Shown: piece after piece, positions 1 to 64,000 of the stretch | Layout: the number at the start of each line of letters is the position of its first letter | Numbering within the stretch: position 1 is the first letter of the stretch | Program-made: the position numbers and the translations under genes | The notes under the pieces: model-generated | Seen by the model: only the letters and a program-made list of their open reading frames with translations | Told to the model about the DNA's origin: nothing | Database searches by the model: none | Source: a virus | Lineage: Duplodnaviria; Caudoviricetes | Reading direction: 5' to 3' (one strand) | DNA length: 64,000 bases | IMG/VR virus record: IMGVR_UViG_3300010050_000018 | Coordinates: 2,723-66,722 of that record

Positions 1-170
1 TCGCGCCCCATGATCGATGCCCCGGATTTCGCGTGATCGTGGAATTCGGCCACGATGTCGTGGCCCTGCTTGTCGGCAAAGGATCGGCAGAGACTGAGCT
101 GGTCCTCGATGGACCTGTCAGTCTGGAGATCGCTTGAATACCGGGCGTATAGCGCCGCGCGTTTTGACAT
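1..170 (-). CDS. int: Large serine recombinase / integrase, N-terminal 56 codons (runs off left edge)
   Basis: Manual translation MSKRAALYARYSSDLQTDRSIEDQLSLCRSFADKQGHDIVAEFHDHAKSGASIMGR: YARxS catalytic motif, SIEDQ and D..SG motifs; not in ORF track. Confidence 0.88.
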   Translation of the reverse strand, partial: MSKRAALYARYSSDLQTDRSIEDQLSLCRSFADKQGHDIVAEFHDHAKSGASIMGR

Positions 171-312
171 CGGGTTCATCCGTTACGGGCTCGGTGACGC
201 CATAGTAATCATCATGCGCCATCTTGCGCGCAAGGGCTTCGATGATCCTGGCGAGCTCGGGTTCCAAGCCGGGCGGCGGCGCGATGACCAAGCGCTTGCG
301 CTTCATCATCAA
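118..312 (-). CDS. Small hypothetical protein overlapping integrase start (candidate recombination directionality factor)
   Basis: 64-aa ORF coupled to upstream gene (4-nt overlap); function inferred from position only. Confidence 0.45.
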   Translation of the reverse strand: MMMKRKRLVIAPPPGLEPELARIIEALARKMAHDDYYGVTEPVTDEPDVKTRGAIRPVFKRSPD

Positions 313-830
313 TCGTAGCCTTCCAGCCGAAGCCGATAGGCCTTCTCGATCGGCTTGAATATCGCGGCGGCGCGGGCGTCATGATCGAGCTCGGCACGGC
401 TTTTGATGGCGCAGGTCTTACAGAACCAGGCGCGGGCATCGTCGGCCGATGCCAGGAAGACTCCATGCTTCTTTTCGGCGAAAATCCAGAAGCCCTTTTC
501 GCCGCCCATGATGGCGGCGGAACGGGCAAGGGCTCCACCTTTGAGTTCTGGTTGAGCCGTTTGTTCGGGCTCCGGCGACGCAACGATAATTTTTGCGGCC
601 TGATCGGAGGAATGCGATTCGTGGTCCAACGCTTTGGCGACGCTAGGATTTTCGGTTCCAACTGGCCTGGAAACGGCTTCCTCGGATCGTGGCGCCACGA
701 TGTCGATGACGAGCTCGTCGCCTTCGACACGCATCCGCCAGCCGGCGGCGTCGCCAACGGTGTCACCGAGAAGGGCCTCGATGGCCTCGTTGACGCGCCA
801 CGAATAGCGATGAACCAGGATGGGTTTCAT
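309..830 (-). CDS. Phage hypothetical protein
   Basis: Coupled ORF in leftward operon; C-terminal CAIKSRAELDHD segment of a type seen in phage proteins. Confidence 0.7.
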   Translation of the reverse strand: MKPILVHRYSWRVNEAIEALLGDTVGDAAGWRMRVEGDELVIDIVAPRSEEAVSRPVGTENPSVAKALDHESHSSDQAAKIIVASPEPEQTAQPELKGGALARSAAIMGGEKGFWIFAEKKHGVFLASADDARAWFCKTCAIKSRAELDHDARAAAIFKPIEKAYRLRLEGYD

Positions 831-1168
831 ACCCGGTCCCTTTGGAAGCCGACCTCGTCGAGAAAGGCGTCGAGCCCTGCAGGCTTCTCAGGCATCAAGA
901 ATGTCGGCTTGATATGTCTGTCCCAGTGGCTGTTGAGTTGGGCCGATCGACGATCAAGGACCCTGCGGATCCTGCTCGCCTTGAGTTCATCGCCAGCACG
1001 CGTGATGCGGCGCTCCCACTTCCTGAGCTCCCGCCAGAGCCGGCGGTGCTCCTTGCGCGTAGCTTCCGGCAAGGTCCGGAAGCACTTACCGCAGATGATC
1101 TCGCTACTACGCTCGGCCTTGAACGTCCGCCGGCAGCGCGGGTTGATGCAGGGGATGCGATCAGACAT
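827..1168 (-). CDS. Zinc-finger hypothetical protein
   Basis: CINPRC...CGKC Cys pairs; start taken at MSDRIP. Confidence 0.7.
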   Translation of the reverse strand: MSDRIPCINPRCRRTFKAERSSEIICGKCFRTLPEATRKEHRRLWRELRKWERRITRAGDELKASRIRRVLDRRSAQLNSHWDRHIKPTFLMPEKPAGLDAFLDEVGFQRDRV

Positions 1169-1844
1169 CGCCGTCGACCTGGTCGATGTTCTGGCGCTCA
1201 ACCTTGAAGGTGGTGACTGTCACCCATGGATTGACGTCCCAACCGTAGCCGCGCTCGCCGTTGAGGCCGTTCCATAGCTTTCGAAACCAGAAGATAGGCG
1301 TGCCCATCTCGTTGAAGCCGACCTGGCACAGGGGATGCCCTATTGTTCCCGGTATCGTCGACACCGGGCAGCCTTCCGCGATCGCGTCGGCCTCGGTGAT
1401 GTCCTGCAGGCGTTCCACCCGCACATCGATGTCGATAAGCGTGATGCGCGACGCCCATCGCGGCATATGCATGCTTTGGCGCAGCCGCCCTACGGTCTTG
1501 TTGTGCTTCCACTCGGCGTCCGCTTCGTAGAGGACGGTTTCCTCGCCGCCCATGTCGGATGGCGCCAGATCGTCATATGCCCGGCTTTCGGTGCGCCAGG
1601 CCTCGCGGACCCACAGCCTGTCGATGCCGACGTGGGGCGGCATCGTCCCCTTCCCGCAGGCACCGCGGTTCGCCTTCGCCCATTCGAAGGCCTGCCACCC
1701 CATGAACCCGGTCCAGACCTCGATCCCATCGGGGCCGTCTCGGAACGCGGTCTGGTCGCCGACGCGTCGGGTCTTCGTTTTCCGGTCGTCGAGCAGCGCC
1801 CGGACCATCGGAGATGAGAAGAGGATGGGGAGATCGCGTTTCAT
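1161..1844 (-). CDS. ASCH/PUA-like phage protein
   Basis: MKRDLPILFSSPMVRALLDDRKTKTRR...LWVREAW...SMHMPRWASRITL...ERLQDITEADAIAEG...NPWV; TGATG overlap with upstream gene. Confidence 0.8.
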   Translation of the reverse strand: MKRDLPILFSSPMVRALLDDRKTKTRRVGDQTAFRDGPDGIEVWTGFMGWQAFEWAKANRGACGKGTMPPHVGIDRLWVREAWRTESRAYDDLAPSDMGGEETVLYEADAEWKHNKTVGRLRQSMHMPRWASRITLIDIDVRVERLQDITEADAIAEGCPVSTIPGTIGHPLCQVGFNEMGTPIFWFRKLWNGLNGERGYGWDVNPWVTVTTFKVERQNIDQVDGDV

Positions 1845-2983
1845 CACGCGACCTCCGGCATGGCGTTGTGCTCGACGCTGTCGAGCAGCCGGCCGGCGCG
1901 CTTTTTGCCGATGCGCGACACGCACTGCTCCTCGTCGTAATTGCCGTCCGAGAAATCGCACCACATGGGCCGGAACGGCTCGCTCCAGCGGCCGTCTTCC
2001 CATTCGCGGTGATCGAAGCGGCTGATCTCCGGACTGTCGTCAATGGTCCATCCATCGACTGCACCTATGTTCGGAGCCCATTCTCCCCACTGCTTGAAAA
2101 AGAAGGCGGTGCCGGCGGCGGCGCACTGGTCGCGCAGCGAGCGAACCCATTGGGGATGCATCGGGCGGGCGCCTTGGCCGCTTTCGCCGCCGACGATGAC
2201 CCAATCGAGCATTGCAGTTCGATACCAGTCGTCAGGGCCCTCTTCGTCGGCATGGACACCCAGTCCGCGAAGAGCATCGAGATCGCCGCGCTCTGTGGTG
2301 AGCAGCGTGTCGATCGGCCCGAGCAGCGGCTCGGCCGAGACGAAACGCACCGCAGCCGGCGTCGCCAGAAGGTCCGGAATGCGTTCGTCGGCGCGTGCCT
2401 GGTCTTCGGTCGAGACGCCCAGCCAGACGTTGGGTAGCGGCCAGGGGACAGAGCAATAGAGGCTGTAGATGTTGCCGCCGTGACTCTTCAGCGTGTCCAT
2501 GTATCCGCCATCGCCCTCCATGTGGTCTGCGGCTTCCAGATGAATGCGCTCGAGCGGCATCCGGCCGAGGTAGGGGATCTTCGACTGGTGACCTTTGATG
2601 TAGGTCCGCATCCGCGCGGGGCGCTTCGTCAGGACTTGGAAGGTGTGTTGCGGTGCCAGCGCCATGACGGCGAAGACCCTGTCGATCCATTCGTCAGGCA
2701 CATTCTCGGCGAACAGGTCGCCATGGGCGCAGACGAAGATGCGGCGCGGCTTGGTCCAGCGCAGGGGCTGGTCGAGCCATTGCTCGTTGAGGCGCACCTC
2801 GCCGGTCCAGACCGGGCCGGCCTTGCTGTCGCGTGTCAGTCCGGCGCGGCTTGGAATGTGCTTCAACCGCGTGCCGGCCAGCTTCATGGCGTAGCAGTTG
2901 GTGCAGCCCGGCGAGACCACGGAACAGCCGGTGATCGGGTTCCAGGTGGCGTCGGTCCATTCGATGAGGGAGTGGTCAGCCAT
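1844..2983 (-). CDS. DUF5131 (phage Gp37/Gp68) radical-SAM-like protein
   Basis: IEWTDATWNPITGCSVVSPGCTNCYA (Cx6Cx2C), HGDLF, FQVLTKRP, SAEPLLG, WVIVGGESG, FFFKQWG. Confidence 0.92.
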   Translation of the reverse strand: MADHSLIEWTDATWNPITGCSVVSPGCTNCYAMKLAGTRLKHIPSRAGLTRDSKAGPVWTGEVRLNEQWLDQPLRWTKPRRIFVCAHGDLFAENVPDEWIDRVFAVMALAPQHTFQVLTKRPARMRTYIKGHQSKIPYLGRMPLERIHLEAADHMEGDGGYMDTLKSHGGNIYSLYCSVPWPLPNVWLGVSTEDQARADERIPDLLATPAAVRFVSAEPLLGPIDTLLTTERGDLDALRGLGVHADEEGPDDWYRTAMLDWVIVGGESGQGARPMHPQWVRSLRDQCAAAGTAFFFKQWGEWAPNIGAVDGWTIDDSPEISRFDHREWEDGRWSEPFRPMWCDFSDGNYDEEQCVSRIGKKRAGRLLDSVEHNAMPEVA

Positions 2984-3242
2984 GGTCTTCGCCTCGGCGG
3001 GCCTTCAGCGCCGCCGCAGCGGCATCAAGGGCGGCGTTCGCGCATTCCTTGCAGAGATCAGCGAATTCGAGACGTTCCTGCCCGCCATAGCTGTCGGTCG
3101 ATCGACCTCCTTGCATCCTGGCGGAGCCGAAGCTCTTGGGCCGCGCAATCGTCCGCGTACCACCTGAGCCGAAGACGATCTTGTCTTCGGTGTGACCGCA
3201 ATTGTCACAGCGGATCTTGGGTGTGACGTTGACGTCAGCCAT
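2976..3242 (-). CDS. Zinc-finger hypothetical protein
   Basis: CDNC...CKEC; coupled ORF. Confidence 0.7.
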   Translation of the reverse strand: MADVNVTPKIRCDNCGHTEDKIVFGSGGTRTIARPKSFGSARMQGGRSTDSYGGQERLEFADLCKECANAALDAAAAALKARRGEDHG

Positions 3243-3462
3243 GCTCACCCCCTCTTGCGCGGCGGGCGGCGAGCGCGGCGCGGCCTGCGTCGGTGATGTT
3301 GTAGTGGAGATCGATGAAGCCGCGCCGGCATAGCCCGGTCATTGTGCCCGACAAGCCGCCTGAGACGGACTTGCCGCCGGGGAAGCCATGATTGGAGCGC
3401 TGCCCAGCATTGAGGTTTTCGAGAACCTTGCGCATAGACGGCGTCAACTTCAGCTTCGCCAT
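3235..3462 (-). CDS. Small hypothetical protein, possible winged helix
   Basis: LCRRGFIDLHYNITDAGRAAL resembles a wHTH wing. Confidence 0.65.
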   Translation of the reverse strand: MAKLKLTPSMRKVLENLNAGQRSNHGFPGGKSVSGGLSGTMTGLCRRGFIDLHYNITDAGRAALAARRARGGEHG

Positions 3463-4332
3463 CTACTCGCCCTCCTTTGCCTTCGAGGCGAGAACGCGAA
3501 TACGTTTCGCGCGTGCTCGGCAATGGTTGGCCATGCCGGGGTCGCGAATGCGATTGTATTCTTGCGCGTCTTCATCAAGCATCGCTGCCGCTTCACCTAG
3601 ACCGCTCCGGCGGCCCGCCTCGAAGGCAACAACTGTGCGGTTCTTGCCGCTCTCCTCCGTCTTCGTTGGGCTTGTGGCGGGGAGCGCAGAGACGGCAGCA
3701 TTGAGGCGGGCCTGCGCGGCAAGGACGCGCTTTACCCAGACGCGCGCTTGATCCTTCTCGAAGTCCTCAGGCGCTGAGACAGGCGTAGGAGCGGGGTGGG
3801 CTAGCGCAGACCGGATCACGCGCTCATAGTGCGCCTCTACAGCGGCCATCCCGGCTTCAACGTCAGCCACTTCATGGTGGACGCCATCAGGGCCCATCCA
3901 TGCTGGCGGCAGCGGCCCGGACACAGTGGCCTCAGCTTGGCAATCCGAGAACCTCCCCAGCACGGTGTCCGTTACCCTTACGATAAGCTGCTTCTGCCAC
4001 ATCGTCAGAAGAGCTGACTTCTTCCACTCCAGCGCCTTGATAGTCGGCTCTGCTGCCGGCGCCGGCGCCAGCCGATCGCGGCAGATGTCCGTCTCGATCT
4101 CGCCGATCCAGCGGCCGCAAATCTGGCAGTTGTCGGCGCCCTTGGCGTTGGGGCCGTCACCGGTGAACTGGTGCATTGAAGGCCGCGCGTCCCCCTCGAC
4201 GAACTTCGACTTCAGGATATTGCCGCTTGCATCGACAATCATCTCGGCCGCGTCCCATCCAGCGCGCGAGCCGCGAAGCCTGCCCTTCTGCGCATATTCA
4301 GCGGTCTCGTCAGGCGTAAGAACGATCAGCAT
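3463..4332 (-). CDS. Phage hypothetical protein (mosaic)
   Basis: Long ORF in operon, start at MLIVLTP overlapping upstream stop; CQIC motif. Confidence 0.65.
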   Translation of the reverse strand: MLIVLTPDETAEYAQKGRLRGSRAGWDAAEMIVDASGNILKSKFVEGDARPSMHQFTGDGPNAKGADNCQICGRWIGEIETDICRDRLAPAPAAEPTIKALEWKKSALLTMWQKQLIVRVTDTVLGRFSDCQAEATVSGPLPPAWMGPDGVHHEVADVEAGMAAVEAHYERVIRSALAHPAPTPVSAPEDFEKDQARVWVKRVLAAQARLNAAVSALPATSPTKTEESGKNRTVVAFEAGRRSGLGEAAAMLDEDAQEYNRIRDPGMANHCRARAKRIRVLASKAKEGE

Positions 4333-4598
4333 TTCGTGGTTCCTCCGACCATTTCGGCGACGCAAGCGTTCCAGCCGTCGTTCCAGTTCTTGCGCCAAGA
4401 CGTCGCGAAGGGATCGTCAACCGGCTTCGGGGCCGGGATTGTTGCCGCCGGCCGCGCCGCCTCAGCGTCGCGGAGACGCAGGAGCACCCGCTCAACGATA
4501 TCGCGGTCGAACGAGGGGAAAGCGAAAGCGGAAAGCCGGCGCTCGAGCTCGTCGAGGTCGGCATCCGTCGCCGGCGTCACGCCTTCGCGAGCGAGCAT
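4326..4598 (-). CDS. Hypothetical protein
   Basis: MLAREGVTP...GWNACVAEM; preceded by GAGGAGGGGG RBS. Confidence 0.6.
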   Translation of the reverse strand: MLAREGVTPATDADLDELERRLSAFAFPSFDRDIVERVLLRLRDAEAARPAATIPAPKPVDDPFATSWRKNWNDGWNACVAEMVGGTTKC

Positions 4599-4993
4599 GA
4601 GACCCCCCTCCTCTGCAGCGCGTTCAAAATGCTGGTGTGGTCGCGGCCGTCGAAGATCCTGGCCAGGCCGTGCAAGCTCAGATGCGGGTGGACCAGCTTG
4701 ACGGCCACGACGGCGTCGAAACGAGCCTCGACGACGTGCTGGCGCCTCGACCTCGACATGATCTCGGCAACGGTGACGAGGTGCCAGGCCGCGACGCGTT
4801 CGATGATCTCGCGTGCCGGCGTCTTTGGCCCCGGCCTCGGGATGTTGGCGAGCCGGCTGTAGATTTGCCAGTCCCGTCTCGCATCGGCGAGCAGCTTGGC
4901 CGCCGCCCTCTCCCGGAGACGATCGAGCTCGGCCAGCGCCCATGCGCGCGAGATATCGCGCTGAATCTTGGATATCGGCGTGTGCAGCATCAC
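4577..4993 (-). CDS. Stand-alone DnaA domain IV (Bac_DnaA_C-like) HTH protein
   Basis: IIERVAAWHLVTVAEIMSRSRRQHVVEARF...LSLHGLARIFDGRDHTSILNA closely parallels the DnaA C-terminal GGRDHTTVLHA region. Confidence 0.85.
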   Translation of the reverse strand: MMLHTPISKIQRDISRAWALAELDRLRERAAAKLLADARRDWQIYSRLANIPRPGPKTPAREIIERVAAWHLVTVAEIMSRSRRQHVVEARFDAVVAVKLVHPHLSLHGLARIFDGRDHTSILNALQRRGVSCSLAKA

Positions 4994-5571
4994 CCACCTA
5001 TCTCTTTGAGGGCTTCCGCCCTGGCTTGATTGAGTTCAGCCATCGCGGCGTCGGTGCCGCCGGCGTCGGGGTGCGCCTTTCGAGCCAGATCCTTCCAGGC
5101 CTGATCAACCATCGTCTTTGAAGGCAGTTGAATGTCATGAAAGCCAAAGACTTCACGCCATGAGCGCTTACGCTTTCCTGCCGGCGGCAACGCAAGAAAC
5201 CCGGTGAAGGTCGCCCTGACCAAGGCGAGCGTTCCGTGCCTGAGTTCGGTGCGGCGCGCCTCGATGATGTGATGGATCGCCTGCAGGTTCGCTTCGACGG
5301 TCTGGTATCGGTCGACGGGAATGCAGACCTGCATTCCGTCCCAGGTGAACCAGACAGCGACGCCAGGATCCTCGGGGCGCATCATCCCGAGCGTCACATT
5401 CGAAGACATCACCAACCCGCTGACGGCTTTTCCGCTGTCCTTTGCGAAGGCGGAGATTGAACTCGATACGTTGTAGAGCGCGCCGGTGAGCTGAGTCTTG
5501 AACTGCCCCTTCTCGCGCGCCTTCGAACGCGGGATATTGTCGGGCCAGGTCAGCGGATAGGCTGCGGTCAC
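4990..5571 (-). CDS. Phage J-domain (DnaJ-like) protein
   Basis: C-terminal WKDLARKAHPDAGG...MAELNQARAEAL with HPD motif; N-terminal AYPLTWP...DPGVAVWF domain. Confidence 0.88.
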   Translation of the reverse strand: MTAAYPLTWPDNIPRSKAREKGQFKTQLTGALYNVSSSISAFAKDSGKAVSGLVMSSNVTLGMMRPEDPGVAVWFTWDGMQVCIPVDRYQTVEANLQAIHHIIEARRTELRHGTLALVRATFTGFLALPPAGKRKRSWREVFGFHDIQLPSKTMVDQAWKDLARKAHPDAGGTDAAMAELNQARAEALKEIGG

Positions 5572-5825
5572 CTGCTCGCCCTCCAGCTAAGCTCTTCCTC
5601 GATCTCGCGCTGGTGCCGATCGAGGTCGGCGCGGACCTCAAACATGATCTCGACCTGCCCCTGATCGCTGAGACGGACCGGTTTTGCGCCAACGACGAGC
5701 CGCATAGGCTCGCCGGCGTCGATGCCCGCGATGGCTGCATTGACCTCTTCGAGGCGTTTCTTGAGCCGCATCGTGTCCGCGATTTTTGGCAGCACGGATT
5801 CGGTCTTGGTCTGATCGGTGATCAT
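5568..5825 (-). CDS. Hypothetical protein
   Basis: GGAG RBS before MITDQ; coupled to J-domain gene. Confidence 0.6.
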   Translation of the reverse strand: MITDQTKTESVLPKIADTMRLKKRLEEVNAAIAGIDAGEPMRLVVGAKPVRLSDQGQVEIMFEVRADLDRHQREIEEELSWRASR

Positions 5826-5857
5826 GACGTTCTCCATTCGTGAAGGGTTGCGGGCGA

Positions 5858-6250
5858 TCACCACGGGATTTCGGGATCGTCTCTCGCCGGCATGTCTTCG
5901 GCGGCTTCGCTGTCGTTACGGTCCGGTGGCGCGATGAAGCGTGCCGGCGAGATGTAAGGCCGGTTGATCTTCATGACGCTGGCTTCATCCGTCAGCGTCA
6001 TCGAGAAGATTGAGGCGCCGCCGTACCAGTGCGAGGTCCAGCGCTCGACAGTGAACTCGATGGGCTTCCCGGCCTCGGCAACCTCCGGCGCAACCATCGT
6101 CGGGACATCGACGCGCAGCATCTTGGCGCCGAACTTCTCTTCTTCACGGATCCGGCCGGCGTGCCGCCGATGGCCGAATATCTCGACTATGGCCCATTCG
6201 AAGCCGTCGTCTTCGGCCTCGGTGGCCGGCGTTTCAGTCGCGGTATCCAA
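5858..6250 (-). CDS. Phage hypothetical protein with SSB-like acidic C-terminal tail
   Basis: EWAIVEIFGHRRHAG...MLRVDVP motif; ends DDPEIPW. Confidence 0.75.
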   Translation of the reverse strand: MDTATETPATEAEDDGFEWAIVEIFGHRRHAGRIREEEKFGAKMLRVDVPTMVAPEVAEAGKPIEFTVERWTSHWYGGASIFSMTLTDEASVMKINRPYISPARFIAPPDRNDSEAAEDMPARDDPEIPW

Positions 6251-6488
6251 GGATTCTCTCCTTCAATGCCTTGAGCTCGTCGCGTGCGCAGCGAGCATCG
6301 TTGAGGTATCGGTTGTTGGTTTCGAGCAGCTCAGTGACGCGCTTGTTGTGGGCGGTGAAGACCGGCTGCAGGGCGCGCAGCGCGGCGGCGGCGACGCCAT
6401 CGGACGAGCCGTTGGCGTGGGCGTAGCGCTGCAACGCGGCCTGAAAGGCCTCGTCGGATCGGATGATGTCGACGGTGATCAGCGGCAT
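6234..6488 (-). CDS. Hypothetical coiled-coil protein
   Basis: Coupled ORF, phage-like codon usage. Confidence 0.65.
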   Translation of the reverse strand: MPLITVDIIRSDEAFQAALQRYAHANGSSDGVAAAALRALQPVFTAHNKRVTELLETNNRYLNDARCARDELKALKERILGYRD

Positions 6489-6745
6489 GAGCGCTCTCCC
6501 TCGATGCCAGTGCGCTGGCCGTTGCGCTTCGCGACGCGAGAGATCGAGGCGTCGAGCTTGCCGACGTCAATCGCGGTCCTGACGATCTTGATAACGTCGC
6601 TTTCGTTGAGGGAACGGCGCTCACGACGGGTCTGGAGGATGGCGCCCAGCAGTCCCATGATCACGATGAAGAGGATCAGCAGGATGATCATCGTGCCGAG
6701 GAACGACCAGAACGAGTGCAGCGCGATTTCAAAGAAGCGGTTCAT
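6479..6745 (-). CDS. Small single-pass membrane protein
   Basis: Hydrophobic FWSFLGTMIILLILFIVIMGLLGAIL. Confidence 0.7.
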   Translation of the reverse strand: MNRFFEIALHSFWSFLGTMIILLILFIVIMGLLGAILQTRRERRSLNESDVIKIVRTAIDVGKLDASISRVAKRNGQRTGIEGERSCR

Positions 6746-7083
6746 CGCGCCGGGCTCCCCGCAAGACCGCAGTAGCCGAGCTTGATCTCCTCGGGCTTCT
6801 TGACCCCGTTGGTCGGGGTCGAGATCCGCACCTGAGACTCATGGTCAAAGAAAACCGGGCCGACGCCGCCGTTGGGGAAATCGAAGATCGTATGACCTGG
6901 CTTGGCCTCCTGCTTCCATTTCGAGCGGCCCCAGCGCCACATCGCGCAGCTTGTGCCCAGGCAACGAGCAAAGGCATGACCGGTGGCGAGGTCATGCTCC
7001 ATGGGATAACGATTGCAACCAGGGCTGTTGCCGACGCGTGCGAGCGGGCACCACAGCTCCAAGGCTTCCTGTTCGGTGTGCAT
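6742..7083 (-). CDS. Cys-rich phage hypothetical protein
   Basis: WCPLAR...GCNR...CLGTSCAMWRW...GYCGLAG; start MHTEQ shares TGATG with exonuclease stop. Confidence 0.7.
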   Translation of the reverse strand: MHTEQEALELWCPLARVGNSPGCNRYPMEHDLATGHAFARCLGTSCAMWRWGRSKWKQEAKPGHTIFDFPNGGVGPVFFDHESQVRISTPTNGVKKPEEIKLGYCGLAGSPAR

Positions 7084-7892
7084 CAGAACCCCTTCTCCAT
7101 TTCCTTGCGCCAGGCATCGGGGTCGTGCGGCTCCGAGGCGTAGGCATCTTCTGGTCGGGGGCGTGGTTTTGCCGGCGGCGCGGCTGCAGCGCGCTTGCTG
7201 ACCTCTTGGCGGGCGGTGTGAACGACGTCCTCGCGAGCCGGATCCGACGGCATGTTGGATTTGTTCAGGATCCAGTCGAGGTAGCTGTCGGGGATCTCGG
7301 AGAAGCGTTTCCCGCTGTGCTCGCCGAAGTCGATCTTGATCAGGGTGACCGGCTTCCCCGTCATCTCGATCAGCGTTTCGGGCTGATAGATCTTCAGGAG
7401 GTCGAGCAGGATATGCGCGGTGACCCAAGTGTCGGGGCCGGCGCGGTGTGACGGCTCCGTCCTGCTGTCACCGAGGCAGAGGCCTCGCTCATAGCGGATC
7501 GAACCGTTCTTGTGGCTCTGCAGCTCCGGCCATGCCGTCCTCGCCGCCTTGAATGTGCAAATCCATGGCAGGTTGTGACCGCGAACAAATCGGCTGTCGA
7601 AGCTGACATTGTGGGCGCAGAGGATATCGGCACCCTTAACGATCCTGGCTCTGACCTCGTCCGGGTTTTCACCCTGAGCGGCATCGGCTTCGGTGATATG
7701 ATGCACTGCCATCGCCGGGAACGTGATCGGCATGCCGGGATTGACGAGAACGGAGTGCGGTCCGCTCTCGATCTGCCAGCCCGCCAGAAACAACCGGACG
7801 TCGGTCCAACCGATCTCGACCATCTCGGCGGGGTCGTCCATCGCGCTGGTCTCGGTGTCGACGACCCGGATCAGGGTGAAGGGCTCAGCCAC
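7083..7892 (-). CDS. Exodeoxyribonuclease X-like DEDDh 3'-5' exonuclease
   Basis: VDTET (ExoI), CAHNVSFD (ExoII), HRAGPDT (ExoIII), C-terminal FGEHSGKRFSEIPDSYLDWI domain. Confidence 0.9.
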   Translation of the reverse strand: MAEPFTLIRVVDTETSAMDDPAEMVEIGWTDVRLFLAGWQIESGPHSVLVNPGMPITFPAMAVHHITEADAAQGENPDEVRARIVKGADILCAHNVSFDSRFVRGHNLPWICTFKAARTAWPELQSHKNGSIRYERGLCLGDSRTEPSHRAGPDTWVTAHILLDLLKIYQPETLIEMTGKPVTLIKIDFGEHSGKRFSEIPDSYLDWILNKSNMPSDPAREDVVHTARQEVSKRAAAAPPAKPRPRPEDAYASEPHDPDAWRKEMEKGF

Positions 7893-8322
7893 TGGCCCCT
7901 CCGTTCATCAACAGGAACCTGCCGTCATAGAATTCGGAAGCTGGCCGGACGAAGGTGAGGCCGGCTGCGTTGTCGTAGACAACGGCAGCTTCCATGGTGG
8001 CCTCGATGTGGGCGTGGCCGATGACGACCCTATAAAGTCGAAGGGTTTTCAGATGTTGGTGCGTAGGCACCCACGCAATGGACGGAGTGACAGCAGCAGG
8101 GGCACGGCCTTGCTCCTTCAGGGCGCGAAAGAAGCTGTCGCGGGCGCCGGTCTCGATCCGCTTCATCATGCCGTCGAAGTCCGGCCGTTCTGCCATGGCC
8201 GCCGAGGCACCGAGCACCATCGAGAGAGCGATGAAGCATGCGACGGTGTTCCTGCCCTGGAGTACCGCCCCGAGCTCGTTGGCGATATCGACGGCCTCGG
8301 CTGCGATTTCGGTGTTGTCCAT
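7885..8322 (-). CDS. Hypothetical protein (C-terminal YRVVIGHA...VVYD...FVRPASEFYDGRF domain)
   Basis: Coupled ORF starting inside the 24-bp repeat. Confidence 0.65.
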   Translation of the reverse strand: MDNTEIAAEAVDIANELGAVLQGRNTVACFIALSMVLGASAAMAERPDFDGMMKRIETGARDSFFRALKEQGRAPAAVTPSIAWVPTHQHLKTLRLYRVVIGHAHIEATMEAAVVYDNAAGLTFVRPASEFYDGRFLLMNGGASG

Positions 8323-8343
8323 CAGAAGCGCTCCGGGATCGCT
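8320..8343 (-). repeat. 24-bp repeat copy 1 (AGCGATCCCGGAGCGCTTCTGATG on minus strand)
   Basis: Exact inverted copy of 19774-19797. Confidence 0.9.
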
Positions 8344-9038
8344 TCGAGACCGATCTCATCGACGATGGCAGTCGTCGCGCTCTTGCCGGACAGACCCGCC
8401 GGCGGCTCCACGGCATGCAGGGGCGGCGTCTTCGCGAAATGCACCCGAGCCTCAGGGAGCATCCCTGCGGCGTGAAGACGTCGAAAAATCTCCAGCGCTG
8501 CCCTGGCATCGCCACCGGCCGTGTGGATCGCCTCATGGTGGTCGATGCCGAAATGGGCGCAGACATCAGCCAGGCTCGGGAAGCCACCGCGACCGTTGGC
8601 CTTCTTGATCTTCAGCGCCATCGAGGCGCGCATCACGCAGATGTTCGGGGTTTTGTGGAACCGATCGTCCATGCCGGCGCGGCGGAGCTCGCCGCGCATC
8701 TGCTTGCAATCGAACTGGGCGTTGAAGGCGACGATGACGTAGCCGGCGTCGATGACGCGCACATACTGGTCGAGCACTTCGACAACATCGGCGCCGTTCT
8801 CGGCAAGGAAATCGTCGGTGAGACCATTCACGGCCTGCGCCTCGGGCTCCATCTTCCAGCCGTCGGGTTTGACATAAAGATCAATCGCACGCTCTTCATG
8901 GAGCTGCTCGTCGATCAAGATCATGCCGAGATGTGCGAGACGTGGCTGCGACGGATCGTCGGCCGGCACCGGGACGCCGGCGGCATCCTTGTACCGGAAA
9001 AGACCCGATGTTTCCGTGTCGATCACTGCGTATCGCAT
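8322..9038 (-). CDS. DnaQ-like DEDDh 3'-5' exonuclease
   Basis: VIDTETSGL, VAFNAQFD, HTAGGDARA; ends AIPERF. Confidence 0.9.
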   Translation of the reverse strand: MRYAVIDTETSGLFRYKDAAGVPVPADDPSQPRLAHLGMILIDEQLHEERAIDLYVKPDGWKMEPEAQAVNGLTDDFLAENGADVVEVLDQYVRVIDAGYVIVAFNAQFDCKQMRGELRRAGMDDRFHKTPNICVMRASMALKIKKANGRGGFPSLADVCAHFGIDHHEAIHTAGGDARAALEIFRRLHAAGMLPEARVHFAKTPPLHAVEPPAGLSGKSATTAIVDEIGLEAIPERF

Positions 9039-9700
9039 TTTCGTGTCCACTTCCTCAGTTGGGATGGGTTGGTGCGCCTCACGGCGTACAAAACGGCGCT
9101 GTCGGTGATGCCGAATTCGAGCCCGGTTTTGCGTGGCGAGCGCGTCAGCGCATGGGATGCGGCTATTGCTATGTCGCGTTCGACATTTCGACTCGGGTGA
9201 GGTTTTTCCCCGCGCGCGACCGCTGCATTGTGGGCGGCCAAGTTTTCCGGGAAGGACACGCGCCTACGGCGCCCTTCTGCGTAGGCGGCCCGAACACCTT
9301 CACCGATTTTTGCCTTGGATTCTGCATCATGCGGGATGCCGGCCCGGTATTGATTGCCGGAAAGGCTAGCGCTGATCTTCCCACGAGCTTCGGCAGACAT
9401 CGTCAAACCGAGACGCGACGAAGCGTTCACAGCGCGGTTGTAGAGACGCCCCTTAAAGGAATCGAGCCAAGCCTGTTCGCGCTCAACAAGGAGCCGTTCG
9501 TCTTCGACTGTCTCCAGGATCGACGTGACAAGGTTGTCGAGGCCATACTTGTTGGCCGCGCGCTGAAGTAAAATTGAGTGGTGCTTGCCATGCGCCAGCA
9601 GATGTCGGTGCGCGTTCAAGCGAGATCGGTAGCTGCGCGCCGACCCGATGTACTGCCTGTCAGCGCCGACAAACGTGATGGAATAAATGACACCCATCAC
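9023..9700 (-). CDS. Free-standing GIY-YIG homing endonuclease with NUMOD3-like motifs
   Basis: GVIYSIT...YIGSA...R..H; REQAWLD; LYN; MSAEARGKISASLSGN and HDAESKAKIGEG repeats. Confidence 0.88.
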   Translation of the reverse strand: MMGVIYSITFVGADRQYIGSARSYRSRLNAHRHLLAHGKHHSILLQRAANKYGLDNLVTSILETVEDERLLVEREQAWLDSFKGRLYNRAVNASSRLGLTMSAEARGKISASLSGNQYRAGIPHDAESKAKIGEGVRAAYAEGRRRRVSFPENLAAHNAAVARGEKPHPSRNVERDIAIAASHALTRSPRKTGLEFGITDSAVLYAVRRTNPSQLRKWTRKCDTQ

Positions 9701-10056
9701 GCCGCTCCGATGGTTGCGGGTTCAGGATCGATGGCGTCTGGTTCGTCTGCGTCGACCTCGATCCGGAAGCCGGCTATTGCCGTGGCGAGGGCAAAGATCG
9801 TGAGCGGGTCGGTGATCGCCCGCATGTCGCCATCGAGGACCCGCTCCGCGAGATCGACGGCACCGCTGACACTGACCGGCCCCACGATGACACGACCTTG
9901 CTCGTCGGCGAGCAGCAGCTCGCCAGCCGCGTAGGGCACCTCGACGCCGCCATCCTTGGTCAGCACCTTCGTGGTGCCCGGTGCCGCCGCCGACATCAGC
10001 TGGCGCATGCCGCCGTGATAGACATCGATGCCGATGCCATGGATTTCCTTGGTCAT
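9697..10056 (-). CDS. Hypothetical protein
   Basis: Coupled ORF, ATGA overlaps. Confidence 0.7.
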   Translation of the reverse strand: MTKEIHGIGIDVYHGGMRQLMSAAAPGTTKVLTKDGGVEVPYAAGELLLADEQGRVIVGPVSVSGAVDLAERVLDGDMRAITDPLTIFALATAIAGFRIEVDADEPDAIDPEPATIGAA

Positions 10057-10196
10057 TTCGCCCTCACGAGCTTGATCTTCCTGATGTGCGCGGCGTGGCG
10101 TTTTTCGGCTTCGGCCCGCGCCGCCCTGGCGTCGGCGGCGGGGATGTCGATCGTGGTGCCGTCGGCGAAATGGACCCTGAACGTCGGGGCGCTCAT
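10053..10196 (-). CDS. Small hypothetical protein (47 aa)
   Basis: Manual translation MSAPTFRVHFADGTTIDIPAADARAARAEAEKRHAAHIRKIKLVRAK; fills gap with ATGA overlaps at both ends. Confidence 0.65.
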   Translation of the reverse strand: MSAPTFRVHFADGTTIDIPAADARAARAEAEKRHAAHIRKIKLVRAK

Positions 10197-10609
10197 GACC
10201 GGATGTCCCCGTGCACCTGGATCGGGACCTGGACGGCCTCGCGTCTCGGAATGCTCCGCACGTTCATCGGTGCTTCTTGGCTCGCTTGGTTGGGTTCCAA
10301 CGCAACCAAGGCGTCCTGGCTCGACCGGATCAGCCGCTTTCTGGTCTCGATCTCGTGGTCGGCGCCGCGCGTTGTCGCGTCGATCTGCGCTAGGATGCCG
10401 GCGCGCCGTGCCTCGAATTCGCGGGTGGCCTCGGCGAGTTCGGCGTCCAGGCGCCGGAGCGTGACATCGCGGTCACGCTCCATCGTCAGGACGGCACGTT
10501 CGTTGCGGCTGATCGCGTCGTGGTGAATCCTGGCCTGCTTGGCGATCGGATCATCAGACGGTGGCTGGCTGCGCAGTGCCGCGCAAACACTCTCTCCCCT
10601 CTCGTCCAT
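10193..10609 (-). CDS. Coiled-coil hypothetical protein
   Basis: GAGGAG RBS; helical composition. Confidence 0.65.
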   Translation of the reverse strand: MDERGESVCAALRSQPPSDDPIAKQARIHHDAISRNERAVLTMERDRDVTLRRLDAELAEATREFEARRAGILAQIDATTRGADHEIETRKRLIRSSQDALVALEPNQASQEAPMNVRSIPRREAVQVPIQVHGDIRS

Positions 10610-10614
10610 GGCGA

Positions 10615-11805
10615 TTACTCGGCCTCCTCTGAGCCCGGCTCAGGTGCATCTGCTTCGGCTTCGTCATCGAAGCCGGCGAGATAGGCTTCTAGCTCGGCCT
10701 TGCGGTCGTCAGCCTTCAGGCCAGCCGGCACAGCGTTGCGGCCGAGGCCACGGCGGTAAGCCGCCCTGCCCTTCCGGGTCGCCACGACGATAGGGTCGCC
10801 GTCGTCCGACGGGGTGGGGGGCGAGGGGTCGCCGGACGACGGCTGTTGCCCGGTAGCAGTCGCAGCCTTCGGCGTTGATGCCTGCTTTCCGGACTCGGAG
10901 CCGGTGGAGGAGCCGGCTTCCGAATTCTTGGGCGCTCCTGCGGCGCCATCCTTGTTCTTGTCGGCGGCGAGCTGCTCGAGCCGCCCTTTGAGGCTGCCCG
11001 GCTTCTCGCCGGGCTGGCGCTTGACTGGGAACATCTCCTCGACAGTGGCCTCACCGCTGCGAAGGGCCTGGTGCATGCCGATCAGCGTGATGTACTGGTC
11101 TGGGCCGATATCATCGACGCCCGCGATTCCGAGGGCCTCGAATAGCTGTTCCGGCTTGACGCCGAATGCGGCAAAGGCCTTCAGGGCATCCTCGCGCTTT
11201 TCCGCCATGGTCATGATGTCGCCGACAAGGACCTGCTCGACGGCCGCATAGGCCCGGCGCCAAACCGCCTTGGGGACACCGCCCAGGATCGCGTTGCGCT
11301 TCGCGATGGACGCAGCCGCGTTGCCGGTGACGATGATCATGTCCTCGGTGAGGAGCCGATTTTCTTTGTCGGACAGCCGCCGGCGGACTCTGGATGTCGT
11401 CGCCGAATTCGTCTCGAGGTCATGGAATATGCCTTCGGCCTCGACGTATTTTTCGATGCGGTCGACATGGACGACACGGGTGCCGGTGCGATTGTTCCCC
11501 CATTGGCTCTGGATGATCTCGGCGAGACGGATCGACGGTCCCCGGATGGGCTTGTTGCCACGCGGAAGCGCATAGATGCACTCCTTCGCGGTTTCCTCGT
11601 CGAGAGTGGCCAGCGCCAGAATGTTCTTAACAGCGCGATCGACGCTGCGCGGATAAGCATGGGCTGTGGTGATCTGCTGGTCGACCTCGGCCATGGCCAT
11701 GCTGACGGCGAGGCTTTGGTTTCCGGTCTGGTATCCGGCTGGCAGGCCGGTCGTGAGCTCGCCGGTTTCTGGATCGTGGGGCGGCGTGCGTGCGGGTATG
11801 TTCAT
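10615..11805 (-). CDS. Putative ssDNA-annealing (RecT-like) recombination protein
   Basis: EVDQQITTAHAYPRS...CIYALPRGNKPIRGPSIRLAE...WGN motif; same operon as YqaJ exonuclease. Confidence 0.65.
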   Translation of the reverse strand: MNIPARTPPHDPETGELTTGLPAGYQTGNQSLAVSMAMAEVDQQITTAHAYPRSVDRAVKNILALATLDEETAKECIYALPRGNKPIRGPSIRLAEIIQSQWGNNRTGTRVVHVDRIEKYVEAEGIFHDLETNSATTSRVRRRLSDKENRLLTEDMIIVTGNAAASIAKRNAILGGVPKAVWRRAYAAVEQVLVGDIMTMAEKREDALKAFAAFGVKPEQLFEALGIAGVDDIGPDQYITLIGMHQALRSGEATVEEMFPVKRQPGEKPGSLKGRLEQLAADKNKDGAAGAPKNSEAGSSTGSESGKQASTPKAATATGQQPSSGDPSPPTPSDDGDPIVVATRKGRAAYRRGLGRNAVPAGLKADDRKAELEAYLAGFDDEAEADAPEPGSEEAE

Positions 11806-11833
11806 CGCAATGGTCTCCTGTTACCGGGGCCGA

Positions 11834-12631
11834 TCAGCCGCGGATCTGGGTTTTGGTCTCAGGCATGAAATCGACGCCGGCGAGTGGGGCGGTGCCCTTG
11901 TTCTGCTTCGCGTAGGCCGCCAGTGCCCTATCGATTGCCTCGACGTTGAAGGGGCCGTATCCGCGCAGCTTGTTGAGATCGATCTTCGAGTAATCGGTGA
12001 CCCGGTAGGTCCAGGACGTGCGCTGCGAAACCGTGCCGGCCTCGGTGCGCGTCGGACCTTTGCCGGCGGTCAATGCTGCGTTTTCGAGCACCGCCGCCTT
12101 GTTCTCGGCGGTGGATGCCTCCTGCAGTGCGATGTCGGACAAAACCGAGTGGCCGGATGCTGCGGCCTCGTCGAGCTTGCGATTGGCAAGGGCCCTGGCC
12201 GCGTCGGCCTCGGCAGCAGCCTTCCGCTTTTCTGCCTCGCGCTTCTCGTTGTCGTACCGGCCGACGACAGTGTCGGCGAACTTCTTCATCAAGTTGCAGC
12301 GGTACTTCAGTGAGCCCTCAACCGGCTTGTCGGTGCCGAAGAGGCTGTTCCATTCGTTGACCTCGATGCGCAGCGGCTCGATGACTTTGGCGCGCTTCTC
12401 GTCGATCGACGCCGCCAGTTTGGCAGCGGTCACACCGATCTGGATGAAGGTGTCGCGCTCGTTGTCATTTGCGATGACGTCGGCCGAGAGTTCCGCTCGA
12501 GCGCCGTTGGCGCGCGTCGCCAGAGCTTCGACGTCGTCGATGAGGTCCTTGAACCGATCCCGGAAGACATCGGCAGTGGTCGCGAGGTTGTGTCCTGGTC
12601 CCGCTATGGATGGGGCGTCAGAAACCTGCAT
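11834..12631 (-). CDS. Coiled-coil recombination-module protein (Gam/Gp157-like position)
   Basis: PGHN N-terminus, long helical body; lies between exonuclease and annealing protein. Confidence 0.6.
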   Translation of the reverse strand: MQVSDAPSIAGPGHNLATTADVFRDRFKDLIDDVEALATRANGARAELSADVIANDNERDTFIQIGVTAAKLAASIDEKRAKVIEPLRIEVNEWNSLFGTDKPVEGSLKYRCNLMKKFADTVVGRYDNEKREAEKRKAAAEADAARALANRKLDEAAASGHSVLSDIALQEASTAENKAAVLENAALTAGKGPTRTEAGTVSQRTSWTYRVTDYSKIDLNKLRGYGPFNVEAIDRALAAYAKQNKGTAPLAGVDFMPETKTQIRG

Positions 12632-13571
12632 TGAGGTTCTCCCTTGGCTTGATGCGCAACACGCGCGTTGCGGTGCCGTCGCCGCGCACCGATGTCCGGG
12701 CGCTGAGCGACCAGCGTTCGGTTTCTCCGATCTCGGCGGTGCCGAGGACGTGGAAGATCATTGCGCGGAGCCGGGCCGCGACTGCGGCCTGCTGCGTCTC
12801 CGTCGCCTTGGCCTGGACGTATTGGCCGGCGAGATCGTCGACGGCCGGATCATTGGTGAGATCCTTCCGTTCCGGCAAGCTCTGCCGGAGGACATCGAGA
12901 ACAGCGTCGGCGTCTCGATCCCAGTCCGGATCAGGGGTCCGGCCGCTGGCGATCATTTCCCAGAAGGCGTCGACCTTCTCGACGAGCCGTTCCCAGAACA
13001 GGAAATTGTCGAGCGGGATGTCGATGATGGGTTCTAAACGGAACGTGCCGCGCCTCGTCAGCACCACCACGGCAACACAGGCCCAAGGGCATTTCGTCAG
13101 CGTGGCTTCAATGATCGCCTGAATCGCGATCCAAGTCGGCGGGATGATGGCGCCGTCTTCCGGATCGACTTCCCAGAATTTCTCGAAGGCGTCCTCGGAG
13201 ACGCTCTTGATCTGCATGATGCCGGTGCCGCGCCTGTCGGGGCGGACGACGAAAGCATCCGGTGTCGCCCCAATGCGGGTGTCGGGATCACGGTAGTAGA
13301 CCGGGTTCTCGCCGTCGTAGCCGATGACCCAAGCCGGATGACGCTTCTGCACCATCTTGACGACGACGGGTTCCATCAGGATCCCGCGCTCCATGGCATC
13401 AGAAGGTTCACCGTCGGGCGACCGCCGGCCCGTCTTCTCGGCCCACAGCTCGTAGAGCGACATGTAGGGGTCGACGCCGAACAGGGCGCCGGCCACGCTC
13501 GCGGTGACGTCTTGGGTGCGCGCGGCAAGCCAGGCCACGCGGTCGGCTGGACGGATGACCTCGATCGTCAT
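12618..13571 (-). CDS. YqaJ / lambda-exonuclease family viral recombinase
   Basis: WLAARTQDVTASVAGALFGVDPYMSLYELWAEKTG; GILME; ATPDA; QIKS; WIAIQ. Confidence 0.92.
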   Translation of the reverse strand: MTIEVIRPADRVAWLAARTQDVTASVAGALFGVDPYMSLYELWAEKTGRRSPDGEPSDAMERGILMEPVVVKMVQKRHPAWVIGYDGENPVYYRDPDTRIGATPDAFVVRPDRRGTGIMQIKSVSEDAFEKFWEVDPEDGAIIPPTWIAIQAIIEATLTKCPWACVAVVVLTRRGTFRLEPIIDIPLDNFLFWERLVEKVDAFWEMIASGRTPDPDWDRDADAVLDVLRQSLPERKDLTNDPAVDDLAGQYVQAKATETQQAAVAARLRAMIFHVLGTAEIGETERWSLSARTSVRGDGTATRVLRIKPRENLNAGF

Positions 13572-13870
13572 GCCGCCCTCCCCGACCCACGCTTGCTGCG
13601 CTGACGCCACTCGCCATCTGGAACGGCACGGCAGAGATAGGAGCGGATGCTGCTCTTCGGGACCTGGCGACCAAGCGCTTTGAATATCGCATCGACGTCC
13701 GGATTGTCGCGGTATGCAGCCAGCACGCGCTGGCGCTGCGTCACGATACGGGCGAGGCCTAGCTTGGCAACGTTGGCGTCGTCGAGCACCACCGGCAGAC
13801 CTGCCCCATGCAACATGTCGCGGACTTCGCTGTCGGTAAAACGGGTGAACGGGCTCTCCATCATGCCCAC
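13568..13870 (-). CDS. Hypothetical protein
   Basis: Coupled ORF. Confidence 0.6.
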   Translation of the reverse strand: MGMMESPFTRFTDSEVRDMLHGAGLPVVLDDANVAKLGLARIVTQRQRVLAAYRDNPDVDAIFKALGRQVPKSSIRSYLCRAVPDGEWRQRSKRGSGRAA

Positions 13871-14154
13871 CCCTCAAGGTACTTGCAGATCGCGTCGTAG
13901 ATTTGCCTGCGCTCATCGCGCGTTTCGGGTTCAAAGCCGCTACCTGCCGGCCAGCCCTCGACCTCCATCGCCATCTTGGCGGCGTCGAGCAACTGCTCAA
14001 CGCAATCGGTGCCGAAGGGGCCGGCCATCGAGCCATCTCCTTCACGGGCGAACCGCAGCAGTTCAGCGCATGCATCGGCTGACTGTGATGCTGCAGCGAT
14101 CGCGAGGTCTCGGTTTCTGATTTCGGCTTCTGTGGTCGGGGCGATGTCGATCAT
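13861..14154 (-). CDS. Hypothetical protein
   Basis: Coupled ORF, acidic helical. Confidence 0.7.
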   Translation of the reverse strand: MIDIAPTTEAEIRNRDLAIAAASQSADACAELLRFAREGDGSMAGPFGTDCVEQLLDAAKMAMEVEGWPAGSGFEPETRDERRQIYDAICKYLEGWA

Positions 14155-14297
14155 TGCCGCACCTGTCGGCGGATGTGGCAGTGGCCGAGCCGGCGCCAGA
14201 ATGCCTCGTACCGATCGGCATCGACCAGTTCGGCAAACCGCCGCTCGAACATCGGCGACGGCGGCATCGTCAGCGCAAAAATGGTGATCGTGATCAT
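14151..14297 (-). CDS. Small hypothetical protein (48 aa)
   Basis: Manual translation MITITIFALTMPPSPMFERRF...RQVRQ; ATGA overlaps on both sides. Confidence 0.5.
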   Translation of the reverse strand: MITITIFALTMPPSPMFERRFAELVDADRYEAFWRRLGHCHIRRQVRQ

Positions 14298-14485
14298 GAC
14301 CGGACCTCGCCGGTCTTGGGCTTGCGGTAGCCGAGGCGGACCTCGAAGGTCTTGACGACCTCGGCGAGCTGCTGCTGGCGGTTCATGCCGTTTCGCTTCG
14401 CCCAGTTCAGGACGACGAAGGCGTCGTCGGCGAGCGCGAGAAGCTGTCCGCTGCTGAGGCGAGTGGTCAGGGATGGGGCGGCCAT
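14294..14485 (-). CDS. Small hypothetical protein
   Basis: Coupled ORF. Confidence 0.6.
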   Translation of the reverse strand: MAAPSLTTRLSSGQLLALADDAFVVLNWAKRNGMNRQQQLAEVVKTFEVRLGYRKPKTGEVRS

Positions 14486-14838
14486 CAGAGCACCGCCGCG
14501 ATCATGGCGATGGCAACAAGTCCGCCGGCGACAAGGACAAGCCGTTCAACGATGGTAAACATTGGCGCGGCTTCGACTGGCAGCGCCTCGTATGGCAACG
14601 CCTCGGACAGCGCGTAGTCGGCCGGTGCCGACTGTTCGAACGCCATGACATCGAGGTCGTCGAACAGGTCGCCGGGCCTGGGCTCGATCGAGGGGGCGTC
14701 GACGACCATGTGCCCGAAGACATGCCCGCGCCGCACCATCTCATCGACGAACCGCGCCGACGAAATCACGCCGAGATCGGACCAAGCGCGGAGCTGGCCA
14801 TCGGAAACATGCGACAGATCAACATACTCGCTCATCAC
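14485..14838 (-). CDS. Hypothetical protein with C-terminal hydrophobic segment
   Basis: Coupled ORF; ends LVLVAGGLVAIAMIAAVL. Confidence 0.6.
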   Translation of the reverse strand: MMSEYVDLSHVSDGQLRAWSDLGVISSARFVDEMVRRGHVFGHMVVDAPSIEPRPGDLFDDLDVMAFEQSAPADYALSEALPYEALPVEAAPMFTIVERLVLVAGGLVAIAMIAAVL

Positions 14839-15020
14839 AGCGTCTCCTCGATGCGGGTGATCTGCTGCTGGATGTGGTCGACGAGGATCTTCGCAGCGGT
14901 CGTCTCGAGCTTGCGGCGGACGAAATCGTCGATCATGTCGGCGCAGACCAGGGCACGTTCCGCACGGCTGAGATCCGCCCTGAGGTCTTCCAGCGTTGGC
15001 GCGATTGAGGGCGCGTCCAT
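14835..15020 (-). CDS. Small coiled-coil protein
   Basis: MDAPSIAPTLEDLRADLSRAERAL... Confidence 0.6.
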   Translation of the reverse strand: MDAPSIAPTLEDLRADLSRAERALVCADMIDDFVRRKLETTAAKILVDHIQQQITRIEETL

Positions 15021-15021
15021 G

Positions 15022-15330
15022 TCAGCGGCCCTCCGCTGCGTTGATAGCCGCATGGATGGCATGCGCCGTTCGGGCATAGGGAAAATGCTCGGCGCCAGCA
15101 GGTATGCCATCCAGTGGCCAGCAGGGTGCGACCAGTTTCAGCGCCGCCAGCATTGTCGGGGCGGCCTGCTCACGGGTGATCGCCAGGCGCAGGCCGGCAA
15201 GGATGTCGGTGACGTTGTCCAGGAGCGGATCGCCCTCGAAGCCGCTGATGAAGGCTTCGGCTTGAACCAGTGCGTCAATGGTGTCGTTGGCGTCGTCGGC
15301 GCCGAGCGGGATGGCGACGGCGGCGATCAT
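15022..15330 (-). CDS. Hypothetical protein
   Basis: Start MIAAVA in TGATG overlap with preceding ORF. Confidence 0.6.
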   Translation of the reverse strand: MIAAVAIPLGADDANDTIDALVQAEAFISGFEGDPLLDNVTDILAGLRLAITREQAAPTMLAALKLVAPCWPLDGIPAGAEHFPYARTAHAIHAAINAAEGR

Positions 15331-15482
15331 CAGAACCACCCCTTGATAGCCTCGGCGCCACAGGCCGAGAGGATGGTCCAGGTCGCCGGGAAGATCAGGA
15401 AGGCGAAGAACGCCTTGCCGAGGTCAGACATCAGTCCGGCCAGATCGTCGGTTTCGGGGTGGCGTCGTGGGGTCGTTGGCAT
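15330..15482 (-). CDS. First gene of PL operon, 50-aa membrane protein
   Basis: AAGGAG RBS; MPTTPRRHPETDDLAGLMSDLGKAFFAFLIFPATWTILSACAEAIKGWF (manual translation). Confidence 0.6.
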   Translation of the reverse strand: MPTTPRRHPETDDLAGLMSDLGKAFFAFLIFPATWTILSACGAEAIKGWF

Positions 15483-15502
15483 CGGATTTCTCCTTTGCCC
15501 CA

Positions 15503-15531
15503 AGACTTTCCCAAAACGGGGAAGTCGTCAA
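15503..15531 (-). promoter_or_regulatory. Putative PL promoter TTGACG-N17-AAGTCT with operator TTCCCAAAACGGGGAA (15508-15523) in spacer
   Basis: Same architecture as PR; directly upstream of the first leftward gene. Confidence 0.7.
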
Positions 15532-15540
15532 GTCCTTCAG

Positions 15541-15556
15541 TTCCCATTATGGGGAA
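15541..15556. promoter_or_regulatory. Repressor operator TTCCCATTATGGGGAA
   Basis: Semi-palindrome, 15/16 identical to operator at 16621. Confidence 0.8.
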
Positions 15557-15611
15557 TATTTTTTTGGGCGCCTTTCCCGGTCGGGAAGCATGCGCTCGCG
15601 CGGAAGTGCTA

Positions 15612-15772
15612 GTCCTGATTCGTAGAGCGCTGCAGCAGTGGGTGCGAAAGCACCCACACTGAGAAGCAGCGGGACACAGATTCGGTGAAAGGTTGAGCTC
15701 GACGAGAATCGTAGAACGAGACTTGAGAGGTCTAAACGTAGAGCTCTATGTTAGAAGTTTATACTCACCGGG
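15612..15772 (+). ncRNA. Candidate structured non-coding RNA between PL and cI 3' end
   Basis: Nested helices, GAAA tetraloop, G-U pair and A-rich loops favouring the + strand; no convincing ORF. Confidence 0.4.
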
Positions 15773-15825
15773 CGCGTGCGTGAGGGCGCGCGGTTAGACC
15801 GCACGCCCCGCCGAAGTCAATGCGC

Positions 15826-16560
15826 TCACAGATGAATTTTTTGACCCTCGTCGAGATCAAAAATCGCCTTGCCGAAGAGACTGTATGACCCGGTCACATA
15901 GGCGATGATTCTGATCTCCTCGCCCTCGACGATACCGTCCTTGGGGATGACGATCGGCTTGTGGTGCGGGTTGGTCGACTCCGGCACCAGGGCGATGCCA
16001 CCAGGTTCTTCCCAGTATCGCTTGATCGTTCGTTCCCGCTCCTGGCCGTCGAACCGCATACGCTCGACCACGACGATATCGCCGGTTTCAATGGGCCTGT
16101 AGTGCTCGACGAAATCCACATAGTCGACGCCGACAGCAAACATCCCGTCATGGATGCCGGCCTTGTTCATGGAATCCCCGAGGACCTGCCAGACATACTG
16201 GCGGGCGCGGCGGTACCGCGGATCCGGCGATATCGCCACAGCCTGCGGCTCATGGTTGGCATGCAGCTCGACGTCGACGAAGACACCTGCCTGCGTTGTG
16301 CCGGCGTAAGGGAGAAATCCAGCGCTATCCGGCACCGACTGCGGGGCATCCCCATCCGATGACCACTCCTCGTCATCGGCGATGACAAACTGCACCGGAA
16401 CCCCGAATGCGCGCGATGCTCGAAGGATGTAGTCCTCGTTGAGGCGCCTCTCACCGCGCTCGAGCTTGATGTACTGGCCGCGCGAAATGCTCATCGCAGC
16501 AGCGGCGTCATCATGCGTCATCCCTTTGGATTCGCGGATTCTTTTGAGTTGATTACCCAT
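15826..16560 (-). CDS. cI: CI-like repressor, XRE HTH plus S24 peptidase
   Basis: LKRIRESKGMTHDDAAAAMSISRGQYIKLERGERR; AG site in TTQAGV; GDSM (Ser) and TIKR (Lys) dyad; start may be up to 16617. Confidence 0.93.
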   Translation of the reverse strand: MGNQLKRIRESKGMTHDDAAAAMSISRGQYIKLERGERRLNEDYILRASRAFGVPVQFVIADDEEWSSDGDAPQSVPDSAGFLPYAGTTQAGVFVDVELHANHEPQAVAISPDPRYRRARQYVWQVLGDSMNKAGIHDGMFAVGVDYVDFVEHYRPIETGDIVVVERMRFDGQERERTIKRYWEEPGGIALVPESTNPHHKPIVIPKDGIVEGEEIRIIAYVTGSYSLFGKAIFDLDEGQKIHL

Positions 16561-16568
16561 AACGGGAT
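16553..16568. promoter_or_regulatory. Degenerate operator overlapping cI start codon
   Basis: Reverse complement ATCCCGTTATGGGTAA matches TTCCCATTATGGGGAA at 13/16. Confidence 0.55.
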
Positions 16569-16610
16569 TTCTATCACGCACCGCTGCCGCGAACATTCCC
16601 CAAAATCCGC

Positions 16611-16640
16611 TTGACAATCTTTCCCATAATGGGGAAGTCT
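16611..16640 (+). promoter_or_regulatory. Putative PR promoter TTGACA-N18-AAGTCT with operator TTCCCATAATGGGGAA (16621-16636) in spacer
   Basis: Directly upstream of cro ATG with no RBS, implying leaderless mRNA. Confidence 0.75.
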
Positions 16641-16647
16641 AGCGGCC

Positions 16648-16866
16648 ATGAAACTTTCAGATTTCATCGAGCAGAATGGTTTGACCCACGAACAGATGGC
16701 CGAACGTGTCGGCGATTGCTCGGTGTCTGGCCTTCGAAAATGGCTTCGCGGCGAACGCGTGCCCAGGCCTGATCAGATGAGAAAGATTGCTGAAATCACG
16801 AACGGGCAGGTCAGCCCGAACGACTTCTATGGTTTCACGTCCCCTGCGCCTGAGGCTGCCGAATGA
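16648..16866 (+). CDS. cro: Cro-like HTH repressor
   Basis: Divergent from cI; LTHEQMAERVG...SVSGLRKWLRGERVPRPDQMRKIAEITNGQV. Confidence 0.9.
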   Translation: MKLSDFIEQNGLTHEQMAERVGDCSVSGLRKWLRGERVPRPDQMRKIAEITNGQVSPNDFYGFTSPAPEAAE

Positions 16867-17084
16867 GCACCCTGCGCGAAACTGTTGGCCTCAACATCAG
16901 GGCCGCCCGGCATCATCGGGGGCTCAAACAATGTGAGCTCGCCGAACTGGTTGGCATCCATTGGACGAACATGAACCGCATCGAGCAGGGGCGATCGTCA
17001 GTCAACCTGGATCGTCTGCAGCAGATTTCAACCATCCTCGACATTCCCGCTCACGGCCTTCTGATCCGGGAGCTGTCCCAATGA
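16863..17084 (+). CDS. XRE-family HTH regulator
   Basis: NIRAARHHRGLKQCELAELVGIHWTNMNRIEQG. Confidence 0.88.
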   Translation: MSTLRETVGLNIRAARHHRGLKQCELAELVGIHWTNMNRIEQGRSSVNLDRLQQISTILDIPAHGLLIRELSQ

Positions 17085-17231
17085 TGTTCAGCGCCACCAG
17101 CGTGTTGTGCGGCCGCCGGCATCTTGCCGGCTTGGTGGCCCCCTCGCTTTCCCAGCTGGTGGTGGCAGGCCGTTTCTCTGTCCGCTCATCTGCTTTCGTC
17201 TCCAACTCCGTCGCTGGAAATGGAGATAGCA

Positions 17232-17726
17232 ATGTTCGGTTCGGACCTCTCGGAAACGTCTTCGCAGCGCTCAGAAAGATTTTCGGAGCTCTCCGAAAAT
17301 CGGTCAAGCGCTGGCAGCCAGGGCGGTCGTCAAATGTCTAGCGCGTCGATCGCCCATGGCCTGACCGTTGAGATCGGCGAGATCGTCGCGCCCGGCGCGA
17401 ACTGGAAAGCCCAGATCACTGCGGTTTACGCTGGCCTGACAGATCCGAAATTTCCGCATCGGCTAACTGATCTGACTTGGAACCGCGTGAAATCGTGGTT
17501 CTATGGCGAGGCGCGGCGGGCCGACTATCATGAAGTACTCGCGCTGCAGGAACTGCGCGCGATCGAGGAGGCCAGACGTGCCAAGCTTAAACTCGCCGCC
17601 ACGGCGAACATTCTGGCAGCTCATCTTGCCGCGGAGGGCGCGCCGCTGGATGGCCACCAAATGCGTGCTCTGGGCCGACTCGCTGGCGCATTGGATCTAT
17701 CCGGAACTGGCGGAGACGCCAGATGA
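17232..17726 (+). CDS. Putative CII-position transcriptional regulator
   Basis: GGAG RBS; LTWNRVKSWFYGEARR HTH-like segment; position after cro. Confidence 0.6.
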   Translation: MFGSDLSETSSQRSERFSELSENRSSAGSQGGRQMSSASIAHGLTVEIGEIVAPGANWKAQITAVYAGLTDPKFPHRLTDLTWNRVKSWFYGEARRADYHEVLALQELRAIEEARRAKLKLAATANILAAHLAAEGAPLDGHQMRALGRLAGALDLSGTGGDAR

Positions 17727-18574
17727 GCGCCTCGAAGCCATGGCTGGCGATGACGCCGGAGCAGCGGATCTCGGAGGTCCGTCTTCTCCTTGAACAGGGC
17801 CACGCCCCCGGCACCATAGCCTGGAAACTCAGGGCACGACCATCGGCGATAACCAGTGTCGTCCGGGCAATCCGGAAAGCCGACGGCGCACCTCACGTAG
17901 AAGTCTCCCCACCTGCCATACCTGATGCCCCACTCCGGTGGGAGGTGCTCACCAGTGAGGAACGCGACGCGGCCGTGCTGGCGCTGCGCGCCGAGGGCCT
18001 TTCCGCATCCCAGGTAGCGGACCGGCTGGCGACGACACGAAATGCCATCGTCGGCTACATGCACCGGATGACGGAAGCCGGCGTCGACGTCCCGGGCCGC
18101 AAATCTCCGAAACGCTCGCGCGCCGCCAAGGCGCCGGTTCCGCCGAAGATGGCGAGGCAAGCAGTTGCTCCGAAGCAGGCTCCAAAACGCGACAAGGTCT
18201 TGCGCAAGAGCGCCGCCGGCAGCGTCGAAGTTGCCCCGATGCGCGGCCCCAACAATCCTCACCCATTCGATTTCAAGGCGCGCGCCGAGCAGCGCGCGTC
18301 ATCACCCGGCCTGGCCCCTGCGCTCATCGCCGGGGTCCCGATGCGCCCCGTCGACGATGATACCGCGCCTGAATCCAAACGCCTCGCCCTGGTCGAGCTC
18401 ACTGCCACGACCTGTAGATGGCCGAGCGGTGACCCACGGGCCGAAGACTTCGGTTTCTGTGGCCACGACGTCTCCGACTCCCCGTACTGCCCTTACCACA
18501 AGCGCCTTGCCCACGAGCCCCCCACAACACGCCAGCGCGCCGAGATCCGCTCGGCTGAAAGGAAGTTCGCATGA
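17723..18574 (+). CDS. gcrA: GcrA-family cell-cycle regulator
   Basis: EGLSASQVADRLATTRNAIVGYMHR (GcrA N-terminal HTH) and LVELTATTCRWPSGDP...FGFCG...PYCPYH (GcrA C-domain). Confidence 0.9.
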   Translation: MSASKPWLAMTPEQRISEVRLLLEQGHAPGTIAWKLRARPSAITSVVRAIRKADGAPHVEVSPPAIPDAPLRWEVLTSEERDAAVLALRAEGLSASQVADRLATTRNAIVGYMHRMTEAGVDVPGRKSPKRSRAAKAPVPPKMARQAVAPKQAPKRDKVLRKSAAGSVEVAPMRGPNNPHPFDFKARAEQRASSPGLAPALIAGVPMRPVDDDTAPESKRLALVELTATTCRWPSGDPRAEDFGFCGHDVSDSPYCPYHKRLAHEPPTTRQRAEIRSAERKFA

Positions 18575-19089
18575 CCGTTCATGAGCGTCCCAACCGCGCC
18601 TCGGCCAAAGAAGCTGCCTCTTTCGTCGAAGAGTTCGATCGCCTCGAGCAGGTTCGCGAGGAAAAGCTCCGGCTCCTCGAAGCCGACTTCAAGACGAAGA
18701 AGCGTGCGATCCAGAAAGAGGTCGACGGCGACCAGGCCGTGCTGCTCGCCGATGCGAAAAAGCAGGGCGTCAACAAGGGCGTCATCCGAGCGCTGACCGA
18801 CGCCCAGAAGATCAAGCGTAAGGCCGAGGCGATGCTGGAGCGCGCCGAGGGCAAGGTCGACGGCCTCGATGACGACGACCGCGAATTCGCCGTCGACATC
18901 CGCACCGCCCTTGGCGACGACTTCGCCGGCTTCGGCCTCGGCGCCGCTGCCGTGGCTCGTGAAGAACCCACCCAGGAACCCAACAAGCCCGACGCCACGA
19001 CGGCCGCCGTGATCGCGGCCGTCAAGGAGAACATGACCGACAGGGATTGGGACAACGCCGCACCGGCGGCCGAAACCGTCGAGGCCTGA
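18571..19089 (+). CDS. Putative GapR/DUF2312-like DNA-binding protein
   Basis: SFVEEFDRLE...LADAKKQGVNKGVIRAL resembles GapR SIIERVERLE...YAEAKGNGFDVKVLKK with an inserted coil. Confidence 0.5.
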   Translation: MTVHERPNRASAKEAASFVEEFDRLEQVREEKLRLLEADFKTKKRAIQKEVDGDQAVLLADAKKQGVNKGVIRALTDAQKIKRKAEAMLERAEGKVDGLDDDDREFAVDIRTALGDDFAGFGLGAAAVAREEPTQEPNKPDATTAAVIAAVKENMTDRDWDNAAPAAETVEA

Positions 19090-19141
19090 AACTACCTGAC
19101 CAGGCCGGGAAAGTAGCGGCCAAACCTATTCAGAGGCAAAC

Positions 19142-19795
19142 ATGACCGCACCGCGCATTCTTGCAATCGATGCCGCAGCCCATTTCGGCTGGGCGTATGG
19201 TCCCATCGGCTCGATCCCGAAATCGGGTGCCCAGTACTTCGCGAAATCTGGCGCCGGCGCCAGCTACCCGAACGTCATGCTGGGAGCGTTGCGCTGGACG
19301 ACAGATTTCATCACCGCTTACCCGGTCGACTGCCTGTTCGTCGAACGCGCACTTCTAGACGGCGCCGTCGATAACTCAAACTACAAGACATCCGAGATGA
19401 AAAACGGCCTGATCGCCGTGATCATCGCAACAGCTCGGCTGCTTGGCGTCAGGAATCAAATCGTCGTCATCGACGGCGTACGCGGTGAGCATCGGATCTA
19501 CCTGTCAACGATCCGGTCCAAATTCCTCCCGAAGAAACCGAAAGGTGTCGAGCCGAAGCCGCTGGTCCGCCAGAAGTGCATTGATCTGGGCTGGATCAGC
19601 CAGGAGGACGCCCTCGCCGACAAGGGCTTCGACCGCACCGATGGCTTGGCGATCTGGTACTGCGGCTGTCTCCTGGTCGATCCCATGAAAGCCCCGCCGG
19701 TCGACCCGCTTTTCCTCGCCGCTGCCCGTCGGCAGCGCGAAGCCGAGGAGTTCGCTCAACGCAACGCGAAACCAGCGATCCCGGAGCGCTTCTGA
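19142..19795 (+). CDS. RuvC-like Holliday junction resolvase
   Basis: RILAIDA..FGWAYG, LFVER, FDRTDGLAIW acidic RNase H-fold motifs; ends AIPERF. Confidence 0.75.
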   Translation: MTAPRILAIDAAAHFGWAYGPIGSIPKSGAQYFAKSGAGASYPNVMLGALRWTTDFITAYPVDCLFVERALLDGAVDNSNYKTSEMKNGLIAVIIATARLLGVRNQIVVIDGVRGEHRIYLSTIRSKFLPKKPKGVEPKPLVRQKCIDLGWISQEDALADKGFDRTDGLAIWYCGCLLVDPMKAPPVDPLFLAAARRQREAEEFAQRNAKPAIPERF

Positions 19796-19797
19796 TG
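19774..19797 (+). repeat. 24-bp repeat copy 2 (AGCGATCCCGGAGCGCTTCTGATG)
   Basis: Exact inverted copy of 8320-8343. Confidence 0.9.
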
Positions 19798-19914
19798 CAG
19801 ATCCGAGTCCCTCATTCCGTCAGCGACGCCCTCGCCTTCATCGTGCTCGTCGCGGCTGTTGCCCTGATCATCGGGGTCATCACCGGCATCATCGTGCCAG
19901 TGGAGCCACGATAG
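19795..19914 (+). CDS. 39-aa single-pass membrane protein
   Basis: Manual translation MQIRVPHSVSDALAFIVLVAAVALIIGVITGIIVPVEPR; TGATG coupling. Confidence 0.6.
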   Translation: MQIRVPHSVSDALAFIVLVAAVALIIGVITGIIVPVEPR

Positions 19915-19915
19915 G

Positions 19916-20659
19916 ATGCGCGCTGTCGTCGCCGGGGATCGTCTCCCATTCAATGAAATTGTGACGTCGTGGCTGTCGCAGTGCCAGGCCAACGTCGGCA
20001 TCGCCGGCAGTCCCGAAGAGCTCGCGGCGGCAACCCGGGCTGATCCGCAGCGCATCGCGGTGATCTGGTCCGAAGACGGATACCGGGCGGTGTCATCGAT
20101 CCGGCGGCTCCGCGACGCCGCAATCGGCAATCTCATCATGGTGATGATGCCGGCGCAGCGCGATGACCTCGCCGCCAATGCGAAACACCGCGCCGTCGCG
20201 CTGCGCGCCGGCGCCGATGATGCGCAGACCTGGCCGCTGGCCGAGCACGAGTTCATCGAGCGATGCCGCGCTTTGCTGCGCCGGGACCGCCAAATCCTCG
20301 CCGATGACAGCGTGGTCAGGTTCGCGGGCTGCGAGTTCCTGCCCGAGCTCAAGATGCTCCGGTCTCGGGCAGGCATGATCTCGCTGACGCCCCTCGAAAC
20401 CGCGTACATGCTCGCGCTGACCCGGCATGACGATCGGGTCATCACCACCAAGTCGCTGTCGATCGACGTCTATGGATGGCAGCATGAGGAGATATCGAAC
20501 AGCCTCGTGAAGGTGTTCGTCCACCGTCTCCGAAAGCAGGTTTTCACGCTGACCGGCGGTCTCGACTTCGTCGAAACGGTCTGGGGTCGCGGATACAGGT
20601 TCGTTCGCGAAGGCTACCGCCCGAAGTTCGATCACTGGGGCCGGAGGGCGGTGGGATGA
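19916..20659 (+). CDS. OmpR-family regulator, CtrA-like, with degenerate receiver domain
   Basis: LRAGADD; KVFVHRLRKQVFTLTGGLDFVETVWGRGY resembles the CtrA C-terminus; phosphoacceptor Asp and conserved Lys not evident. Confidence 0.85.
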   Translation: MRAVVAGDRLPFNEIVTSWLSQCQANVGIAGSPEELAAATRADPQRIAVIWSEDGYRAVSSIRRLRDAAIGNLIMVMMPAQRDDLAANAKHRAVALRAGADDAQTWPLAEHEFIERCRALLRRDRQILADDSVVRFAGCEFLPELKMLRSRAGMISLTPLETAYMLALTRHDDRVITTKSLSIDVYGWQHEEISNSLVKVFVHRLRKQVFTLTGGLDFVETVWGRGYRFVREGYRPKFDHWGRRAVG

Positions 20660-21120
20660 ACGACCGGCCAATCCGGGACATCTTAGCTGAGTGCATCCGT
20701 TTCGAGCGGCTGGGGCCAATATCTCCGCTCTGGGGAAACTGGTGGGAAGAAGGCAGGGAACCGGTTCGAAAACGAGCCGATCAAATCCTGAGGCTTCTCG
20801 CCGAACGCGGCGTCGAGCTGGTGAGAACCGGCGAACCGGCCGCTGCGACCCGACACGACAGTCCTGAATTCTGGCGATGCAAGATCATGGGTCGGAACGC
20901 GGAGCGCATCCTCCGCGCCACGGCCGCCGGCATCGAGGTCGTCATGGCAGAGGACGGCAAGGAAACCGTCCAGCTCGCATTCGCGATCGGCGAGGCCCAC
21001 GCATTGTCGGGGCGTGGGCTCATCGGGGACCGCGAGCTCATGAAGGAACCCGGCGTCGTCACCAAGCTGGCGGCGACGCTGGAGGCCTACCGCGTCAACG
21101 TCATAGACCTGGTGGGCTAG
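20656..21120 (+). CDS. Hypothetical protein
   Basis: Coupled ORF. Confidence 0.7.
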   Translation: MNDRPIRDILAECIRFERLGPISPLWGNWWEEGREPVRKRADQILRLLAERGVELVRTGEPAAATRHDSPEFWRCKIMGRNAERILRATAAGIEVVMAEDGKETVQLAFAIGEAHALSGRGLIGDRELMKEPGVVTKLAATLEAYRVNVIDLVG

Positions 21121-21122
21121 CC

Positions 21123-21920
21123 ATGGGCCACGTCAAAAAGCACCCATGGGCCGGCATGAAGGGACCGACCGCCGACTTCCTGAAGCTGGTCGATGGTCTC
21201 GCCCGGAGCCGATCCCATCGCGAGGTCTTCCACGATTTCCTGGAGGCCGCGTTCTGCGCCTTCATTTCTCCGCTGATACCTGCCGGCGACAAGCGCGATG
21301 ATATCGAGGCCCGATATCTCAAGGTCATCAACTCCGACAAGGAGTATCCGGCGCGTTTCCCCGAGCTGCTCGCGATCGCCGCCGCCGGCATCGATGAGGA
21401 ATACGATTTCCTTGGCCCTGTCGCCGGCCACCTCGGATCACTGAACGCTGCACAGGGTCAGTTCTTCACTCCGTGGGAACTATCCCGCTCGATGGCGGCG
21501 ATGATCATCGATGAGGACGGGATCAAGCGGGCGATCGAGAAGAACGGCTTCATCACGATGCTGGAGCCCGCGATTGGTGCCGGCGCCATGGCCCTTGCGG
21601 CTGCGGAGCGGGTACGGGAGCTCGGGTTCGATCCCGGTATCCATCTCTGGCTTACCGGCATCGACGTCTCGCTGCCTTGCGTCAAGATGGCGTACTTGCA
21701 GCTCACCCTTCGCGGGGTCGCCGCTGATGTCGTCCACGGCAACGGGCTCTCGCTGGAGCAATGGGGACGGTATCCGACGCGTTCCCGTTTCCTGTTTGCA
21801 CAGCATCACGGCGAGCGGCTCCAAGCTTACGTCGACAATCCCGCGAACTACCTGCAGCCCGCTGCGCCAGCGGCGAAGCCTGCACCTCCGCAACTCGATC
21901 TCTTCGGGGATGCGGCATGA
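21123..21920 (+). CDS. N-6 DNA methylase-like protein (type I M-subunit-related, short)
   Basis: GQFFTPWELS, MLEPAIGAGAM (motif I), GIDV...MAYLQL...HGNGL; ends QLDLFGDAA. Confidence 0.85.
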   Translation: MGHVKKHPWAGMKGPTADFLKLVDGLARSRSHREVFHDFLEAAFCAFISPLIPAGDKRDDIEARYLKVINSDKEYPARFPELLAIAAAGIDEEYDFLGPVAGHLGSLNAAQGQFFTPWELSRSMAAMIIDEDGIKRAIEKNGFITMLEPAIGAGAMALAAAERVRELGFDPGIHLWLTGIDVSLPCVKMAYLQLTLRGVAADVVHGNGLSLEQWGRYPTRSRFLFAQHHGERLQAYVDNPANYLQPAAPAAKPAPPQLDLFGDAA

Positions 21921-22114
21921 CCGACCGTTCCGCCACCACAACCAATCTACTGGTCGCGATGCTGCGGATCACCGCCGGCCGCCTCAGGGCCGGCGCCAGC
22001 GACCAGTTCACCGAGATCTGTCCGGGCGCCCTCGACCAGGTCGCCAGGGCCTCGATTGAAAGCGGTCGCGACAGCCGGAACCTCACCGCCACTCGGGATC
22101 AGAAAGGAACCTGA
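21917..22114 (+). CDS. Small hypothetical protein
   Basis: ATGA-coupled ORF. Confidence 0.55.
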   Translation: MTDRSATTTNLLVAMLRITAGRLRAGASDQFTEICPGALDQVARASIESGRDSRNLTATRDQKGT

Positions 22115-22115
22115 G

Positions 22116-24074
22116 ATGTTGAATGCCGAAGTCAGAGAAACCTCCGAGCGACCGATCAGCCGCGCTTTTGGCGTCGTGTTTCCGAAACCAGATCAGATCG
22201 CGAAGCTGTCCCCGGCTGATCAGATGGTGGCTAAGCTGCTCGCCGAAGAGTCGGGGGTGCCCTCTCCGGTCAAGACGGTGCGCGGCGAGCCCGCGCAGCA
22301 TGTCGACGATAGGATAGTCTCGATCGAAACCTCGGCACCGGTTCGTCCCCTCGGCGCGGGCGATATCGAGATCGGAAGTACCTCGAAGGCCGAACCTGTT
22401 GGCATCGACCTCGCCAAGCTGATCGACGGCCGTTTGTTGATCCAGGGCAATAGCGGCGCCGGCAAATCCATGTTGCTGCGTCGCCTCTTCGAGCAGGCGT
22501 TTGGCCGTGTTCAGCAGTTGCTGCTGGATCCCGACGGCGAATTCTCGACGCTGAAGGAACACTTCGACGTCGCAGTTCTTACCGCCGCCGATGTGCGACG
22601 GATCGGTGGCCACGCCTTCGCCACTCATCTTCGCCAGCACAGGTACAGCGCTGTGCTCGATCTCTCCGATGCGACTCCGGAAGATCGTCTCGATCTCGTC
22701 GCCGACATTGCCGAAGGATTGCTGGTGGTGCCTGAGGCGCATTGGCACCCGCTTCTTGTCCTCATCGACGAAGCCCAGACCGTGGCGCCACACTACGACA
22801 CCGGCGACGTCACCGCCGATACCCGAAAGCGCTCCACCGCGATGCTCTCGGATCTCATGGGCCGGGGCCGCAAACGTGGCATCGCCGGCATCATCGCGAC
22901 GCAGCGTATCGCCGAAACCGCCAAGGCGGTGGTGTCGAAGGCGACCAACGTTGTTGTCGGCCGCACGATCTTCGACCGAGATCTCGAGCGCGCGGGCTCG
23001 CTGCTCGGTTTCACCTTGGGACACAGCCGGGCACTGCGCACTCTCTCAGACGGCGAATTCCTGGCCATTGGTCCCGCCATCGCGGGACCGCGTCGCATCA
23101 GGTTCAAGGCGGGGCCGGTCCAGTCCAGGCATAAGGGTGCAGCACCCGAGGTAATCGCACCGCCGACGATCTCGGCTGCTGCTGCTGCTGCCCTGTTGTT
23201 GCAGGTGCCTGATGCCCGACAGCCCGACCAAGCCGCGCCGCAGCAGGTAACCGGCAAGCCTGGTGCCCATGGCAGGGGATGGTCCGAGGCCGACGATGCC
23301 TTGATCCGTGACGGATACGCAAAAGGGCTCAAGCTTGGTGAAATCGCGGAACAGCTCGTCGCCAACGGCAGTCCAGTTCGATCCCTCGGTGCGATATCGG
23401 TGCGCGGCGCCACCTTGGGCATCAAGAATAGCCGCGCCGTCGCGGACTGGACCGACGCCGAATACCAGTTCGTGCTCGACGGCTATGAAGCCGGGACATC
23501 GATATCTGGCATCCGACAAAGCCTCGTAGCGGCCGGGTTCGACCGCTCCTTCGGCGCCATACAGATGGCGGCGATCAAACTCGGGATATCGGGGTCCCGG
23601 GTCAATTTCTGGACCGAAGAGGAAACTCAAATCGGCCTCGACGGTCTTGCTGCTGGCAAGACACACTCCGAGATCCTCGCCGACTTGAAGGCCGCTGGGT
23701 ACATCCGTGGCCCCACGGCCATGGCGAAATTCGCGAAGAAACATGGGGTCCATCGCAAGCACCGAGAGTTCTCGGATGAAGATCTCGACATCATCCGCAC
23801 GATGTTTGGCCAGGGGCAGTCGCATGGCGAAATCGCTGAACGGCTGGACCGCACCAGAGCGTCTATCGCCAGCCAGGCCTGCAAGATGGGCCTCAAGCAC
23901 CGCCGGCCTTGGACCGAAGAAGAGCGGCAGGTGCTCGTCGATCATCAGGCGCAAGGCCTCACATTGAAATCTGCCGCCGAGGCCATTGGCAGGCCCTACG
24001 TCAATGTCTCCGCCGAGGCCGGGCGCCTGAACCTCTCCTTCAGAAGACCATCAACCGAAAGGACACCCACATGA
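22116..24074 (+). CDS. HerA/DUF87-like ATPase fused to five C-terminal Myb/GcrA-N-like HTH repeats
   Basis: GNSGAGKS (Walker A), LDPDGEF, LIDEAQ (Walker B), GRGRKRGI...ATQR; W[ST]xxE repeats. Confidence 0.85.
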   Translation: MLNAEVRETSERPISRAFGVVFPKPDQIAKLSPADQMVAKLLAEESGVPSPVKTVRGEPAQHVDDRIVSIETSAPVRPLGAGDIEIGSTSKAEPVGIDLAKLIDGRLLIQGNSGAGKSMLLRRLFEQAFGRVQQLLLDPDGEFSTLKEHFDVAVLTAADVRRIGGHAFATHLRQHRYSAVLDLSDATPEDRLDLVADIAEGLLVVPEAHWHPLLVLIDEAQTVAPHYDTGDVTADTRKRSTAMLSDLMGRGRKRGIAGIIATQRIAETAKAVVSKATNVVVGRTIFDRDLERAGSLLGFTLGHSRALRTLSDGEFLAIGPAIAGPRRIRFKAGPVQSRHKGAAPEVIAPPTISAAAAAALLLQVPDARQPDQAAPQQVTGKPGAHGRGWSEADDALIRDGYAKGLKLGEIAEQLVANGSPVRSLGAISVRGATLGIKNSRAVADWTDAEYQFVLDGYEAGTSISGIRQSLVAAGFDRSFGAIQMAAIKLGISGSRVNFWTEEETQIGLDGLAAGKTHSEILADLKAAGYIRGPTAMAKFAKKHGVHRKHREFSDEDLDIIRTMFGQGQSHGEIAERLDRTRASIASQACKMGLKHRRPWTEEERQVLVDHQAQGLTLKSAAEAIGRPYVNVSAEAGRLNLSFRRPSTERTPT

Positions 24075-25903
24075 CCTCTCGCATGATCCCACTCAACGAA
24101 CTCAGGTTCGGGCACGAAGCCGATCCGCCGCTCAATGCCAGGCGCGTCGGTCGCGGCGAAGATATCGAGGAACTCGCGGCCTCGATCGCCGCCCATGGGC
24201 TTATCACCCCGCCCAAGGTCAAGGAGATCGACAGGACGTTCTATGTCGCCATCGGCAACCGCCGCCTCGCCGCGCTGCGGCTGCTCGTCGAGCAGAACCA
24301 TCTCGCCGAGGACTGGGAGGTCCCATGCGACGAGTTCGAAGGCGTCGACGATCCCCGCGAGATCGCACTCGCCGAACAGATAAACCGGGCGCCGCTGCAC
24401 GAAGCCGACGAGATCGAGGAGTTCAGCGCACTTACCGCCGCCGGCTTATCTGAGGCCTCCATCGCGAAGCGCTTCGGCATCACGCCTCAGCGGGTCAAGA
24501 GGATCCTTGCCCTCGGTGGGCTCGCACCCGTCATCCTGCAGGCTTGGCGCGATGGTGTCTTCACCCGCGATGCGGCCAACTGTATCCGCGCCTTTACCTT
24601 GGCCCCCTCGATCGAGGCCCAGGAGGCGACGTTCAACAAGCTGAAGAAGATCGGCCATCTGGATTCTTACTCGATCCGCCAAGCGTTCGGGGCCGACAAT
24701 CGTGAAGCCGCGAAGGCTATCAAGATCGCGGGGGTCGAAGCTTACAAGGCCGCCGGCGGCACGATGACAACCGACCTCTTCGGCGACAACCATGTCATCG
24801 ACAATCCCGAGATCGCGGCGAAGGTCGCCAAGGAGAAGGTAGATTCAACCTTCGCAGGGCTGAAGGCTGAAGGATGGTCCTGGGTCTCGATGGCCTCCGA
24901 CCTCCCCTATTCCTGGTCCTACTCTTGGGCCACTGAGAAGCCTGCCGAGGGTAAGGCGACTGCCGACGAGAAAAAGCAGATCAAGAAGTTGGAGAAGGGT
25001 GTCGCCAAGGGGACCGACGGCGCCGCCGACGAACTGGCGACGCTGCAGAAAACTATCGCAGACCGGCAGTGGACCCCGGAACAGCTCGCCAAGGCCGGCG
25101 CCGTTCTCAATATTGGTCACTACGGTGATCTCGAGATCAGTCGGGGGGTCGTCAAGCCCAATTCGGCAAAGCCGACAACCGGCGCCGGCTCCGGCGACAA
25201 AAAGGAGAAAGCGGCCCCAACGATCTCAAATGCTTTGGCGACGCGGCTGTCCGCGCAGGCCGGCTTGGCAACCCGCAAGGCCCTGCAGTCCGAACCGCGG
25301 CTCGGGCTCGTCGCCCTGCTCGCCGGCTTCCTGACGAAAGGCGACGTATACAGCAACGCCAGGACCTGCCCGATACATGTCAGTCACGCCGGCATGGGGC
25401 ACCAGCAGTTGCGCGGCACCGAGAACTTCGCCGATGCACTGGCCCGGCTGCAGGCGATGTCCGACGCCGAACTGTTCATTGTCGCCGCAGGCATCGCCGG
25501 CAACGCCATCAGCCTGCATGTCTCAACGGCTGATTACCGCGCGTTCGACGGCGCCCCTCGGGCACTGGTTGCCGCGATCGATGCTGACACGATGACGGCG
25601 GCTCTTCATGAGACGTTCGACGCCGCCGAGTACTTTGCCGGGGTCTCGAAGACTTTCATCATTGACGCGATCCGTGAGGCCCTCAACAAGGACGAGGCGC
25701 GCAAGGCCGACAAGCTAAAGAAGGCCGAGCTCGTCGCCTTCGCCGTCGAGAACATCAAGGGCACCGGCTGGTTGCCGCCGGAGCTCCGGGCACCAACCTA
25801 TTCCGGTCCTGGCCAGATCCCCGCCGCCACAATCGCTGCACCGCCGCTCGATCCTGACGACGATGACCTCGAAGAAGATGTCGACGAGGACGAGGCCGCT
25901 TGA
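24071..25903 (+). CDS. ParB/RepB/Spo0J-family protein (large form)
   Basis: LNARR...IEELAASIAAHGLITP...AIGNRRLAAL; LAEQINRAPLHEADE; HTH IAKRFG. Confidence 0.88.
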   Translation: MTSRMIPLNELRFGHEADPPLNARRVGRGEDIEELAASIAAHGLITPPKVKEIDRTFYVAIGNRRLAALRLLVEQNHLAEDWEVPCDEFEGVDDPREIALAEQINRAPLHEADEIEEFSALTAAGLSEASIAKRFGITPQRVKRILALGGLAPVILQAWRDGVFTRDAANCIRAFTLAPSIEAQEATFNKLKKIGHLDSYSIRQAFGADNREAAKAIKIAGVEAYKAAGGTMTTDLFGDNHVIDNPEIAAKVAKEKVDSTFAGLKAEGWSWVSMASDLPYSWSYSWATEKPAEGKATADEKKQIKKLEKGVAKGTDGAADELATLQKTIADRQWTPEQLAKAGAVLNIGHYGDLEISRGVVKPNSAKPTTGAGSGDKKEKAAPTISNALATRLSAQAGLATRKALQSEPRLGLVALLAGFLTKGDVYSNARTCPIHVSHAGMGHQQLRGTENFADALARLQAMSDAELFIVAAGIAGNAISLHVSTADYRAFDGAPRALVAAIDADTMTAALHETFDAAEYFAGVSKTFIIDAIREALNKDEARKADKLKKAELVAFAVENIKGTGWLPPELRAPTYSGPGQIPAATIAAPPLDPDDDDLEEDVDEDEAA

Positions 25904-26181
25904 CCATGCCAGAACCAGTCGATTTCCCAGGATCCAACATGAGACTCGGCGCCCCAGAGGGCGCCGAAAACGTCGGGACGTTGCATACCTTCACAAACGG
26001 GCACTGCTCGGTGTCGTGCTGGGAGTTCACTGACGACGAACTCGCCGAGATCGTGAGCTCGCGCCGCCTCTACATCAGCGTGCTGTCGGGCCGGACGCAG
26101 CCACCGATCTTCGCGGCCCCTGAAAGCGTGATGCGGGGCTTCCTCGTCGACTACGGTGGGACGTGGAGGCCGGTACGTTGA
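25900..26181 (+). CDS. Phage hypothetical protein
   Basis: PVDFPGSN...SVSCWEFTDDELAEI...QPP motif pattern. Confidence 0.75.
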   Translation: MTMPEPVDFPGSNMRLGAPEGAENVGTLHTFTNGHCSVSCWEFTDDELAEIVSSRRLYISVLSGRTQPPIFAAPESVMRGFLVDYGGTWRPVR

Positions 26182-26669
26182 ACGTACAACCCGATCTCAT
26201 CGGTGATGGTTGGCTTGAGGTCTTCGACGGCAATCCGACCGCGCGAGACCTGTTCACCCGCCATTACTCCAACCAGCACACCAGACGGGGACGTAGGCAG
26301 CCGTCCTTAATCGTCGGACCAGGCAGCAAGCTGCTTCTGATCACATCGGATGCCGGCGCTGTCTGTGCGTGGCGCAAGGAAGAATTTCGTTTCGATGAAC
26401 AGTATGGAGTCAACTGCGCAATATTCCGCCGCGAGAATGGCGACGTGGCCTCTCACCTCTTGTCCACCGCCATGTGGCTAGCATGGGCACGCTGGCCCAA
26501 GGAACGACTGTTTACATTCGTTGATCCAAAGGAAGTCCAGCCGACATGGAGAGGTCGACGACCGACTTGGGGGCATTGTTTCTACCAAGCGGGATGGCGG
26601 TTCGCTGGGCTGACCAAGAAGCGGCTGCACATTCTTGAATGCCTGCCGGAATGGGTGCGGCGGCCATGA
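26178..26669 (+). CDS. Putative Mom-like GNAT DNA-modification protein
   Basis: FTRHYS...GPGSKLLL...NCAIFRRE...LFTFVDP...GHCFYQAGWRFAGLTK; TTG start overlaps upstream stop; lower GC. Confidence 0.55.
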   Translation: MNVQPDLIGDGWLEVFDGNPTARDLFTRHYSNQHTRRGRRQPSLIVGPGSKLLLITSDAGAVCAWRKEEFRFDEQYGVNCAIFRRENGDVASHLLSTAMWLAWARWPKERLFTFVDPKEVQPTWRGRRPTWGHCFYQAGWRFAGLTKKRLHILECLPEWVRRP

Positions 26670-26950
26670 ACGAAGTCAATGCACGTGCCGTCCCAGTAAG
26701 GGGCGGCTTCGAGGGACAATTCAGAAAGGTCCACAAAGCGGCGTGGGAACCGGTGTGCATCAACGGTATCGCTCAGCTTTATCCAACCTCTTTCGAGGCC
26801 GAGGCGATGGCCTGGCGGGCGCTTCGATCACATCTGCAAGGCGATATCGTCGGGAGTGGTGACAAGGCGTCGCCGTTGCGCTCGAAGGCAGAAGAGCAGT
26901 TCGGCGCGATCTTCAAACGCGGCCGCAAAATCGAGGTCGTGCGTCGGTGA
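26666..26950 (+). CDS. Hypothetical protein
   Basis: ATGA-coupled ORF. Confidence 0.7.
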   Translation: MNEVNARAVPVRGGFEGQFRKVHKAAWEPVCINGIAQLYPTSFEAEAMAWRALRSHLQGDIVGSGDKASPLRSKAEEQFGAIFKRGRKIEVVRR

Positions 26951-27747
26951 TCGAGAAGGCAAAATTCAGATCAGAGGCCGATCTCTGCGCCACCTTTATC
27001 GCTCAGTTGCCGAAGGGGTGGACCGCATATCCGGAGACCGCTGGCTTCGACATCCTGCTGCGGCGGGACGTCGACGGGGTTCAGATCGGCATCGAAGCCA
27101 AGCTGGTTCTCAACGCCAAGGTCATCGAGCAGATCGTCCCCGACGACAACTGGTGGCACGTCGACCGCGATCAGCCCGATTTCCGAGCCGCGCTGGTGCC
27201 ATGGGGTTGCGCCGGCGGTCTTTCCAGGGTCTGCGGGCTCCTCGGTATCACCGTCATCGAAATGGCGACGAAAGAGCTCTACCAGACCTGGTATCAGGGC
27301 TCGCGCCGCAAGATGCGGCCGGAATTGCCGAAGGTCCCATCTAATTCCTGGCACGATAGGGATTGGTGGGACTGGTGTCCGTCGAAGCGATGCGCGCTCC
27401 CCGACTATGTCCCCGATGTCGCCGCCGGAGCCTCGGCTCCGCTGCAACTGTCGGATTGGAAGATCAAGGCGATCAAGCTCATCATTCTCCTGGACAGGCG
27501 GGGGTATGTGACCCGCGCCGACTTCAAGCACTTCCAGCTCGATGCGGGCCGCTGGATCTACAGCGGCAGTTGGTTGGTCGCCGGCGAAGTCAAAGGCCAA
27601 TATGTGCGTGGCCCCTACACCCCTGATTTCAAGGCACAGCACCCCGTGAACTTCGCCCAGATCGAGGCGGACTTCGAGAAATGGGCGCCGGCCAGCTCGG
27701 GTCTGATCATGGTTGCCGCCCCGGCGCATCAGGAGCGCGAGCACTGA
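26947..27747 (+). CDS. PD-(D/E)XK nuclease-like protein
   Basis: YPETAGFDILL...IGIEAKL motif. Confidence 0.65.
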   Translation: MIEKAKFRSEADLCATFIAQLPKGWTAYPETAGFDILLRRDVDGVQIGIEAKLVLNAKVIEQIVPDDNWWHVDRDQPDFRAALVPWGCAGGLSRVCGLLGITVIEMATKELYQTWYQGSRRKMRPELPKVPSNSWHDRDWWDWCPSKRCALPDYVPDVAAGASAPLQLSDWKIKAIKLIILLDRRGYVTRADFKHFQLDAGRWIYSGSWLVAGEVKGQYVRGPYTPDFKAQHPVNFAQIEADFEKWAPASSGLIMVAAPAHQEREH

Positions 27748-28871
27748 TGGCGCAACGATACGATCCAGCCGAGCTCGAAGACCTCAAGGCGCGGACAGCG
27801 TTGTCCTCGCTGTTCCAGAAATACGGCATCAGATCCAAGGGCAGCGATCGCGCGAAATGGGCGGTGTGCTGCTTCCATCACGAGAAATCGGGCAGCCTCA
27901 AGATCGACGATCAGCGCGGTCGATATCACTGCTTCGGCTGCGGTGCTTCCGGCGACCATTTCTCCTTCCTCCAGGAGCTCGCCGGCAAATCCTTCCATGA
28001 TGCCGTCGAGTTCCTTGGCGGCGTCCGGCTGATCACGGCAGAGGAGCGCCGTGCCATCGAGCAGCGCAACGCGGCATGGGAGGCCGAGGAGCGCGCCAAT
28101 CGTCAGAGGACGATGACATCGGTACAGCGCATCTTCGATAACGGGAAGACGATCCAGGGCACCCATGCCGAGGCCTATCTGACCGCACGCGGGCTCCGCG
28201 TCGTCAAACACTGGACCTTCGATATCCGGTTCGTCGCCGCGTTGACCTATCGGGGCTGGCCCGACCCCGAAGCCGACGACACCGTCGAGCTCGGTGTCTT
28301 CCCGGCGATGATCGCTGCGATTCGCGAGCCGAGTGGCGACATCATCGGGTTGCATCGGACCTACCTTGATCCGGACCGACCAGCGAAGCTCACACCACCT
28401 GGTGACCAGCGACGGAACAAGGCGAAGAAGGTGCTCGGGGAGCAGCGCGGCGGTATCATCCGGTTGTCCCCGATGGGCCCACGTCTTGCCATGGGCGAAG
28501 GCATCGAGACATCCCAGGCATGGTTCTCCGGCGGATTCGGCGGCATCGATGATGTCGCCGTCGCCGCAGCGGTATCGATCAACAATATGGCGGGCTCCTG
28601 CATGGGCACCGCGGAGCACCCCACCGATCCGTCGAAACGTGTCCCCAACGGGATCCCCGACATGGATCACGCCGGCGTCGTCCTCCCCGACGAGGTCCGG
28701 GAGGTCGTGCTGATCGGCGACGGCGACAGCGAACCCGCGATGACGCGGGCGCGCCTCATGGTGGCGGGCCGCCGGTACCGAAACCTCGGTCGCCGCGTGT
28801 TTGTGTCTATGGCCCCTCAGGGCAAGGACTTCGCTGACCTCAACCTCGAGCTCGGTGAGGCCGGCCAATGA
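27747..28871 (+). CDS. DNA primase (CHC2 zinc finger plus Toprim-like)
   Basis: CCFHHEKSGSLKI...YHCFGCGASGD; GLHRTYL; GEGIET; IGDGD; DFAD. Confidence 0.92.
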   Translation: MAQRYDPAELEDLKARTALSSLFQKYGIRSKGSDRAKWAVCCFHHEKSGSLKIDDQRGRYHCFGCGASGDHFSFLQELAGKSFHDAVEFLGGVRLITAEERRAIEQRNAAWEAEERANRQRTMTSVQRIFDNGKTIQGTHAEAYLTARGLRVVKHWTFDIRFVAALTYRGWPDPEADDTVELGVFPAMIAAIREPSGDIIGLHRTYLDPDRPAKLTPPGDQRRNKAKKVLGEQRGGIIRLSPMGPRLAMGEGIETSQAWFSGGFGGIDDVAVAAAVSINNMAGSCMGTAEHPTDPSKRVPNGIPDMDHAGVVLPDEVREVVLIGDGDSEPAMTRARLMVAGRRYRNLGRRVFVSMAPQGKDFADLNLELGEAGQ

Positions 28872-30175
28872 ACGACGTCCCAGTGTTCATGGAACCATTC
28901 GAGGCCTTCGAGGCCGCGACCACAACATTCCTGACCCCACCGTTCCGATCCAGGTTCGGGCTGATCCGGTGGGAGGACCAGGACAAGCCATCGGAGCGAA
29001 CCTACGAGTTCCAGATCGCCGGACTGATCCCACGCCGCGAAACCGTGCTGTGGTTCGGAGAAAGCCAGTCCGGCAAATCGTTCAGCGCCTTCGACTGTGG
29101 GATCCATGTGGCCTCGGGCATGGAGTATCAGGGCCGCCGGACCCGGCGCGGCGGCGTGATCTACTGCTTCATCGAAAAGGGGCATGGTGCGAAAAACCGC
29201 ATGCAGGCGTTCCGCCAGCACTACGACCTCCCGCTCGACGGGTTCCCATTTGCGGTTCTGACCAGACGGATCGACATCTTCTCGTCGGAAGAAACCGTCG
29301 ACGTCCTCGCCGCCGAATGCGAGGAGATCGCCAAGGGCTGGAATGTCCCCCTCGATGTCATCGTCATCGACACCCATGATAAAGCGACCCCGGGCGCCTC
29401 CGAGATCGACAAGAAGGACGTCTCGACCGTCCTGGCCCGATACGAGCGGCTGCGGGACCGCTCCAAGGCTGCGGTATGGGTCATCGGCCACTCGAATTCG
29501 TTCGGTTCGGCACGCGGTTCCCTCGTCCTCTACAACGCCATCGAGACCGTGATCTCGATATCGGTGCTCAGGGACAAAGCCCTCGGCGAGTTCCGCGACG
29601 CCAACCAGCGGGTGATCCGCCAGGCCAAGGTCTTGAAGCAGTCCGAGGGCGAAGCCGGGCAGACCTGGAAATTCGTGCTGCCCGCGATCGAGGTCGGCCG
29701 CAACGAATACGGGGAACCGGTGACGTCATGCGTGGTGACTCCGCCGGCGGATGTCGAAGGCGACGAGCAAATCTCCAGAGGCTTCAAGGCATCGCCCGGT
29801 GACTCAGTCTTCCTCAAGGCGCTGATCAAAGCGCTCGCCGAACACGGCGAGGCGCCGTCGCCATTGCTGGCGTTGCCACCCTCGATCATCCGTGTCGTCG
29901 ACTACGCCAAGGTGAAGGAGGCCTTCAAATCCCTGAACCCCGATGACGGCAACGACGTCATCAAATGGAAGGAGCGACTGAAGACGGCCCTCAAACGTGC
30001 CCGCGAACGCCTCCTCGACCACAACATCATCGGGATCTCGAGCCCGCACATCTGGATCACTGGTCGGCCGGTTCGCGGCATCATCAGGCCGAGGGACAAC
30101 GGGACCGACTTCGATCGTTCCGAACCATCCGCCGGGCTCCTCGAAGCGCTGGAAAGCAGCGGGGATGTCCTGTGA
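28868..30175 (+). CDS. AAA_25/RepA-like replicative helicase
   Basis: GESQSGKS, IVIDT, VIGHS, RGSLVL, KQSEG. Confidence 0.9.
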   Translation: MNDVPVFMEPFEAFEAATTTFLTPPFRSRFGLIRWEDQDKPSERTYEFQIAGLIPRRETVLWFGESQSGKSFSAFDCGIHVASGMEYQGRRTRRGGVIYCFIEKGHGAKNRMQAFRQHYDLPLDGFPFAVLTRRIDIFSSEETVDVLAAECEEIAKGWNVPLDVIVIDTHDKATPGASEIDKKDVSTVLARYERLRDRSKAAVWVIGHSNSFGSARGSLVLYNAIETVISISVLRDKALGEFRDANQRVIRQAKVLKQSEGEAGQTWKFVLPAIEVGRNEYGEPVTSCVVTPPADVEGDEQISRGFKASPGDSVFLKALIKALAEHGEAPSPLLALPPSIIRVVDYAKVKEAFKSLNPDDGNDVIKWKERLKTALKRARERLLDHNIIGISSPHIWITGRPVRGIIRPRDNGTDFDRSEPSAGLLEALESSGDVL

Positions 30176-30335
30176 CGATGTCCCTTTTGGTGTCCGCGAT
30201 GTCCCCCCGGCCCGAAATGGCGCAAACCGTTGCGTCACAAGGTGTCGAGCGCTTTCTGGCATCGGTGCCGGGTACATGGGCCAAAGTGGATTTGTCCCCT
30301 TTTGTACCCCGGATGTCCCCCTTGTTGTCCCCCCT
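30166..30335 (+). repeat. Cluster A of about 8 TGT(C/A)CC(CC) repeats; candidate replication origin iterons
   Basis: Copies at 30166, 30179, 30191, 30200, 30293, 30303, 30314, 30326, right after the helicase. Confidence 0.6.
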
Positions 30336-30350
30336 TCCGGGGAGGTCACG

Positions 30351-30782
30351 ATGACGTCGGTTCACGAGATCTGCGCCGAATTCGGGATCACCATTGTCGA
30401 CGGTCATCGGTACCCCGAGATCGGGCAGACCCGCGCCGTCGCGACCTTGGAGCGGATCCTGCGGCGTCACGGCGAAGGTCATCTGCGTCTCGTCCTGACC
30501 ACATTGGCCGAAACCGCGAACAACAAGGTGCTGCTCGACGAGGTCGGGCTATGGATGGCGTCTGACATGATCAGGGCATGCGCCGGCATCGTCGAGGCCC
30601 GTGCTGCGGACTGGTTGCATGCCTGGGATCAGATGCCGGTCGGGGAACTGCAGTTCATCTGCCAGGACCTCCGAGGCATCGTCCCGCAGCGCACCGCCCT
30701 CGGCGGCATGGTCTTCGAACGGCTCTACCGTCGTTTCGGGTCGGCGCAGATCGACCTCTTCGACGACAGGAGGTCGGCTTGA
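30351..30782 (+). CDS. Phage hypothetical protein with QIDLF tail
   Basis: GGAGG RBS; TRAVATLERILRRHGEGHLRLVL. Confidence 0.8.
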   Translation: MTSVHEICAEFGITIVDGHRYPEIGQTRAVATLERILRRHGEGHLRLVLTTLAETANNKVLLDEVGLWMASDMIRACAGIVEARAADWLHAWDQMPVGELQFICQDLRGIVPQRTALGGMVFERLYRRFGSAQIDLFDDRRSA

Positions 30783-31537
30783 ACATCCGCGTGATCCGCG
30801 ACCTCCTTATCGATGCGATCCGGCTTGATCGCGAAACCACGGAACACATCGGCCCCCCACGGCTGCGCGGCCAGCAGCTCCCCTATGCGCACGGCTACGT
30901 CGATATGGCGGGCTGGGGAAAGGTCCCCAACGACGCCCATTGTCAGCTCAAGCAGGATGACGGCGATCCGTTCGAAGTGATCCGCAGCGACTTCTGGGAT
31001 CAGTTCGACCGCGATCCCTCGCCGGCCGAGATCTCGCGGGCAAACACAGTTCAGGACTGGCTGATGTTCGTCGACAGCCAGGCGGAGCGACGCGCCCTGC
31101 TGGGATGGCTGAATTCCAAGGTCGGCGGCAAAGCCTTCAAGAGGTGGTGCCATCAGGTCGAGGGGATCTCGACGACGACGGGGACGAAGCGCAAGAACCG
31201 CGCCCTCGACAAGATTTTCGCCGAATTGGCTCGCAGGCCTGTCCAGGAGAGCCATTTCGCCGTTTTGGGGGAGTTGCGTCCGAACCCCGAAATCAGCGAT
31301 CTTTCCGCTACCATCGCGACAGATGCGGCCGAGACCGAAGGGCTCAATAACTGGGCAGCCGCAGATGCGATCCCTGTTGCAACGATCCAGTATCAGAGCG
31401 ATCGCATCGGTGACCGAACCGTCGAGGTTCCACAATCCGCGTTCTCCTGGGCTGCGAGGCGGAACGAACGCCGGCGCCGGCAGCGCGCCAAGAAGGCGGC
31501 GAAGAAAGGCAATGGCAAGGTGCCGGGCCAAAAGTAA
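30779..31537 (+). CDS. Putative late-gene transcriptional regulator (Q position)
   Basis: Last early gene; PSPAEISRA...W...HTH-like FKRWCHQVEGISTTTGTKRKNRAL; TTG start. Confidence 0.55.
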   Translation: MNIRVIRDLLIDAIRLDRETTEHIGPPRLRGQQLPYAHGYVDMAGWGKVPNDAHCQLKQDDGDPFEVIRSDFWDQFDRDPSPAEISRANTVQDWLMFVDSQAERRALLGWLNSKVGGKAFKRWCHQVEGISTTTGTKRKNRALDKIFAELARRPVQESHFAVLGELRPNPEISDLSATIATDAAETEGLNNWAAADAIPVATIQYQSDRIGDRTVEVPQSAFSWAARRNERRRRQRAKKAAKKGNGKVPGQK

Positions 31538-31601
31538 CGTTCGGCCACGAGCAGAGATGGGGCGTTCGCGCCCCCGGGGGAACAACCCACCGCTCAGCAG
31601 G

Positions 31602-31925
31602 TCAGCCAGGCCCGCCGCCACCCCAATCAGTGGGCGGCCAGTCCTTGATCAACGCGCCGAGACCACCGCCCAAGATTGAATTCGGCTTGTGGTGCAGCGG
31701 ACGAAGATTGTGGATTTCGTCGCTTCCACCGATTGCCTTGGGAATAATGTGGTCTTCTTCCCAGCCATAGATAGATGCCCGGTCGCCGTAGCGATCCCAG
31801 CAGATGCGATAGCCGAAGCAATCGCGCCGCCAAGTGCGGGGATCTTCGCCAGGGATGACATGACCCTTGGCCCAGACGGTGAGCCGCTTGAGAAGGTCTG
31901 GCAGATTAAGTTCGTTGGTATGCAT
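31602..31925 (-). CDS. HNH endonuclease moron
   Basis: GWEEDHIIPKAIGGSDEIHNLRPLHHKPN; AAGGA RBS; antisense; lower GC. Confidence 0.8.
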   Translation of the reverse strand: MHTNELNLPDLLKRLTVWAKGHVIPGEDPRTWRRDCFGYRICWDRYGDRASIYGWEEDHIIPKAIGGSDEIHNLRPLHHKPNSILGGGLGALIKDWPPTDWGGGGPG

Positions 31926-32304
31926 AGTAAGGGGTCCTTTTGGACAAAGTGTCCTCCTGGGTTGCCCGGCATCGAACCCTGCGCTACCGTCTCCGTTGCA
32001 AAGGGAGGATTGGTTTGCGCCAGTCTTCGATACCAAAAACGATCCCAAGAAGATCGCTATGGTTGTGTAGAAGGCCCGGCCTTGGGTGGTGGAACACCCT
32101 CGGTTCGGGCCTTTGTGATTCGATCATTCGAACCGCAACTGAAATCGTAACAGCAATCGCGTCGGAGACGAGGCGGCCAACGTAAACGTGACCGTTCTCC
32201 ACACTCCTCCCCTCTCCGTCCACAGGGGCGCGAGCAGTCCCGACGATTTGGCCTTGCGCGCCATCGAATCATCTCGGCCCGTCAAGAGAAACTGTCGGTT
32301 CTGA

Positions 32305-32414
32305 GGGGGGACACGGTCGCGCCGGTGCGATGTCCCCTGTCGGGGCGATCCCATTGGAGTCGTTGGACCCAAGGGGGTACACGCCGGGGGGACAGAGGGG
32401 GACAAAAGGGGACA
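32305..32414 (-). repeat. Cluster B of GGGG(G)ACA repeats (inverted relative to cluster A)
   Basis: GACA/TACA units ending at 32313, 32381, 32394, 32404, 32414; plus TGTCCCC at 32331. Confidence 0.6.
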
Positions 32415-32551
32415 GGCCCCACCTGTCACAATTCGTGATTTCCAGAAACCGTTGGAATTCAGCACCTTATCGCGGCTCCCTCCCCTCGCGTAGACGCTGA
32501 GTTCTGATCTCTGTTCGCCCTCCGGCGGGCGGCCCATCAGGCCGACCCCGG

Positions 32552-32580
32552 CTGAAGTGCTCTACGATCAAAGGTATACG
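32552..32580 (+). promoter_or_regulatory. Candidate late promoter CTGAAG-N17-TATACG
   Basis: Spacing puts the start site at or near the HNH ATG (32589), which lacks an RBS. Confidence 0.35.
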
Positions 32581-32588
32581 CTGGCACA

Positions 32589-32918
32589 ATGGCAAAGCTC
32601 CTCGGGCCGTCGATCCGAACGATCGACGTCCGCATCGCCCTACCTCCAGTCAAGAAGGTCGATCCCGAACTGCGCACCGCTGCGCATCAGGCCTGGCGTC
32701 GTGCCGTCCTGGAGCGTGCCGGGTATCGATGTGAAGGCACCACCTATGGCCAGCGCTGCGCTGTCGTCGCCCCTGCCCGTCTCTTCGCTGACCACATCAA
32801 GGAGCGTAAGGACGGCGGCGCCCTCCACGATGTCACCAACGGGCAGTGTCTCTGCGGCCACCACCACACCTTGAAGACGGTGGCAGCCCGAGCCGATCGG
32901 ATGAAGGAACGATACTGA
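32589..32918 (+). CDS. Terminase-associated HNH endonuclease
   Basis: WRRAVLERAGYRCE...C...ADHIKERKDGG...NGQCLCGHHHTLKT. Confidence 0.9.
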   Translation: MAKLLGPSIRTIDVRIALPPVKKVDPELRTAAHQAWRRAVLERAGYRCEGTTYGQRCAVVAPARLFADHIKERKDGGALHDVTNGQCLCGHHHTLKTVAARADRMKERY

Positions 32919-32919
32919 C

Positions 32920-33147
32920 ATGCGTACAGGCAAGTCCCAGATGACCGCAGCGATGTGCGAATATGCATTGCATACCGGCCAGCACCTGCTCGTTGCGACA
33001 TCTGACCAGGCCGCCACCATCCGCATGCTCAGTCGCCTGCTGCCCAAGGGCACGCTCTTCGAAGTCATCGGTGACAGCTACGTCCGACCCCATCGGCGCG
33101 CCGCCCTGGCGCAGACCATGCCGACCGGGGGGGCATCAAATCTCTAG
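32920..33147 (+). CDS. Small hypothetical protein
   Basis: 75-aa ORF beginning MRTGKS. Confidence 0.55.
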   Translation: MRTGKSQMTAAMCEYALHTGQHLLVATSDQAATIRMLSRLLPKGTLFEVIGDSYVRPHRRAALAQTMPTGGASNL

Positions 33148-33205
33148 GGCCTCCGGGGGCCCCTGACCGCCATGGGCTCAAGTTCACAAAATTTTTTCGC
33201 GCCGC
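33121..33205 (+). other. Probable cos (packaging initiation) region
   Basis: G-run, GACCGC core and AAAATTTTTT tract between HNH and terS, as is typical of HK97-like cos phages; cut site not determined. Confidence 0.5.
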
Positions 33206-33256
33206 CGAATTTTCGGGCGTTTCGCGCTGAAGGACCAAAGAAATCGCTCTGAAATC

Positions 33257-33709
33257 ATGACGAAACAAGCGCGTGGCCGCGGTCGCCCGGCATTTCAGCC
33301 GACACCCGCGATGAAGCGGACCGTCGAACAAATGGTCTCGTGCGGAGACAGTAAGGACACGATTGCACGTGCAATCGGGTGTTCGGTCCCGACGCTCGAT
33401 TTGCATTTCGAGGAAGAGCTCAAGAACGGTTACGCGAAAAAGCGTCGGGAAGTGCTGAGCTGGATGTATGCCGGCGCGAAGAAGGGGAACGCGACCCTGA
33501 TCAAACGGCTCGAGGAAATGACGCGCCTGCAGGGTGCCGCGGCCGATTTCGACGGAAACAAGGACAAACCGTCAGAAGCACCGGCACCCCGTCCTTGGTC
33601 GGCGAGGCGCGGCAAGAAGGAGCAGCAGCGCGAAGAGGCATTCACGGCCGGCACGAATTCGGAGTGGGGTGAGGACCTCGCACCGCTCCCAGGCACGAAA
33701 CCGAACTGA
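33257..33709 (+). CDS. terS: Terminase small subunit
   Basis: GRPAFQPT...IARAIGCSVPTLDLHFEEEL HTH; immediately before terL. Confidence 0.85.
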   Translation: MTKQARGRGRPAFQPTPAMKRTVEQMVSCGDSKDTIARAIGCSVPTLDLHFEEELKNGYAKKRREVLSWMYAGAKKGNATLIKRLEEMTRLQGAAADFDGNKDKPSEAPAPRPWSARRGKKEQQREEAFTAGTNSEWGEDLAPLPGTKPN

Positions 33710-35451
33710 TGGAATGGTCGACGGCGCGCCTCGACTGGGAGGTGCGCATTGCCGAGGGGAAATCGATCATCCCCGACGGCTTGCCGATCGATGATGAGCG
33801 GGCCCAAAAAGCCCTTCGGATATTCAAGCGTCTCCGGGTAACCGACATTCCGGGCCAGCCAACCCTTGGCGACATCTGTCCCGATTGGATCTTCGACCTG
33901 GTCCGTGTCGTCTTCGGTGCGTTTGACAGCACGGCAAAGCGCCAGCTGATCCGCGAATTTCTCGTCCTCATCGCAAAGAAGAACGCGAAATCGACGATCG
34001 CCGCCGGCATCATGATCACGGCGCTGATCATGAACGAGCGCGCCATGGGCGAATACCTCATCCTCGCCCCGACGAAAGACGTCGCCGACAACAGTTTTCT
34101 CCCTGCCTATGGGATGATTAAGGCTGATCCAGCGCTGCTGCAGCGTTTCAAACCGAGCGACACCACGCGAGAAATCACGAACCGTCTCGATGGCACAGTG
34201 CTGGCGGTGAAGTCCGCCGACGCCGACGTGGTCGGCGGCCAGAAGGCAATCAGCATATTCGTGGACGAGCTCTGGCTCTTCGGCAAGAAGGCTTCATCGG
34301 CCAACATCCTGTCGGAAGCAACAGGATCTCACGCATCGCGCCCCGAAGGGTTCGCGATCTATGCGACGACGCACAGCGACGAGCCGCCCGCCGGAGTTTT
34401 CCGGCAAAAGCTCATCTATCATCGCAGTGTTCGGGACGGCATTATTCACGACCCGACCTCACTTCCGCTTCTCTACGAATATCCGGACGCGCTGAAGAAG
34501 CGGAAGGCATGGCTCGACCCCGCGACATGGCACATCCCCAATCCGAGTCTCGGCCGATCCGTCGATGTGACCTGGTTGCGGACAGAGTTGCGCAAGAAGG
34601 AACTGGAGGGCGCCGATTCCTTAAGCCTGTTCGTTGCCAAGCACTTCAATGTCGAAGCCGGTATCGGATTGAAATCCGACAGTTGGGCCGGCGCGGGGTT
34701 CTGGCCGGCTGCAGTCAACACGCGGCTTACACTCCAGGAAGTCATCCGCCGGTCGGAAGTCATCGTTGTTGGCATCGACGGTGGCGGTCTCGACGACCTG
34801 CTTGGTCTCGCGGTGATGGGGCGCTGCAAGGTCACCGGGAAGAACCTGCTGTGGTCGCATGCATGGGCCCACGAGATCGTCAAAACGCGCCGGACCGATA
34901 TTGCGACACAGCTCGATGATTTCGCGGCACTGAAACAATTGACCTTCGTCAAGCTGCCGGGCGAGGACGTGTACCAGCTCGCCGAGCATGTATTCGAGGT
35001 CGAGGCAAGCGGGTTGCTCGCGGCCGAAAATGCCATCGGCGTCGATTCCCATGGCGTGAAAGCGATTACCCGCGCTCTTACCAAAGAAGAAGGCGGCATC
35101 GCGCCAGAACGCATCGTCGGCATCCAGCAGGGCTGGAAGCTGAACGGTGCCATCAAGGATGCCGAACGTGACCTCGCCGGTGGCCAGCTCGTCCATGCAG
35201 GTCTCGAACTCATGAATTGGGCCGTTGGCAACGCGAAGGTGGTGCCTCGCGGCAACGCGGTCTCGATCGACAAGCAGGTCTCCGGGTCGGCGAAGATCGA
35301 CCCTCTCATGGCTGCTCTGCATGCTCAGGTCCTCATGGGCTTGAACCCGGTACCTGCCGGCGTCTCGGGTTGGGACACCGATGACCTCGATGCGCTCGAG
35401 GAAAAAATCGCGGCTGCGGTCCTTGAGGCCGAGGCCCGCCACGTCGCCTGA
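33709..35451 (+). CDS. terL: Terminase large subunit (HK97-like)
   Basis: IAKKNAKST Walker A, FVDELW Walker B, GIDGGGLDDL nuclease, KIDPLMA. Confidence 0.95.
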   Translation: MEWSTARLDWEVRIAEGKSIIPDGLPIDDERAQKALRIFKRLRVTDIPGQPTLGDICPDWIFDLVRVVFGAFDSTAKRQLIREFLVLIAKKNAKSTIAAGIMITALIMNERAMGEYLILAPTKDVADNSFLPAYGMIKADPALLQRFKPSDTTREITNRLDGTVLAVKSADADVVGGQKAISIFVDELWLFGKKASSANILSEATGSHASRPEGFAIYATTHSDEPPAGVFRQKLIYHRSVRDGIIHDPTSLPLLYEYPDALKKRKAWLDPATWHIPNPSLGRSVDVTWLRTELRKKELEGADSLSLFVAKHFNVEAGIGLKSDSWAGAGFWPAAVNTRLTLQEVIRRSEVIVVGIDGGGLDDLLGLAVMGRCKVTGKNLLWSHAWAHEIVKTRRTDIATQLDDFAALKQLTFVKLPGEDVYQLAEHVFEVEASGLLAAENAIGVDSHGVKAITRALTKEEGGIAPERIVGIQQGWKLNGAIKDAERDLAGGQLVHAGLELMNWAVGNAKVVPRGNAVSIDKQVSGSAKIDPLMAALHAQVLMGLNPVPAGVSGWDTDDLDALEEKIAAAVLEAEARHVA

Positions 35452-35469
35452 CCACACTGGAGCAACTTG

Positions 35470-35682
35470 ATGCGCTATGTCACTGCCGCCGCGCGCGGTA
35501 TCCGCCGTGGTGCGACGTCAGTTGCGCGGGCGCTGCCGGTCCTGGCTCGCGATAGCATCGGGCTCGTTGGGGCGGCATCGATCGTATACGGGATCTCTCA
35601 GATCCATGTCGCCGCTGCCTACATCGTCGGCGGCTTGATGCTGATGACGGCGGCGGTTGCTCTGGCCAGGCGGTCGAACTGA
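35470..35682 (+). CDS. Small membrane protein preceding portal
   Basis: Two hydrophobic segments; usual position. Confidence 0.75.
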   Translation: MRYVTAAARGIRRGATSVARALPVLARDSIGLVGAASIVYGISQIHVAAAYIVGGLMLMTAAVALARRSN

Positions 35683-36965
35683 TGCGCGGCCTGTTCGGAA
35701 CACTCGCTCAGTCCGGGGTCAAGGAGGCCGGCTCGTCGCGGTACGGCCTCGTCGACGAGATGTGGGCCAACTTCTTCGGCGGTTACCGGACGTCGAAATC
35801 CGGGGTCTCCGTGAACTGGCGTTCCGCGCTGTCGGTGACAACCGTGCTGGCCTGCGCGCGGGTGCGCGCCGACGGCCACGCCACGGTGCCTTGGAAGCTC
35901 TACCAGAAACCGGAAGGCAGCAACGTCCCGATCGAAGCCCGGACGCATCCGCTCTACGACCTGATGGCGACGGCACCGAACGAGTGGATGACAAGCCTGG
36001 AGTTCAGGGAAACCCAGAGTTTCCATGTCGATCTCGTCGGGAGGTCATATGCCTTCCTGAACAAGCTCCCGAATGGACGCATCCTCGAAATGATCCTGCT
36101 GGATCCCTCCCGGGTTCAGGTCAAGCAGCATCCGGATTACTCGCGGACCTATACGCTCGAAGGCCTCGACGGCACCTCACAAACGGTTTCCAGCGACAGG
36201 ATCTGGCATGTCAAAGGCCCGTCCTGGGACACCGTGGAGGGGCTCGATATCGTCCGCCTCGCCGCCGAGGCGATCGGTTTGGCGCTCGCGGCCGAGGACA
36301 GCCACGCCTCGTTTCATCGCAACGGGGTGATGCCGAGCGGCATCCTTTCCGTCGAGGGCAACGTCAACGAACAGGGCCTAATCCGCCTCGCCGCGTGGGT
36401 CCGCCGGCATTTCGGTGGCGCCGACAATGTCGGCAAGCTGATGGCCGTCGACAAGAATGCGAAGTTCATCCCGGTTCGGATGAACGGCGTCGACTCCCAG
36501 CATCTCGAAACCCGGAAATTCCAGGTCGAGCGGATCTGCGAGGTCATGCGGACGATGCCGATCATGATCGGCTTCTCTGGCGACAAAAACGCGACCTTTG
36601 CGTCGGCATCCGAGATGTTTTTGGCCCATCTCGTCCATACCGTTCGCCCGATACATCGCCGGTTCGAGGCCTCCGCGGATCTCTTCCTTCTCACCAAGGA
36701 GGAGCGCGCCAAAGGCTACTACACCGGGTTTGTCGACCAGGAATTCCTGCGCGCCAACGCCAAGGATCGAGCCGAGTACAACAAATCCGCGCTGGGCGGC
36801 TCAAGCCCGGGCTGGCGAACCCCGAACCAGATCCGCGCCGATGACGAGGAGCCCCCGATTCCAGGCGGCGACTACCTCTACGTGCCGGCCAACATGGTGG
36901 CGATCGGCGCCGACGGAAAACCCATCTTTCTCACCGCGCCCAAAGCGCCTGTGGCTGGAGAGTGA
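35682..36965 (+). CDS. HK97-family portal protein
   Basis: HPLYDLM...PNEWMTSLEFRE; IWHVKG; FHRNGVMPSGIL; TPNQIRA. Confidence 0.95.
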   Translation: MRGLFGTLAQSGVKEAGSSRYGLVDEMWANFFGGYRTSKSGVSVNWRSALSVTTVLACARVRADGHATVPWKLYQKPEGSNVPIEARTHPLYDLMATAPNEWMTSLEFRETQSFHVDLVGRSYAFLNKLPNGRILEMILLDPSRVQVKQHPDYSRTYTLEGLDGTSQTVSSDRIWHVKGPSWDTVEGLDIVRLAAEAIGLALAAEDSHASFHRNGVMPSGILSVEGNVNEQGLIRLAAWVRRHFGGADNVGKLMAVDKNAKFIPVRMNGVDSQHLETRKFQVERICEVMRTMPIMIGFSGDKNATFASASEMFLAHLVHTVRPIHRRFEASADLFLLTKEERAKGYYTGFVDQEFLRANAKDRAEYNKSALGGSSPGWRTPNQIRADDEEPPIPGGDYLYVPANMVAIGADGKPIFLTAPKAPVAGE

Positions 36966-37669
36966 GCCAAATGGAACACTTCAACGTCAATTTCGACGAG
37001 CTCAAGTTCGCCTCGAACGGTGTCAAGGAAGGCACGTTCTCGGGCTATGCGTCGATTTTTGGCAACGTGGATTCCCACGGCGATATCGTCGAAAAGGGGG
37101 CTTTCGCGAAGAGCCTTCGCGACTGGGGCGACAAGGGCAAACTCCCCAAGATGATGCTTCAGCACGGCGGTTTCTTTGGACCCGTCGACGACATGCTTCC
37201 GATCGGCAAATGGACGTCGATGGAAGAGAACTCCAAGGGGCTCAAGGTCGAAGGCGAGCTGTTTGCCATCAACACCGACCGCGGCGCGCTGATCCACGAA
37301 GGCATGAAGAGCGGCGAACTCGATGGCCTCTCCATCGGCTACAGGCCGATCAAGTACCGGATGGGATCGAAACCCCAGGATCCGACACGGTGGCTCGAAG
37401 AGATCGACCTCCGTGAGGTAAGCATCGTGACGTGGGGTTCCAACGATAAAGCGCTGATCGGCCAGGTCAAAGCCGCCGATCTTCTCAATCCCCGTGAGCT
37501 CGAACGCGAGCTCAAATCCATTCTCTCCGCGACCGACGCCGTGAGGGCCGTCGCCATCGTGAAGAAGCACCTTCAGCGTGAGGCTGAGGGCCACCCATCC
37601 ACCAACGCTCGTGAGGAAGCGATGGCGATGGAACTGCTCGATTCACTGAAAAAGTATCGGGCAGCCTGA
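36962..37669 (+). CDS. HK97-family prohead protease
   Basis: FSGYASIFGNVDSHGD, MMLQH, PIGKW, GLSIGY, LREVSIV. Confidence 0.95.
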   Translation: MSQMEHFNVNFDELKFASNGVKEGTFSGYASIFGNVDSHGDIVEKGAFAKSLRDWGDKGKLPKMMLQHGGFFGPVDDMLPIGKWTSMEENSKGLKVEGELFAINTDRGALIHEGMKSGELDGLSIGYRPIKYRMGSKPQDPTRWLEEIDLREVSIVTWGSNDKALIGQVKAADLLNPRELERELKSILSATDAVRAVAIVKKHLQREAEGHPSTNAREEAMAMELLDSLKKYRAA

Positions 37670-37696
37670 CCTCAACCTTACAATTAGGAGGGCGAA

Positions 37697-39076
37697 ATGC
37701 CCGAACTCAAGGACGTGCTGGACGATGTCCAGCGCGAGGTAAAAAAGTTTGGCGACGATGTCGGCACGCTGAAGACCTCGATGGAAAAGGACCTCAAGGA
37801 GGTTCGCGAGCTCGCCGAAAAGGCCGGCAAGGCCGCCGGCGAAGGCACACAGCTCAAGAGCGATCTGGAAGCCTTGACCCGTGGCGTCGAGGAGAAGCAC
37901 GCCGCGATCGAGGCCAAGGTCAAAGAGATCATGGACAAGGCCGCCAAGGAAGCCGAGGCGGTCCTCGAAATCCAGAAGAAGATGGGGCGCCCCGGTTTCG
38001 GCGGCAGCGGCGATGTCGACACCGTGCTCAAGCACGCCACCGACTTCAAGCGTGTCGCGATGTCCCGTCGTGGCGAGCTCAAGTCGACAACCAACCTGAA
38101 ACCCGAAGACACCAACGTCGACGAGTACAAGGCCTATGTCGACGCATTCAAGATGTCGATCCGCCGCGAGATCAACACCCTCTCGCAGGACGAACAGAAG
38201 GCAATGATGGTCGGTTCCGACCCCGATGGCGGCTATCTGGTGCCGACGTCGGTGTCTTCCCGCATCATCACCAAGGTCTACGAGACCTCGCCGCTCGACG
38301 AGCTCGCCTATCATGAGTCCGTCTCGACCGACGCGCTCGAGATCGCGGTCGACACCGATGAGGCCGGGGCGGGCTGGGTCGGCGAAACCGAGACCCGTCC
38401 CGAAACCAGCACGCCTCAGGTCGGCGTCCAGCGTATTCCGGTCCACGAGATCTATGCGAAGCCGAAGGCGACGCAGCAGCTCCTCGAAGATGCCGGCATC
38501 GACGTCGAGGCCTGGCTTGCCGGCAAGGTCGCCGACAAGTTCGCCCGGATGCGCGCCCTGGCGTTCATTTCGGGCAACGGCATCAAGAAGCCGCGCGGCA
38601 TCCTGACCTACCCGGCGGGCTCCGCAGGTGCCCGCGGTACCATCATGCAGGTCCCCTCGGGCCATGCCACCCTGCTGACGGCCGATGGTCTCGTCACCAT
38701 GACGTTCTCCATCAAGGACCGGTATCTTGCCAATGCGAACTGGATGATGAAGCGGGGCACCGTCGGCGCCGTCATGCTGTTCAAGGACTCGCAGGGCCAG
38801 TACATCTGGCGGCCTGGCCTTGAGGCCGGCAAGCCTTCGATCCTCCTCGGCTACAACGTCCGCCGTGCCGACGACATGCCTTCGGTCGGCGCCGGCGCCT
38901 TGCCGGTGGCCTTCGGCGATTTCCGCGCCGGCTACACCGTCGTGGACCGCCTCGGTATCCGGACCCTCCGTGACCCGTACTCGTCGAAGCCGTTCGTCGA
39001 GTTCTACACGCGCCAGCGTGTCGGCGGCGATGTCGTCGACTTCGAGGCCTATGCCCTGCAGGTCGTCGGTACCTGA
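37697..39076 (+). CDS. Major capsid protein (HK97 fold with delta domain)
   Basis: N-terminal coil; GSDPDGGYLVP, WVGETETRPET, FGDFRAGY...R.GG. Confidence 0.95.
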   Translation: MPELKDVLDDVQREVKKFGDDVGTLKTSMEKDLKEVRELAEKAGKAAGEGTQLKSDLEALTRGVEEKHAAIEAKVKEIMDKAAKEAEAVLEIQKKMGRPGFGGSGDVDTVLKHATDFKRVAMSRRGELKSTTNLKPEDTNVDEYKAYVDAFKMSIRREINTLSQDEQKAMMVGSDPDGGYLVPTSVSSRIITKVYETSPLDELAYHESVSTDALEIAVDTDEAGAGWVGETETRPETSTPQVGVQRIPVHEIYAKPKATQQLLEDAGIDVEAWLAGKVADKFARMRALAFISGNGIKKPRGILTYPAGSAGARGTIMQVPSGHATLLTADGLVTMTFSIKDRYLANANWMMKRGTVGAVMLFKDSQGQYIWRPGLEAGKPSILLGYNVRRADDMPSVGAGALPVAFGDFRAGYTVVDRLGIRTLRDPYSSKPFVEFYTRQRVGGDVVDFEAYALQVVGT

Positions 39077-39129
39077 CTTCCCCGCAACCATCGGGGCGCG
39101 GTTCGCCGCGCCTCTCCCTTTCAATCGGT

Positions 39130-39150
39130 CCGGCGCCCCGCCGGCTTTTT
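39130..39150 (+). terminator. Weak intrinsic terminator-like hairpin after capsid gene
   Basis: CCGGCG-CCC-CGCCGG then CTTTTT; a UUCG hairpin lies just upstream. Confidence 0.45.
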
Positions 39151-39163
39151 CATGGAGGTCCCA

Positions 39164-39589
39164 ATGCGGGACATCATCTCCCATATCGACCCGAAGCGCG
39201 GCATCTCGCCGGCCGCTGCGGTTGCCGACAACACCGCCATCGTCTCCCAGATCAACAACCGTCTGGGCGCCGAATCCGTGGCCTTCGTCCTGCTGATGGG
39301 CGCCATCGCCGATGCCGACGTCACCTTCACGCTCCTGATGGAGCACGGCGACGCCGCCAATCTTTCCGACGCCGCCGCGGTGCCCGACGACATGCTGAAC
39401 GGCACCGAACTCCTGGCGACGCCGCTGTTTTCCAGCGACGATAAGGTCTTCAAGATCGGCTACACCGGCGGCAAACAGTACCAGCGCGTCACTCTGACGC
39501 CGGCCGCGAACACCGGTAACATTTTTGTCGCCGGCGTCTGGCTGAACAGCATGCTCAACCTCGGCCCCGCCGCGAACCCGCCGACGTAA
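39164..39589 (+). CDS. Head decoration/cement protein
   Basis: Directly after capsid; beta-rich; KIGYTGGKQYQRV. Confidence 0.65.
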   Translation: MRDIISHIDPKRGISPAAAVADNTAIVSQINNRLGAESVAFVLLMGAIADADVTFTLLMEHGDAANLSDAAAVPDDMLNGTELLATPLFSSDDKVFKIGYTGGKQYQRVTLTPAANTGNIFVAGVWLNSMLNLGPAANPPT

Positions 39590-39612
39590 CCCCCCGTCTT
39601 CTTTGTGCCCAC

Positions 39613-39642
39613 AGAGGCCGGCGTCCAGAGACGCCGGCCTCT
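39613..39642 (+). terminator. 13-bp perfect hairpin (terminator or mRNA stabiliser)
   Basis: AGAGGCCGGCGTC-CAGA-GACGCCGGCCTCT. Confidence 0.5.
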
Positions 39643-39670
39643 TCGCTTGATCTGAAAAGGACCCACGCCC

Positions 39671-40312
39671 ATGAAAACCGGCATAGTTCTCAAGGCATTC
39701 CCCTTCGCGTTCGACGGCATCAACACGACGCTGCTTGCTGCGGGAGTCACATTCCCCGTTGCCGGCCATGCCGTGCCGGACTCGATTTTTGACGGTCTCG
39801 AGGCAGCAGGTTTCGTCGAGGTCGACGACGCCGGCGCGGAGAGCTCCGATGCGTCATTGAACCGTCGCCTCATCGAGACCATCGACCGCCGGCTCCAGGA
39901 GGCATCAGACGAGGATCTCAAAGCCATTATCGCGCGCTCGGGTCGGGAATGGACCGGCAATCTGACGCATGCGCCAATGGTTGCTGCTGCCAAGGCACAG
40001 CTGGCCGCCGAAGCCGAGGGCGTCACCCCGATTTTCGCGAGAAGGGCCGAGGAAACGCCCGTGGCCGAACCCGAAGACAAACCCGAACCGGCCGCAGGCG
40101 AGACCACTTCGGAGAAGCCGGCCGCCGGCGAGAACAAGGCGACGAACCAGTTTGGCGATCCGATCCCGGGTGCCGCACCGAGCCCGTCGGATAATATCGA
40201 CGGCCTGAAAAAGGATGAGCTCGAGAAGCTCGCTGCCGAACGTGGCGTCGACATTTCGGCGGCGAAGACGAAGCCGGAAATTCTGGCGGCGCTGAAGGCA
40301 GCGCAGGCTTGA
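39671..40312 (+). CDS. Head-region protein with C-terminal HeH/LEM-like domain
   Basis: DGLKKDELEKLAAERGVDISAAKTKPEILAAL. Confidence 0.75.
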   Translation: MKTGIVLKAFPFAFDGINTTLLAAGVTFPVAGHAVPDSIFDGLEAAGFVEVDDAGAESSDASLNRRLIETIDRRLQEASDEDLKAIIARSGREWTGNLTHAPMVAAAKAQLAAEAEGVTPIFARRAEETPVAEPEDKPEPAAGETTSEKPAAGENKATNQFGDPIPGAAPSPSDNIDGLKKDELEKLAAERGVDISAAKTKPEILAALKAAQA

Positions 40313-40367
40313 TTTAGCGGGCCGGCGCGCGAATGCGCCGGCATCGGCCCAACGGAGGATGCTCGAC

Positions 40368-41018
40368 ATGATACGAACCCAGCTCGTCGTCGCCGTCGCC
40401 GCCGATAACCTGCAGATCCTCGGCATCGAGGAGCTGCGCGCCGCAGCCGGCATCACAGGGTCGGCCAGCGATACCGAGCTGAAGGCATTGGGGCTAGAGG
40501 TCGCGTCGGCGATCATGTCGGAATGCAACATAGCAGTCGGTCGAGGTGCGGCGCCCACGCTCTGGCAGGAGACGCTGACCGAAACGTTCTTCTGGGTGCT
40601 CAGCGACGAGCTGTTGCTGTCGCGCCGGCACGACATCGAGGTGGTTTCCGTGGTGGCCGGCGGCGTCACGCTCACAGACACCGAATATCTGGCTGATCCC
40701 GAATCCGGCATCATGCACAGGCTGTGCGGTGATCGCCCGATCGAATGGCGGGCAACCCGGATCGTCGTGACATACAAAGCTGGTTTCGAGGAGCTCCCCG
40801 GCGATCTCAAGATGGCCGCATCTGAGTTCTTCAAGCTCGCATGGCAGAACCAAAAGCGCGATCTCGCGCTTCGGAGCGAAGTCGTCGATGTACCCGACGT
40901 CCTCCGCACCGAAAAGAACTGGTGGATCGGCGCGGTGCCCGGCCAATCCTCCGACGGAGCCGTCCCGGCATCCATCGCCGGCCAGCTGCGTCGGTATCGC
41001 AATATCGCAATCGGCTGA
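40368..41018 (+). CDS. Head-tail connector (gp6-like adaptor)
   Basis: GGAGG RBS; IVVTYKAGFEELPGDLKMAA; LRRYR C-terminus. Confidence 0.8.
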   Translation: MIRTQLVVAVAADNLQILGIEELRAAAGITGSASDTELKALGLEVASAIMSECNIAVGRGAAPTLWQETLTETFFWVLSDELLLSRRHDIEVVSVVAGGVTLTDTEYLADPESGIMHRLCGDRPIEWRATRIVVTYKAGFEELPGDLKMAASEFFKLAWQNQKRDLALRSEVVDVPDVLRTEKNWWIGAVPGQSSDGAVPASIAGQLRRYRNIAIG

Positions 41019-41142
41019 GTTCGCCTAACCTCCTGGATGGTCACCAAGACATAGCCACTGCTATGCGTCCGGCGCGCTTCCAGACCATCGCTTCAGCCTC
41101 GCTAAGTGGCTGATATTATCACTCAATCTATAGGAGACGACA

Positions 41143-41571
41143 ATGAGCATGAGTAATGCACTGGAGAACGCGTTGCTCCTATTGATCTTCAATGCGACGG
41201 CCTGGGCGAACTATGCCGACAACGCGGCGTCGTCGCCGCAGACCAACGTCCATGTCTCCGCCCATACCGCGGATCCCGGCGAGGCCGGCGACATGACAAC
41301 CAGCGAATCCGCCTACACCTCCTATGCCCGCGTCAACGTGGCGAGGACCTCGGGCGGCTGGACAGTTACCGCCAACAGCGTGAGCCCGGCGGCCAATATC
41401 GATTATCCGGCCGGCACCGGTGGCTCCGGTACGATCACCCACTTCGCGACCGGCAAGACCGGCGGCGGCGCCACCCCGATCCTGTTTTCGGGCACGGTGA
41501 CCCCGAACATCGTCTCCGGTAACGGCGTGACGCCGCGCCTCACCACCGCGACAGCTATCACGCTGGACTGA
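41143..41571 (+). CDS. Virion structural protein of fibre module
   Basis: MSNALENALLLLIF...HTADPGEAG...SYARV beta-rich motif pattern. Confidence 0.7.
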   Translation: MSMSNALENALLLLIFNATAWANYADNAASSPQTNVHVSAHTADPGEAGDMTTSESAYTSYARVNVARTSGGWTVTANSVSPAANIDYPAGTGGSGTITHFATGKTGGGATPILFSGTVTPNIVSGNGVTPRLTTATAITLD

Positions 41572-41575
41572 GGCG

Positions 41576-42034
41576 ATGCACGGCGACGCTTTCCGGCGAT
41601 GCCTTGTCGAGCTCGACGTCGCCGGCGCCCGAGCTCTCTGGCGCGAGGTCTCCCCTCATCTCCGGCAGCCCGCCAATGATGCCGAGACCTTGTTCATGCT
41701 GCATCGGGCTCGCACCGAGGCCGCATCGATCGACCTCAAGCTGCGAGCATACTCGCACCGCTGGCTTGTCGACCAGGGCTTTCCATCCGGCTTGCCGGAC
41801 GAGTTGAAGCCAAAGGCGGAGCGGATGTACCCGCGCGTCGTCGATGCCGTCGGGGTCTGCGTCCGGCCGAGCTCGCCAGATCTTGCCCCTGTGGCCAATG
41901 AGATCGAACGGGTGATGTCCGACGCCGTCGCCGAGGCTTACGCCGATGGTCGCAAGGAGCCCGCTTTTGTCAGGGCTCGCATGTTCGAGGCACGAGCCAC
42001 AGCTAGGCGCAAGCTTCTCGGCATCGCGAAGTAG
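41576..42034 (+). CDS. Hypothetical protein in fibre module
   Basis: All-helical ORF between structural genes. Confidence 0.75.
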   Translation: MHGDAFRRCLVELDVAGARALWREVSPHLRQPANDAETLFMLHRARTEAASIDLKLRAYSHRWLVDQGFPSGLPDELKPKAERMYPRVVDAVGVCVRPSSPDLAPVANEIERVMSDAVAEAYADGRKEPAFVRARMFEARATARRKLLGIAK

Positions 42035-42040
42035 CCAGAA

Positions 42041-45000
42041 ATGGCCTGTATCGTCGTCGGTTCCGCGGTTGGTTCAGCCAACCCGACCACATCGTTTACG
42101 GTCACGATTCCGTCGACGGTGCGCACCGGCGATATTCTGCTCTTTGCGGCGACGAACCGGGACGCGACGGCGGCCCCGTCTGTCACCGATGATGACACCG
42201 GCGGCAATAGCTGGACGAAGAAGAACAGCGAGACCTCCAAGGGCTCGTTGTGGTGGAAGCGGGCGACATCGGGCACAGCCGGCAAGACCATTACTGCGTC
42301 CGGGTTCACTGGATCTTCGGCTGGCGGCGTGGTCGTTCTCCGATATGCGCTGCCGAGCGGCGATCCGTTCGATACCTACACGCTCGAGGACAATATCTCG
42401 GGCAACGAGACCCATGCGGCGATTGCGCCAAGCGTCGACAACTGCATGGTTGGCCTCATCGTCTACAACGTCGCCAACGACAATGCCGTCTCGACACAGA
42501 ACTGCACCGATCCGGCAGCGCTGACGGAGCGCTTCGAGCATCTGAGTACCGGCGGTTCGGACTGCGCCGTTTCACTGGCCTGCTCGTCACAGACGACTGC
42601 TGCGTCCACCGGTTCTTTCACATGGGCACAGACCAACGGTGTGACGGTCTCGATTGCGTTTGCGATCAAGCCTGATCCCAACGTCGTTATCTCGTTTATC
42701 ACGACGACAGGCAGCGGAACCTGGACCAAGCCCGGCGACTGGTCCGACGACAACTGCATCGAGGTCATCGCCGGTGGCGGTGCCGGTGAAGATGTCACCG
42801 GCGGTGGCGGCGGTGGCGGCGCCTATTCGGCTTCGTACAATGTTACCTCGCTTGGTCCGACCGAAGATGTCGTCGTCGGTACGGGCGGCGCAACGAGCTC
42901 TGCAAATGGTGCCGACACCGTCTTTGGCGGCACGACGCTGGCAAATGGCAAGGTCACGGCTAAGGCTGGTGCTGGTTCAACTGGAACGGCAGGCGCGGCA
43001 GGCGGCGACACCTCCGGTATCGGGGATGTCAAATATGCCGGCGGCAACGGCGGTACCGGTGACAGTGGTGGCCAAGGTGCCGGCGGCGGCGGCGCCGGTG
43101 GCATCGGAGGCGCCGGCAAGAACGGCGGCAACGCTGCTACGGGATCCAATGATGGCGGTGGCGGCGGCGGTGGTGCCGGCGGCAACATGTCCACTGCGGG
43201 CACCAATGGCGGGGCCAACGGTAGCCCTGGTGGTGCTGGACCATATGGAAATGGTGGCGGTGCTGGCGGGTCAGGTGCGGGCACTGGCGGTGCCGTAGGC
43301 GGTGGTGGTGGCGGTGGTGTAGCCGCTGGCGCGGCGGGTGGTGCCGGCGTCGAATGGGACAATACCCATGGCTCCGGCGGCGGTGGCGGTGGCGGCGGTT
43401 TCGATGGTGGCGCCGGCGGTGCTGGTGCGCTTTACGGCGGCGGCGGTGGTGGCGGCGGCGATACCGGAAACGGTGGCATCGGCGGCCAAGGCATCATCGT
43501 CATCACCTATCTGGCATCTTCGGGATCAGCAGGCGCAGCCAGCGGCACCGGAACAGCGACGGGCGCCGGCACAGGAATTGGAACCGCTAGCGCCTCGGCA
43601 GCCGGAACCGGCACGGCGACCGCAACTGGTCGAGCAACTGGTGAAGGCGTCGGCGCATCTTCCGGCGCCGGAACTGCGACGTCGGTCGGGATCAAGATCG
43701 ACGCCGCAGTTGGTGCCGGGACGGGTTCTGGATCCGCATCTGGCACCTGTCGCTCCACTGCAGCCGGTACGGGCGCAGCATCGGCCTCAGGAGGCGCCAC
43801 AGCGCAAGGCGCCTCCACGGCCGCCGGTTCATCGGCAGCATCAGGTATAGGCACCGCAGCGGGTACCGGCGCCGCCACAACGGCGGGTGTCGGGGCCATA
43901 TCCTCGGCAGGAACGGCCACCGGCATAGGATCCGGCATAGGATTGGCCGCAGGCGCTTCCACGGGGGCCGCGACAGCAACTGCCGCTGCAACCTCAGTCA
44001 CGATATCCAGCGGCGGCGGAGCATCCGGCGGGACCTCTGTCGTTTCGGCAGCCGGACAATCGATCGCAGCAGGAGCCGGCGCTGCCGTTGGGCTCGCGTC
44101 GGTGGTGGCTACCGGCCGACCGATTGCTGCCGCCATAGGATCGGCGAGCAGCTCGGGCCAAGCAAGCGCCGGGGGAGCCGCAACAGGAGCAGGTTCGGGA
44201 TCAAGCAGCGTAACCGCATCGGTCCAGGCCACTGGTCGGGGCACGGCGGCATCTGCCGGCTCGGCTTCAGGTGTCAGTGTCGTCGCAGTAGCTGGGGCCT
44301 CGATCTCGGCTGGCGCAGGTGTCGCCTCGGGCTCGTCGAGCGTATCCGGGCTGTCGTCGCAGGCCAGCACAGGTCAGGCGTCGGGCAGCGGCAGTGTTTC
44401 AGGTGTCGGCACCGCGGTTGCCAGCGCAGCCGGGCTTTCGGCCTGTACAGGCAACGGCGCCGGCGTCGGGCGTGCGACCGCTGCTTCGACGGCATCTGCC
44501 AGCGGTGGTGGTTCTGCAGACGCTCAGGGCGCCGGCATCGCCGGGGCCTCCGCAACATCGTCCGGCACCGCGCAGGCCTCTGCAGCAGGATCCGCAATCA
44601 TTGCGCGAGCCGGATCGGCGACTTGCACCGCTGTAGTGGCCGCAAACGGTGGCTCGGTCTCCGCAGCAATCGGGGTCACGACAGGTTTTGGCGATGCCGA
44701 CGGCATGTCCTCGGCGATCGGCGCCGGCGTCGCGATATCAAGCGGGTTCGGCGTCGCTCTGTCGATCGGCTCCGCGGTTGCCGAAGCCGAAGGCACCTCG
44801 TCCGGCCAGTCGTCGGCTTCCGGGGCAGGTCATGCGCTCCAGGAGTCCCCGACGCCGCCGGAACGGATAGCCGAGCTCGCCGCAGAAAACAGACGTTCCG
44901 TGATTGCCGGCGAGAACCGGCTGCGCGTCCTCGATGCCGAAAACCGCCGCAGCGTTCTGGGGGCCGAAGATCGACGGCTCATCCTGGGTAACGAAGATCG

Positions 45001-45043
45001 AAGCACCGAGCTGCCGGCCGAAGCGAGGCGCAGGGCGATATGA
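42041..45043 (+). CDS. 1000-aa Gly-rich / Ala-Ser-Gly-Thr repeat fibre protein
   Basis: Beta-rich N-domain; poly-Gly domain ending GGQGIIVITY; about 450 aa of low-complexity repeats; C-terminal 9-aa repeats. Confidence 0.8.
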   Translation: MACIVVGSAVGSANPTTSFTVTIPSTVRTGDILLFAATNRDATAAPSVTDDDTGGNSWTKKNSETSKGSLWWKRATSGTAGKTITASGFTGSSAGGVVVLRYALPSGDPFDTYTLEDNISGNETHAAIAPSVDNCMVGLIVYNVANDNAVSTQNCTDPAALTERFEHLSTGGSDCAVSLACSSQTTAASTGSFTWAQTNGVTVSIAFAIKPDPNVVISFITTTGSGTWTKPGDWSDDNCIEVIAGGGAGEDVTGGGGGGGAYSASYNVTSLGPTEDVVVGTGGATSSANGADTVFGGTTLANGKVTAKAGAGSTGTAGAAGGDTSGIGDVKYAGGNGGTGDSGGQGAGGGGAGGIGGAGKNGGNAATGSNDGGGGGGGAGGNMSTAGTNGGANGSPGGAGPYGNGGGAGGSGAGTGGAVGGGGGGGVAAGAAGGAGVEWDNTHGSGGGGGGGGFDGGAGGAGALYGGGGGGGGDTGNGGIGGQGIIVITYLASSGSAGAASGTGTATGAGTGIGTASASAAGTGTATATGRATGEGVGASSGAGTATSVGIKIDAAVGAGTGSGSASGTCRSTAAGTGAASASGGATAQGASTAAGSSAASGIGTAAGTGAATTAGVGAISSAGTATGIGSGIGLAAGASTGAATATAAATSVTISSGGGASGGTSVVSAAGQSIAAGAGAAVGLASVVATGRPIAAAIGSASSSGQASAGGAATGAGSGSSSVTASVQATGRGTAASAGSASGVSVVAVAGASISAGAGVASGSSSVSGLSSQASTGQASGSGSVSGVGTAVASAAGLSACTGNGAGVGRATAASTASASGGGSADAQGAGIAGASATSSGTAQASAAGSAIIARAGSATCTAVVAANGGSVSAAIGVTTGFGDADGMSSAIGAGVAISSGFGVALSIGSAVAEAEGTSSGQSSASGAGHALQESPTPPERIAELAAENRRSVIAGENRLRVLDAENRRSVLGAEDRRLILGNEDRSTELPAEARRRAI
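44875..45040 (+). repeat. Six degenerate 27-bp (9-aa xxAENRxxx) tandem repeats
   Basis: LAAENRRSV IAGENRLRV LDAENRRSV LGAEDRRLI LGNEDRSTE LPAEARRRA. Confidence 0.8.
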
Positions 45044-45055
45044 AAGGTTTGACCG

Positions 45056-45337
45056 ATGGCTGAGGTCTGGGAGGCCCCAAAGGATCCCGATGACATCAAG
45101 GATTATGAGCTCGATTGGACCGCTCGGCTTCCCGGCGACACGATCTCGGCGTCGACGTGGTCAATTGCGAACGGCGTCGGGCTCGTCATCGACAGCTCGT
45201 CGTTCACGAACACTGTGACCGTGGTCTGGTTATCCGCAGGGACCGCCGGTGTCACCTATGAGCTCCTCAATCGTGTCGAGACCTCAGGCGGCCGAACCTA
45301 CGATCAGACGATGAAGTTGAAGGTGAAGGCGCGATGA
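45056..45337 (+). CDS. Putative fibre adaptor protein
   Basis: KDPDDIKDYELDW...ISASTW...WLSAGTAGVTY...T..GRT motif pattern. Confidence 0.7.
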   Translation: MAEVWEAPKDPDDIKDYELDWTARLPGDTISASTWSIANGVGLVIDSSSFTNTVTVVWLSAGTAGVTYELLNRVETSGGRTYDQTMKLKVKAR

Positions 45338-45657
45338 CGCCGGCGGACATGATCGCCGAGCTCGATGGTGCCCTCGCTTTCGCGGGGTCGGATGTCGTGC
45401 TCCGGAAGACGAATTCCGCGGTGGGACAGATCACGGTTCGCGCCCGGGTTCGCTTCTACAAGCCCGACGAGATCGCCGGCATCATCCAGCAGGGCGACAG
45501 CAAGGTCGTGCTGTCGCCTACCGGCCTCGATGCATTCGGGGTGCCGCCGCAGAACGGATTCGTTGTCGTCGACGGGTCACCGCGCCGGATCATCGCTCCG
45601 AACCCGATCAGGATCCAGGGCACGTTGGTGCGGATCGAACTGCAGGTCCGAGGCTGA
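45334..45657 (+). CDS. Head closure / head-tail joining protein
   Basis: GSDVVLR...IQQGDSKVVL...IELQVRG. Confidence 0.75.
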   Translation: MTPADMIAELDGALAFAGSDVVLRKTNSAVGQITVRARVRFYKPDEIAGIIQQGDSKVVLSPTGLDAFGVPPQNGFVVVDGSPRRIIAPNPIRIQGTLVRIELQVRG

Positions 45658-46250
45658 TGGTCCGCTCTGTTGGCATCGCCCAGCAATTCAGCATCGCGAC
45701 CAAGGCAACGCTCGAGGCGACCCGAAAGCAGATCGTCAAGGTCGCCAAACGCGAGCACGCCCGCGTCATGGGGACTGATCCCATCCCGACATCGTTTCAA
45801 CGATACGTCGACGGCCGGCTCGGCGCCGCCGAAGAAAGCGTCGAAGCCGACGGCGTCATCCACTACGTCTACCCGCGCCTCGATATCGTGGCGCAGTTCG
45901 CGATGGAGACCCTGTTCGATCGGTCTCCGGTGCTCTCCGGCGAATACCGGATGGCGCACCAGCTTTTCCTGAACGGAACCGCGGTGGCGAACCTGAAGGG
46001 CTGGAAGTCGGGCGACGAGGTCTCGATCAGCAATCCGTTGCCATACAGCCGGAAAATCGAGGTCGGGGCGATGAAGATGCGGGTTCCCGGCACCTCACGG
46101 GTCTATCAGGAAGCCGCCAGGATCGTTCAGAGCCGACACGGCAATCTTGCCAAGGTCACCTTCACCTTTCGCGCCGTCGTCGGTGGTGCCGTCCGGGGAT
46201 CGAAGGCCCGCGACCTCCGATATCCGGTCCTCGTCATCACGGAACGCTAG
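45657..46250 (+). CDS. Tail completion (neck) protein
   Basis: SPVLSGEYR...ISNPLPYSRKIE; position. Confidence 0.7.
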   Translation: MVRSVGIAQQFSIATKATLEATRKQIVKVAKREHARVMGTDPIPTSFQRYVDGRLGAAEESVEADGVIHYVYPRLDIVAQFAMETLFDRSPVLSGEYRMAHQLFLNGTAVANLKGWKSGDEVSISNPLPYSRKIEVGAMKMRVPGTSRVYQEAARIVQSRHGNLAKVTFTFRAVVGGAVRGSKARDLRYPVLVITER

Positions 46251-46252
46251 AC

Positions 46253-46705
46253 ATGGCCGACTACGCAGGAGCCAAGGCCGCGATCCGATCGCGGCTTGAG
46301 GCGAATTGGGTGACAACTCGCCTTTCATTCCAAAACGAGCAGCCCCCCGCTCCCTGGCCGCCGACCAATGGAGACGGCGAGCTGCTGCCGTGGGCCCAAC
46401 TCGAAATCGCAAGCCTCGGTAGCCAGATCTGGACCTTTGGCACCGAGGGGAACCGGGGCTGGCGGTACGATGGGCTGATCTATGTCCACGTCTTCACGCC
46501 GGTTGGCGACGGCGAGGCCCTTGCGAACCAACACGCCGTCGCGATCGGCGAGATCTTCCGCGCCGCGAAGTTCTACGACGACGGACAGGGTTCCTACATC
46601 CGCAGCCTTTCACCGCAGGTCGACGACGGCGACAGCGGGTCCGACGACGGGAATTGGTTCCGCGTCACGATGACCGTCGATTTCACCTACTGGCATCGCG
46701 GCTGA
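46253..46705 (+). CDS. Tail terminator protein
   Basis: GLIYVHVFTPVGDG...GEIFR...WFRVTMTVDF. Confidence 0.75.
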   Translation: MADYAGAKAAIRSRLEANWVTTRLSFQNEQPPAPWPPTNGDGELLPWAQLEIASLGSQIWTFGTEGNRGWRYDGLIYVHVFTPVGDGEALANQHAVAIGEIFRAAKFYDDGQGSYIRSLSPQVDDGDSGSDDGNWFRVTMTVDFTYWHRG

Positions 46706-46729
46706 TCCGCATCTCCAAGGAGCCCAAAC

Positions 46730-47965
46730 ATGGCATATTCTCAGAATTGGAACGGCTACGCCGCTTCCAAAGTTCAGGCCGGGCTTGGCCAGCAGGCCAG
46801 CGGCGGTTCCGCCAAGGTCATCCGGCAGACCGGCGGCCAAGGCGGTCGGATGACGAAAGCCGCGATCGAGAGCCAGGAAGTCCGTCGCGACGGCATGTCG
46901 ACGCGCGGTCGGCATGGCCTACAGAAGACAAACGCGCAGTACAGCAGCGAGCTTTCCGTCGGCGGGTTCGACGACATCTTCGAGGCCGTGTTGCGGGGGA
47001 CCTGGGGCGCCGCCGATCTCGCGATCACCGAGGCCACAGCTGGGCTCACCAGCATCACGACGGACGCCAACACGATCGTGGCGGCGGCTGGTTCCTGGAT
47101 CACTGCTGGACTGCGCGTGGGTGACGTCGTCGTCCTGACCGGGCATTCATCGGCCGGCAACAACAGCCGCAACCTCAGGATCACCGGACTTACCGCAAGC
47201 ACGATCACCGTTGCCGAAACGCTGACCGTCAACGCCGTCGCCGACACCGCATTCACGATCACCCGCACCGGCCGCGTCCTCGTCAATCCTGGCGCCGGCA
47301 ACCTGGTGAGGCGCTACTTCACTGTCGAAGAGCACGAATACGATCTCGACCAGTCCGAGCTCTTCACGGATTGCATCTGGTCGAGCTTCAGGCTCTCGAT
47401 GCAGCCCAACGGCCTCCTGCTGCTCGATACCTCCTGGGTGGGCACCGGAAGGTTCGAAGCCTTGGCGTCGGGTTCCTCCCCGCATTTCACGTCGCCGGTG
47501 ACGTCGACGGGGGAGCCGCTCGCTGTTGTCGAGGCTGTCGTCAGGATGGGTGGCGTCGATTTCCTCGATCTGACGTCATTCGACCTCTCCGTCGATGCCC
47601 AGGCTGTGGCTCCAGACGTCATCAGCGCGTCGCCTTATGCACCGGATGTGTTCACGGGCACCGAGATGGTGTCGATGAACCTCAGCGTCCTGCGGAAGGA
47701 CCTGCTCTCCGTCGCCGACTTCATCGACGAGAACCCGCTGTCGCTGCATATCCTGGCACAGGAGAACGAGGCCGCACCGGCAAGCTTCGTGTCGATCCAC
47801 ATCCCGAACTTCACGCTGGGTTCCGTCGACAAGTCAGCGCTTGCAAAGGCAGGCGGCCCCCGCACCCAGACTATATCGGTGCCGGCGGCGCTCGTCGGTG
47901 TCGACAACAGGGGCGGCGCCTATGACGCCACCCAGATCAAGATCCAGGTCAGCAACGCGACCTGA
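46730..47965 (+). CDS. Major tail tube protein with Ig-like insert
   Basis: IESQEVRRDG...ELS..GFDDIFEAVLRGTW; YFTVEE; position. Confidence 0.85.
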   Translation: MAYSQNWNGYAASKVQAGLGQQASGGSAKVIRQTGGQGGRMTKAAIESQEVRRDGMSTRGRHGLQKTNAQYSSELSVGGFDDIFEAVLRGTWGAADLAITEATAGLTSITTDANTIVAAAGSWITAGLRVGDVVVLTGHSSAGNNSRNLRITGLTASTITVAETLTVNAVADTAFTITRTGRVLVNPGAGNLVRRYFTVEEHEYDLDQSELFTDCIWSSFRLSMQPNGLLLLDTSWVGTGRFEALASGSSPHFTSPVTSTGEPLAVVEAVVRMGGVDFLDLTSFDLSVDAQAVAPDVISASPYAPDVFTGTEMVSMNLSVLRKDLLSVADFIDENPLSLHILAQENEAAPASFVSIHIPNFTLGSVDKSALAKAGGPRTQTISVPAALVGVDNRGGAYDATQIKIQVSNAT

Positions 47966-47966
47966 T

Positions 47967-48281
47967 CTATCGGGTCCGCCTGATCGCAGCACAGGTCCCG
48001 GCGACCTCGCCGGGATACTTAGCGAGCCCCTCAGATATCTCGCCCATCGCCTTCTTCACCCGAACGGTCAGCGCGGGGATCGTGATCCCGTACTTCGTAG
48101 CCGTTGCAGTCATCGCGGCGTCCCATCGCGCCTTGGTGTTGAGACCGCACAGTCTCGGCGCCAGGGCGAGCAGCGCGATGGCGTCGACATCACCTCGAGG
48201 CGGGTTCTTGGCGAGGCTTGGTGAGCTGGTCGACACGAGCAGCACCATAAACGCCGGCATCAGCAATGATCTGCGGGCCAT
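47967..48281 (-). CDS. Secreted/periplasmic protein moron
   Basis: Signal peptide MARRSLLMPAFMVLLVSTSSPSLA; two Cys; antisense within tail operon. Confidence 0.6.
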   Translation of the reverse strand: MARRSLLMPAFMVLLVSTSSPSLAKNPPRGDVDAIALLALAPRLCGLNTKARWDAAMTATATKYGITIPALTVRVKKAMGEISEGLAKYPGEVAGTCAAIRRTR

Positions 48282-48325
48282 GCCCTTTGATCTCCAGTCC
48301 GATGAACCAGAGAAAGGTAGTCATC

Positions 48326-48517
48326 ATGAAAGCGAAGGAAAAGGCCATCCGTGATGCCGCCGAGGCGCTGCGCGTCGCGATCGTTGACGGTGCAACATCA
48401 GGCATCGTCGTGACCTGGCCGCCGCGCCGTGTCGGCGATCTCGCCGCGCTTGCGATCAGCGAGACCGGCAAGGCAGCGGACGAGCCCGCTGAAAGCAAGG
48501 CACCTCCAAAGAAATAG
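48326..48517 (+). CDS. Small hypothetical protein
   Basis: AAAGG RBS; 63 aa. Confidence 0.55.
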   Translation: MKAKEKAIRDAAEALRVAIVDGATSGIVVTWPPRRVGDLAALAISETGKAADEPAESKAPPKK

Positions 48518-48614
48518 TCCCGATCCGGCCCCACAGCCGGGCGAAGTCGCATGCGACCGGCGGGGCGGCTTGTGGGAGCCGCCTCGCCACCCTTCCCCAC
48601 AAAGGATTGTCCCC

Positions 48615-49079
48615 ATGGCAATGAAAACTGAAGATGAATTCGTTGATCTCTCCGGCATCGTGCCCGTGGACGTCATCCACTACGAGATATTGAAACCAGG
48701 AACCACCGAGGGCTCTGGCTGGTTCATCGAAATCGCCGATGCGAGCCATCCCCAGGCCGTGGCCTGGTCGAACGAATCCGCTCGCAAGAGCATGAAGCGC
48801 CAGGCCGCCATCGAGGCGCAGCAGCTCAACGGCCGAAAGATCAAGGCCGAGGAACGTGACCCCGAAGAGCAAAAGCGAGAAAACATCGGCTGGATTGTCA
48901 GCCGGATCGTGGGATGGACCCCCGTCAAGCTCGCCTTTATCTCGCCGGAGCCGATCCATTATTCGCAGGAGGCCGCATACAAGGTCCTCCTCCACCCGAA
49001 AATGGGATTCGCTCTGATCCAGCTCATCGATGTCATCGGTGATGACAAGGCTTTTACGAAGGCCTCAGCGACAAGCTAG
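48615..49079 (+). CDS. Tail assembly chaperone G
   Basis: AAAGGA RBS; between tail tube and tape measure; ends DKAFTKASATS. Confidence 0.85.
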   Translation: MAMKTEDEFVDLSGIVPVDVIHYEILKPGTTEGSGWFIEIADASHPQAVAWSNESARKSMKRQAAIEAQQLNGRKIKAEERDPEEQKRENIGWIVSRIVGWTPVKLAFISPEPIHYSQEAAYKVLLHPKMGFALIQLIDVIGDDKAFTKASATS

Positions 49080-49438
49080 AGGCCCACGCGAAGGCATATT
49101 TTGCGCTCACCGCGCCGGACAAGGATGGCGTCTCGGCGCAGGAACACATCGAGGGCCTCCTCTTTCGAGCCCGGACGCCAGAACGCAGGGAACAGCTCGA
49201 ACAGGATCTCGACCTCCCCCCGCTGCCATGGTGTCTCGTCTATCTCTGGAACCGGTTCACCCGGCTTTCGAACCGTCGCGGTAACACCGGGTTCGGTCCC
49301 TCCCTCCTCACCTATCCCGAGATCGAAGCATTCCAGCGGCTGACCGGTTTCCGGTTCACGCCGTGGGAGATCGAAATGCTCGAGATGCTTGACCACGAAT
49401 TCCTTGCGGCGCGAGCCGACGCGCAAACGGAGCAATAG
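49052..49438 (+). CDS. Tail assembly chaperone T segment (reached by -1 frameshift)
   Basis: Start-less -1 frame FYEGLSDKL...PPLPWCLVYLWNRF...GFGPSLLTYPEIEAFQRLTG...TPWEIEML; slip at GCT TTT ACG (49050-49058). Confidence 0.85.
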   Translation, partial: FYEGLSDKLEAHAKAYFALTAPDKDGVSAQEHIEGLLFRARTPERREQLEQDLDLPPLPWCLVYLWNRFTRLSNRRGNTGFGPSLLTYPEIEAFQRLTGFRFTPWEIEMLEMLDHEFLAARADAQTEQ

Positions 49439-49439
49439 T

Positions 49440-52400
49440 TTGAACCAGGTCGTAACCGAACTCACCATTGATGCCCGTGGGGCTCAGCAGGGTTCGGCTG
49501 AATACGTCCGTGCCATGGCCGTCGCCCAGGCCGCCGTCGACCGGTTGATGGACCGCGAGGCCAAGCTTGCCGCCGGCGCCGGCAAGGCCACCGAAATGAT
49601 GATGGCGCAGTCGTCTTCATTGGGCCGCGTCGCCTCGAATTGGGATCGTCTCCGGGCTTCCATCGATCCGGTCACCCGGGCCCAGGTCGCGGCGGCCCGC
49701 GAGCTCGATCGAGCCATGCTGACCGCCGATGCCGCGGTGAAACGCGGGGTCACCACACAGCAGGATGCGGCGCGCGTGATCTCGGCGCTTCGTCAGAAGC
49801 AGATCGTCGATCTCAACGCGGTGCGAGAGGCCCAGCAGCGCCTCAATACCGCCACGGCTCAGGGTCCGGCGAACCTGAACAGGGCAGCAGCCAACCAGAA
49901 CAGGTTCGGCGCCAACCAGTTCAACACCTCGAACGTCGCGGCACAGTTCCAGGATATCGCGGTGACATCGGCGATGGGGATGTCGCCGCTGCAGATCGCG
50001 TTGCAGCAGGGCACCCAGCTATCCGCTGTTCTGGGGCAGCAAGGGGCCGCCGGCGCGGCTCGCACGCTTGGTGCCGCCCTGCTGTCGATCGTGAACCCGG
50101 TTTCGCTGATCACTATCGGGCTCGTCGGCGCCGCTGCCGCCGCGATCCAGTACTTCTCGAAGTCGAAGTCGGAGACGAAGTCGCTCGATGACGTCCTCAA
50201 AGATCACGAGAAGGCCATCGGCCGCGTCCGCGACCTCTGGGGTGAAGCCGCCGACCAGCGCAGCAAGTATGGCCGCGAAAGCACCGGGGCGGTCACCTTC
50301 GGACTCGAGAATAACCTCACCGAACTGGTGAAGCGGCTGCGCGCCGCCAACAAGACCACGATGTTCGGTGGTGGCGGCATCGGCGAAGCCGTGACGTCGG
50401 CGATCAACATGAACATGGACCTCACCGGCCTTGGTGCCCGCGAATTCCGAGGCACCACGCTCTTCAAGACGCTGCAGATCGACTTCGAGGCTCTACAGAA
50501 AGCTACGATCCAGGGCCGGCCCGACGTTCTCGGGCTCATCAAGCATCTCGAAGAGATCGGCCAGACCTCATCGAATGCAGGGATAAAGGCAATCGCGGCT
50601 GATGCCATCGCGGCGTTGGCACCGTTCAAGGAACTAGCCGAGGCGATCCAGGCCGCTGATCGCGAGCTGAAACGCCTCTTCAACGATCGTGGCCCCAATG
50701 GGATGCTGCTGTCGCGTGGCACCACCAACCGCGACGATATGGGCAATCTAGCGCTGTTCGAGGCGCAGGAGGCCATCGCGGCGGCGCGCCGTCGTGCGGC
50801 TGCCCAGGCACAGCTGGATGGCCTGCTGGCGAGATCGCCGGCAGAAAAGGCAGCGGCAGCACGGGCCGCCGCCGGGGCGCAGTACAACGACAACGAAAGT
50901 GCTGCGGCGCGCGCGGACCGCATCGACATCGCCGGCAAGATGGCTTTGGCCGACGCCGAAAAGGCGCTTGCCGAAGCGCGCCGGGAACGGGCGCGATCGC
51001 TTGAAGAGACCATGGCGTCTCAGCAGCTCGAGATCAGCCTCATCGGCCAGACCGTCGGTGAGGTCGCCAGGCTCCGGATGGAGTACGACCTCACCTCGAA
51101 GCTGCGCGAGGAAGCCGCCCGCAACGGTATCGAGGCCGATCAGAAAGAGATCGACCTCATCAAACAGAAGGCGGCCGAATACGGCCGCTACGCCGAAGAG
51201 ATCGCGCGGACCAACCTCCTGCGCGAGGTTCAGTTCGAACGCGACCAGCTCTTCCGGTCCGCCGGCGACCAGAGCATTGCGTCAAGACTGCGCGGCGCCG
51301 GGCTACCGGTCGACCTCAACTCCGATGTCGCGCGGGCGATCCGCGAGAACCAGCGCATCGAAGAGCTCCGCGCCGGCATCCGTGGATTCTTCGACGATTT
51401 CCAGGCCGGTTTGATGCGGGGCGACTCCTTCGGGAAGGCGCTTGGCAACGCGATCCTCAACGCGCTGAACCGTGTCCTCGACAAGGTGCTCGACAACCTC
51501 GTCAACTCGCTGGTGAATTCGCTGTTCGGTGGGACCTCCGGCGGCAACGCCGGCGGCGGCATCATCGGGGCCATTCTCGGTGCCATCGGCCTCGGCGGCA
51601 AATCAGGAGGCGGCAGCACCGGAGGCGACGCCTGGGGCGGCTTGCGCGACGTCACCTCCACCGTGTCGCGCCTTTTCGCGCCGGCCAACGACAACGTCAC
51701 CGGCGGCGGCGTCGCCGGGCAGGTCTGGAATTTCTTTGCCTCCAAAGGTCTGGCGGCCCATCAGATCGCTGGCATCCTCGGCAACGTGAAGGCGGAATCA
51801 GCTTTCAATCCGCTTGCCGTCGGCGATGGCGGCAAAGCCTTTGGCCTCTTTCAGCACAACGATCGCTCCGGCGCGCTGTTTGACGCCATCGGCGGCAAAG
51901 GCAATCTCGGCAACGTTCAGGCCCAGCTCGCCTTTGCATGGAAGGAGTTGCAGACCACGGAAAGCCGTGCCCTCAGCGCCTTGATGAACAGCAAGGATGT
52001 CCGTGGCGCCACCGCGGCCTTCGCCGGTTTCGAGCGGCCGAAGGGTTTCTCCTGGCAGAACCCCGAAGGCGCCCACAACTTCTCGGGCCGCCTCGCAGGC
52101 GCCGAGGAAGCCCTGCAGAAGTTCGGCGGCACAGCTGAGAAAGCGACGTCAGGCATGGTGCGCACCGGTGTGGCCGGCAACCAGGCCGCACAGGGACTGC
52201 AGCAGACCACGGGCAGCCTCGCCGGGCTGTCGCAACAGATCCAGACCTTCATGTCGTCGGCGCAGGGTGGCGGGTCATCGTGGTTCCAGAATCTCGCCGG
52301 CATGTTCGGCGGCGCCGGTGGTGCCTTCAGCTTCATGAGCGGGATTTCCCCGCTGGCGACGGCCGACATCCTGTCGGGGTCGTGGGGGCTCTTCCACGAC

Positions 52401-52787
52401 GGCGGCGTCGCCGGCTACGCGACCCGCTTCCGTGCCGGCGTCGATCCGCGCGTCTTCATTGGCGCGCCCCGGTATCACAACGGCACCCCCGGCGCCGGGC
52501 TTGGCCCTGACGAGGTTCCCGCGATCCTTCGTCGTGGTGAGCCGGTGTTCAAATCATTCGAACACGCCCGGCAGGTCGTCGGCGGCGGCAACAAGGTCAA
52601 CATCAACGTCAACAACTTTGGCGGTGCGCCGGTAACAGCGGAATCGAGGGAAGAGGCAGACGGCACGACCTCGATCGACATCATCGTGGACCGTGTCGTC
52701 GCCGACAAACTCTCCCGCCGTGGCACCGCCGCGAACTCAACCCTGCGGTCCCAATTCGGGGCTCGCGAAGCCCTGAAGAGGCGTTAG
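49440..52787 (+). CDS. Tape measure protein with phage tail lysozyme domain
   Basis: NVAAQFQDIAV...SPLQIALQQGTQL; IAGILGNVKAES...GLFQH; FHDGG and DEVPAILRRGE; TTG start after GGAG. Confidence 0.93.
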   Translation: MNQVVTELTIDARGAQQGSAEYVRAMAVAQAAVDRLMDREAKLAAGAGKATEMMMAQSSSLGRVASNWDRLRASIDPVTRAQVAAARELDRAMLTADAAVKRGVTTQQDAARVISALRQKQIVDLNAVREAQQRLNTATAQGPANLNRAAANQNRFGANQFNTSNVAAQFQDIAVTSAMGMSPLQIALQQGTQLSAVLGQQGAAGAARTLGAALLSIVNPVSLITIGLVGAAAAAIQYFSKSKSETKSLDDVLKDHEKAIGRVRDLWGEAADQRSKYGRESTGAVTFGLENNLTELVKRLRAANKTTMFGGGGIGEAVTSAINMNMDLTGLGAREFRGTTLFKTLQIDFEALQKATIQGRPDVLGLIKHLEEIGQTSSNAGIKAIAADAIAALAPFKELAEAIQAADRELKRLFNDRGPNGMLLSRGTTNRDDMGNLALFEAQEAIAAARRRAAAQAQLDGLLARSPAEKAAAARAAAGAQYNDNESAAARADRIDIAGKMALADAEKALAEARRERARSLEETMASQQLEISLIGQTVGEVARLRMEYDLTSKLREEAARNGIEADQKEIDLIKQKAAEYGRYAEEIARTNLLREVQFERDQLFRSAGDQSIASRLRGAGLPVDLNSDVARAIRENQRIEELRAGIRGFFDDFQAGLMRGDSFGKALGNAILNALNRVLDKVLDNLVNSLVNSLFGGTSGGNAGGGIIGAILGAIGLGGKSGGGSTGGDAWGGLRDVTSTVSRLFAPANDNVTGGGVAGQVWNFFASKGLAAHQIAGILGNVKAESAFNPLAVGDGGKAFGLFQHNDRSGALFDAIGGKGNLGNVQAQLAFAWKELQTTESRALSALMNSKDVRGATAAFAGFERPKGFSWQNPEGAHNFSGRLAGAEEALQKFGGTAEKATSGMVRTGVAGNQAAQGLQQTTGSLAGLSQQIQTFMSSAQGGGSSWFQNLAGMFGGAGGAFSFMSGISPLATADILSGSWGLFHDGGVAGYATRFRAGVDPRVFIGAPRYHNGTPGAGLGPDEVPAILRRGEPVFKSFEHARQVVGGGNKVNINVNNFGGAPVTAESREEADGTTSIDIIVDRVVADKLSRRGTAANSTLRSQFGAREALKRR

Positions 52788-53144
52788 ATGGTCGACGCCT
52801 GGCCGGCAACGCTGCCGCAGTATCTTCTGGCCGAGGGCTATTCCGAAGCCAAAGGCGACGGTCGCCTGCGTTCCCAGCCCGAAATCGGCCCTGCCAAGGT
52901 GCGTCGTCGTTCCTCGGCGATGCCGGGGCCGCTGCAGGGCCGCATGATGATGTCTGGGGCCCAGCGGGCGATTCTCGACGCCTTTGTGCAAACCACGCTG
53001 GTGAATGGTGTCCTGCCATTCACGTTTCCAGACCCGCTGACCAGCGCCCCGATCCTGGTGCGCTTCGGCATGAACCTGCCGGCATGGACAAGCCCGGGCG
53101 GCGACACTTTTGTCGCCGCACTTGATCTCGAGGTTCTGCCTTGA
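52788..53144 (+). CDS. Distal tail protein
   Basis: WPATLPQ...GPAKVRRRS...FTFPDP...LEVLP. Confidence 0.8.
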   Translation: MVDAWPATLPQYLLAEGYSEAKGDGRLRSQPEIGPAKVRRRSSAMPGPLQGRMMMSGAQRAILDAFVQTTLVNGVLPFTFPDPLTSAPILVRFGMNLPAWTSPGGDTFVAALDLEVLP

Positions 53145-53644
53145 GCCGCGTCGTCTCCGTCACGATGCGGGCGGCCATGAACTCGCAGGAGACCGCCGAG
53201 ATCCCGGTTGGGCTTCTCACGATCACGCATCCGTCATTTCCGACGCCACTGCGGTTGAGCAGCGATCCGACGGAACGCCTCTCCGACGAGCCCCTGACCT
53301 ATGGGACCTCAAGCCGGGGCGACGCCTACATCTTCTGCCCGATGGTGGTGATGCTGCCCGACGACCTCGGGGAGCGGGCGCCGACAGCTCGGCTCATGAT
53401 CGAGAACGTCAGTCGACAGATCGTTGAAAAGATCAGGGGCATCTCGATTCCTGCACTCGGCAAGCTCGAGCTCGTTCTCGCATCGTCTCCCGACGACGTC
53501 GAGATCGGGTACCCCGACTTCGAGATCAAGCGCGCCCAGTACAACGCCAACATCATCACGTTGGAGTTGTCGATCGACGCCCTGACCGACGAGCCCTACC
53601 CCGCCGATACCTTCAACCCCAGCGGCTTCCCAGGATTGTTCTGA
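53141..53644 (+). CDS. Tail tip protein (DUF1833-like)
   Basis: LLTITHPS...LPDD...IENV...PYP..TF.PS.FPGLF. Confidence 0.8.
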   Translation: MSRVVSVTMRAAMNSQETAEIPVGLLTITHPSFPTPLRLSSDPTERLSDEPLTYGTSSRGDAYIFCPMVVMLPDDLGERAPTARLMIENVSRQIVEKIRGISIPALGKLELVLASSPDDVEIGYPDFEIKRAQYNANIITLELSIDALTDEPYPADTFNPSGFPGLF

Positions 53645-53648
53645 TCGC

Positions 53649-54050
53649 ATGAACCTCGACGATTTCGTGGGCCTGCCCTGGCTTGACCGGGGCCGCGACC
53701 GCAATGGTTTGGACTGCTGGGGTCTTCTTGCCATCGTGTACGCGGAGCGTTTCGGCATCGTATTGCCGAGCTTCCGCGACGACTACCTCACCGTTGCCGA
53801 TGGTGACGCCGTTGTCGCCCTCCTCGAAGGCCACCGCGAGACCTGGCGCGAGGTCCCTAGCGGGGCCGAGCAAGCCGGCGACGCCCTCCTGATGTCGGTC
53901 GGCGGGCGCCCCCGTCATGTCGGTGTCGTCGCCGGCGGCGGCCGAGTGCTTCACATCGAGCAGGGCGCCGGCGCCATCATCGAGAGCTATCGATCGTTCC
54001 GGCTGCGCCGGCGCGTCCTCGGCTTCTTCCGGTACGAGGCCCCGTCATGA
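53649..54050 (+). CDS. NlpC/P60 tail-tip peptidase
   Basis: GLDCWGL, HVGV, VLH. Confidence 0.9.
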   Translation: MNLDDFVGLPWLDRGRDRNGLDCWGLLAIVYAERFGIVLPSFRDDYLTVADGDAVVALLEGHRETWREVPSGAEQAGDALLMSVGGRPRHVGVVAGGGRVLHIEQGAGAIIESYRSFRLRRRVLGFFRYEAPS

Positions 54051-57000
54051 ACATGATGCCGGTGCCCGCCGTACTGACGGGCGAAATCCTTGGTCACGAC
54101 GACGAGGTCCGCGTCGTCGCCGCGCTGCATCCGCTGCGTCTCGAGCGCATCGAGATCAGGGCGCCGGCGGGATCCACCATCGCGGAGATCGTCGACCTCG
54201 TTGTCGATATGCCGGGCTGCAGGTCGGTGGCGTCGGATTTTGTCGTCCACCTAGCCGGCCATCCTGTCGAGGCCGCGAGCTGGCGTCTGATCCGGCCGAA
54301 GCCGGGCACCACGGTTACGCTGCGGCCCACGGTGCAGGGTTTCCTGGCTCCGATCTTCGCCGCGTTCTCGGCGGCGTTCTCGGGCTTCACGGCGTTCATC
54401 GGCGGCCTCGGCTTCGTCGGCAAACTGATCATGGCCGGGCTGAGCTTCGGGGTGAAGCTGCTGCTCAACGCGCTGTTTGCGCCACGGCCCCCAGAGCTCT
54501 CGAAGCCGAAAACGAGCTACTCGCTGACCGGCGGCCGGAACCAGGCCGCACCGTTCGAACCGGTGCCGGTGATCCTCGGCAAGCATCGGATCAGCCCGTA
54601 CTACGGCGCCCTGCCCTACACGGAATCGAACGCGGAGACCCAGTATCTCCGGCTCCTGTTCGTCTGGGGTTATGGCCCCCTGCAGATCGATGACATCAAG
54701 ATCGGGGAAACCCCGCTGTCGTCATTCGATGAAGTCGAGGTCGAGACCCGCACCGGACTTGTCGGCGACGCCCCGGTGACGCTGTACCCGCGCCAGGTCG
54801 TCGAGGAGCCTCTTTCCGTCGATCTCAAGCAGGTCGACGGCTGGCAGCGGCGCACCACCGCGGAAAACGTCAACGAGATTTCGATCGACTTCGTGTTTCC
54901 GAACGGCGTCGGCGCCACCGACGATCGCGGCCGGCAACAGCTCTACACAGTGACCTTGGCGGCCCGGTATCGCCTCGTCGATACCTTGACCTGGACCGAC
55001 ATGCCGGGGGTTGTTGCCACGGCGAAAAACCAGGACACCATCAGGAAAAACTCGAAGGTTTCGGGGCTGGTCGCCGGCCAATACGAGGTCGAGGTCCAGA
55101 AGGTCAACGGCGACTATCCCGACGATCCCGGCTATCGGGTCATCGAGACCGTGGTCTGGACTGCGCTACGAGGCTTCCGCACCGGGGCGCCGATCACGTT
55201 CTCGAAGCCGCTCTGCATGACTGCGATCAAGATCAAGGCGACGTCGCAGCTCAACGGAACGCTGGATACTCTGAACGGCGTCGCGACCTCGCTGGTGAAG
55301 TCGTGGAATGGTGTGGCTTGGGTCGACAACCAACCCTCCAGGAATCCCGCCGATCTGTTCAGGCATGTTCTCCAGAGCGCCGCGAATGCGAGGCCGCGTC
55401 CCGATAGCGCGATCGATCTCGTCGCCCTGCAGAACTGGCATGCGTACTGCGTCGCCAACAACTGGATGTTCGATCATCCCCGCGTCGCCGCTGCATCGGT
55501 GTTCGATACCCTGGCCGACATCTGCGCCGCCGGCAGGGCGGTGCCGATCTTCAAGGATGGCCTCTGGTCCGTGGTCTGGGACGAGCAGGACACCCCAGTC
55601 ATCCAGATGTTTACACCGCGCAACAGCTGGGGGTTCGAGGTCCAGCACGACTTCAAGGAGCTGCCGCATGCCTGGCGGGTCCGCTTCATCAACGCGAAGC
55701 AGAAATGGAAGGAAGACGAGCGCATCGTCTACGACGACGGCTACACCGCCGCCAATGCGACGCGCTTCGAAGGCATCGAGTTTCCGGGGGTCACCGATGA
55801 AGATGCGATCTGGAAACACGGCCGCTTCCATATCGCCCAGCTGAGGCTTCGCCCCGAGACCTATTCGCTCAGCGTCGATTTCGAGAACCTGCTGTGCACT
55901 CGCGCCGACAGGGTGCGCGTCGCCCATGACGTCATGCTGGTCGGAATCGCGAGCGGTCGCGTCAAATCCGTCGATGCGGGAACACAGTCCATCGTCATCG
56001 ACGAACTCATCACGCTTGAAAGCGACAAGCTCTACCAGATCCGCATCAGGCTCGCCGACGGCACCTTCCTGATCCGGTCGCTGCTGCCCGGTGCTTCAGG
56101 CGAAACCTCGACCCTGCTACTCGACGGCACCGCGGCTCTACCAGTTGCCGGCGATCTCTTCACGTTCGGCGAGTCCGGCCGCGAAAGCGGTGTCTATCGC
56201 GTCCTCGCCATCGAGCCGGCCGAGGACATGACGGCACGCGTCACTCTCGTCGACGACGCCCCTGGCATCTATCTCGCCGACACCGGACCGATCCCGGCGT
56301 TCGAAAGCAACATCACGACACCTTTCGATCCCTACACCCAGCCGCCCTCGAACTTCTTTCAGATCGAGGGCGAGGCCGAGGGCTCGTTGGCGTCGGTACA
56401 TCTCTTCTGGACGGCGCCGAGCCTCGGCCGCATCCAGTCCTATGAGATCGAGTACCGCAACGAAAGCGAGGCCGTCCCACAGTGGCGCGCCGGCCCTGTT
56501 GTTCTGGCGCCGCTGACCACGATCCCGGTAACAGGGCTCGCGCCTGGCAACTACACCTTCAGGATCCGCTGCCGGTTCGTAACGGGGGATCCGTCGCGCT
56601 GGAACACGTCGGCGACGATCGCCATCGATACGCTGCTGAACGCGCCGCCTGACGTCACCAATTTCAGGATCAGCGTCCTCGGCGGCATGGCCACGCTGAG
56701 CTGGGCGGCCGTTGTGGGGCCGGCGATCACTTATGAGATCAGATTCGTCTCCATCGACGGTCTGACCGTGGAGTGGAATTCGGCGACGACACTGATCCCG
56801 TCGGTATCGGGTACCAGCGTTCAGGTCCCGACGATGGTTGGTACCTACCTCATAAAGGCGATGTATCCGACCGGCGTCAAAAGCGCCAATGCCGCTTTGG
56901 TGGAGACCGGGATCTCGGAGATCGCGGGGCTCAATGTCGTCGAGGTCCTCGTCGAGGAGCCCACATTCTCGGGTACGAAAACGAACGTCGAAGTATCCGG

Positions 57001-57730
57001 CGGAGTGCTTCGTCTGCTTTCCTCGAGCGTGATCTCGAAATGGGAAACCCTGAGTTCCGTCATATCGATGGCCGAAGGCGATGGCGACGACGACACCCTC
57101 GGTGTCGCCGTGACGGGCTCCTACGAGTTCGCAGACATCCTCGACCTCGGTGACGTCTATACTTCCCGTGTCACCGCGCTGATCGATGCCACCGGTGAAA
57201 ACCTATCCAACGTGATGTCGGGTTGGACGACGCTTGCCGATGTCCCTGCACTCGATGACTCCGAACCCGAGGAATGGGAGGTCAGGCTCGAGATCTCCGA
57301 TACAAGCGCCGACCCGATCCTCGGGCTGTGGAGCCCATGGCGTCCATTCATGGTTGGCGACGTCACTACTCGTGCGTTTCGTTTTCGGCTCATCCTGGAA
57401 GGAAAAGCCGCCGAAAACGGCACTGCCGACTACAGCTTCATTACTCCGGCAGTCCGCACCCTGCGGGTCCAGATCGACATGCCGGATCGTGTCATCGCCG
57501 GCGACGATATCGTTGTTCCCGCAATCGGCCTTGATGTCGCCTTCAGCCCTCCGTTCCGATCGCTGCATGGCATCGGAACCAACGACCAGGACATGGCGAC
57601 CGGTGACCGCAAGGCGATCACCGCCAAGGGGCCGACCGGGTTCCATATCCAGTACTTCAATTCCGGGGGCACCCCGGTCCAACGCACCATGGACTACGTC
57701 GCCAAGGGCTACGGGAGCATCATCGCATGA
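54047..57730 (+). CDS. Host-specificity J / central tail tip protein with FN3 domains
   Basis: PVPVILGKHR, LFVWGYGP, SRNPA, RADRVRV, FN3-like repeats. Confidence 0.92.
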   Translation: MNMMPVPAVLTGEILGHDDEVRVVAALHPLRLERIEIRAPAGSTIAEIVDLVVDMPGCRSVASDFVVHLAGHPVEAASWRLIRPKPGTTVTLRPTVQGFLAPIFAAFSAAFSGFTAFIGGLGFVGKLIMAGLSFGVKLLLNALFAPRPPELSKPKTSYSLTGGRNQAAPFEPVPVILGKHRISPYYGALPYTESNAETQYLRLLFVWGYGPLQIDDIKIGETPLSSFDEVEVETRTGLVGDAPVTLYPRQVVEEPLSVDLKQVDGWQRRTTAENVNEISIDFVFPNGVGATDDRGRQQLYTVTLAARYRLVDTLTWTDMPGVVATAKNQDTIRKNSKVSGLVAGQYEVEVQKVNGDYPDDPGYRVIETVVWTALRGFRTGAPITFSKPLCMTAIKIKATSQLNGTLDTLNGVATSLVKSWNGVAWVDNQPSRNPADLFRHVLQSAANARPRPDSAIDLVALQNWHAYCVANNWMFDHPRVAAASVFDTLADICAAGRAVPIFKDGLWSVVWDEQDTPVIQMFTPRNSWGFEVQHDFKELPHAWRVRFINAKQKWKEDERIVYDDGYTAANATRFEGIEFPGVTDEDAIWKHGRFHIAQLRLRPETYSLSVDFENLLCTRADRVRVAHDVMLVGIASGRVKSVDAGTQSIVIDELITLESDKLYQIRIRLADGTFLIRSLLPGASGETSTLLLDGTAALPVAGDLFTFGESGRESGVYRVLAIEPAEDMTARVTLVDDAPGIYLADTGPIPAFESNITTPFDPYTQPPSNFFQIEGEAEGSLASVHLFWTAPSLGRIQSYEIEYRNESEAVPQWRAGPVVLAPLTTIPVTGLAPGNYTFRIRCRFVTGDPSRWNTSATIAIDTLLNAPPDVTNFRISVLGGMATLSWAAVVGPAITYEIRFVSIDGLTVEWNSATTLIPSVSGTSVQVPTMVGTYLIKAMYPTGVKSANAALVETGISEIAGLNVVEVLVEEPTFSGTKTNVEVSGGVLRLLSSSVISKWETLSSVISMAEGDGDDDTLGVAVTGSYEFADILDLGDVYTSRVTALIDATGENLSNVMSGWTTLADVPALDDSEPEEWEVRLEISDTSADPILGLWSPWRPFMVGDVTTRAFRFRLILEGKAAENGTADYSFITPAVRTLRVQIDMPDRVIAGDDIVVPAIGLDVAFSPPFRSLHGIGTNDQDMATGDRKAITAKGPTGFHIQYFNSGGTPVQRTMDYVAKGYGSIIA

Positions 57731-58821
57731 GCCAATCTGATTTCGGGACCATCAACCCGACCACGAAAAGCGGCACCGCGCTTGCCACAGACCTGATGTC
57801 GTGGCGGGACGCCCTCCACAGCAGTCATAAGGGTCCTGCAGCACCAAGTTACGTCACCGCTGGTCTGCGGTGGCTCGACGACACCCTCGATCCGATCTGG
57901 CTGTACAAGTTCTATGACGGCACCAACTGGATCACGATGTTCGCCGTCGACACCACCAACAACCAAGTTTGGACCGTCAACCCTGGCGAAAAAGAACGAT
58001 TTCCGCTTGCCGGCGGCACCGCGAATGCACTGACGCTGACGCCAGCGGTGGCAATGACGGCTTATGCCGATCTCGACGTCGTCACCTTCGAGGCGGCCTC
58101 GAACAACAGCGGGGCAACGACGCTCAACATTTCCACCGTCGGTGCCAAGGCGATCCGGAAGATGGTAGCTGGTGCCGACGTCGCCTTGGTCGGCGGAGAA
58201 ATCCTAGATGGCGTCCGCTACGTTCTGAATTACGACAGCGCCGCCAACGGCGCGGCGGGCGCGTGGATCATCGTCGGCTTCATCGCGGCAACAACGACCT
58301 CACCTGGTCTCGTTGAGCTGGCCACCGATGCCGAAGCTCAAGCCAAAGCCGATGCAGTGCGGGCGCTGACTCCATCCAACTTAGCTGCCCTAGGTGCATC
58401 TGCCACCTTCGCGGGGTTGGTTGAGCTTGCCACTGCCGCAGAAGTGGCGACTGGGACCGACACGGCACGCGCGCCTTCCGTCTCGACGATGGGAAGCCAT
58501 CAGGGCATGGCGAAAGCCTGGGTAAACTTCAACGGCACCGGCACGTTGGCTATCCGCGATAGCTACAACGTGACATCGGTCACGGATAACGCAGCTGGTC
58601 GGTACACGGTAAACTTCACCAATCCTATGTCCAACGCCAATTATGCAGCTTTGGTGTCCGTTTCTCGCGGCGCATCCAATAATGACATTCTGGCCAATAT
58701 TCAGTGGGATGGCTCCTATACCACATCCGCTGTTCAGATCGGCGTTCAGAACGCCTCTAACCCAACCATCGCCACAGGTGCTGATGCTGGCACCGTCAAT
58801 GTCGTAGTTTTCGGAGACTAA
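57727..58821 (+). CDS. Tail fibre / receptor-binding protein
   Basis: Two GLVELAT..E repeats; C-terminal AKAWVNFNG...SYNVTSVTD...YTVNF. Confidence 0.85.
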   Translation: MSQSDFGTINPTTKSGTALATDLMSWRDALHSSHKGPAAPSYVTAGLRWLDDTLDPIWLYKFYDGTNWITMFAVDTTNNQVWTVNPGEKERFPLAGGTANALTLTPAVAMTAYADLDVVTFEAASNNSGATTLNISTVGAKAIRKMVAGADVALVGGEILDGVRYVLNYDSAANGAAGAWIIVGFIAATTTSPGLVELATDAEAQAKADAVRALTPSNLAALGASATFAGLVELATAAEVATGTDTARAPSVSTMGSHQGMAKAWVNFNGTGTLAIRDSYNVTSVTDNAAGRYTVNFTNPMSNANYAALVSVSRGASNNDILANIQWDGSYTTSAVQIGVQNASNPTIATGADAGTVNVVVFGD

Positions 58822-58823
58822 AC

Positions 58824-59102
58824 ATGCAGCGTATCATTTATCCGAGCGGCGACGGCGTCTCGATCCTAATCCCGGCGGAGAAGAGCGGCCTTCCCGTTCA
58901 AGAAGTCGCTCGCAAGGACGTGCCTGCGGGACTGCCGTTCCGGATCATTGCCACTGCCGAAATCCCGACCGATCGATCGCAACGGGACCTCTGGACCGCC
59001 GATTTCAGCCAGCCCGACGGCTACGGTATTGGAGCGGACGCGTGGTTTGCCGAGCAGGAGGCGATAGTCGCCGCTGCTCAAGAGACCGAGGAAGACCAAT
59101 GA
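58824..59102 (+). CDS. Putative tail fibre assembly protein
   Basis: RIIYP...GVSILIP...KDVPAGLPFRII...R.LW; follows fibre. Confidence 0.7.
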   Translation: MQRIIYPSGDGVSILIPAEKSGLPVQEVARKDVPAGLPFRIIATAEIPTDRSQRDLWTADFSQPDGYGIGADAWFAEQEAIVAAAQETEEDQ

Positions 59103-59404
59103 CTGTCATCACGGTTCGACCGGCTCCGCTTCCTAGCCTGGATGATTACAAGGCGGCTATCGAGAGGCTGCTCGATGCGCGGGCGCAAGAACGGCGCTAC
59201 GACAGCGCCGTATCTATAGCGACCTACGTGGGAAGCACTAATGCGGCATGGTCCGCGGAGGCAGCAGCTTTCGTCGCATGGCGCGACAGCGTTTGGACGC
59301 ATGCCTATCGCGAGCTCGAGGAAGTGACTACAGGGTTGCGCCCGCAACCGTCGGTCTCAGATTTCTTGGCGACCCTGCCACCAATCGCATGGCCTACAAT
59401 CTAG
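59099..59404 (+). CDS. Tail-fibre-associated protein
   Basis: LDARAQERRYDS..S..TY...W..EA.AFVAWRDSVW. Confidence 0.75.
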   Translation: MTVITVRPAPLPSLDDYKAAIERLLDARAQERRYDSAVSIATYVGSTNAAWSAEAAAFVAWRDSVWTHAYRELEEVTTGLRPQPSVSDFLATLPPIAWPTI

Positions 59405-60105
59405 GGTGACTTGCGAAACCACGCGTCGAAGCGAGACCATTCCTCGTAGACACGCTCATAGCCCTTGGATTTCATCATCTCGTCGATCACTTTTTGCGCC
59501 GGCGTATAGTTGTGTTCGATTGCGAACAGGCGAACATCGTACCGGTCGAAGTCGAAGCCGGCGAGGATTTCGGGCTCGCTACCTTCGGTGTCGATACTGA
59601 TAAAATCGATCTGACGGGGAGACCCGTTGGACTCGAGCAGATCGTTGAGGCCAATGGTTGTCTGCTTCACCCTTTTGTGGCGCTTGCGAAGGTCCGCATG
59701 GAGATCGTTGAAGGCATGCTGTTCCATCGCCGATATCTGAGGGTTTCCGTCGACAAAAAGCATGGTGACCAGTTGGCCGGATGTCTGGCCAACTGGCAGC
59801 TCACAAAGTGGAGAAGATCGGTTGGCCCGGATCGCAGCGGCCATCATCGGGTTCGGCTCGGCCAATATGCCGGTCCAACCATATTCTTTCTCCAGCATGT
59901 AGGTGTTGCTGAGGTGTTTGCCGTCGAAGGCGCCGACCTCGACGAAGAACCCGTTGCGCTTCCCGCCTAGCTCGTGAAGCACCCAGCGATCCTGCTGTAA
60001 CTGGGCGTAACTGTGCGAGTTCCAAAAATCGGGGTGGGAAACGTCGTCAGGCATTGTTGTGGGGACGCGTGGCTTTTTCAGCCCCAACCAGGTTCTTAGG
60101 CCCAC
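59401..60105 (-). CDS. FkbM-family SAM-dependent methyltransferase moron
   Basis: FFVEVGAFDG...SNT...GWTGILAEPNP; IDFISIDTEGSE; IEHN; GGAGG RBS. Confidence 0.9.
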   Translation of the reverse strand: MGLRTWLGLKKPRVPTTMPDDVSHPDFWNSHSYAQLQQDRWVLHELGGKRNGFFVEVGAFDGKHLSNTYMLEKEYGWTGILAEPNPMMAAAIRANRSSPLCELPVGQTSGQLVTMLFVDGNPQISAMEQHAFNDLHADLRKRHKRVKQTTIGLNDLLESNGSPRQIDFISIDTEGSEPEILAGFDFDRYDVRLFAIEHNYTPAQKVIDEMMKSKGYERVYEEWSRFDAWFRKSP

Positions 60106-60137
60106 GATTTCCCCTCCAATTTGCCATTCCTCAAGCC

Positions 60138-60166
60138 AACCTAGACCTGGGTTCAGGCCCTTTCAA
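60138..60166 (-). promoter_or_regulatory. Sigma70-type promoter of FkbM moron, TTGAAA-N17-TAGGTT
   Basis: Exact 17-bp spacer about 30 bp upstream of the gene. Confidence 0.6.
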
Positions 60167-60225
60167 TCGACTTTCTAGCGTCCTGCCGAGTGGAGCTAGA
60201 ACGTAGTTCCCAAAGGAAACGATCC

Positions 60226-60738
60226 ATGTACCTCCGATACGCGCTTCTGGCGCCGCTTTCGCTCGCCTTCAATCTGTTCGTCATGGTGACGGCACCCGTC
60301 TGGGCGGCATGGGCGGCGCTCGGCAATATCGAGCGCCTGCCCTGGGTTTTCGCATGGGTGCACACCCACGACGACGACATCTACGGTTCGGTTCTGAAAC
60401 CGCTATCAGCGCTGGAGCGATTCAAGACGGCGTGCTGGTGGCTCTGGCGCAACCCGGGTTACGGCTTCGACGCCATGGTGCTCGGCTTCGACACCGCCGG
60501 CATGGTCATCGTTTCGGATAGCGGCCCCACGACCGCATTCGACAAACCCCGGACGGCCTCTCGCTTCGTTGTGATGCGCGCAGCCAATGGGCGCCGCTAC
60601 TTCTCGTATCGCCGCGACCAGATGCTGTGGGGCCGACGCTTCATCAAGATCTGGGTGGGCTGGCACTGGTCCGCCCTCGACGGCCGCCGGCACATGATCA
60701 AGGTGATGTTCAACCCGTTCCGCACCGTGGCGACATGA
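60226..60738 (+). CDS. Phage membrane protein preceding lysis genes
   Basis: N-terminal TM; WVHTHDDD, WLWRNPGYGF. Confidence 0.75.
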   Translation: MYLRYALLAPLSLAFNLFVMVTAPVWAAWAALGNIERLPWVFAWVHTHDDDIYGSVLKPLSALERFKTACWWLWRNPGYGFDAMVLGFDTAGMVIVSDSGPTTAFDKPRTASRFVVMRAANGRRYFSYRRDQMLWGRRFIKIWVGWHWSALDGRRHMIKVMFNPFRTVAT

Positions 60739-60848
60739 GAACGCTCGTCATCATCGCTCTGTTGCTGACCGCCTGTCAGAACCGCCACCAAGTTGATCCC
60801 GACGCCGAACGTGCCGTGATCTGCAGCATGCTAACCTGCGGCGACTAA
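60735..60848 (+). CDS. 37-aa lipoprotein
   Basis: MRTLVIIALLLTAC lipobox; ATGA coupling. Confidence 0.65.
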   Translation: MRTLVIIALLLTACQNRHQVDPDAERAVICSMLTCGD

Positions 60849-60890
60849 GCCGCCTCCCCCGCTTCCCGATCCTCTCGAAAGGACACCACC

Positions 60891-61391
60891 ATGGCTGATC
60901 CAGCATGGATTGCAGTCGCTCGCCAATATCTTGGCCAGCGCGAGGTCAAAGGCCCGCATCACAATGCCCACGTCTTGAAATGGTGGAAGGATATCGGCGC
61001 CCCGTTCGACGACGACGAGACACCGTGGTGCGGCGCCTTCGTCGGCGGTGTTCTCTCCGAAACAGGCATCAAGCCGGTCGCCAGCGGCGCATCGGCCCAA
61101 GCCTGGCTCAAGCTCCCAGTGAAGCTCGACAGGCCGGCCGAGGGCTGCGTTGTCGTGTTCTGGCGCGGATCCCCGAACAGCGGTCAGGGTCACGTCGGGT
61201 TCGTCCTGGGCAAGGATCAGCGCGGCAATCTGATGGTGCTCGGCGGCAATCAGGGCGATGTCGTCTCGATCAAGCCGTTCAGCCTCGATCGCGTGAAGGG
61301 CTACCGCTGGCCCGGCGTCTATCCGTATCCGGAGCGCTTCAAACTGCCACTTCTGCGGAGCGACGGCACTCTTTCCCAGAACGAGGCCTGA
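60891..61391 (+). CDS. Endolysin, TIGR02594-type (NlpC/P60/CHAP-like)
   Basis: DETPWCGAFVG, GHVGF, LGGNQG. Confidence 0.88.
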   Translation: MADPAWIAVARQYLGQREVKGPHHNAHVLKWWKDIGAPFDDDETPWCGAFVGGVLSETGIKPVASGASAQAWLKLPVKLDRPAEGCVVVFWRGSPNSGQGHVGFVLGKDQRGNLMVLGGNQGDVVSIKPFSLDRVKGYRWPGVYPYPERFKLPLLRSDGTLSQNEA

Positions 61392-61392
61392 T

Positions 61393-61728
61393 ATGGCGAA
61401 GCCGCTGCAGACCGGGGAGCCGTCATGGAAGTGGCGGCGGATCATCATCTATACCGTGCTGGTCTGGGCTTGCTACCAGCTGTTCTTGCTCATCGATGCC
61501 AAGGATACCCGCCTCAACGAGACCATCGCCTGGGGATGGCAGCTCGTCGTGATGGTGCTGGTGACCGGCTACACCGGCTTCGCGACGGCCCAAGACATCG
61601 CTGCGATCTGGACGACAAGAACAGCTCGCCCGTATTCCGATCCTCCGCTGGAACCGACGCCAGCGCCTGACCAGACCGTCGTTGTCGTCCAGCCAGATCC
61701 GGCGGCGCCGAAAGGCGGTGTCGAATGA
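61393..61728 (+). CDS. Holin (two TM segments)
   Basis: WKWRRIII TM1, TM2; between endolysin and spanins. Confidence 0.75.
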   Translation: MAKPLQTGEPSWKWRRIIIYTVLVWACYQLFLLIDAKDTRLNETIAWGWQLVVMVLVTGYTGFATAQDIAAIWTTRTARPYSDPPLEPTPAPDQTVVVVQPDPAAPKGGVE

Positions 61729-62153
61729 TCGTCGGGAACGTTCGAGACATCATGGCGACGGTCTCCGGAGCCGCGGTAGCGGTGGGGATCATGCTGGTGA
61801 TCTATGAGGGGATCCCGCTGGGCCCACTACGCGACATCCCGCTGCTGGGTCCCGCGCTCGAGGTCATCACCGACGGCCGTGTCGACAGGGAGCGCAAGGC
61901 GGCACGCGCCGGCTTGGTCCAGGAGGCCAAGCTGGTCGCCGCCGAGGCCGAGCTCGCCGAGACACACCGGCAGCTCGCCGCCGGCCGCGTCGCCACCGAG
62001 GGTTTCGCGGAGCTGCTCGCGGCGGCGCAAGCCCGCGAGGCCGAGCTCGACGTCGCCAGCCAGCAGAAGGAGGCCGAGTATGAAGTGCAACTTGCTGATC
62101 GGGGTCGCGTTTGCCGTCTCGATGCCGATGATCTCCGCTTTCTCATGCGTTGA
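61725..62153 (+). CDS. Inner-membrane spanin (Rz-like)
   Basis: N-terminal TM plus coiled coil; overlapped by lipoprotein gene. Confidence 0.7.
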   Translation: MIVGNVRDIMATVSGAAVAVGIMLVIYEGIPLGPLRDIPLLGPALEVITDGRVDRERKAARAGLVQEAKLVAAEAELAETHRQLAAGRVATEGFAELLAAAQAREAELDVASQQKEAEYEVQLADRGRVCRLDADDLRFLMR

Positions 62154-62394
62154 TGCCGCGATGAGGCAGGCCGCAGGGACCAAAGGGCGCGTCGACGCCG
62201 GCGTCGTCTTGCCCGATCTCCCCCAGGACTGTCGTCGCAAGGAGCCCTACGCGGCCCGTGGGTTGGGCTCCGAGGCCCGGACGGTTATCCGCCGGGCCGA
62301 TGACGCCCTGGATCGGGCCAACGGCCGTGTGACGCGCTGTGCGGCGTTCTGGGACACCACCAAAGCCGGTCTGGAAGCGAGGCGAGGAAGATGA
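62080..62394 (+). CDS. Outer-membrane spanin (Rz1-like)
   Basis: MKCNLLIGVAFAVSMPMISAFSC signal with lipobox-like end, LPDLPQDC; overlaps Rz in another frame. Confidence 0.65.
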   Translation: MKCNLLIGVAFAVSMPMISAFSCVDAAMRQAAGTKGRVDAGVVLPDLPQDCRRKEPYAARGLGSEARTVIRRADDALDRANGRVTRCAAFWDTTKAGLEARRGR

Positions 62395-62759
62395 GCGGTA
62401 GTCGGGAGACGATTGGGGAGCGTCAGGTGCGGGTCGAGGAGCAGTTGAAGGCGGTGGAGAAGGCTCTTGTTGTACTGGCCCAGCAAGGCACCGAGGCCGC
62501 AGAATCCAGAAAACTGCAGTACCAGGCCGCAGAAAACCTGCGCATCGAAATCAACGGCCTGAAGCACCGGCTGGATGGTGTCGAGAAGTCGATCGAGGCG
62601 ATCAGGCCAACCACCGCAGAGTACGCGCAGGTGCGCGATCGCGTCGCCTTCGCCGGGACGCTCGGCAAAGCGGCCTGGGCCATCGGCAGGAACCTGCTCG
62701 CCGCCGCCGCTGGCGCAGCAGCGGCCTGGTACGCGATCACCGGCCGGCCCCCGCCATAG
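62391..62759 (+). CDS. Coiled-coil protein with C-terminal TM
   Basis: Common at the end of lysis cassettes. Confidence 0.75.
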   Translation: MSGSRETIGERQVRVEEQLKAVEKALVVLAQQGTEAAESRKLQYQAAENLRIEINGLKHRLDGVEKSIEAIRPTTAEYAQVRDRVAFAGTLGKAAWAIGRNLLAAAAGAAAAWYAITGRPPP

Positions 62760-62809
62760 CGAAGATCCGCGCCCGGCGGTACCGGGCATCAACTAAGGAG
62801 AAGACTGAA

Positions 62810-63055
62810 ATGTCCACAACTATGAGAGCAAAAATGAAGGTCTCGCGCGTTGAGCGTTGGGACGGCGCCGATAAGGTGACGATGATTGCGGTCTGCAAGC
62901 CAAGCGGCTACCCGGCAGACGGCAGCGATGAAGACAACACCTACGCGAAGTTCTCACCGCAAGGCGAACTGACGCTGACCATCGCGAATCCCGCTCTCGT
63001 CGGTAGGATTGAGCCAGGCACTACCTTCTATCTGGACTTCACGCCGGCTCAATAG
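62810..63055 (+). CDS. Conserved phage hypothetical protein
   Basis: MRAKM.V...EDNTYAKFSPQGELTLTIANP...FYLDFTPA. Confidence 0.85.
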   Translation: MSTTMRAKMKVSRVERWDGADKVTMIAVCKPSGYPADGSDEDNTYAKFSPQGELTLTIANPALVGRIEPGTTFYLDFTPAQ

Positions 63056-63077
63056 GCCCGGCTTCCATCGGCATCCG

Positions 63078-63111
63078 CCCCCGTCACCGAAAGGTGGCGG
63101 GGGTCTTTTTT
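63078..63111 (+). terminator. Rho-independent terminator of late operon
   Basis: CCCCCGTCACC-GAAA-GGTGGCGGGGG followed by TCTTTTTT. Confidence 0.85.
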
Positions 63112-63115
63112 GCGT

Positions 63116-64000
63116 TTATGGGACAAGAACCGCTGTCGCCGTGGCGTGGCGCAGCTTCTCCTCACCGCGGAGGTGCCTGACTACGGCATGAAGAACCGGA
63201 TGGACGGGCACCGCGGATTTTCTGCCGGCTCCGATCGGCACCGCAAACGCGGCGGTATGCAGATGCTCAAGGGCTTGCCATAGCTCGTCGCGCTTTTCCT
63301 GGCGGATGGCCGGAATGGCACGACCGACATAGATCATGCGGTCGTCGGCCTCGATCGCGAGCAGTAGGGACGGCGCCGCACCGCGTTTGCGCTCATAGCC
63401 GATCACGACGAACTCGCCGGTGACATAGCACTTCGTCTTGAGCCAGTCCTTGCTGTCGCCGCCCCGATAAATGCTGGCGCGGCGCTTCGATACAATGCCC
63501 TCGAGATCCATCTTTTCGACTGCAGCAAAGAACTCGGCGCCCGAGCCTTCAAAGGACTGGCTGAATTGCAGCGGCGACGTGGGCCGTGGATCGCCGAGCA
63601 GCTCGTGCAATTGCTGCCGGCGGTCTTCGCAGCGCTGCTTGCGGAGGTCGTTCCCGTCGAGCCCGAGCAGATCGAAGGCATAGAAGATCAGGCGGGCACT
63701 TTCCCATCTGATGGCGCTGGCAAGCTTCTTGAAATCGGACCGCCCGGTCTCGTCCTGCACGACCATTTCGCCGTCGAGTATGGCATCCCGCGAAATCATG
63801 TCGCGAGCGGCTGTCAGAACGCCACGATACTTCTTCGACCAGTCGACGCCGTTGCGGGTATAGGCGACGACTCTGGCACCACTCAGATGGATCTGGGTGC
63901 GATAGCCGTCATACTTGATTTCATGGGTCCAGCGATCCCCCTCAGGCGGCGCGTCGACCAAGGTCGGAATGCAAGGCTGGATGAATGGACCGGCCGCCAT
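63116..64000 (-). CDS. ATP-dependent DNA ligase (LigD ligase-domain type)
   Basis: EIKYDGYR (I), LDGEMV (III), YAFDLL (IIIa), EGIVSK (IV), WLKTK (V). Confidence 0.92.
   Translation of the reverse strand: MAAGPFIQPCIPTLVDAPPEGDRWTHEIKYDGYRTQIHLSGARVVAYTRNGVDWSKKYRGVLTAARDMISRDAILDGEMVVQDETGRSDFKKLASAIRWESARLIFYAFDLLGLDGNDLRKQRCEDRRQQLHELLGDPRPTSPLQFSQSFEGSGAEFFAAVEKMDLEGIVSKRRASIYRGGDSKDWLKTKCYVTGEFVVIGYERKRGAAPSLLLAIEADDRMIYVGRAIPAIRQEKRDELWQALEHLHTAAFAVPIGAGRKSAVPVHPVLHAVVRHLRGEEKLRHATATAVLVP

Follow-up and report, generated by a model that had tools for sequence, protein, structure and literature searches.

An exact inverted repeat around a phage genetic switch as the probable trace of a C-terminal peptide shared by two unrelated nucleases

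In a temperate phage of the Aminobacter/Mesorhizobium type, the 24-bp sequence AGCGATCCCGGAGCGCTTCTGATG occurs exactly twice, in inverted orientation, within the window (the whole stretch of 64,000 nucleotides that was analysed). The question raised by this locus is whether the repeat is a site of DNA inversion or the product of a peptide that two proteins have in common. The analysis considered here favors the peptide: the repeat probably exists because two unrelated nucleases share a conserved C-terminal docking peptide, of which it is the trace, and AIPERF is most likely a shared docking tag, not a switch-flipping site.

The repeat and the two genes that it ends

The features of the locus are given in Table 1. 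The window contains no further copy of the 24-mer at three or fewer mismatches, 100 dinucleotide shuffles yield no match to it, and the identity of the two copies ends at both edges. Exact matches and in-frame reading confirm the original prediction that this repeat ends two nuclease genes with AIPERF, a stop codon, and the ATG of the next gene; the cI and cro-like HTH genes lie between the copies, so that the repeat does bracket the switch, as had been claimed. The DnaQ-like gene lies at the far end of the leftward early operon, and the RuvC-fold resolvase gene at that of the rightward one.

Table 1. Positions of the repeat copies, the switch, and the early genes discussed in the text
Feature	Position	Strand	Remarks
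ExoX-like DEDDh exonuclease	7083..7892	-	weak QSregVF_b-like C-terminal domain; tail ..DPDAWRKEMEKGF-COOH
145-aa ORF	7885..8322	-	TGATG coupling to DnaQ-like gene; DUF1653 match weak
Inverted-repeat copy 1	8320..8343	-	final base of Glu codon, A-I-P-E-R-F codons, TGA (8324-8322), overlapping ATG of the 145-aa ORF (8322-8320)
DnaQ-like DEDDh 3'-5' exonuclease	8322..9038	-	Pfam RNase_T 1.6e-17; phrog_192 1.5e-29
Probable single-strand annealing protein	10615..11805	-	phrog_3657 core; RMF-like C-terminal domain; acidic end
Coiled-coil protein, 265 aa	11834..12631	-	small alpha/beta C-terminal domain
YqaJ / lambda-exonuclease-type 5'-3' exonuclease, 485 aa	12618..14075	-	Pfam YqaJ 6e-13; ends ..KPRENLNAGF-COOH
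Genetic switch between repeat copies	15826..17084	.	cI-like repressor (15826-16617, -; S24 peptidase and HTH); two Cro/HTH genes (16648-16866 and 16863-17084, both +)
RuvC-fold resolvase-like protein, 217 aa	19142..19795	+	AF2 pLDDT 83; Foldseek RuvC matches
V-D-P-L-F, candidate beta-clamp-binding motif	19700..19714	+	residues 187-191 of RuvC-like protein; complex model
Inverted-repeat copy 2	19774..19797	+	final base of Pro codon, A-I-P-E-R-F codons, TGA (19793-19795), overlapping ATG of the 39-aa membrane peptide gene (19795-19797)
39-aa hydrophobic peptide gene	19795..19914	+	TGATG coupling to RuvC-like gene; kept in G004

Both nuclease assignments hold. The name DnaQ-like is borne out by the RNase_T match and the DEDDh motifs; 905 homologs were found, and the catalytic residues D3, E5, D106, H168, and D173 are invariant in 31 of them. 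The exonuclease domain spans approximately residues 1-195; beyond it come a linker that varies among homologs and then the tail ..VDEIGLEAIPERF-COOH. The name RuvC-like is upheld by fold: the best Foldseek matches of the AF2 model are 7xhj, 6lw3, 1hjr, and 4ktw (prob 1.0; target TM 0.69-0.77). No curated Pfam, PHROG, NCBIfam, or PDB-sequence match is obtained, and the protein is therefore classed as RuvC-like by fold only. Four acidic residues, D10, E68, D164, and D167, do not vary among 12 homologs and are equated with the E. coli catalytic tetrad by spacing, not by superposition. The protein consists of a core (residues 1-180), the VDPLF motif, a helix (residues 189-208), and the tail ..KPAIPERF-COOH, which is modeled with low confidence and is likely disordered.

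Inversion, codon choice, and the tail peptide

The original prediction had raised the possibility that recombination between the 24-bp copies flips the 11.4-kb cI/cro block and thereby swaps the distal genes served by each early promoter. An exact inverted repeat does surround the switch, exchange inside it would preserve both reading frames and both TGATG overlaps, and the phage has its own exonuclease and annealing-protein recombination module; nevertheless, inversion is highly improbable in view of what related phages contain. The DNA identity is missing in relatives: the tails of G001 share only short runs such as TTCTGATG, the DnaQ-like protein of G003 ends in RSERF, and the 24-mer is absent from the searched IMG/VR and JGI metagenome contigs. 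Gene order is unchanged in every related record examined, including G001, G003, G004, and L196-199; the second orientation of the block, which the original prediction said to look for among related prophages, is seen in none of these records. Pfam scans of 20 ORFs within or next to the 8.3-19.8 kb block detect no serine invertase or tyrosine recombinase, nor any other dedicated recombinase of the resolvase, invertase, or integrase families. A length of 24 bp, moreover, is at the lower limit for homologous recombination. Collinearity, the lack of a Pfam invertase between the copies, and recoding of the peptide in homologs together speak against inversion.

The tail peptide is shown to be under protein-level selection. 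In both families a C-terminal hydrophobic-P-E-x-F-COOH is kept down to approximately 42% (RuvC-like) and 38% (DnaQ-like) identity, with diverged linkers. RuvC-like homologs of 42-95% identity end in ..[AST][ILV]PE[RHQ]F, the sole truncated homolog (P0013) missing the tail, and some 60 homologs of the DnaQ-like protein have [ILMVFW]P[ED]xF at the C-terminus after linkers that vary in length and sequence. Whether homologs keep the peptide through synonymous change, a point on which the original prediction turned, is answered by related prophages, in which orthologs use different codons (GCC ATT CCG GAG CGG TTC; ACA GTT CCG GAG CGT TTC; TCG GTT CCA GAG CGC TTC; ATC CCA GAG AGG TTC; ATC CCG GAA AGG TTC). 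The end is poorly ordered (pLDDT ~51 at the last residues of the RuvC-like AF2 model) and lies behind a variable linker; as a flexible docking tail, it would use its terminal Phe and free carboxylate to plug both enzymes into one putative receptor.

The conserved signal could instead be a translational-coupling cassette (GGAG, 8 nt, overlapping TGATG), with the peptide as its by-product. Both copies place GGAG, from CCG-GAG, 8 nt before the overlapping ATG, TGATG is retained in G001, G003, G004, G005, and G006, and the DnaQ-like gene of G003 retains GGAG (TCG GAG) despite the change of Pro to Ser. The cassette is a very unlikely explanation, however, as the peptide persists where the TGATG overlap and GGAG do not: G007 has CCT GAA AGC TTC TAG with no ATG, G008 (35% GC) has CCA GAT TCA TTT TAG, L195 has TGAAATG, and L197-199 have GAA and TGAAGTG. 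It also assigns no role to the terminal Phe or the hydrophobic residue before Pro, both of which are conserved.

If the docking peptide explains the shared protein ends, the identity of the DNA in this phage alone calls for a further account. Both copies use common codons, but the chance that codon usage alone gives the hexapeptide the same codons twice is P ~0.008, rising to ~0.05 after the GGAG ribosome site within CCG-GAG is counted. Because codon usage gives an expectation of only ~0.8%, an extra cause is needed, whether ribosome-site constraint, gene conversion, or luck. CCG-GAG (Pro-Glu) doubles as the GGAG ribosome-binding site of the overlapping next gene, TTC-TGA-TG provides its stop/start overlap, and short-patch gene conversion may have occurred between the copies. 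The docking-peptide inference of the original prediction is supported with respect to the peptide, which is conserved, recoded, set behind variable linkers, and jointly present or absent in the two proteins, but codon bias by itself does little to explain why the DNA is identical.

Joint occurrence and candidate receptors of the tail

Terminal-Phe status agrees in both proteins at all 18 IMG/VR loci that have both genes: the nine with a Phe-ended DnaQ-like protein also have a Phe-ended RuvC-like protein, and at the other nine neither ends in Phe. P0013 and P0096, whose contigs have the same listed length (46,857), each lack the tail as well. Across the 18 loci, unrelated proteins of one genome have gained or lost the ending jointly. 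The tail-bearing DnaQ-like proteins may form one clade, in which case this co-variation, and the association with ExoX described below, may reflect few evolutionary events. Beyond the closest relatives the paired tails are unlike (PESF with GAPF, xGSF with DLRF), and the strictly common feature is little more than the terminal Phe.

The ending is concentrated on nucleases. Among 27 early ORFs in the window, four of five nucleases end in Phe compared with none of the 22 others; beside the DnaQ-like and RuvC-like proteins, the YqaJ and ExoX-like exonucleases are Phe-ended in this phage group, and the YqaJ terminal Phe is retained in most group I relatives. That all four Phe-ended early proteins are nucleases would also suit a degradation tag that keeps potentially harmful enzymes short-lived instead of docking them, and many tail-less DnaQ-like homologs have ssrA-like ends (..AA or ..VA). 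Such a tag is nonetheless unlikely: co-occurrence with an ExoX-like gene is not expected of a signal for a host protease, and to our knowledge no protease reads ..PExF-COOH.

ExoX-like is the only phage gene family whose presence tracks the tails; the gene is found in 12 of 13 tail-bearing records (every complete one examined) and in none of 12 tail-less records. For the docking tail, the phage ExoX-like protein, or a complex containing it, is a possible though tentative receptor; the host beta sliding clamp is a doubtful one, another host factor equally so, and the annealing protein or coiled-coil module is slightly less likely still.

Several candidates were rejected. The annealing protein and the YqaJ exonuclease are also found in tail-less phages, and for this reason are rejected as tail-specific hubs; in G003, G005, and G006 a RecT protein occupies the annealing-protein position with the same C-terminal part. 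The 265-aa coiled-coil protein, whose gene always lies between those for the exonuclease and the annealing protein, belongs to a family that looks no different between phages with and without the tail. In PDB and BFVD the closest structures to its model are only generic helical bundles, and the ESM Atlas matches of this protein and of the 396-aa protein are confined to unnamed viral clusters. Sequence searches of PDB chains give nothing useful for the 265-aa protein, the YqaJ protein, or the profile of the RuvC-like family. A phage SSB or phage clamp is encoded nowhere by this phage. As to mimicry of a host peptide, ..PExF-stop is no commoner in two Aminobacter genomes than a reversed-pattern control; the loci inspected contain only a 434-aa ORF with no assigned function and a membrane peptide that, by eye, looks KdpF-like.

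The host clamp enters through a second motif. In a complex model of the RuvC-like protein with Aminobacter carboxidus DnaN, ipSAE is 0.62 compared with 0.08 for the best control, contact agreement between runs is at least 93%, the pLDDT of the partner is at least 66, and the interface comprises residues 188-198. D188-F191 and the helix after them fill the cleft, whereas residues 212-217 do not; residues that the model does not name are uncertain. The model supports binding of the RuvC-like VDPLF, a motif distinct from the shared tail, by the host beta clamp; UmuD TFPLF would be a precedent for an xPLF clamp motif, and many members of the RuvC-like family have the motif as [TS]PLF.

It is doubtful that the AIPERF tail is itself a clamp-binding peptide, which would engage the remaining cleft of the clamp dimer as an additional or alternative motif and make the clamp the hub. 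The modeled binding of the RuvC-like C-terminal region is in keeping with this role, as are clamp-motif-like tails elsewhere in the families (QPSMDF in P0089, QADLRF, TGDLF); the clamp motif of E. coli epsilon, for comparison with P0089, is QTSMAF. In many DnaQ-like tails, SVDPLP lies just upstream and resembles the RuvC-like PVDPLF, and there is precedent for phages making use of the host clamp (PMC12867686). The model, however, places VDPLF rather than AIPERF in the cleft; AIPERF fits neither QL[SD]LF nor QLxLxL, having no Gln and no Leu-Phe pair; and the tail varies with phage gene content, yet a clamp is present in every host.

On a speculative note, which we hold with considerable doubt, a set of nucleases with Phe-COOH (and partly VDP-type) motifs could form a mobile tool-belt on one hub that processes recombination or replication intermediates. 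Its members would be the lambda-Exo-type 5'-3' exonuclease, two 3'-5' exonucleases, and the RuvC-like resolvase; its hub would be the ExoX-like C-terminal domain or the host beta clamp; and the tail would represent a previously undescribed docking code, hydrophobic-P-E-x-F-COOH, in phages with 35% to 63% GC.

Comparison with known systems

Replisomes and repair machines choose enzymes by short terminal docking peptides, and a tail of this kind is a simple handle for partner finding. The C-terminal tails of T7 gp2.5 (SSB) and gp4 (helicase-primase) end in Phe and dock on the gp5 polymerase. There, as here, unrelated proteins of DNA metabolism carry similar flexible C-terminal tails, and in T7 the terminal aromatic residue is essential and one receptor is bound. 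The T7 tails, which bind a known receptor, are strongly acidic, whereas ..KPAIPERF is non-acidic, its carriers are nucleases, and its receptor is putative.

Hin, Gin, and Cin are site-specific inversion systems, and they resemble this locus in having a DNA segment bounded by short inverted repeats. Here, however, the repeat lies within coding sequence, its DNA is not conserved in relatives, no Pfam invertase lies between the copies, and no second orientation is seen. The locus is a caution that an exact inverted repeat around a switch can come from protein-level convergence together with codon and ribosome-site constraints, and such a repeat needs no role in DNA rearrangement.

Bacterial SSB has a C-terminal tip (..DDDIPF) that lambda Red-beta recognizes through its C-terminal domain, a domain that binds lambda Exo as well (PMC6393309). 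As in the tails considered here, Ile-Pro and a final Phe-COOH end a disordered linker; the host SSB ends in DLDDEIPF, and other lineages of both nuclease families have SSB-like ends (..EDIPL or ..DEIPA). The present tails differ in that E-R/S is inserted between Pro and Phe and no acidic run precedes them, and the polarity is reversed relative to Red-beta, with enzymes carrying the tail rather than reading it. Mimicry of the SSB tip is rejected, since ..KPAIPERF and ..GLEAIPERF have neither an acidic run nor (I/L)PF-COOH.

Clamp motifs (QL[SD]LF, QLxLxL) and the clamp 'tool-belt' provide a further parallel, in which short terminal peptides bring several DNA enzymes to one ring (PMC9690074). 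VDPLF is modeled in the canonical cleft, while AIPERF is off consensus and is not the part modeled there. If the docking tail acts as proposed, its occurrence on both a junction resolvase and a proofreading-type exonuclease would mark a physical link between the two early operons in a phage of lambda-like layout. The near-terminal [TS]PLF of many phage RuvC-like resolvases, modeled in the clamp cleft, would, if it binds there, connect the resolution of junctions by phages with the clamp of the host.

An exact repeat at the ends of two nuclease genes

The 24-mer AGCGATCCCGGAGCGCTTCTGATG occurs in two exact copies in the window, which belongs to a 66.7-kb provirus record, encodes GcrA-like and CtrA-like regulators, and has its nearest homologs in Aminobacter and Mesorhizobium. 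No further copy with three or fewer mismatches is found in the window, nor is any found in 100 shuffles, and the sequence flanking the two copies diverges at once on either side; the repeat is real and non-random. Both copies read A-I-P-E-R-F-stop, with the A of the TGA as the first base of the ATG of the next gene (TGATG).

Features of the window considered here
Feature	Position	Strand	Remarks
24-mer, DnaQ-like gene	8320-8343	-	
24-mer, RuvC-like gene	19774-19797	+	
cI and two Cro/HTH genes	between the two 24-mer copies		
DEDDh exonuclease (DnaQ-like)	8322-9038	-	Pfam RNase_T 1.6e-17, phrog_192 1.5e-29
RuvC-like gene	19142-19795	+	fold match by AlphaFold2 model
VDPLF motif of RuvC-like protein	19700-19714	+	modelled in canonical cleft of host beta clamp
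CCG-GAG of DnaQ-like tail	8328-8335	-	
CCG-GAG of RuvC-like tail	19782-19789	+	
ExoX-like gene	7083-7892	-	
GIY-YIG nuclease gene	9023-9700	-	overlaps start region of DnaQ-like gene
396-aa protein	10615-11805	-	probable annealing protein
379-aa ORF near left end	1844-2983	-	DUF5131 (Pfam 3e-95); no integrase-family match
ORF between YqaJ gene and cI	14473-15612	+	coding strand ambiguous
Small ORFs, same interval	14294-15110	-	coding strand ambiguous

The RuvC-like gene has no match in Pfam, PHROG, NCBIfam or PDB sequence searches; the first structure matches of its AlphaFold2 model (12 homologs as input, pLDDT 83) are RuvC proteins (7xhj, 6lw3, 1hjr, and phage 4ktw; probability 1.0, target TM 0.69-0.77), and D10, E68, D164, and D167 are invariant in the 12 homologs. 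Beyond the core, the model continues with V187-D-P-L-F191 and a helix (189-208) and closes in a tail of low confidence. The GIY-YIG gene is missing in the close relatives G001 (A. carboxidus), G003, and G004 (both IMG/VR proviruses), and thus probably represents a recent insertion of a homing-type endonuclease.

The original prediction offered recombination between the copies as a switch that flips the cI/cro block. One gene order is found in A. carboxidus, the proviruses G003 and G004, and the related loci L196-199: ExoX-like, 145-aa ORF, and DnaQ-like; further on, annealing protein, coiled-coil protein, YqaJ, cI, and cro; and later GcrA-like, RuvC-like, regulator, and terminase. G004 and the related records G067 and G068 keep the RuvC-like tail while the DnaQ-like gene is wholly missing. 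Among 20 ORFs in or beside the 8.3-19.8 kb block Pfam identifies no recombinase family, and the 24-mer has no match in the IMG/VR and JGI metagenome contigs searched. With relatives also using other codons for the peptide (see below), the switch is not supported and must be considered very improbable. Between the YqaJ gene and cI, G001 and G003 each have a small minus-strand ORF ending in ..RLEETF, with TGATG directly after it.

Conservation and co-variation of the terminal peptide

Of 11 RuvC-like homologs with 42-95% identity, ten have the terminus [AST][ILV]PE[RHQ]F, one of these as AIQERF; the sole exception, P0013, is truncated just past the VDxLF motif. Among DnaQ-like homologs, the terminus [ILMVFW]P[ED]xF is found in about 60 of the best 120, behind linkers of varying length and sequence, and the remainder end soon after the exonuclease domain. 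Related prophages write the peptide in different codons: GCA ATC CCG GAG CGG TTC and TCG GTT CCA GAG CGC TTC in G001, GCC ATT CCG GAG CGG TTC (RuvC-like) in G003, ACA GTT CCG GAG CGT TTC in G004, ATC CCA GAG AGG TTC in locus L195, and ATC CCG GAA AGG TTC in L197-199. This outcome, which the original prediction had listed, together with a lack of inverted molecules, as telling against inversion, argues against it and for a peptide selected as such, and supports the view that the DNA identity reflects a protein-level peptide rather than DNA rearrangement.

Codon bias, originally proposed as the source of the DNA identity, is weak on its own, since two independent AIPERF tails would be coded identically with P ~0.008 under the window's own codon usage. 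The GGAG of CCG-GAG sits 8 nt upstream of the ATG that overlaps the stop (TTC-TGA-TG), so that the Pro-Glu codons of both tails double as the ribosome-binding site of a translationally coupled next gene; if this site is taken to fix the Pro and Glu codons, P rises to ~0.05. G003 retains GGAG (TCG GAG) despite a Pro to Ser change. A coupling cassette is ruled out as the whole story because the peptide is kept without the overlap in the related records G007 (CCT GAA AGC TTC TAG) and G008 (35% GC; CCA GAT TCA TTT TAG) and in L195 and L197-199. A short-patch gene conversion involving both tails may have made the DNA identical in this phage.

The tails co-vary. At all nine IMG/VR loci that hold both genes and a DnaQ-like protein ending in Phe, the RuvC-like protein also ends in Phe (DnaQ-like/RuvC-like pairs include SERF/PERF, PESF/GAPF, VGSF/NMRF, TGSF/GDLF, and LGSF/DLRF), and at nine loci with a tail-less DnaQ-like protein the RuvC-like protein lacks a terminal Phe. 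The exonuclease-core tree is compatible with a single origin of the tail, so the independent tail events may be few; the long-term retention of the tail in both proteins, while linkers and most other genes diverged, stands. Within the window, four of five early nucleases (YqaJ-type ..NAGF, DnaQ-like, ExoX-like ..EKGF, and RuvC-like) end in Phe vs. none of 22 other early ORFs, and the YqaJ and ExoX-like tails are also conserved in closer relatives.

In closer relatives (L201-L203) the ExoX-like protein ends in (V/H)DPDAWRK(E/D)..(K/R)xF-COOH, and its 'VDP' resembles the RuvC-like VDPLF and the SVDPLP of many DnaQ-like linkers. Most tail-less DnaQ-like exonucleases (homologs P0038-P0133; loci L021-L098) end in ssrA-tag-like ..AA, ..VA, or ..AAA, a few in SSB-like ..DEIPQ or ..DEIPA, and some RuvC-like relatives in ..IEDIPL or ..IEDIPE; in both nuclease families the C-terminus seems to be a favoured place for tags of different kinds.

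Candidate partners of the tails

The proposal of a docking peptide recruiting both nucleases to one hub is supported as regards the peptide, which is conserved, written in other codons, and co-varying in both proteins; for the shared hub there are candidates. As an arrangement this would be comparable to the Phe-ended tails that T7 gp2.5 and gp4 have in common, to the C-terminal tip of SSB, and to clamp-binding motifs, but by sequence the tails belong to none of these.

A complex of A. carboxidus DnaN (aligned with 34 alphaproteobacterial clamps) and RuvC-like residues 181-217 was modelled with ipSAE 0.62 (best control 0.08), at least 93% contact agreement between runs, and partner pLDDT of at least 66, a pass that may reflect likeness to the clamp-peptide complexes abundant among solved structures; of 80 solved complexes 58 score at this ipSAE mark, as do two of 110 mismatched pairs. 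The modelled clamp contacts (177, 179-182, 248, 252-253, 350-352, 366, and 368) correspond, in E. coli numbering, to the canonical peptide cleft. On the RuvC-like side the interface comprises residues 188-198, that is DPLF and the helix start, with the tail outside. The model supports host clamp binding by the RuvC-like C-terminal region. In the phage RuvC-like family (1091 hits; near-terminal motif also written [TS/D]-P-L-F), [TS]PLF occurs close to the C-terminus (median distance 6 residues) in 78 of 143 full-length representatives (P0256-P0404), making it a family-wide candidate clamp motif, to which the helix and tail are a lineage-specific addition.

When gene content was screened in 13 tail-bearing and 12 tail-less records, the ExoX-like exonuclease was the only family with a clean pattern (12/13 vs. 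0/12); the single tail-bearing record without it is 66% complete. A pattern scan of two Aminobacter genomes found no host DNA-metabolism protein ending in PExF; the host SSB ends in DLDDEIPF, and the phage itself encodes neither an SSB nor a clamp. Of the hub candidates, the ExoX-like protein ranks first among phage products and the clamp among host proteins.

YqaJ exonuclease, coiled-coil protein, and annealing protein were rejected as tail-tracking genes, as each also occurs in tail-less phages. In relatives the annealing protein is a RecT whose RMF-like C-terminal domain is the one seen in this phage; the 396-aa protein has its C-terminal 100-200 residues in common with RecT proteins at the same position in related phages (L009:14254-15423, L102:3875-4987). 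The common part includes the RMF-like domain (KG..A..G..R.A.P...W..GF) as well as an acidic end, which looks like an annealing domain swapped on a constant C-terminal part.

Follow-up and report, generated by a model that had tools for sequence, protein, structure and literature searches.

The window analysed here (64,000 nucleotides of a Caudoviricetes genome) belongs to a lineage of ~60-kb temperate prophages of Aminobacter and Mesorhizobium (Phyllobacteriaceae), whose organisation is lambdoid and whose early lytic operon encodes a diverged GcrA, a distant relative of GapR and a non-phosphorylatable regulator derived from CtrA. The immunity switch contains a cI-type repressor gene with HTH_3 and Peptidase_S24 domains (15826-16562, minus strand; Pfam and PHROG phrog_4), likely to start at the ATG at 16562. 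PL and PR, as read from the sequence, have the operator palindrome TTCCCC-N4-GGGGAA in common: the PL region (15503-15556) carries two copies and a TTGAC -35 box on the minus strand, and the PR region (16611-16637, plus strand) a TTGACA -35 box overlapped by one copy, directly 5′ of cro (16648-16866), the product of which matches HTH_3. From PR onwards the order is cro, a second HTH gene, an ORF, the GcrA paralogue, the GapR-derived gene, an ORF, the pseudo-receiver regulator, an ORF, and then genes for an ATPase, a ParB-like protein, a primase and a helicase, the last two being downstream of the GcrA block in the same operon. The earlier note had read the GcrA, GapR-like and CtrA-like genes near PR, together with a stand-alone DnaA domain IV in the PL operon, as phage mimics of the host cell-cycle circuit; the four genes do lie at these places, and profile and structure searches put all four products inside the families named, at different depths.

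The ORFs interspersed with these genes, all on the plus strand, are conserved in synteny (tblastn against 26 related prophage loci) and have no assigned function. The one at 5′ of GcrA (17328-17726; 19/26 loci), whose longest reading frame begins at 17124, gives a weak match to phrog_26665 and, in the protein atlas, matches to clusters of phage hypothetical proteins only. The 217 aa product of 19142-19795 (16/26 loci) has no match in Pfam, PHROG, NCBIfam or the PDB sequences, and its N-terminal motif allows no more than a guess at a RuvC-like resolvase. For the 154 aa product of 20656-21120, after the regulator (22/26 loci), family and atlas searches gave no lead.

The GcrA paralogue (17723-18574, plus strand, 283 aa) is the clearest member of the set, scoring 95.8 bits against PF07750 where the cutoff is 26.9. 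It consists of an extra N-terminal stretch of ~75 aa, the GcrA HTH, a linker in which the alignment reveals a lineage-specific motif, RG(P/A)NNP.P.DFKARAEQRA.SPG, and the sigma70-binding C-terminal domain. Both domains of Caulobacter GcrA with solved structures, the DNA-binding and the sigma70-interacting one, are matched (7ye1, E 5e-19; SID 5yix, E 7e-12; DBD 5yiu, E 8e-4). The GcrA of Caulobacter and rhizobia has the same HTH on its N-terminal side and the same sigma70-interacting domain on its C-terminal side; the phage protein differs from it by its N-terminal extension, its linker motif and an identity of only ~32% (32% to M. loti GcrA), and it scores 71.5 bits against the NCBIfam GcrA equivalog, for which the cutoff is 280. 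Host GcrA is described as a sigma70 cofactor at promoters with CcrM-methylated GANTC (Haakonsen et al. 2015, as cited in PMC9437464). Since the HTH that reads methylated GANTC and the sigma70-binding domain are both kept, the paralogue is most likely an extra sigma70 cofactor. A phage GcrA homologue is known in Caulobacter phage phiCbK and its relatives, gp222, which was proposed to change the replicative state of the host (Gill et al. 2012, PMC3556154). Both are PF07750 members encoded by phages of alphaproteobacteria; gp222, however, is a lone gene of a 200-280-kb virulent phage, whereas the GcrA described here opens a conserved three-protein block within a PR operon, and the phage is temperate, with conserved GANTC sites in its switch regions.

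The product of 18571-19089 (plus strand, 172 aa) is, by profile comparison, a remote relative of GapR. GapR is an alphaproteobacterial nucleoid clamp for overtwisted DNA. The protein itself has no Pfam match and does not reach the threshold of PF10073 (GapR, DUF2312/UPF0335), which is weakly matched by 13 of its 29 homologues, and hhalign of its family against real GapRs gives a probability of 94% (E about 1e-7). What is shared is the helix1-turn-helix2 (alpha1-alpha2) core with its ...F(I/V)E..(D/E)RLE... and ...AK..G....(I/M)R motifs; what differs is the length, twice that of GapR (about 86-90 aa), an insertion of 19 aa in helix 1 and a distinct conserved C-terminal half (ALGDDFAGFGLGAAAV). 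Among 48,161 chains searched with the AF2 model (pLDDT 80), GapR of C. crescentus (6jyk) ranks first, at a Z of 6.6 that does not separate it from generic coiled coils. Canonical GapRs, unlike this diverged protein, are found in phages too, with more than 570 matches in IMG/VR besides the gene reported in Erythrobacter phage R34L1 (PMC12185513).

The third gene (19916-20659, plus strand, 247 aa) encodes an OmpR/PhoB-type regulator (Trans_reg_C, 44.9 bits) with the domain order of CtrA, a receiver followed by a winged helix. Its NCBIfam matches are full-length and every one is far under the cutoff, including that to the CtrA model NF045991 (56-57 bits against 350). Alignments with MtrA and within the family indicate that the receiver has lost the acidic pocket, the acceptor Asp, the Thr and the Lys, a condition conserved throughout the phage family, in which the alpha4-beta5-alpha5 (dimer-face) region is invariant. 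The receiver is nonetheless confidently folded in the AF2 model (pLDDT 86, a (beta-alpha)5 fold plus wHTH), and Foldseek matches it to OmpR-family regulators, atypical phosphorylation-independent ones among them. Helicobacter HP1043 (2hqr), RitR and GlnR are comparable in having a folded receiver with a non-functional phosphorylation pocket and a winged helix; these are chromosomal proteins of unrelated bacteria, whereas the present regulator is phage-borne, of CtrA stock and linked to GcrA. On sequence grounds the winged helix of the phage family derives from CtrA stock: in the tree of DNA-binding domains, where 10 other host OmpR paralogues serve as alternatives, it groups with CtrA, and it carries the CtrA hallmark DEPxxKI(I/V)DVF(I/V)CKLRKK...ETVWGRGY, most members keeping a recognition helix of the CtrA-hallmark type. 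The regulator of the phage studied is a long-branch, divergent member of that tree, reaching only 42 bits in the CtrA DNA-binding-domain comparison, and its recognition helix has diverged (NSLVKVFVHRLRKQV). Of the suggestion of deregulated mimics, one half holds for this regulator, as the receiver cannot be phosphorylated, and the other is weakened, as the helix that would mimic CtrA has drifted.

The stand-alone DnaA domain IV (4577-4993, minus strand, 138 aa, in the leftward early operon; PF08299, 42.2 bits) matches only the C-terminal part of TIGR00362 and has an identity of 39-40% to the corresponding domain of host DnaA. Among the relatives it occurs in the two Aminobacter prophages alone (G001 and G002), the three Mesorhizobium genomes tested lacking it, and DnaA boxes on the phage are at chance level. 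It is an optional accessory outside the conserved core, and its proposed place as a node of the set is not supported.

GcrA, the GapR-like gene and the regulator, on the other hand, are syntenic in 24-26 of the 26 related loci, all of one phage lineage, with GcrA kept in 25. This linkage, far beyond chance within the lineage, holds across protein identities of 25-84%, while the immunity genes around it are mosaic, the cI being common to only 6/26. In other phage lineages GcrA is paired either with GapR or with receiver-less CtrA-type DNA-binding domains adjoining it, and in one case (L176) a natural fusion of GcrA with a CtrA-type wHTH is found.

The co-occurrence of these genes with TGATTCG in control regions was the point most stressed before. 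The heptamer is in fact depleted (3 observed, 14.9 expected); its three copies, at 15616, 32116 and 32265, all lie in noncoding control regions, as claimed, and in 22 related loci 16/20 sites fall inside the immunity region, yet what is conserved is GANTC, in the context GAWTCGTAG, and not the heptamer. In the phage GANTC is purged about 3-4-fold (81 observed against 217-369 expected), eight of the sites being within the 1-kb stretch 15611-16611, and no PF01555 methyltransferase gene (CcrM) is present in the provirus. Between cI and PL lies a conserved structured noncoding element (15590-15730, plus strand), defined by alignments and by a covariance model (R1) that finds it in 14 lineage loci. 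It comprises TGATTCG at 15616-15622 with the invariant CcrM site, further GANTC sites at 15679 and 15706, a covarying 8-bp hairpin (15640-15659) and a GGGACAC box. The second region (32049-32588) precedes the late genes for HNH, TerS, TerL, portal and capsid, with TGATTCG at 32116(+) and 32265(-) and GAGTC at 32357, and a YGAKTCK site stands upstream of the late operon in 9/10 relatives. GANTC sites are therefore present in both control regions and conserved there across the lineage. Two points weigh against the reading favoured below: intergenic enrichment of GANTC is a general alphaproteobacterial trait, and in a published survey of Alphaproteobacteria phage genomes GcrA motifs showed no preference of position (PMC9437464).

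The reading we favour, at a probability of about one half for the whole of it, is that of a conserved early module that ties the transcription and replication of the phage to methylation by the host's CcrM, in which the stretch from GcrA to the regulator would be a delayed-early block for regulation and replication support. Inactivation of the S24-type repressor would let PR transcribe the block, from cro through helicase. The GcrA paralogue would then act as an additional sigma70 cofactor, with the phage's own control regions as its likeliest targets, since GANTC is purged from the genome yet kept and conserved at cI-PL and upstream of the late operon. In a phage that encodes no CcrM, methylation at these sites would depend on the cell-cycle-restricted CcrM of the host, and phage replication should dilute it, which would result in a timer coupled to both replication and the cell cycle. 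The GapR-derived protein is most likely a GapR-type DNA clamp aiding the fast replication driven by the phage primase and helicase, a role that we infer from remote homology. The regulator would be a winged-helix factor that needs no phosphorylation, is probably always dimeric and acts with the GcrA paralogue at promoters, as their conserved linkage, the adjacency of such genes in other phages and the GcrA-CtrA-DBD fusion suggest. Effects on the host GcrA and CtrA regulons may occur and would be secondary. The most likely purpose of the module is the timing of phage transcription and replication, which gains sequence support from the GANTC sites on phage DNA, and possibly also an override of the host cell cycle, to which the sequence here lends no such support.

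It is possible, if rather doubtful, that such an override is the main function and that the cell is held in a state favouring phage DNA synthesis. In that case the regulator might occupy host CtrA sites or poison host CtrA dimers, the GcrA paralogue might switch on the host S-phase (GcrA) regulon, and the GapR-like and DnaA-IV proteins might act on host chromosome replication. All three core proteins go back to host factors of the cell cycle or the nucleoid, the same idea was put forward for gp222 (PMC3556154), and a receiver without phosphorylation residues that keeps its dimer face fits signal-independent action or heterodimerisation. Moreover, reading of host CtrA is known from phages of Caulobacterales and Hyphomicrobiales, which tie their programme to the host circuit by 'lytic deferment' (Mascolo et al. 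2022, PMC9437464). There, host CtrA acts through CtrA boxes on the phage DNA, whereas the present lineage has no such boxes and encodes its own GcrA and a signal-blind CtrA-derived regulator. Since no CtrA boxes or half-sites were found on the DNA of the phage or its relatives, any CtrA-type sites bound by the members with a CtrA-like helix would be on the host chromosome, and this combination fits host targets at least as well as phage ones. Against this stand the diverged recognition helix in the phage studied, the location of the conserved GANTC sites on phage control DNA, and the lack of both DnaA-IV conservation in the lineage and an excess of DnaA boxes.

The position of the PL site inside a covarying element means that its conservation may reflect RNA or DNA structure instead of GcrA binding. 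In its full form this alternative, which we consider improbable, holds that the conservation of GANTC/TGATTCG is unrelated to the phage GcrA, the PL site belonging to a structured noncoding RNA of the immunity switch that runs antisense to cI, and that the three genes act elsewhere or independently. The strong covariation of the hairpin, the wobble pairs of which favour the plus strand, the recovery of the element by its covariance model and the non-conserved leading T of TGATTCG are all in keeping with an RNA. Against it stand the invariance of GANTC in 14/14 copies while neighbouring loop positions vary, the recurrence of a second and a third GANTC within the element and of independent YGAKTCK sites before the late operon, and the near-universal retention of GcrA. 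That the genes are unrelated accessory passengers from hosts, clustered only through the shared ancestry of close prophages, is very improbable in spite of the single lineage sampled, for their linkage persists at 25-45% protein identity and with the immunity genes replaced, their distance from the host copies marks them as long-standing phage genes, not ones captured recently, and unrelated viral contigs again show GcrA-GapR and GcrA-CtrA-DBD adjacencies and one fusion.

Phased TGTCCCC repeats form a first cluster directly 3′ of the helicase gene (30166-30335) and a second at 32305-32414, where GGGGACA recurs at 32388, 32398 and 32408 with a 10-bp period, and the two clusters together are a candidate for a replication origin or a regulator-binding array. 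A link of the TGT(C/A)CCC arrays to the pseudo-receiver regulator gains no support from covariation, as changes in its recognition helix are not matched by changes in the arrays; they may be origin iterons.

The GcrA paralogue (17723-18574), the GapR-like gene (18571-19089) and the CtrA-derived regulator gene (19916-20659) lie, as the earlier note had placed them, in the operon driven by PR, and gene order, together with an operator palindrome common to PL and PR, assigns them to its delayed-early part. The source provirus measures 66.7 kb (the window covers its bases 2723-66722) and is rated complete by CheckV; the homologues of the window's genes belong to Aminobacter, Mesorhizobium and related Hyphomicrobiales, and the hosts of related prophages served as host proxies. 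The layout is that of GC3-supported ORFs with Pfam matches, their boundaries taken from GC3 and start-codon reading. Encoded in the leftward early operon are DUF5131, two DnaQ-like exonucleases, a GIY-YIG protein, a YqaJ recombinase and a stand-alone DnaA domain IV, and a cI-type S24 repressor follows (15826-16562, minus strand). PL and PR have in common a TTGAC(A) -35 element overlapped by the palindrome TTCCCC-N4-GGGGAA. Rightwards come, in order, cro, a second HTH gene, an ORF, the GcrA paralogue, the GapR-like gene, an ORF, the regulator and another ORF, and then a methyltransferase-like fragment, a HerA-like ATPase with C-terminal HTHs, a ParB-like gene, a primase and an AAA_25 helicase, after which the late genes begin (HNH, small and large terminase, portal, capsid and so on). 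The HerA/DUF87-like ATPase (22056-24074, plus strand) is a second carrier of a GcrA-type HTH in this operon, its C-terminal residues 572-616 matching both Sigma70_r4 and the GcrA N-terminal HTH; a ParB_N-like protein follows (23909-25903). A RuvC-like identity for the ORF at 19142-19795 found no support in Pfam, PHROGs, NCBIfam or PDB, and protein-atlas look-ups of two conserved unknown genes returned phage hypothetical-protein clusters only.

The first member of the trio is, on its domain content, unambiguously of the GcrA family, which bears out the earlier note on this gene. It passes PF07750 with 95.8 bits against a gathering threshold of 26.9, covering model positions 4-154 of 155, and matches both solved domains of Caulobacter GcrA, the DNA-binding domain (5yiu, E 8e-4) and the sigma70-interacting domain (5yix, E 7e-12), so that both the N-terminal HTH and the C-terminal sigma70-interacting domain are kept. 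In a host-protein comparison that took in the proteins of the reference genome G003, its identity to M. loti GcrA is 32%, and conservation extends to the HTH and to the Cys/His-rich motifs that bind sigma70. Since it stays far below the equivalog cutoff of NCBIfam NF050816 (71.5 bits vs 280), and since host copies score 196-201 bits on PF07750 whereas phage copies score 44-113, we regard it as a paralogue and not as a host-type orthologue. It also has some 75 additional N-terminal amino acids and a lineage-specific linker motif.

The kinship of the second protein to GapR is more distant. PF10073 (DUF2312/UPF0335), on which genuine host GapRs score 116-129 bits, does not match the 172-aa protein even at E<10, nor does it find anything in a six-frame search of the provirus; a single-sequence PDB search with the protein gave noise only. 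Weak PF10073 matches do occur in 13 of 29 homologues, the profile of the family picks up GapR crystal-structure chains at marginal E-values, and profile-profile alignment (hhalign) with 20-26 genuine GapRs from Hyphomicrobiales genomes gives probabilities of 94.4% and 94.0% (E 8.5e-8 and 1.5e-7), spanning residues 4-64 of GapR, helix 1 carrying an insertion of 19 residues. The AF2 monomer model (pLDDT 80) consists of a first helix of 53 residues and a second helix, with a turn at KKQG between them. Among 48,161 PDB representatives, C. crescentus GapR (6jyk) comes top for this model with 77/77 residues aligned, at a Z of 6.6 that is tied with generic coiled coils, and Foldseek against PDB returned nothing. 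Homology to the alpha1-alpha2 DNA-binding core of GapR is detectable at the profile level. Given this homology and the absence of a Pfam match, the label GapR-like holds in the sense of remote homology and does not hold in the sense of membership by a curated threshold.

The third protein (247 aa) is a regulator of the OmpR/PhoB family, with a receiver fold and a Trans_reg_C winged helix. It aligns over its full length with OmpR/PhoB regulators, including the NCBIfam models, scores 44.9 bits on PF00486, and its AF2 model (pLDDT 86) shows a complete (beta-alpha)5 receiver followed by the winged helix; Foldseek with the model returns KdpE, MtrA and PrrA at E about 1e-12. The receiver is nonetheless a pseudo-receiver: the acceptor Asp (D51 in CtrA) is replaced by Ile or Trp, the Thr by Pro and the Lys by Trp, and nothing remains of the acidic pair. 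This holds in 12 of 12 aligned family members, the fold being kept. As for its origin, the earlier note had called it CtrA-like. Plain CtrA membership has to be rejected, as the CtrA equivalog model NF045991 gives 56.7 bits against a cutoff of 350, lower than for every other full-length host OmpR paralogue; in the Aminobacter genome G001 the real CtrA scores 421 bits, some 20 other OmpR paralogues 80-180 and the prophage copy 55.9. What stands is the affinity of the family. Most members carry the recognition region DEPxxKI(I/V)DVF(I/V)CKLRKK...ETVWGRGY that is a hallmark of CtrA, the DNA-binding domains of most phage copies are 42-56% identical to that of CtrA (vs 27-35% for the paralogues), and an unrooted maximum-likelihood tree of this domain separates CtrA and all phage copies from 10 other host paralogues, drawn from two genomes, with support of 99/97. 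The window's regulator and its 84%-identical twin from A. niigataensis fall within the phage clade on a very long branch and have an altered helix; taken alone, the window's copy reaches 42 bits with the CtrA domain. On the strength of the family alignment and the tree we therefore replace "CtrA-like" by a family whose DNA-binding domain seems to derive from that of CtrA, and of which the window holds a diverged copy.

The stand-alone DnaA domain IV of the leftward operon (4577-4993, minus strand), which the earlier note had counted with these three, is a real gene but not a conserved member of the set. Residues 62-127 of its 138 aa pass PF08299 (42.2 bits, threshold 31.5), it covers only positions 347-414 of the 437-position DnaA model, domains I-III being absent, and its identity to the corresponding domain of host DnaA is 39-40%. 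It is carried by two Aminobacter prophages only and is absent from three Mesorhizobium genomes, and DnaA boxes (TTATCCACA, up to one mismatch) occur in the window at chance level (3 vs 3.9 expected). On contig C9 of A. niigataensis G001, host ctrA (41228-41899) lies only about 11 kb from the DnaA domain IV gene of the related prophage (52893-53297), from which it follows that this prophage integrated close to ctrA.

Taken together, the genes first reported are confirmed, their kinship to the named families lying at different depths, and their interpretation as cell-cycle mimics is partly supported. The reading we prefer, at a probability of roughly one half, is that the block may couple the phage's own transcription and replication to host CcrM methylation. 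The GcrA paralogue would then be a cofactor of sigma70 at GANTC-bearing promoters or elements of the phage, where the host CcrM would set the methylation and phage replication would dilute it; the regulator would be a constitutive dimeric factor cooperating with the paralogue, and the GapR-derived protein would support phage replication forks. Underneath this lie observations: the operon position, the keeping of both GcrA domains, the pseudo-receiver, the core remotely homologous to GapR, the conserved linkage of the genes, the conserved GANTC in both control regions and the lack of a phage CcrM. The main rival is that the proteins serve to take over the host cell cycle. One fact favours it: the family members that keep a CtrA-like helix come from phages whose own genomes lack CtrA sites. 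The window has no TTAA-N7-TTAA or TTAACCAT with up to one mismatch allowed, a CtrA site is found in one of 12 relatives' records, and half-sites number 2 vs 3.4 expected; neither boxes nor half-sites exceed chance level, where they occur at all, in this phage or its relatives. We hold such a takeover to be possible, if on the unlikely side. Rather doubtful is a more elaborate scheme, in which the block would be a signal-blind phage replacement for part of the cell-cycle circuit: a CckA-ChpT-independent CtrA-derived regulator and a private GcrA would redirect sigma70-RNAP on phage and host DNA, a re-engineered GapR clamp would service replication, the host would be kept S-phase-like, and lysis would read the CcrM clock.

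Coupling to CcrM, as preferred here, draws attention to where the methylation sites lie. GANTC is depleted 2.7-4.5-fold in the window (81 sites vs 217 expected from base composition or 369 from dinucleotides), with a cluster of eight in 1 kb at 15611-16611. TGATTCG, which the earlier note had remarked upon in the control regions, is likewise depleted across the window and not enriched, there being 3 copies against 14.9 expected; its location, however, was rightly seen, as all three copies are in noncoding control DNA, at 15616 between cI and PL and at 32116 and 32265 in the 540-bp region preceding the late genes, where the latter two belong to a 19-nt inverted repeat. Of the 20 TGATTCG sites in 22 related loci, 16 fall inside the 2.6-kb immunity interval. 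The copy at 15616 is part of a structured element of about 140 nt on the plus strand (15590-15730), located between the cI stop and the PL operators, and containing a hairpin, GAWTCGTAG, further GANTC sites and GGGACAC boxes. A covariance model derived from six copies recovers this element from 14 loci of the lineage (E 1e-35 to 7e-5), invariably on the plus strand and at the same place, and no Rfam family reaches its gathering score there. Its 8-bp hairpin is paired in 96% of cells, five of the eight pairs show double (compensatory) changes, the covariation score of 0.305 (slid controls, at most 0.109) was reached by none of 500 shuffles, and wobble pairs favour the plus strand, i.e., antisense to cI. 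Within it the CcrM site GA(T/A)TCG(T/A)(A/T)G is invariant in 14/14 copies, the preceding base being variable.

Such signs of structure invite the reading that the GANTC site owes its conservation solely to being part of an RNA. We judge this improbable; YGAKTCK also recurs upstream of the late operon, with at least one site within 500 bp in 9 of 10 lineage members, where about 0.15 is expected per locus. The leader-like conserved sequence found there (32430-32588, with equivalents in the IMG/VR loci L245-L253; CTCCCTCCCCTCGCGTAGACGCCAAGTYCTGAT ... hairpin ... CGTAGAGCTCTACG) has short blocks in common with the immunity-region element, but is not the same element, for the covariance model has no match in late regions. 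As to the enzyme, PF01555 finds no CcrM-family protein in the provirus. The methyltransferase-like ORF (21123-21920, plus strand), considered as a phage CcrM, was discarded, as its match to N6_Mtase (24 bits) is confined to the N-terminal third of that profile (positions 24-120); it has the AdoMet-binding motif, lacks the NPPF motif and is found in 2 of 26 related loci.

The co-occurrence of the three genes was followed through 26 loci gathered via the GapR-like family (12 reference genomes and 14 IMG/VR loci, with some duplicates between the sets). By tblastn the GapR-like gene is present in all 26, GcrA in 25 and the regulator in 24, in the same order and on the same strand throughout, at protein identities down to 25-45%; the co-occurrence suspected at the outset is thus upheld across these prophages. 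Other genes of the region are found less often (orf20656 in 22, orf17124 in 19, the ORF at 19142 in 16, and cI in only 6), from which we conclude that the core persists while the immunity genes around it are exchanged. With linkage of this order, it is very improbable that the trio consists of unrelated passenger genes.

Beyond this lineage the full trio is not found: a GcrA-anchored survey of IMG/VR gave 69 loci, and the five that hold all three belong to the window's lineage. In the other 64, a canonical GapR lies within a few kb in 5-6, an OmpR-type match is nearby in 4-5 and a weak DnaA domain IV match in 6. Canonical GapR itself occurs in at least 570 stretches of IMG/VR viral contigs, which makes it common in phages and proviruses even if some of these are host genes at provirus edges; among the best 80, a GcrA-type match lies within 10 kb in 11, several being directly adjacent. 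The OmpR-type proteins of other lineages are receiver-less and have the CtrA hallmark helix, and 8 of 10 examined score better to CtrA than to other paralogues. Five loci outside the lineage (L105, L113, L124, L159 and L234) encode receiver-less proteins of 114-228 aa adjoining GcrA or GapR, with the helix KIVDVFVCK(L/M)RKKL...TVWG.GY. At locus L176 (IMGVR_UViG_3300043260_000093; 4062-5504, minus strand) a single ORF fuses tandem GcrA HTHs and the GcrA sigma70-binding region (PF07750, 68.9 bits) with a CtrA-like winged helix (PF00486, 34.2 bits) that matches no other paralogue. A DNA methyltransferase with the NPPF motif stands next to it (2818-4065, minus strand), and a canonical GapR some 4 kb away. 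The conserved linkage, the adjacency and the fusion, taken together, make it probable that modules of the GcrA and CtrA types cooperate in phages of Alphaproteobacteria.

Parts of this picture have precedents. GcrA homologues in phiCbK-like phages were proposed to alter the host's replicative state (PMC3556154), Sinorhizobium phiLM21-like prophages list GcrA, a UPF0335 protein and DnaA singly among their cargo (PMC12429752), and host CtrA controls promoters in several Alphaproteobacteria phages, in which GcrA motifs gave no positional signal (PMC9437464). GapR as an auxiliary gene was called a first in Erythrobacter phages in 2025 (PMC12185513), whereas the scan of IMG/VR finds it common in viral contigs, with the proviso on provirus edges. 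Lone homologues of GcrA and of GapR in phages were already known, as were phages that take cues from host CtrA. Our literature search found no account of a phage-encoded CtrA-derived regulator or of the trio as a module. New are the conserved syntenic block of a GcrA paralogue, a remodelled GapR and a CtrA-derived regulator; an entire regulator family devoid of the phosphorylation pocket, by which loss it could be a ready-made natural "constitutive" variant of the master regulator's output domain; independent genomic evidence, from adjacency and fusion, for GcrA-type/CtrA-type cooperation in phages; and an invariant CcrM site within a structured element of the lysis-lysogeny switch. These offer a handle on how rhizobial temperate phages may tie their induction, the timing of their transcription and their replication to the methylation and cell-cycle clock of the host, and natural separation-of-function variants for the study of GcrA, GapR and CtrA.

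Two inverted clusters of helically phased TGT(C/A)CCC repeats deserve separate mention, one directly after the helicase gene (30166-30335) and the other before the late operon (32305-32414), at positions conserved across the lineage; the paired 10-bp-phased GGGGACA/TGTCCCC array is found in the window and the reference genome G046 only. Binding of the regulator to these arrays was considered and set aside, near-identical TGT(C/A)CCC arrays being present at both of these positions in relatives that have a regulator with the CtrA-like helix. Because the arrays do not co-vary with the helix type, a reading as origin iterons is at least as good, and their position beside the primase and helicase genes fits it too; we keep them as candidate origin iterons or regulator-binding arrays, in an arrangement that may resemble the ori/crr of phage P4. 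Two ORFs, recognized as HNH by motif reading, diverge from the pre-late region (31602-32048, minus strand, and 32589-32918, plus strand), the second being the head of the terminase operon. A tRNA scan found none, and at the right end of the window a gene with an ATP-dependent DNA ligase domain (63116-64000, minus strand; PF01068, 103.7 bits) runs off the edge.
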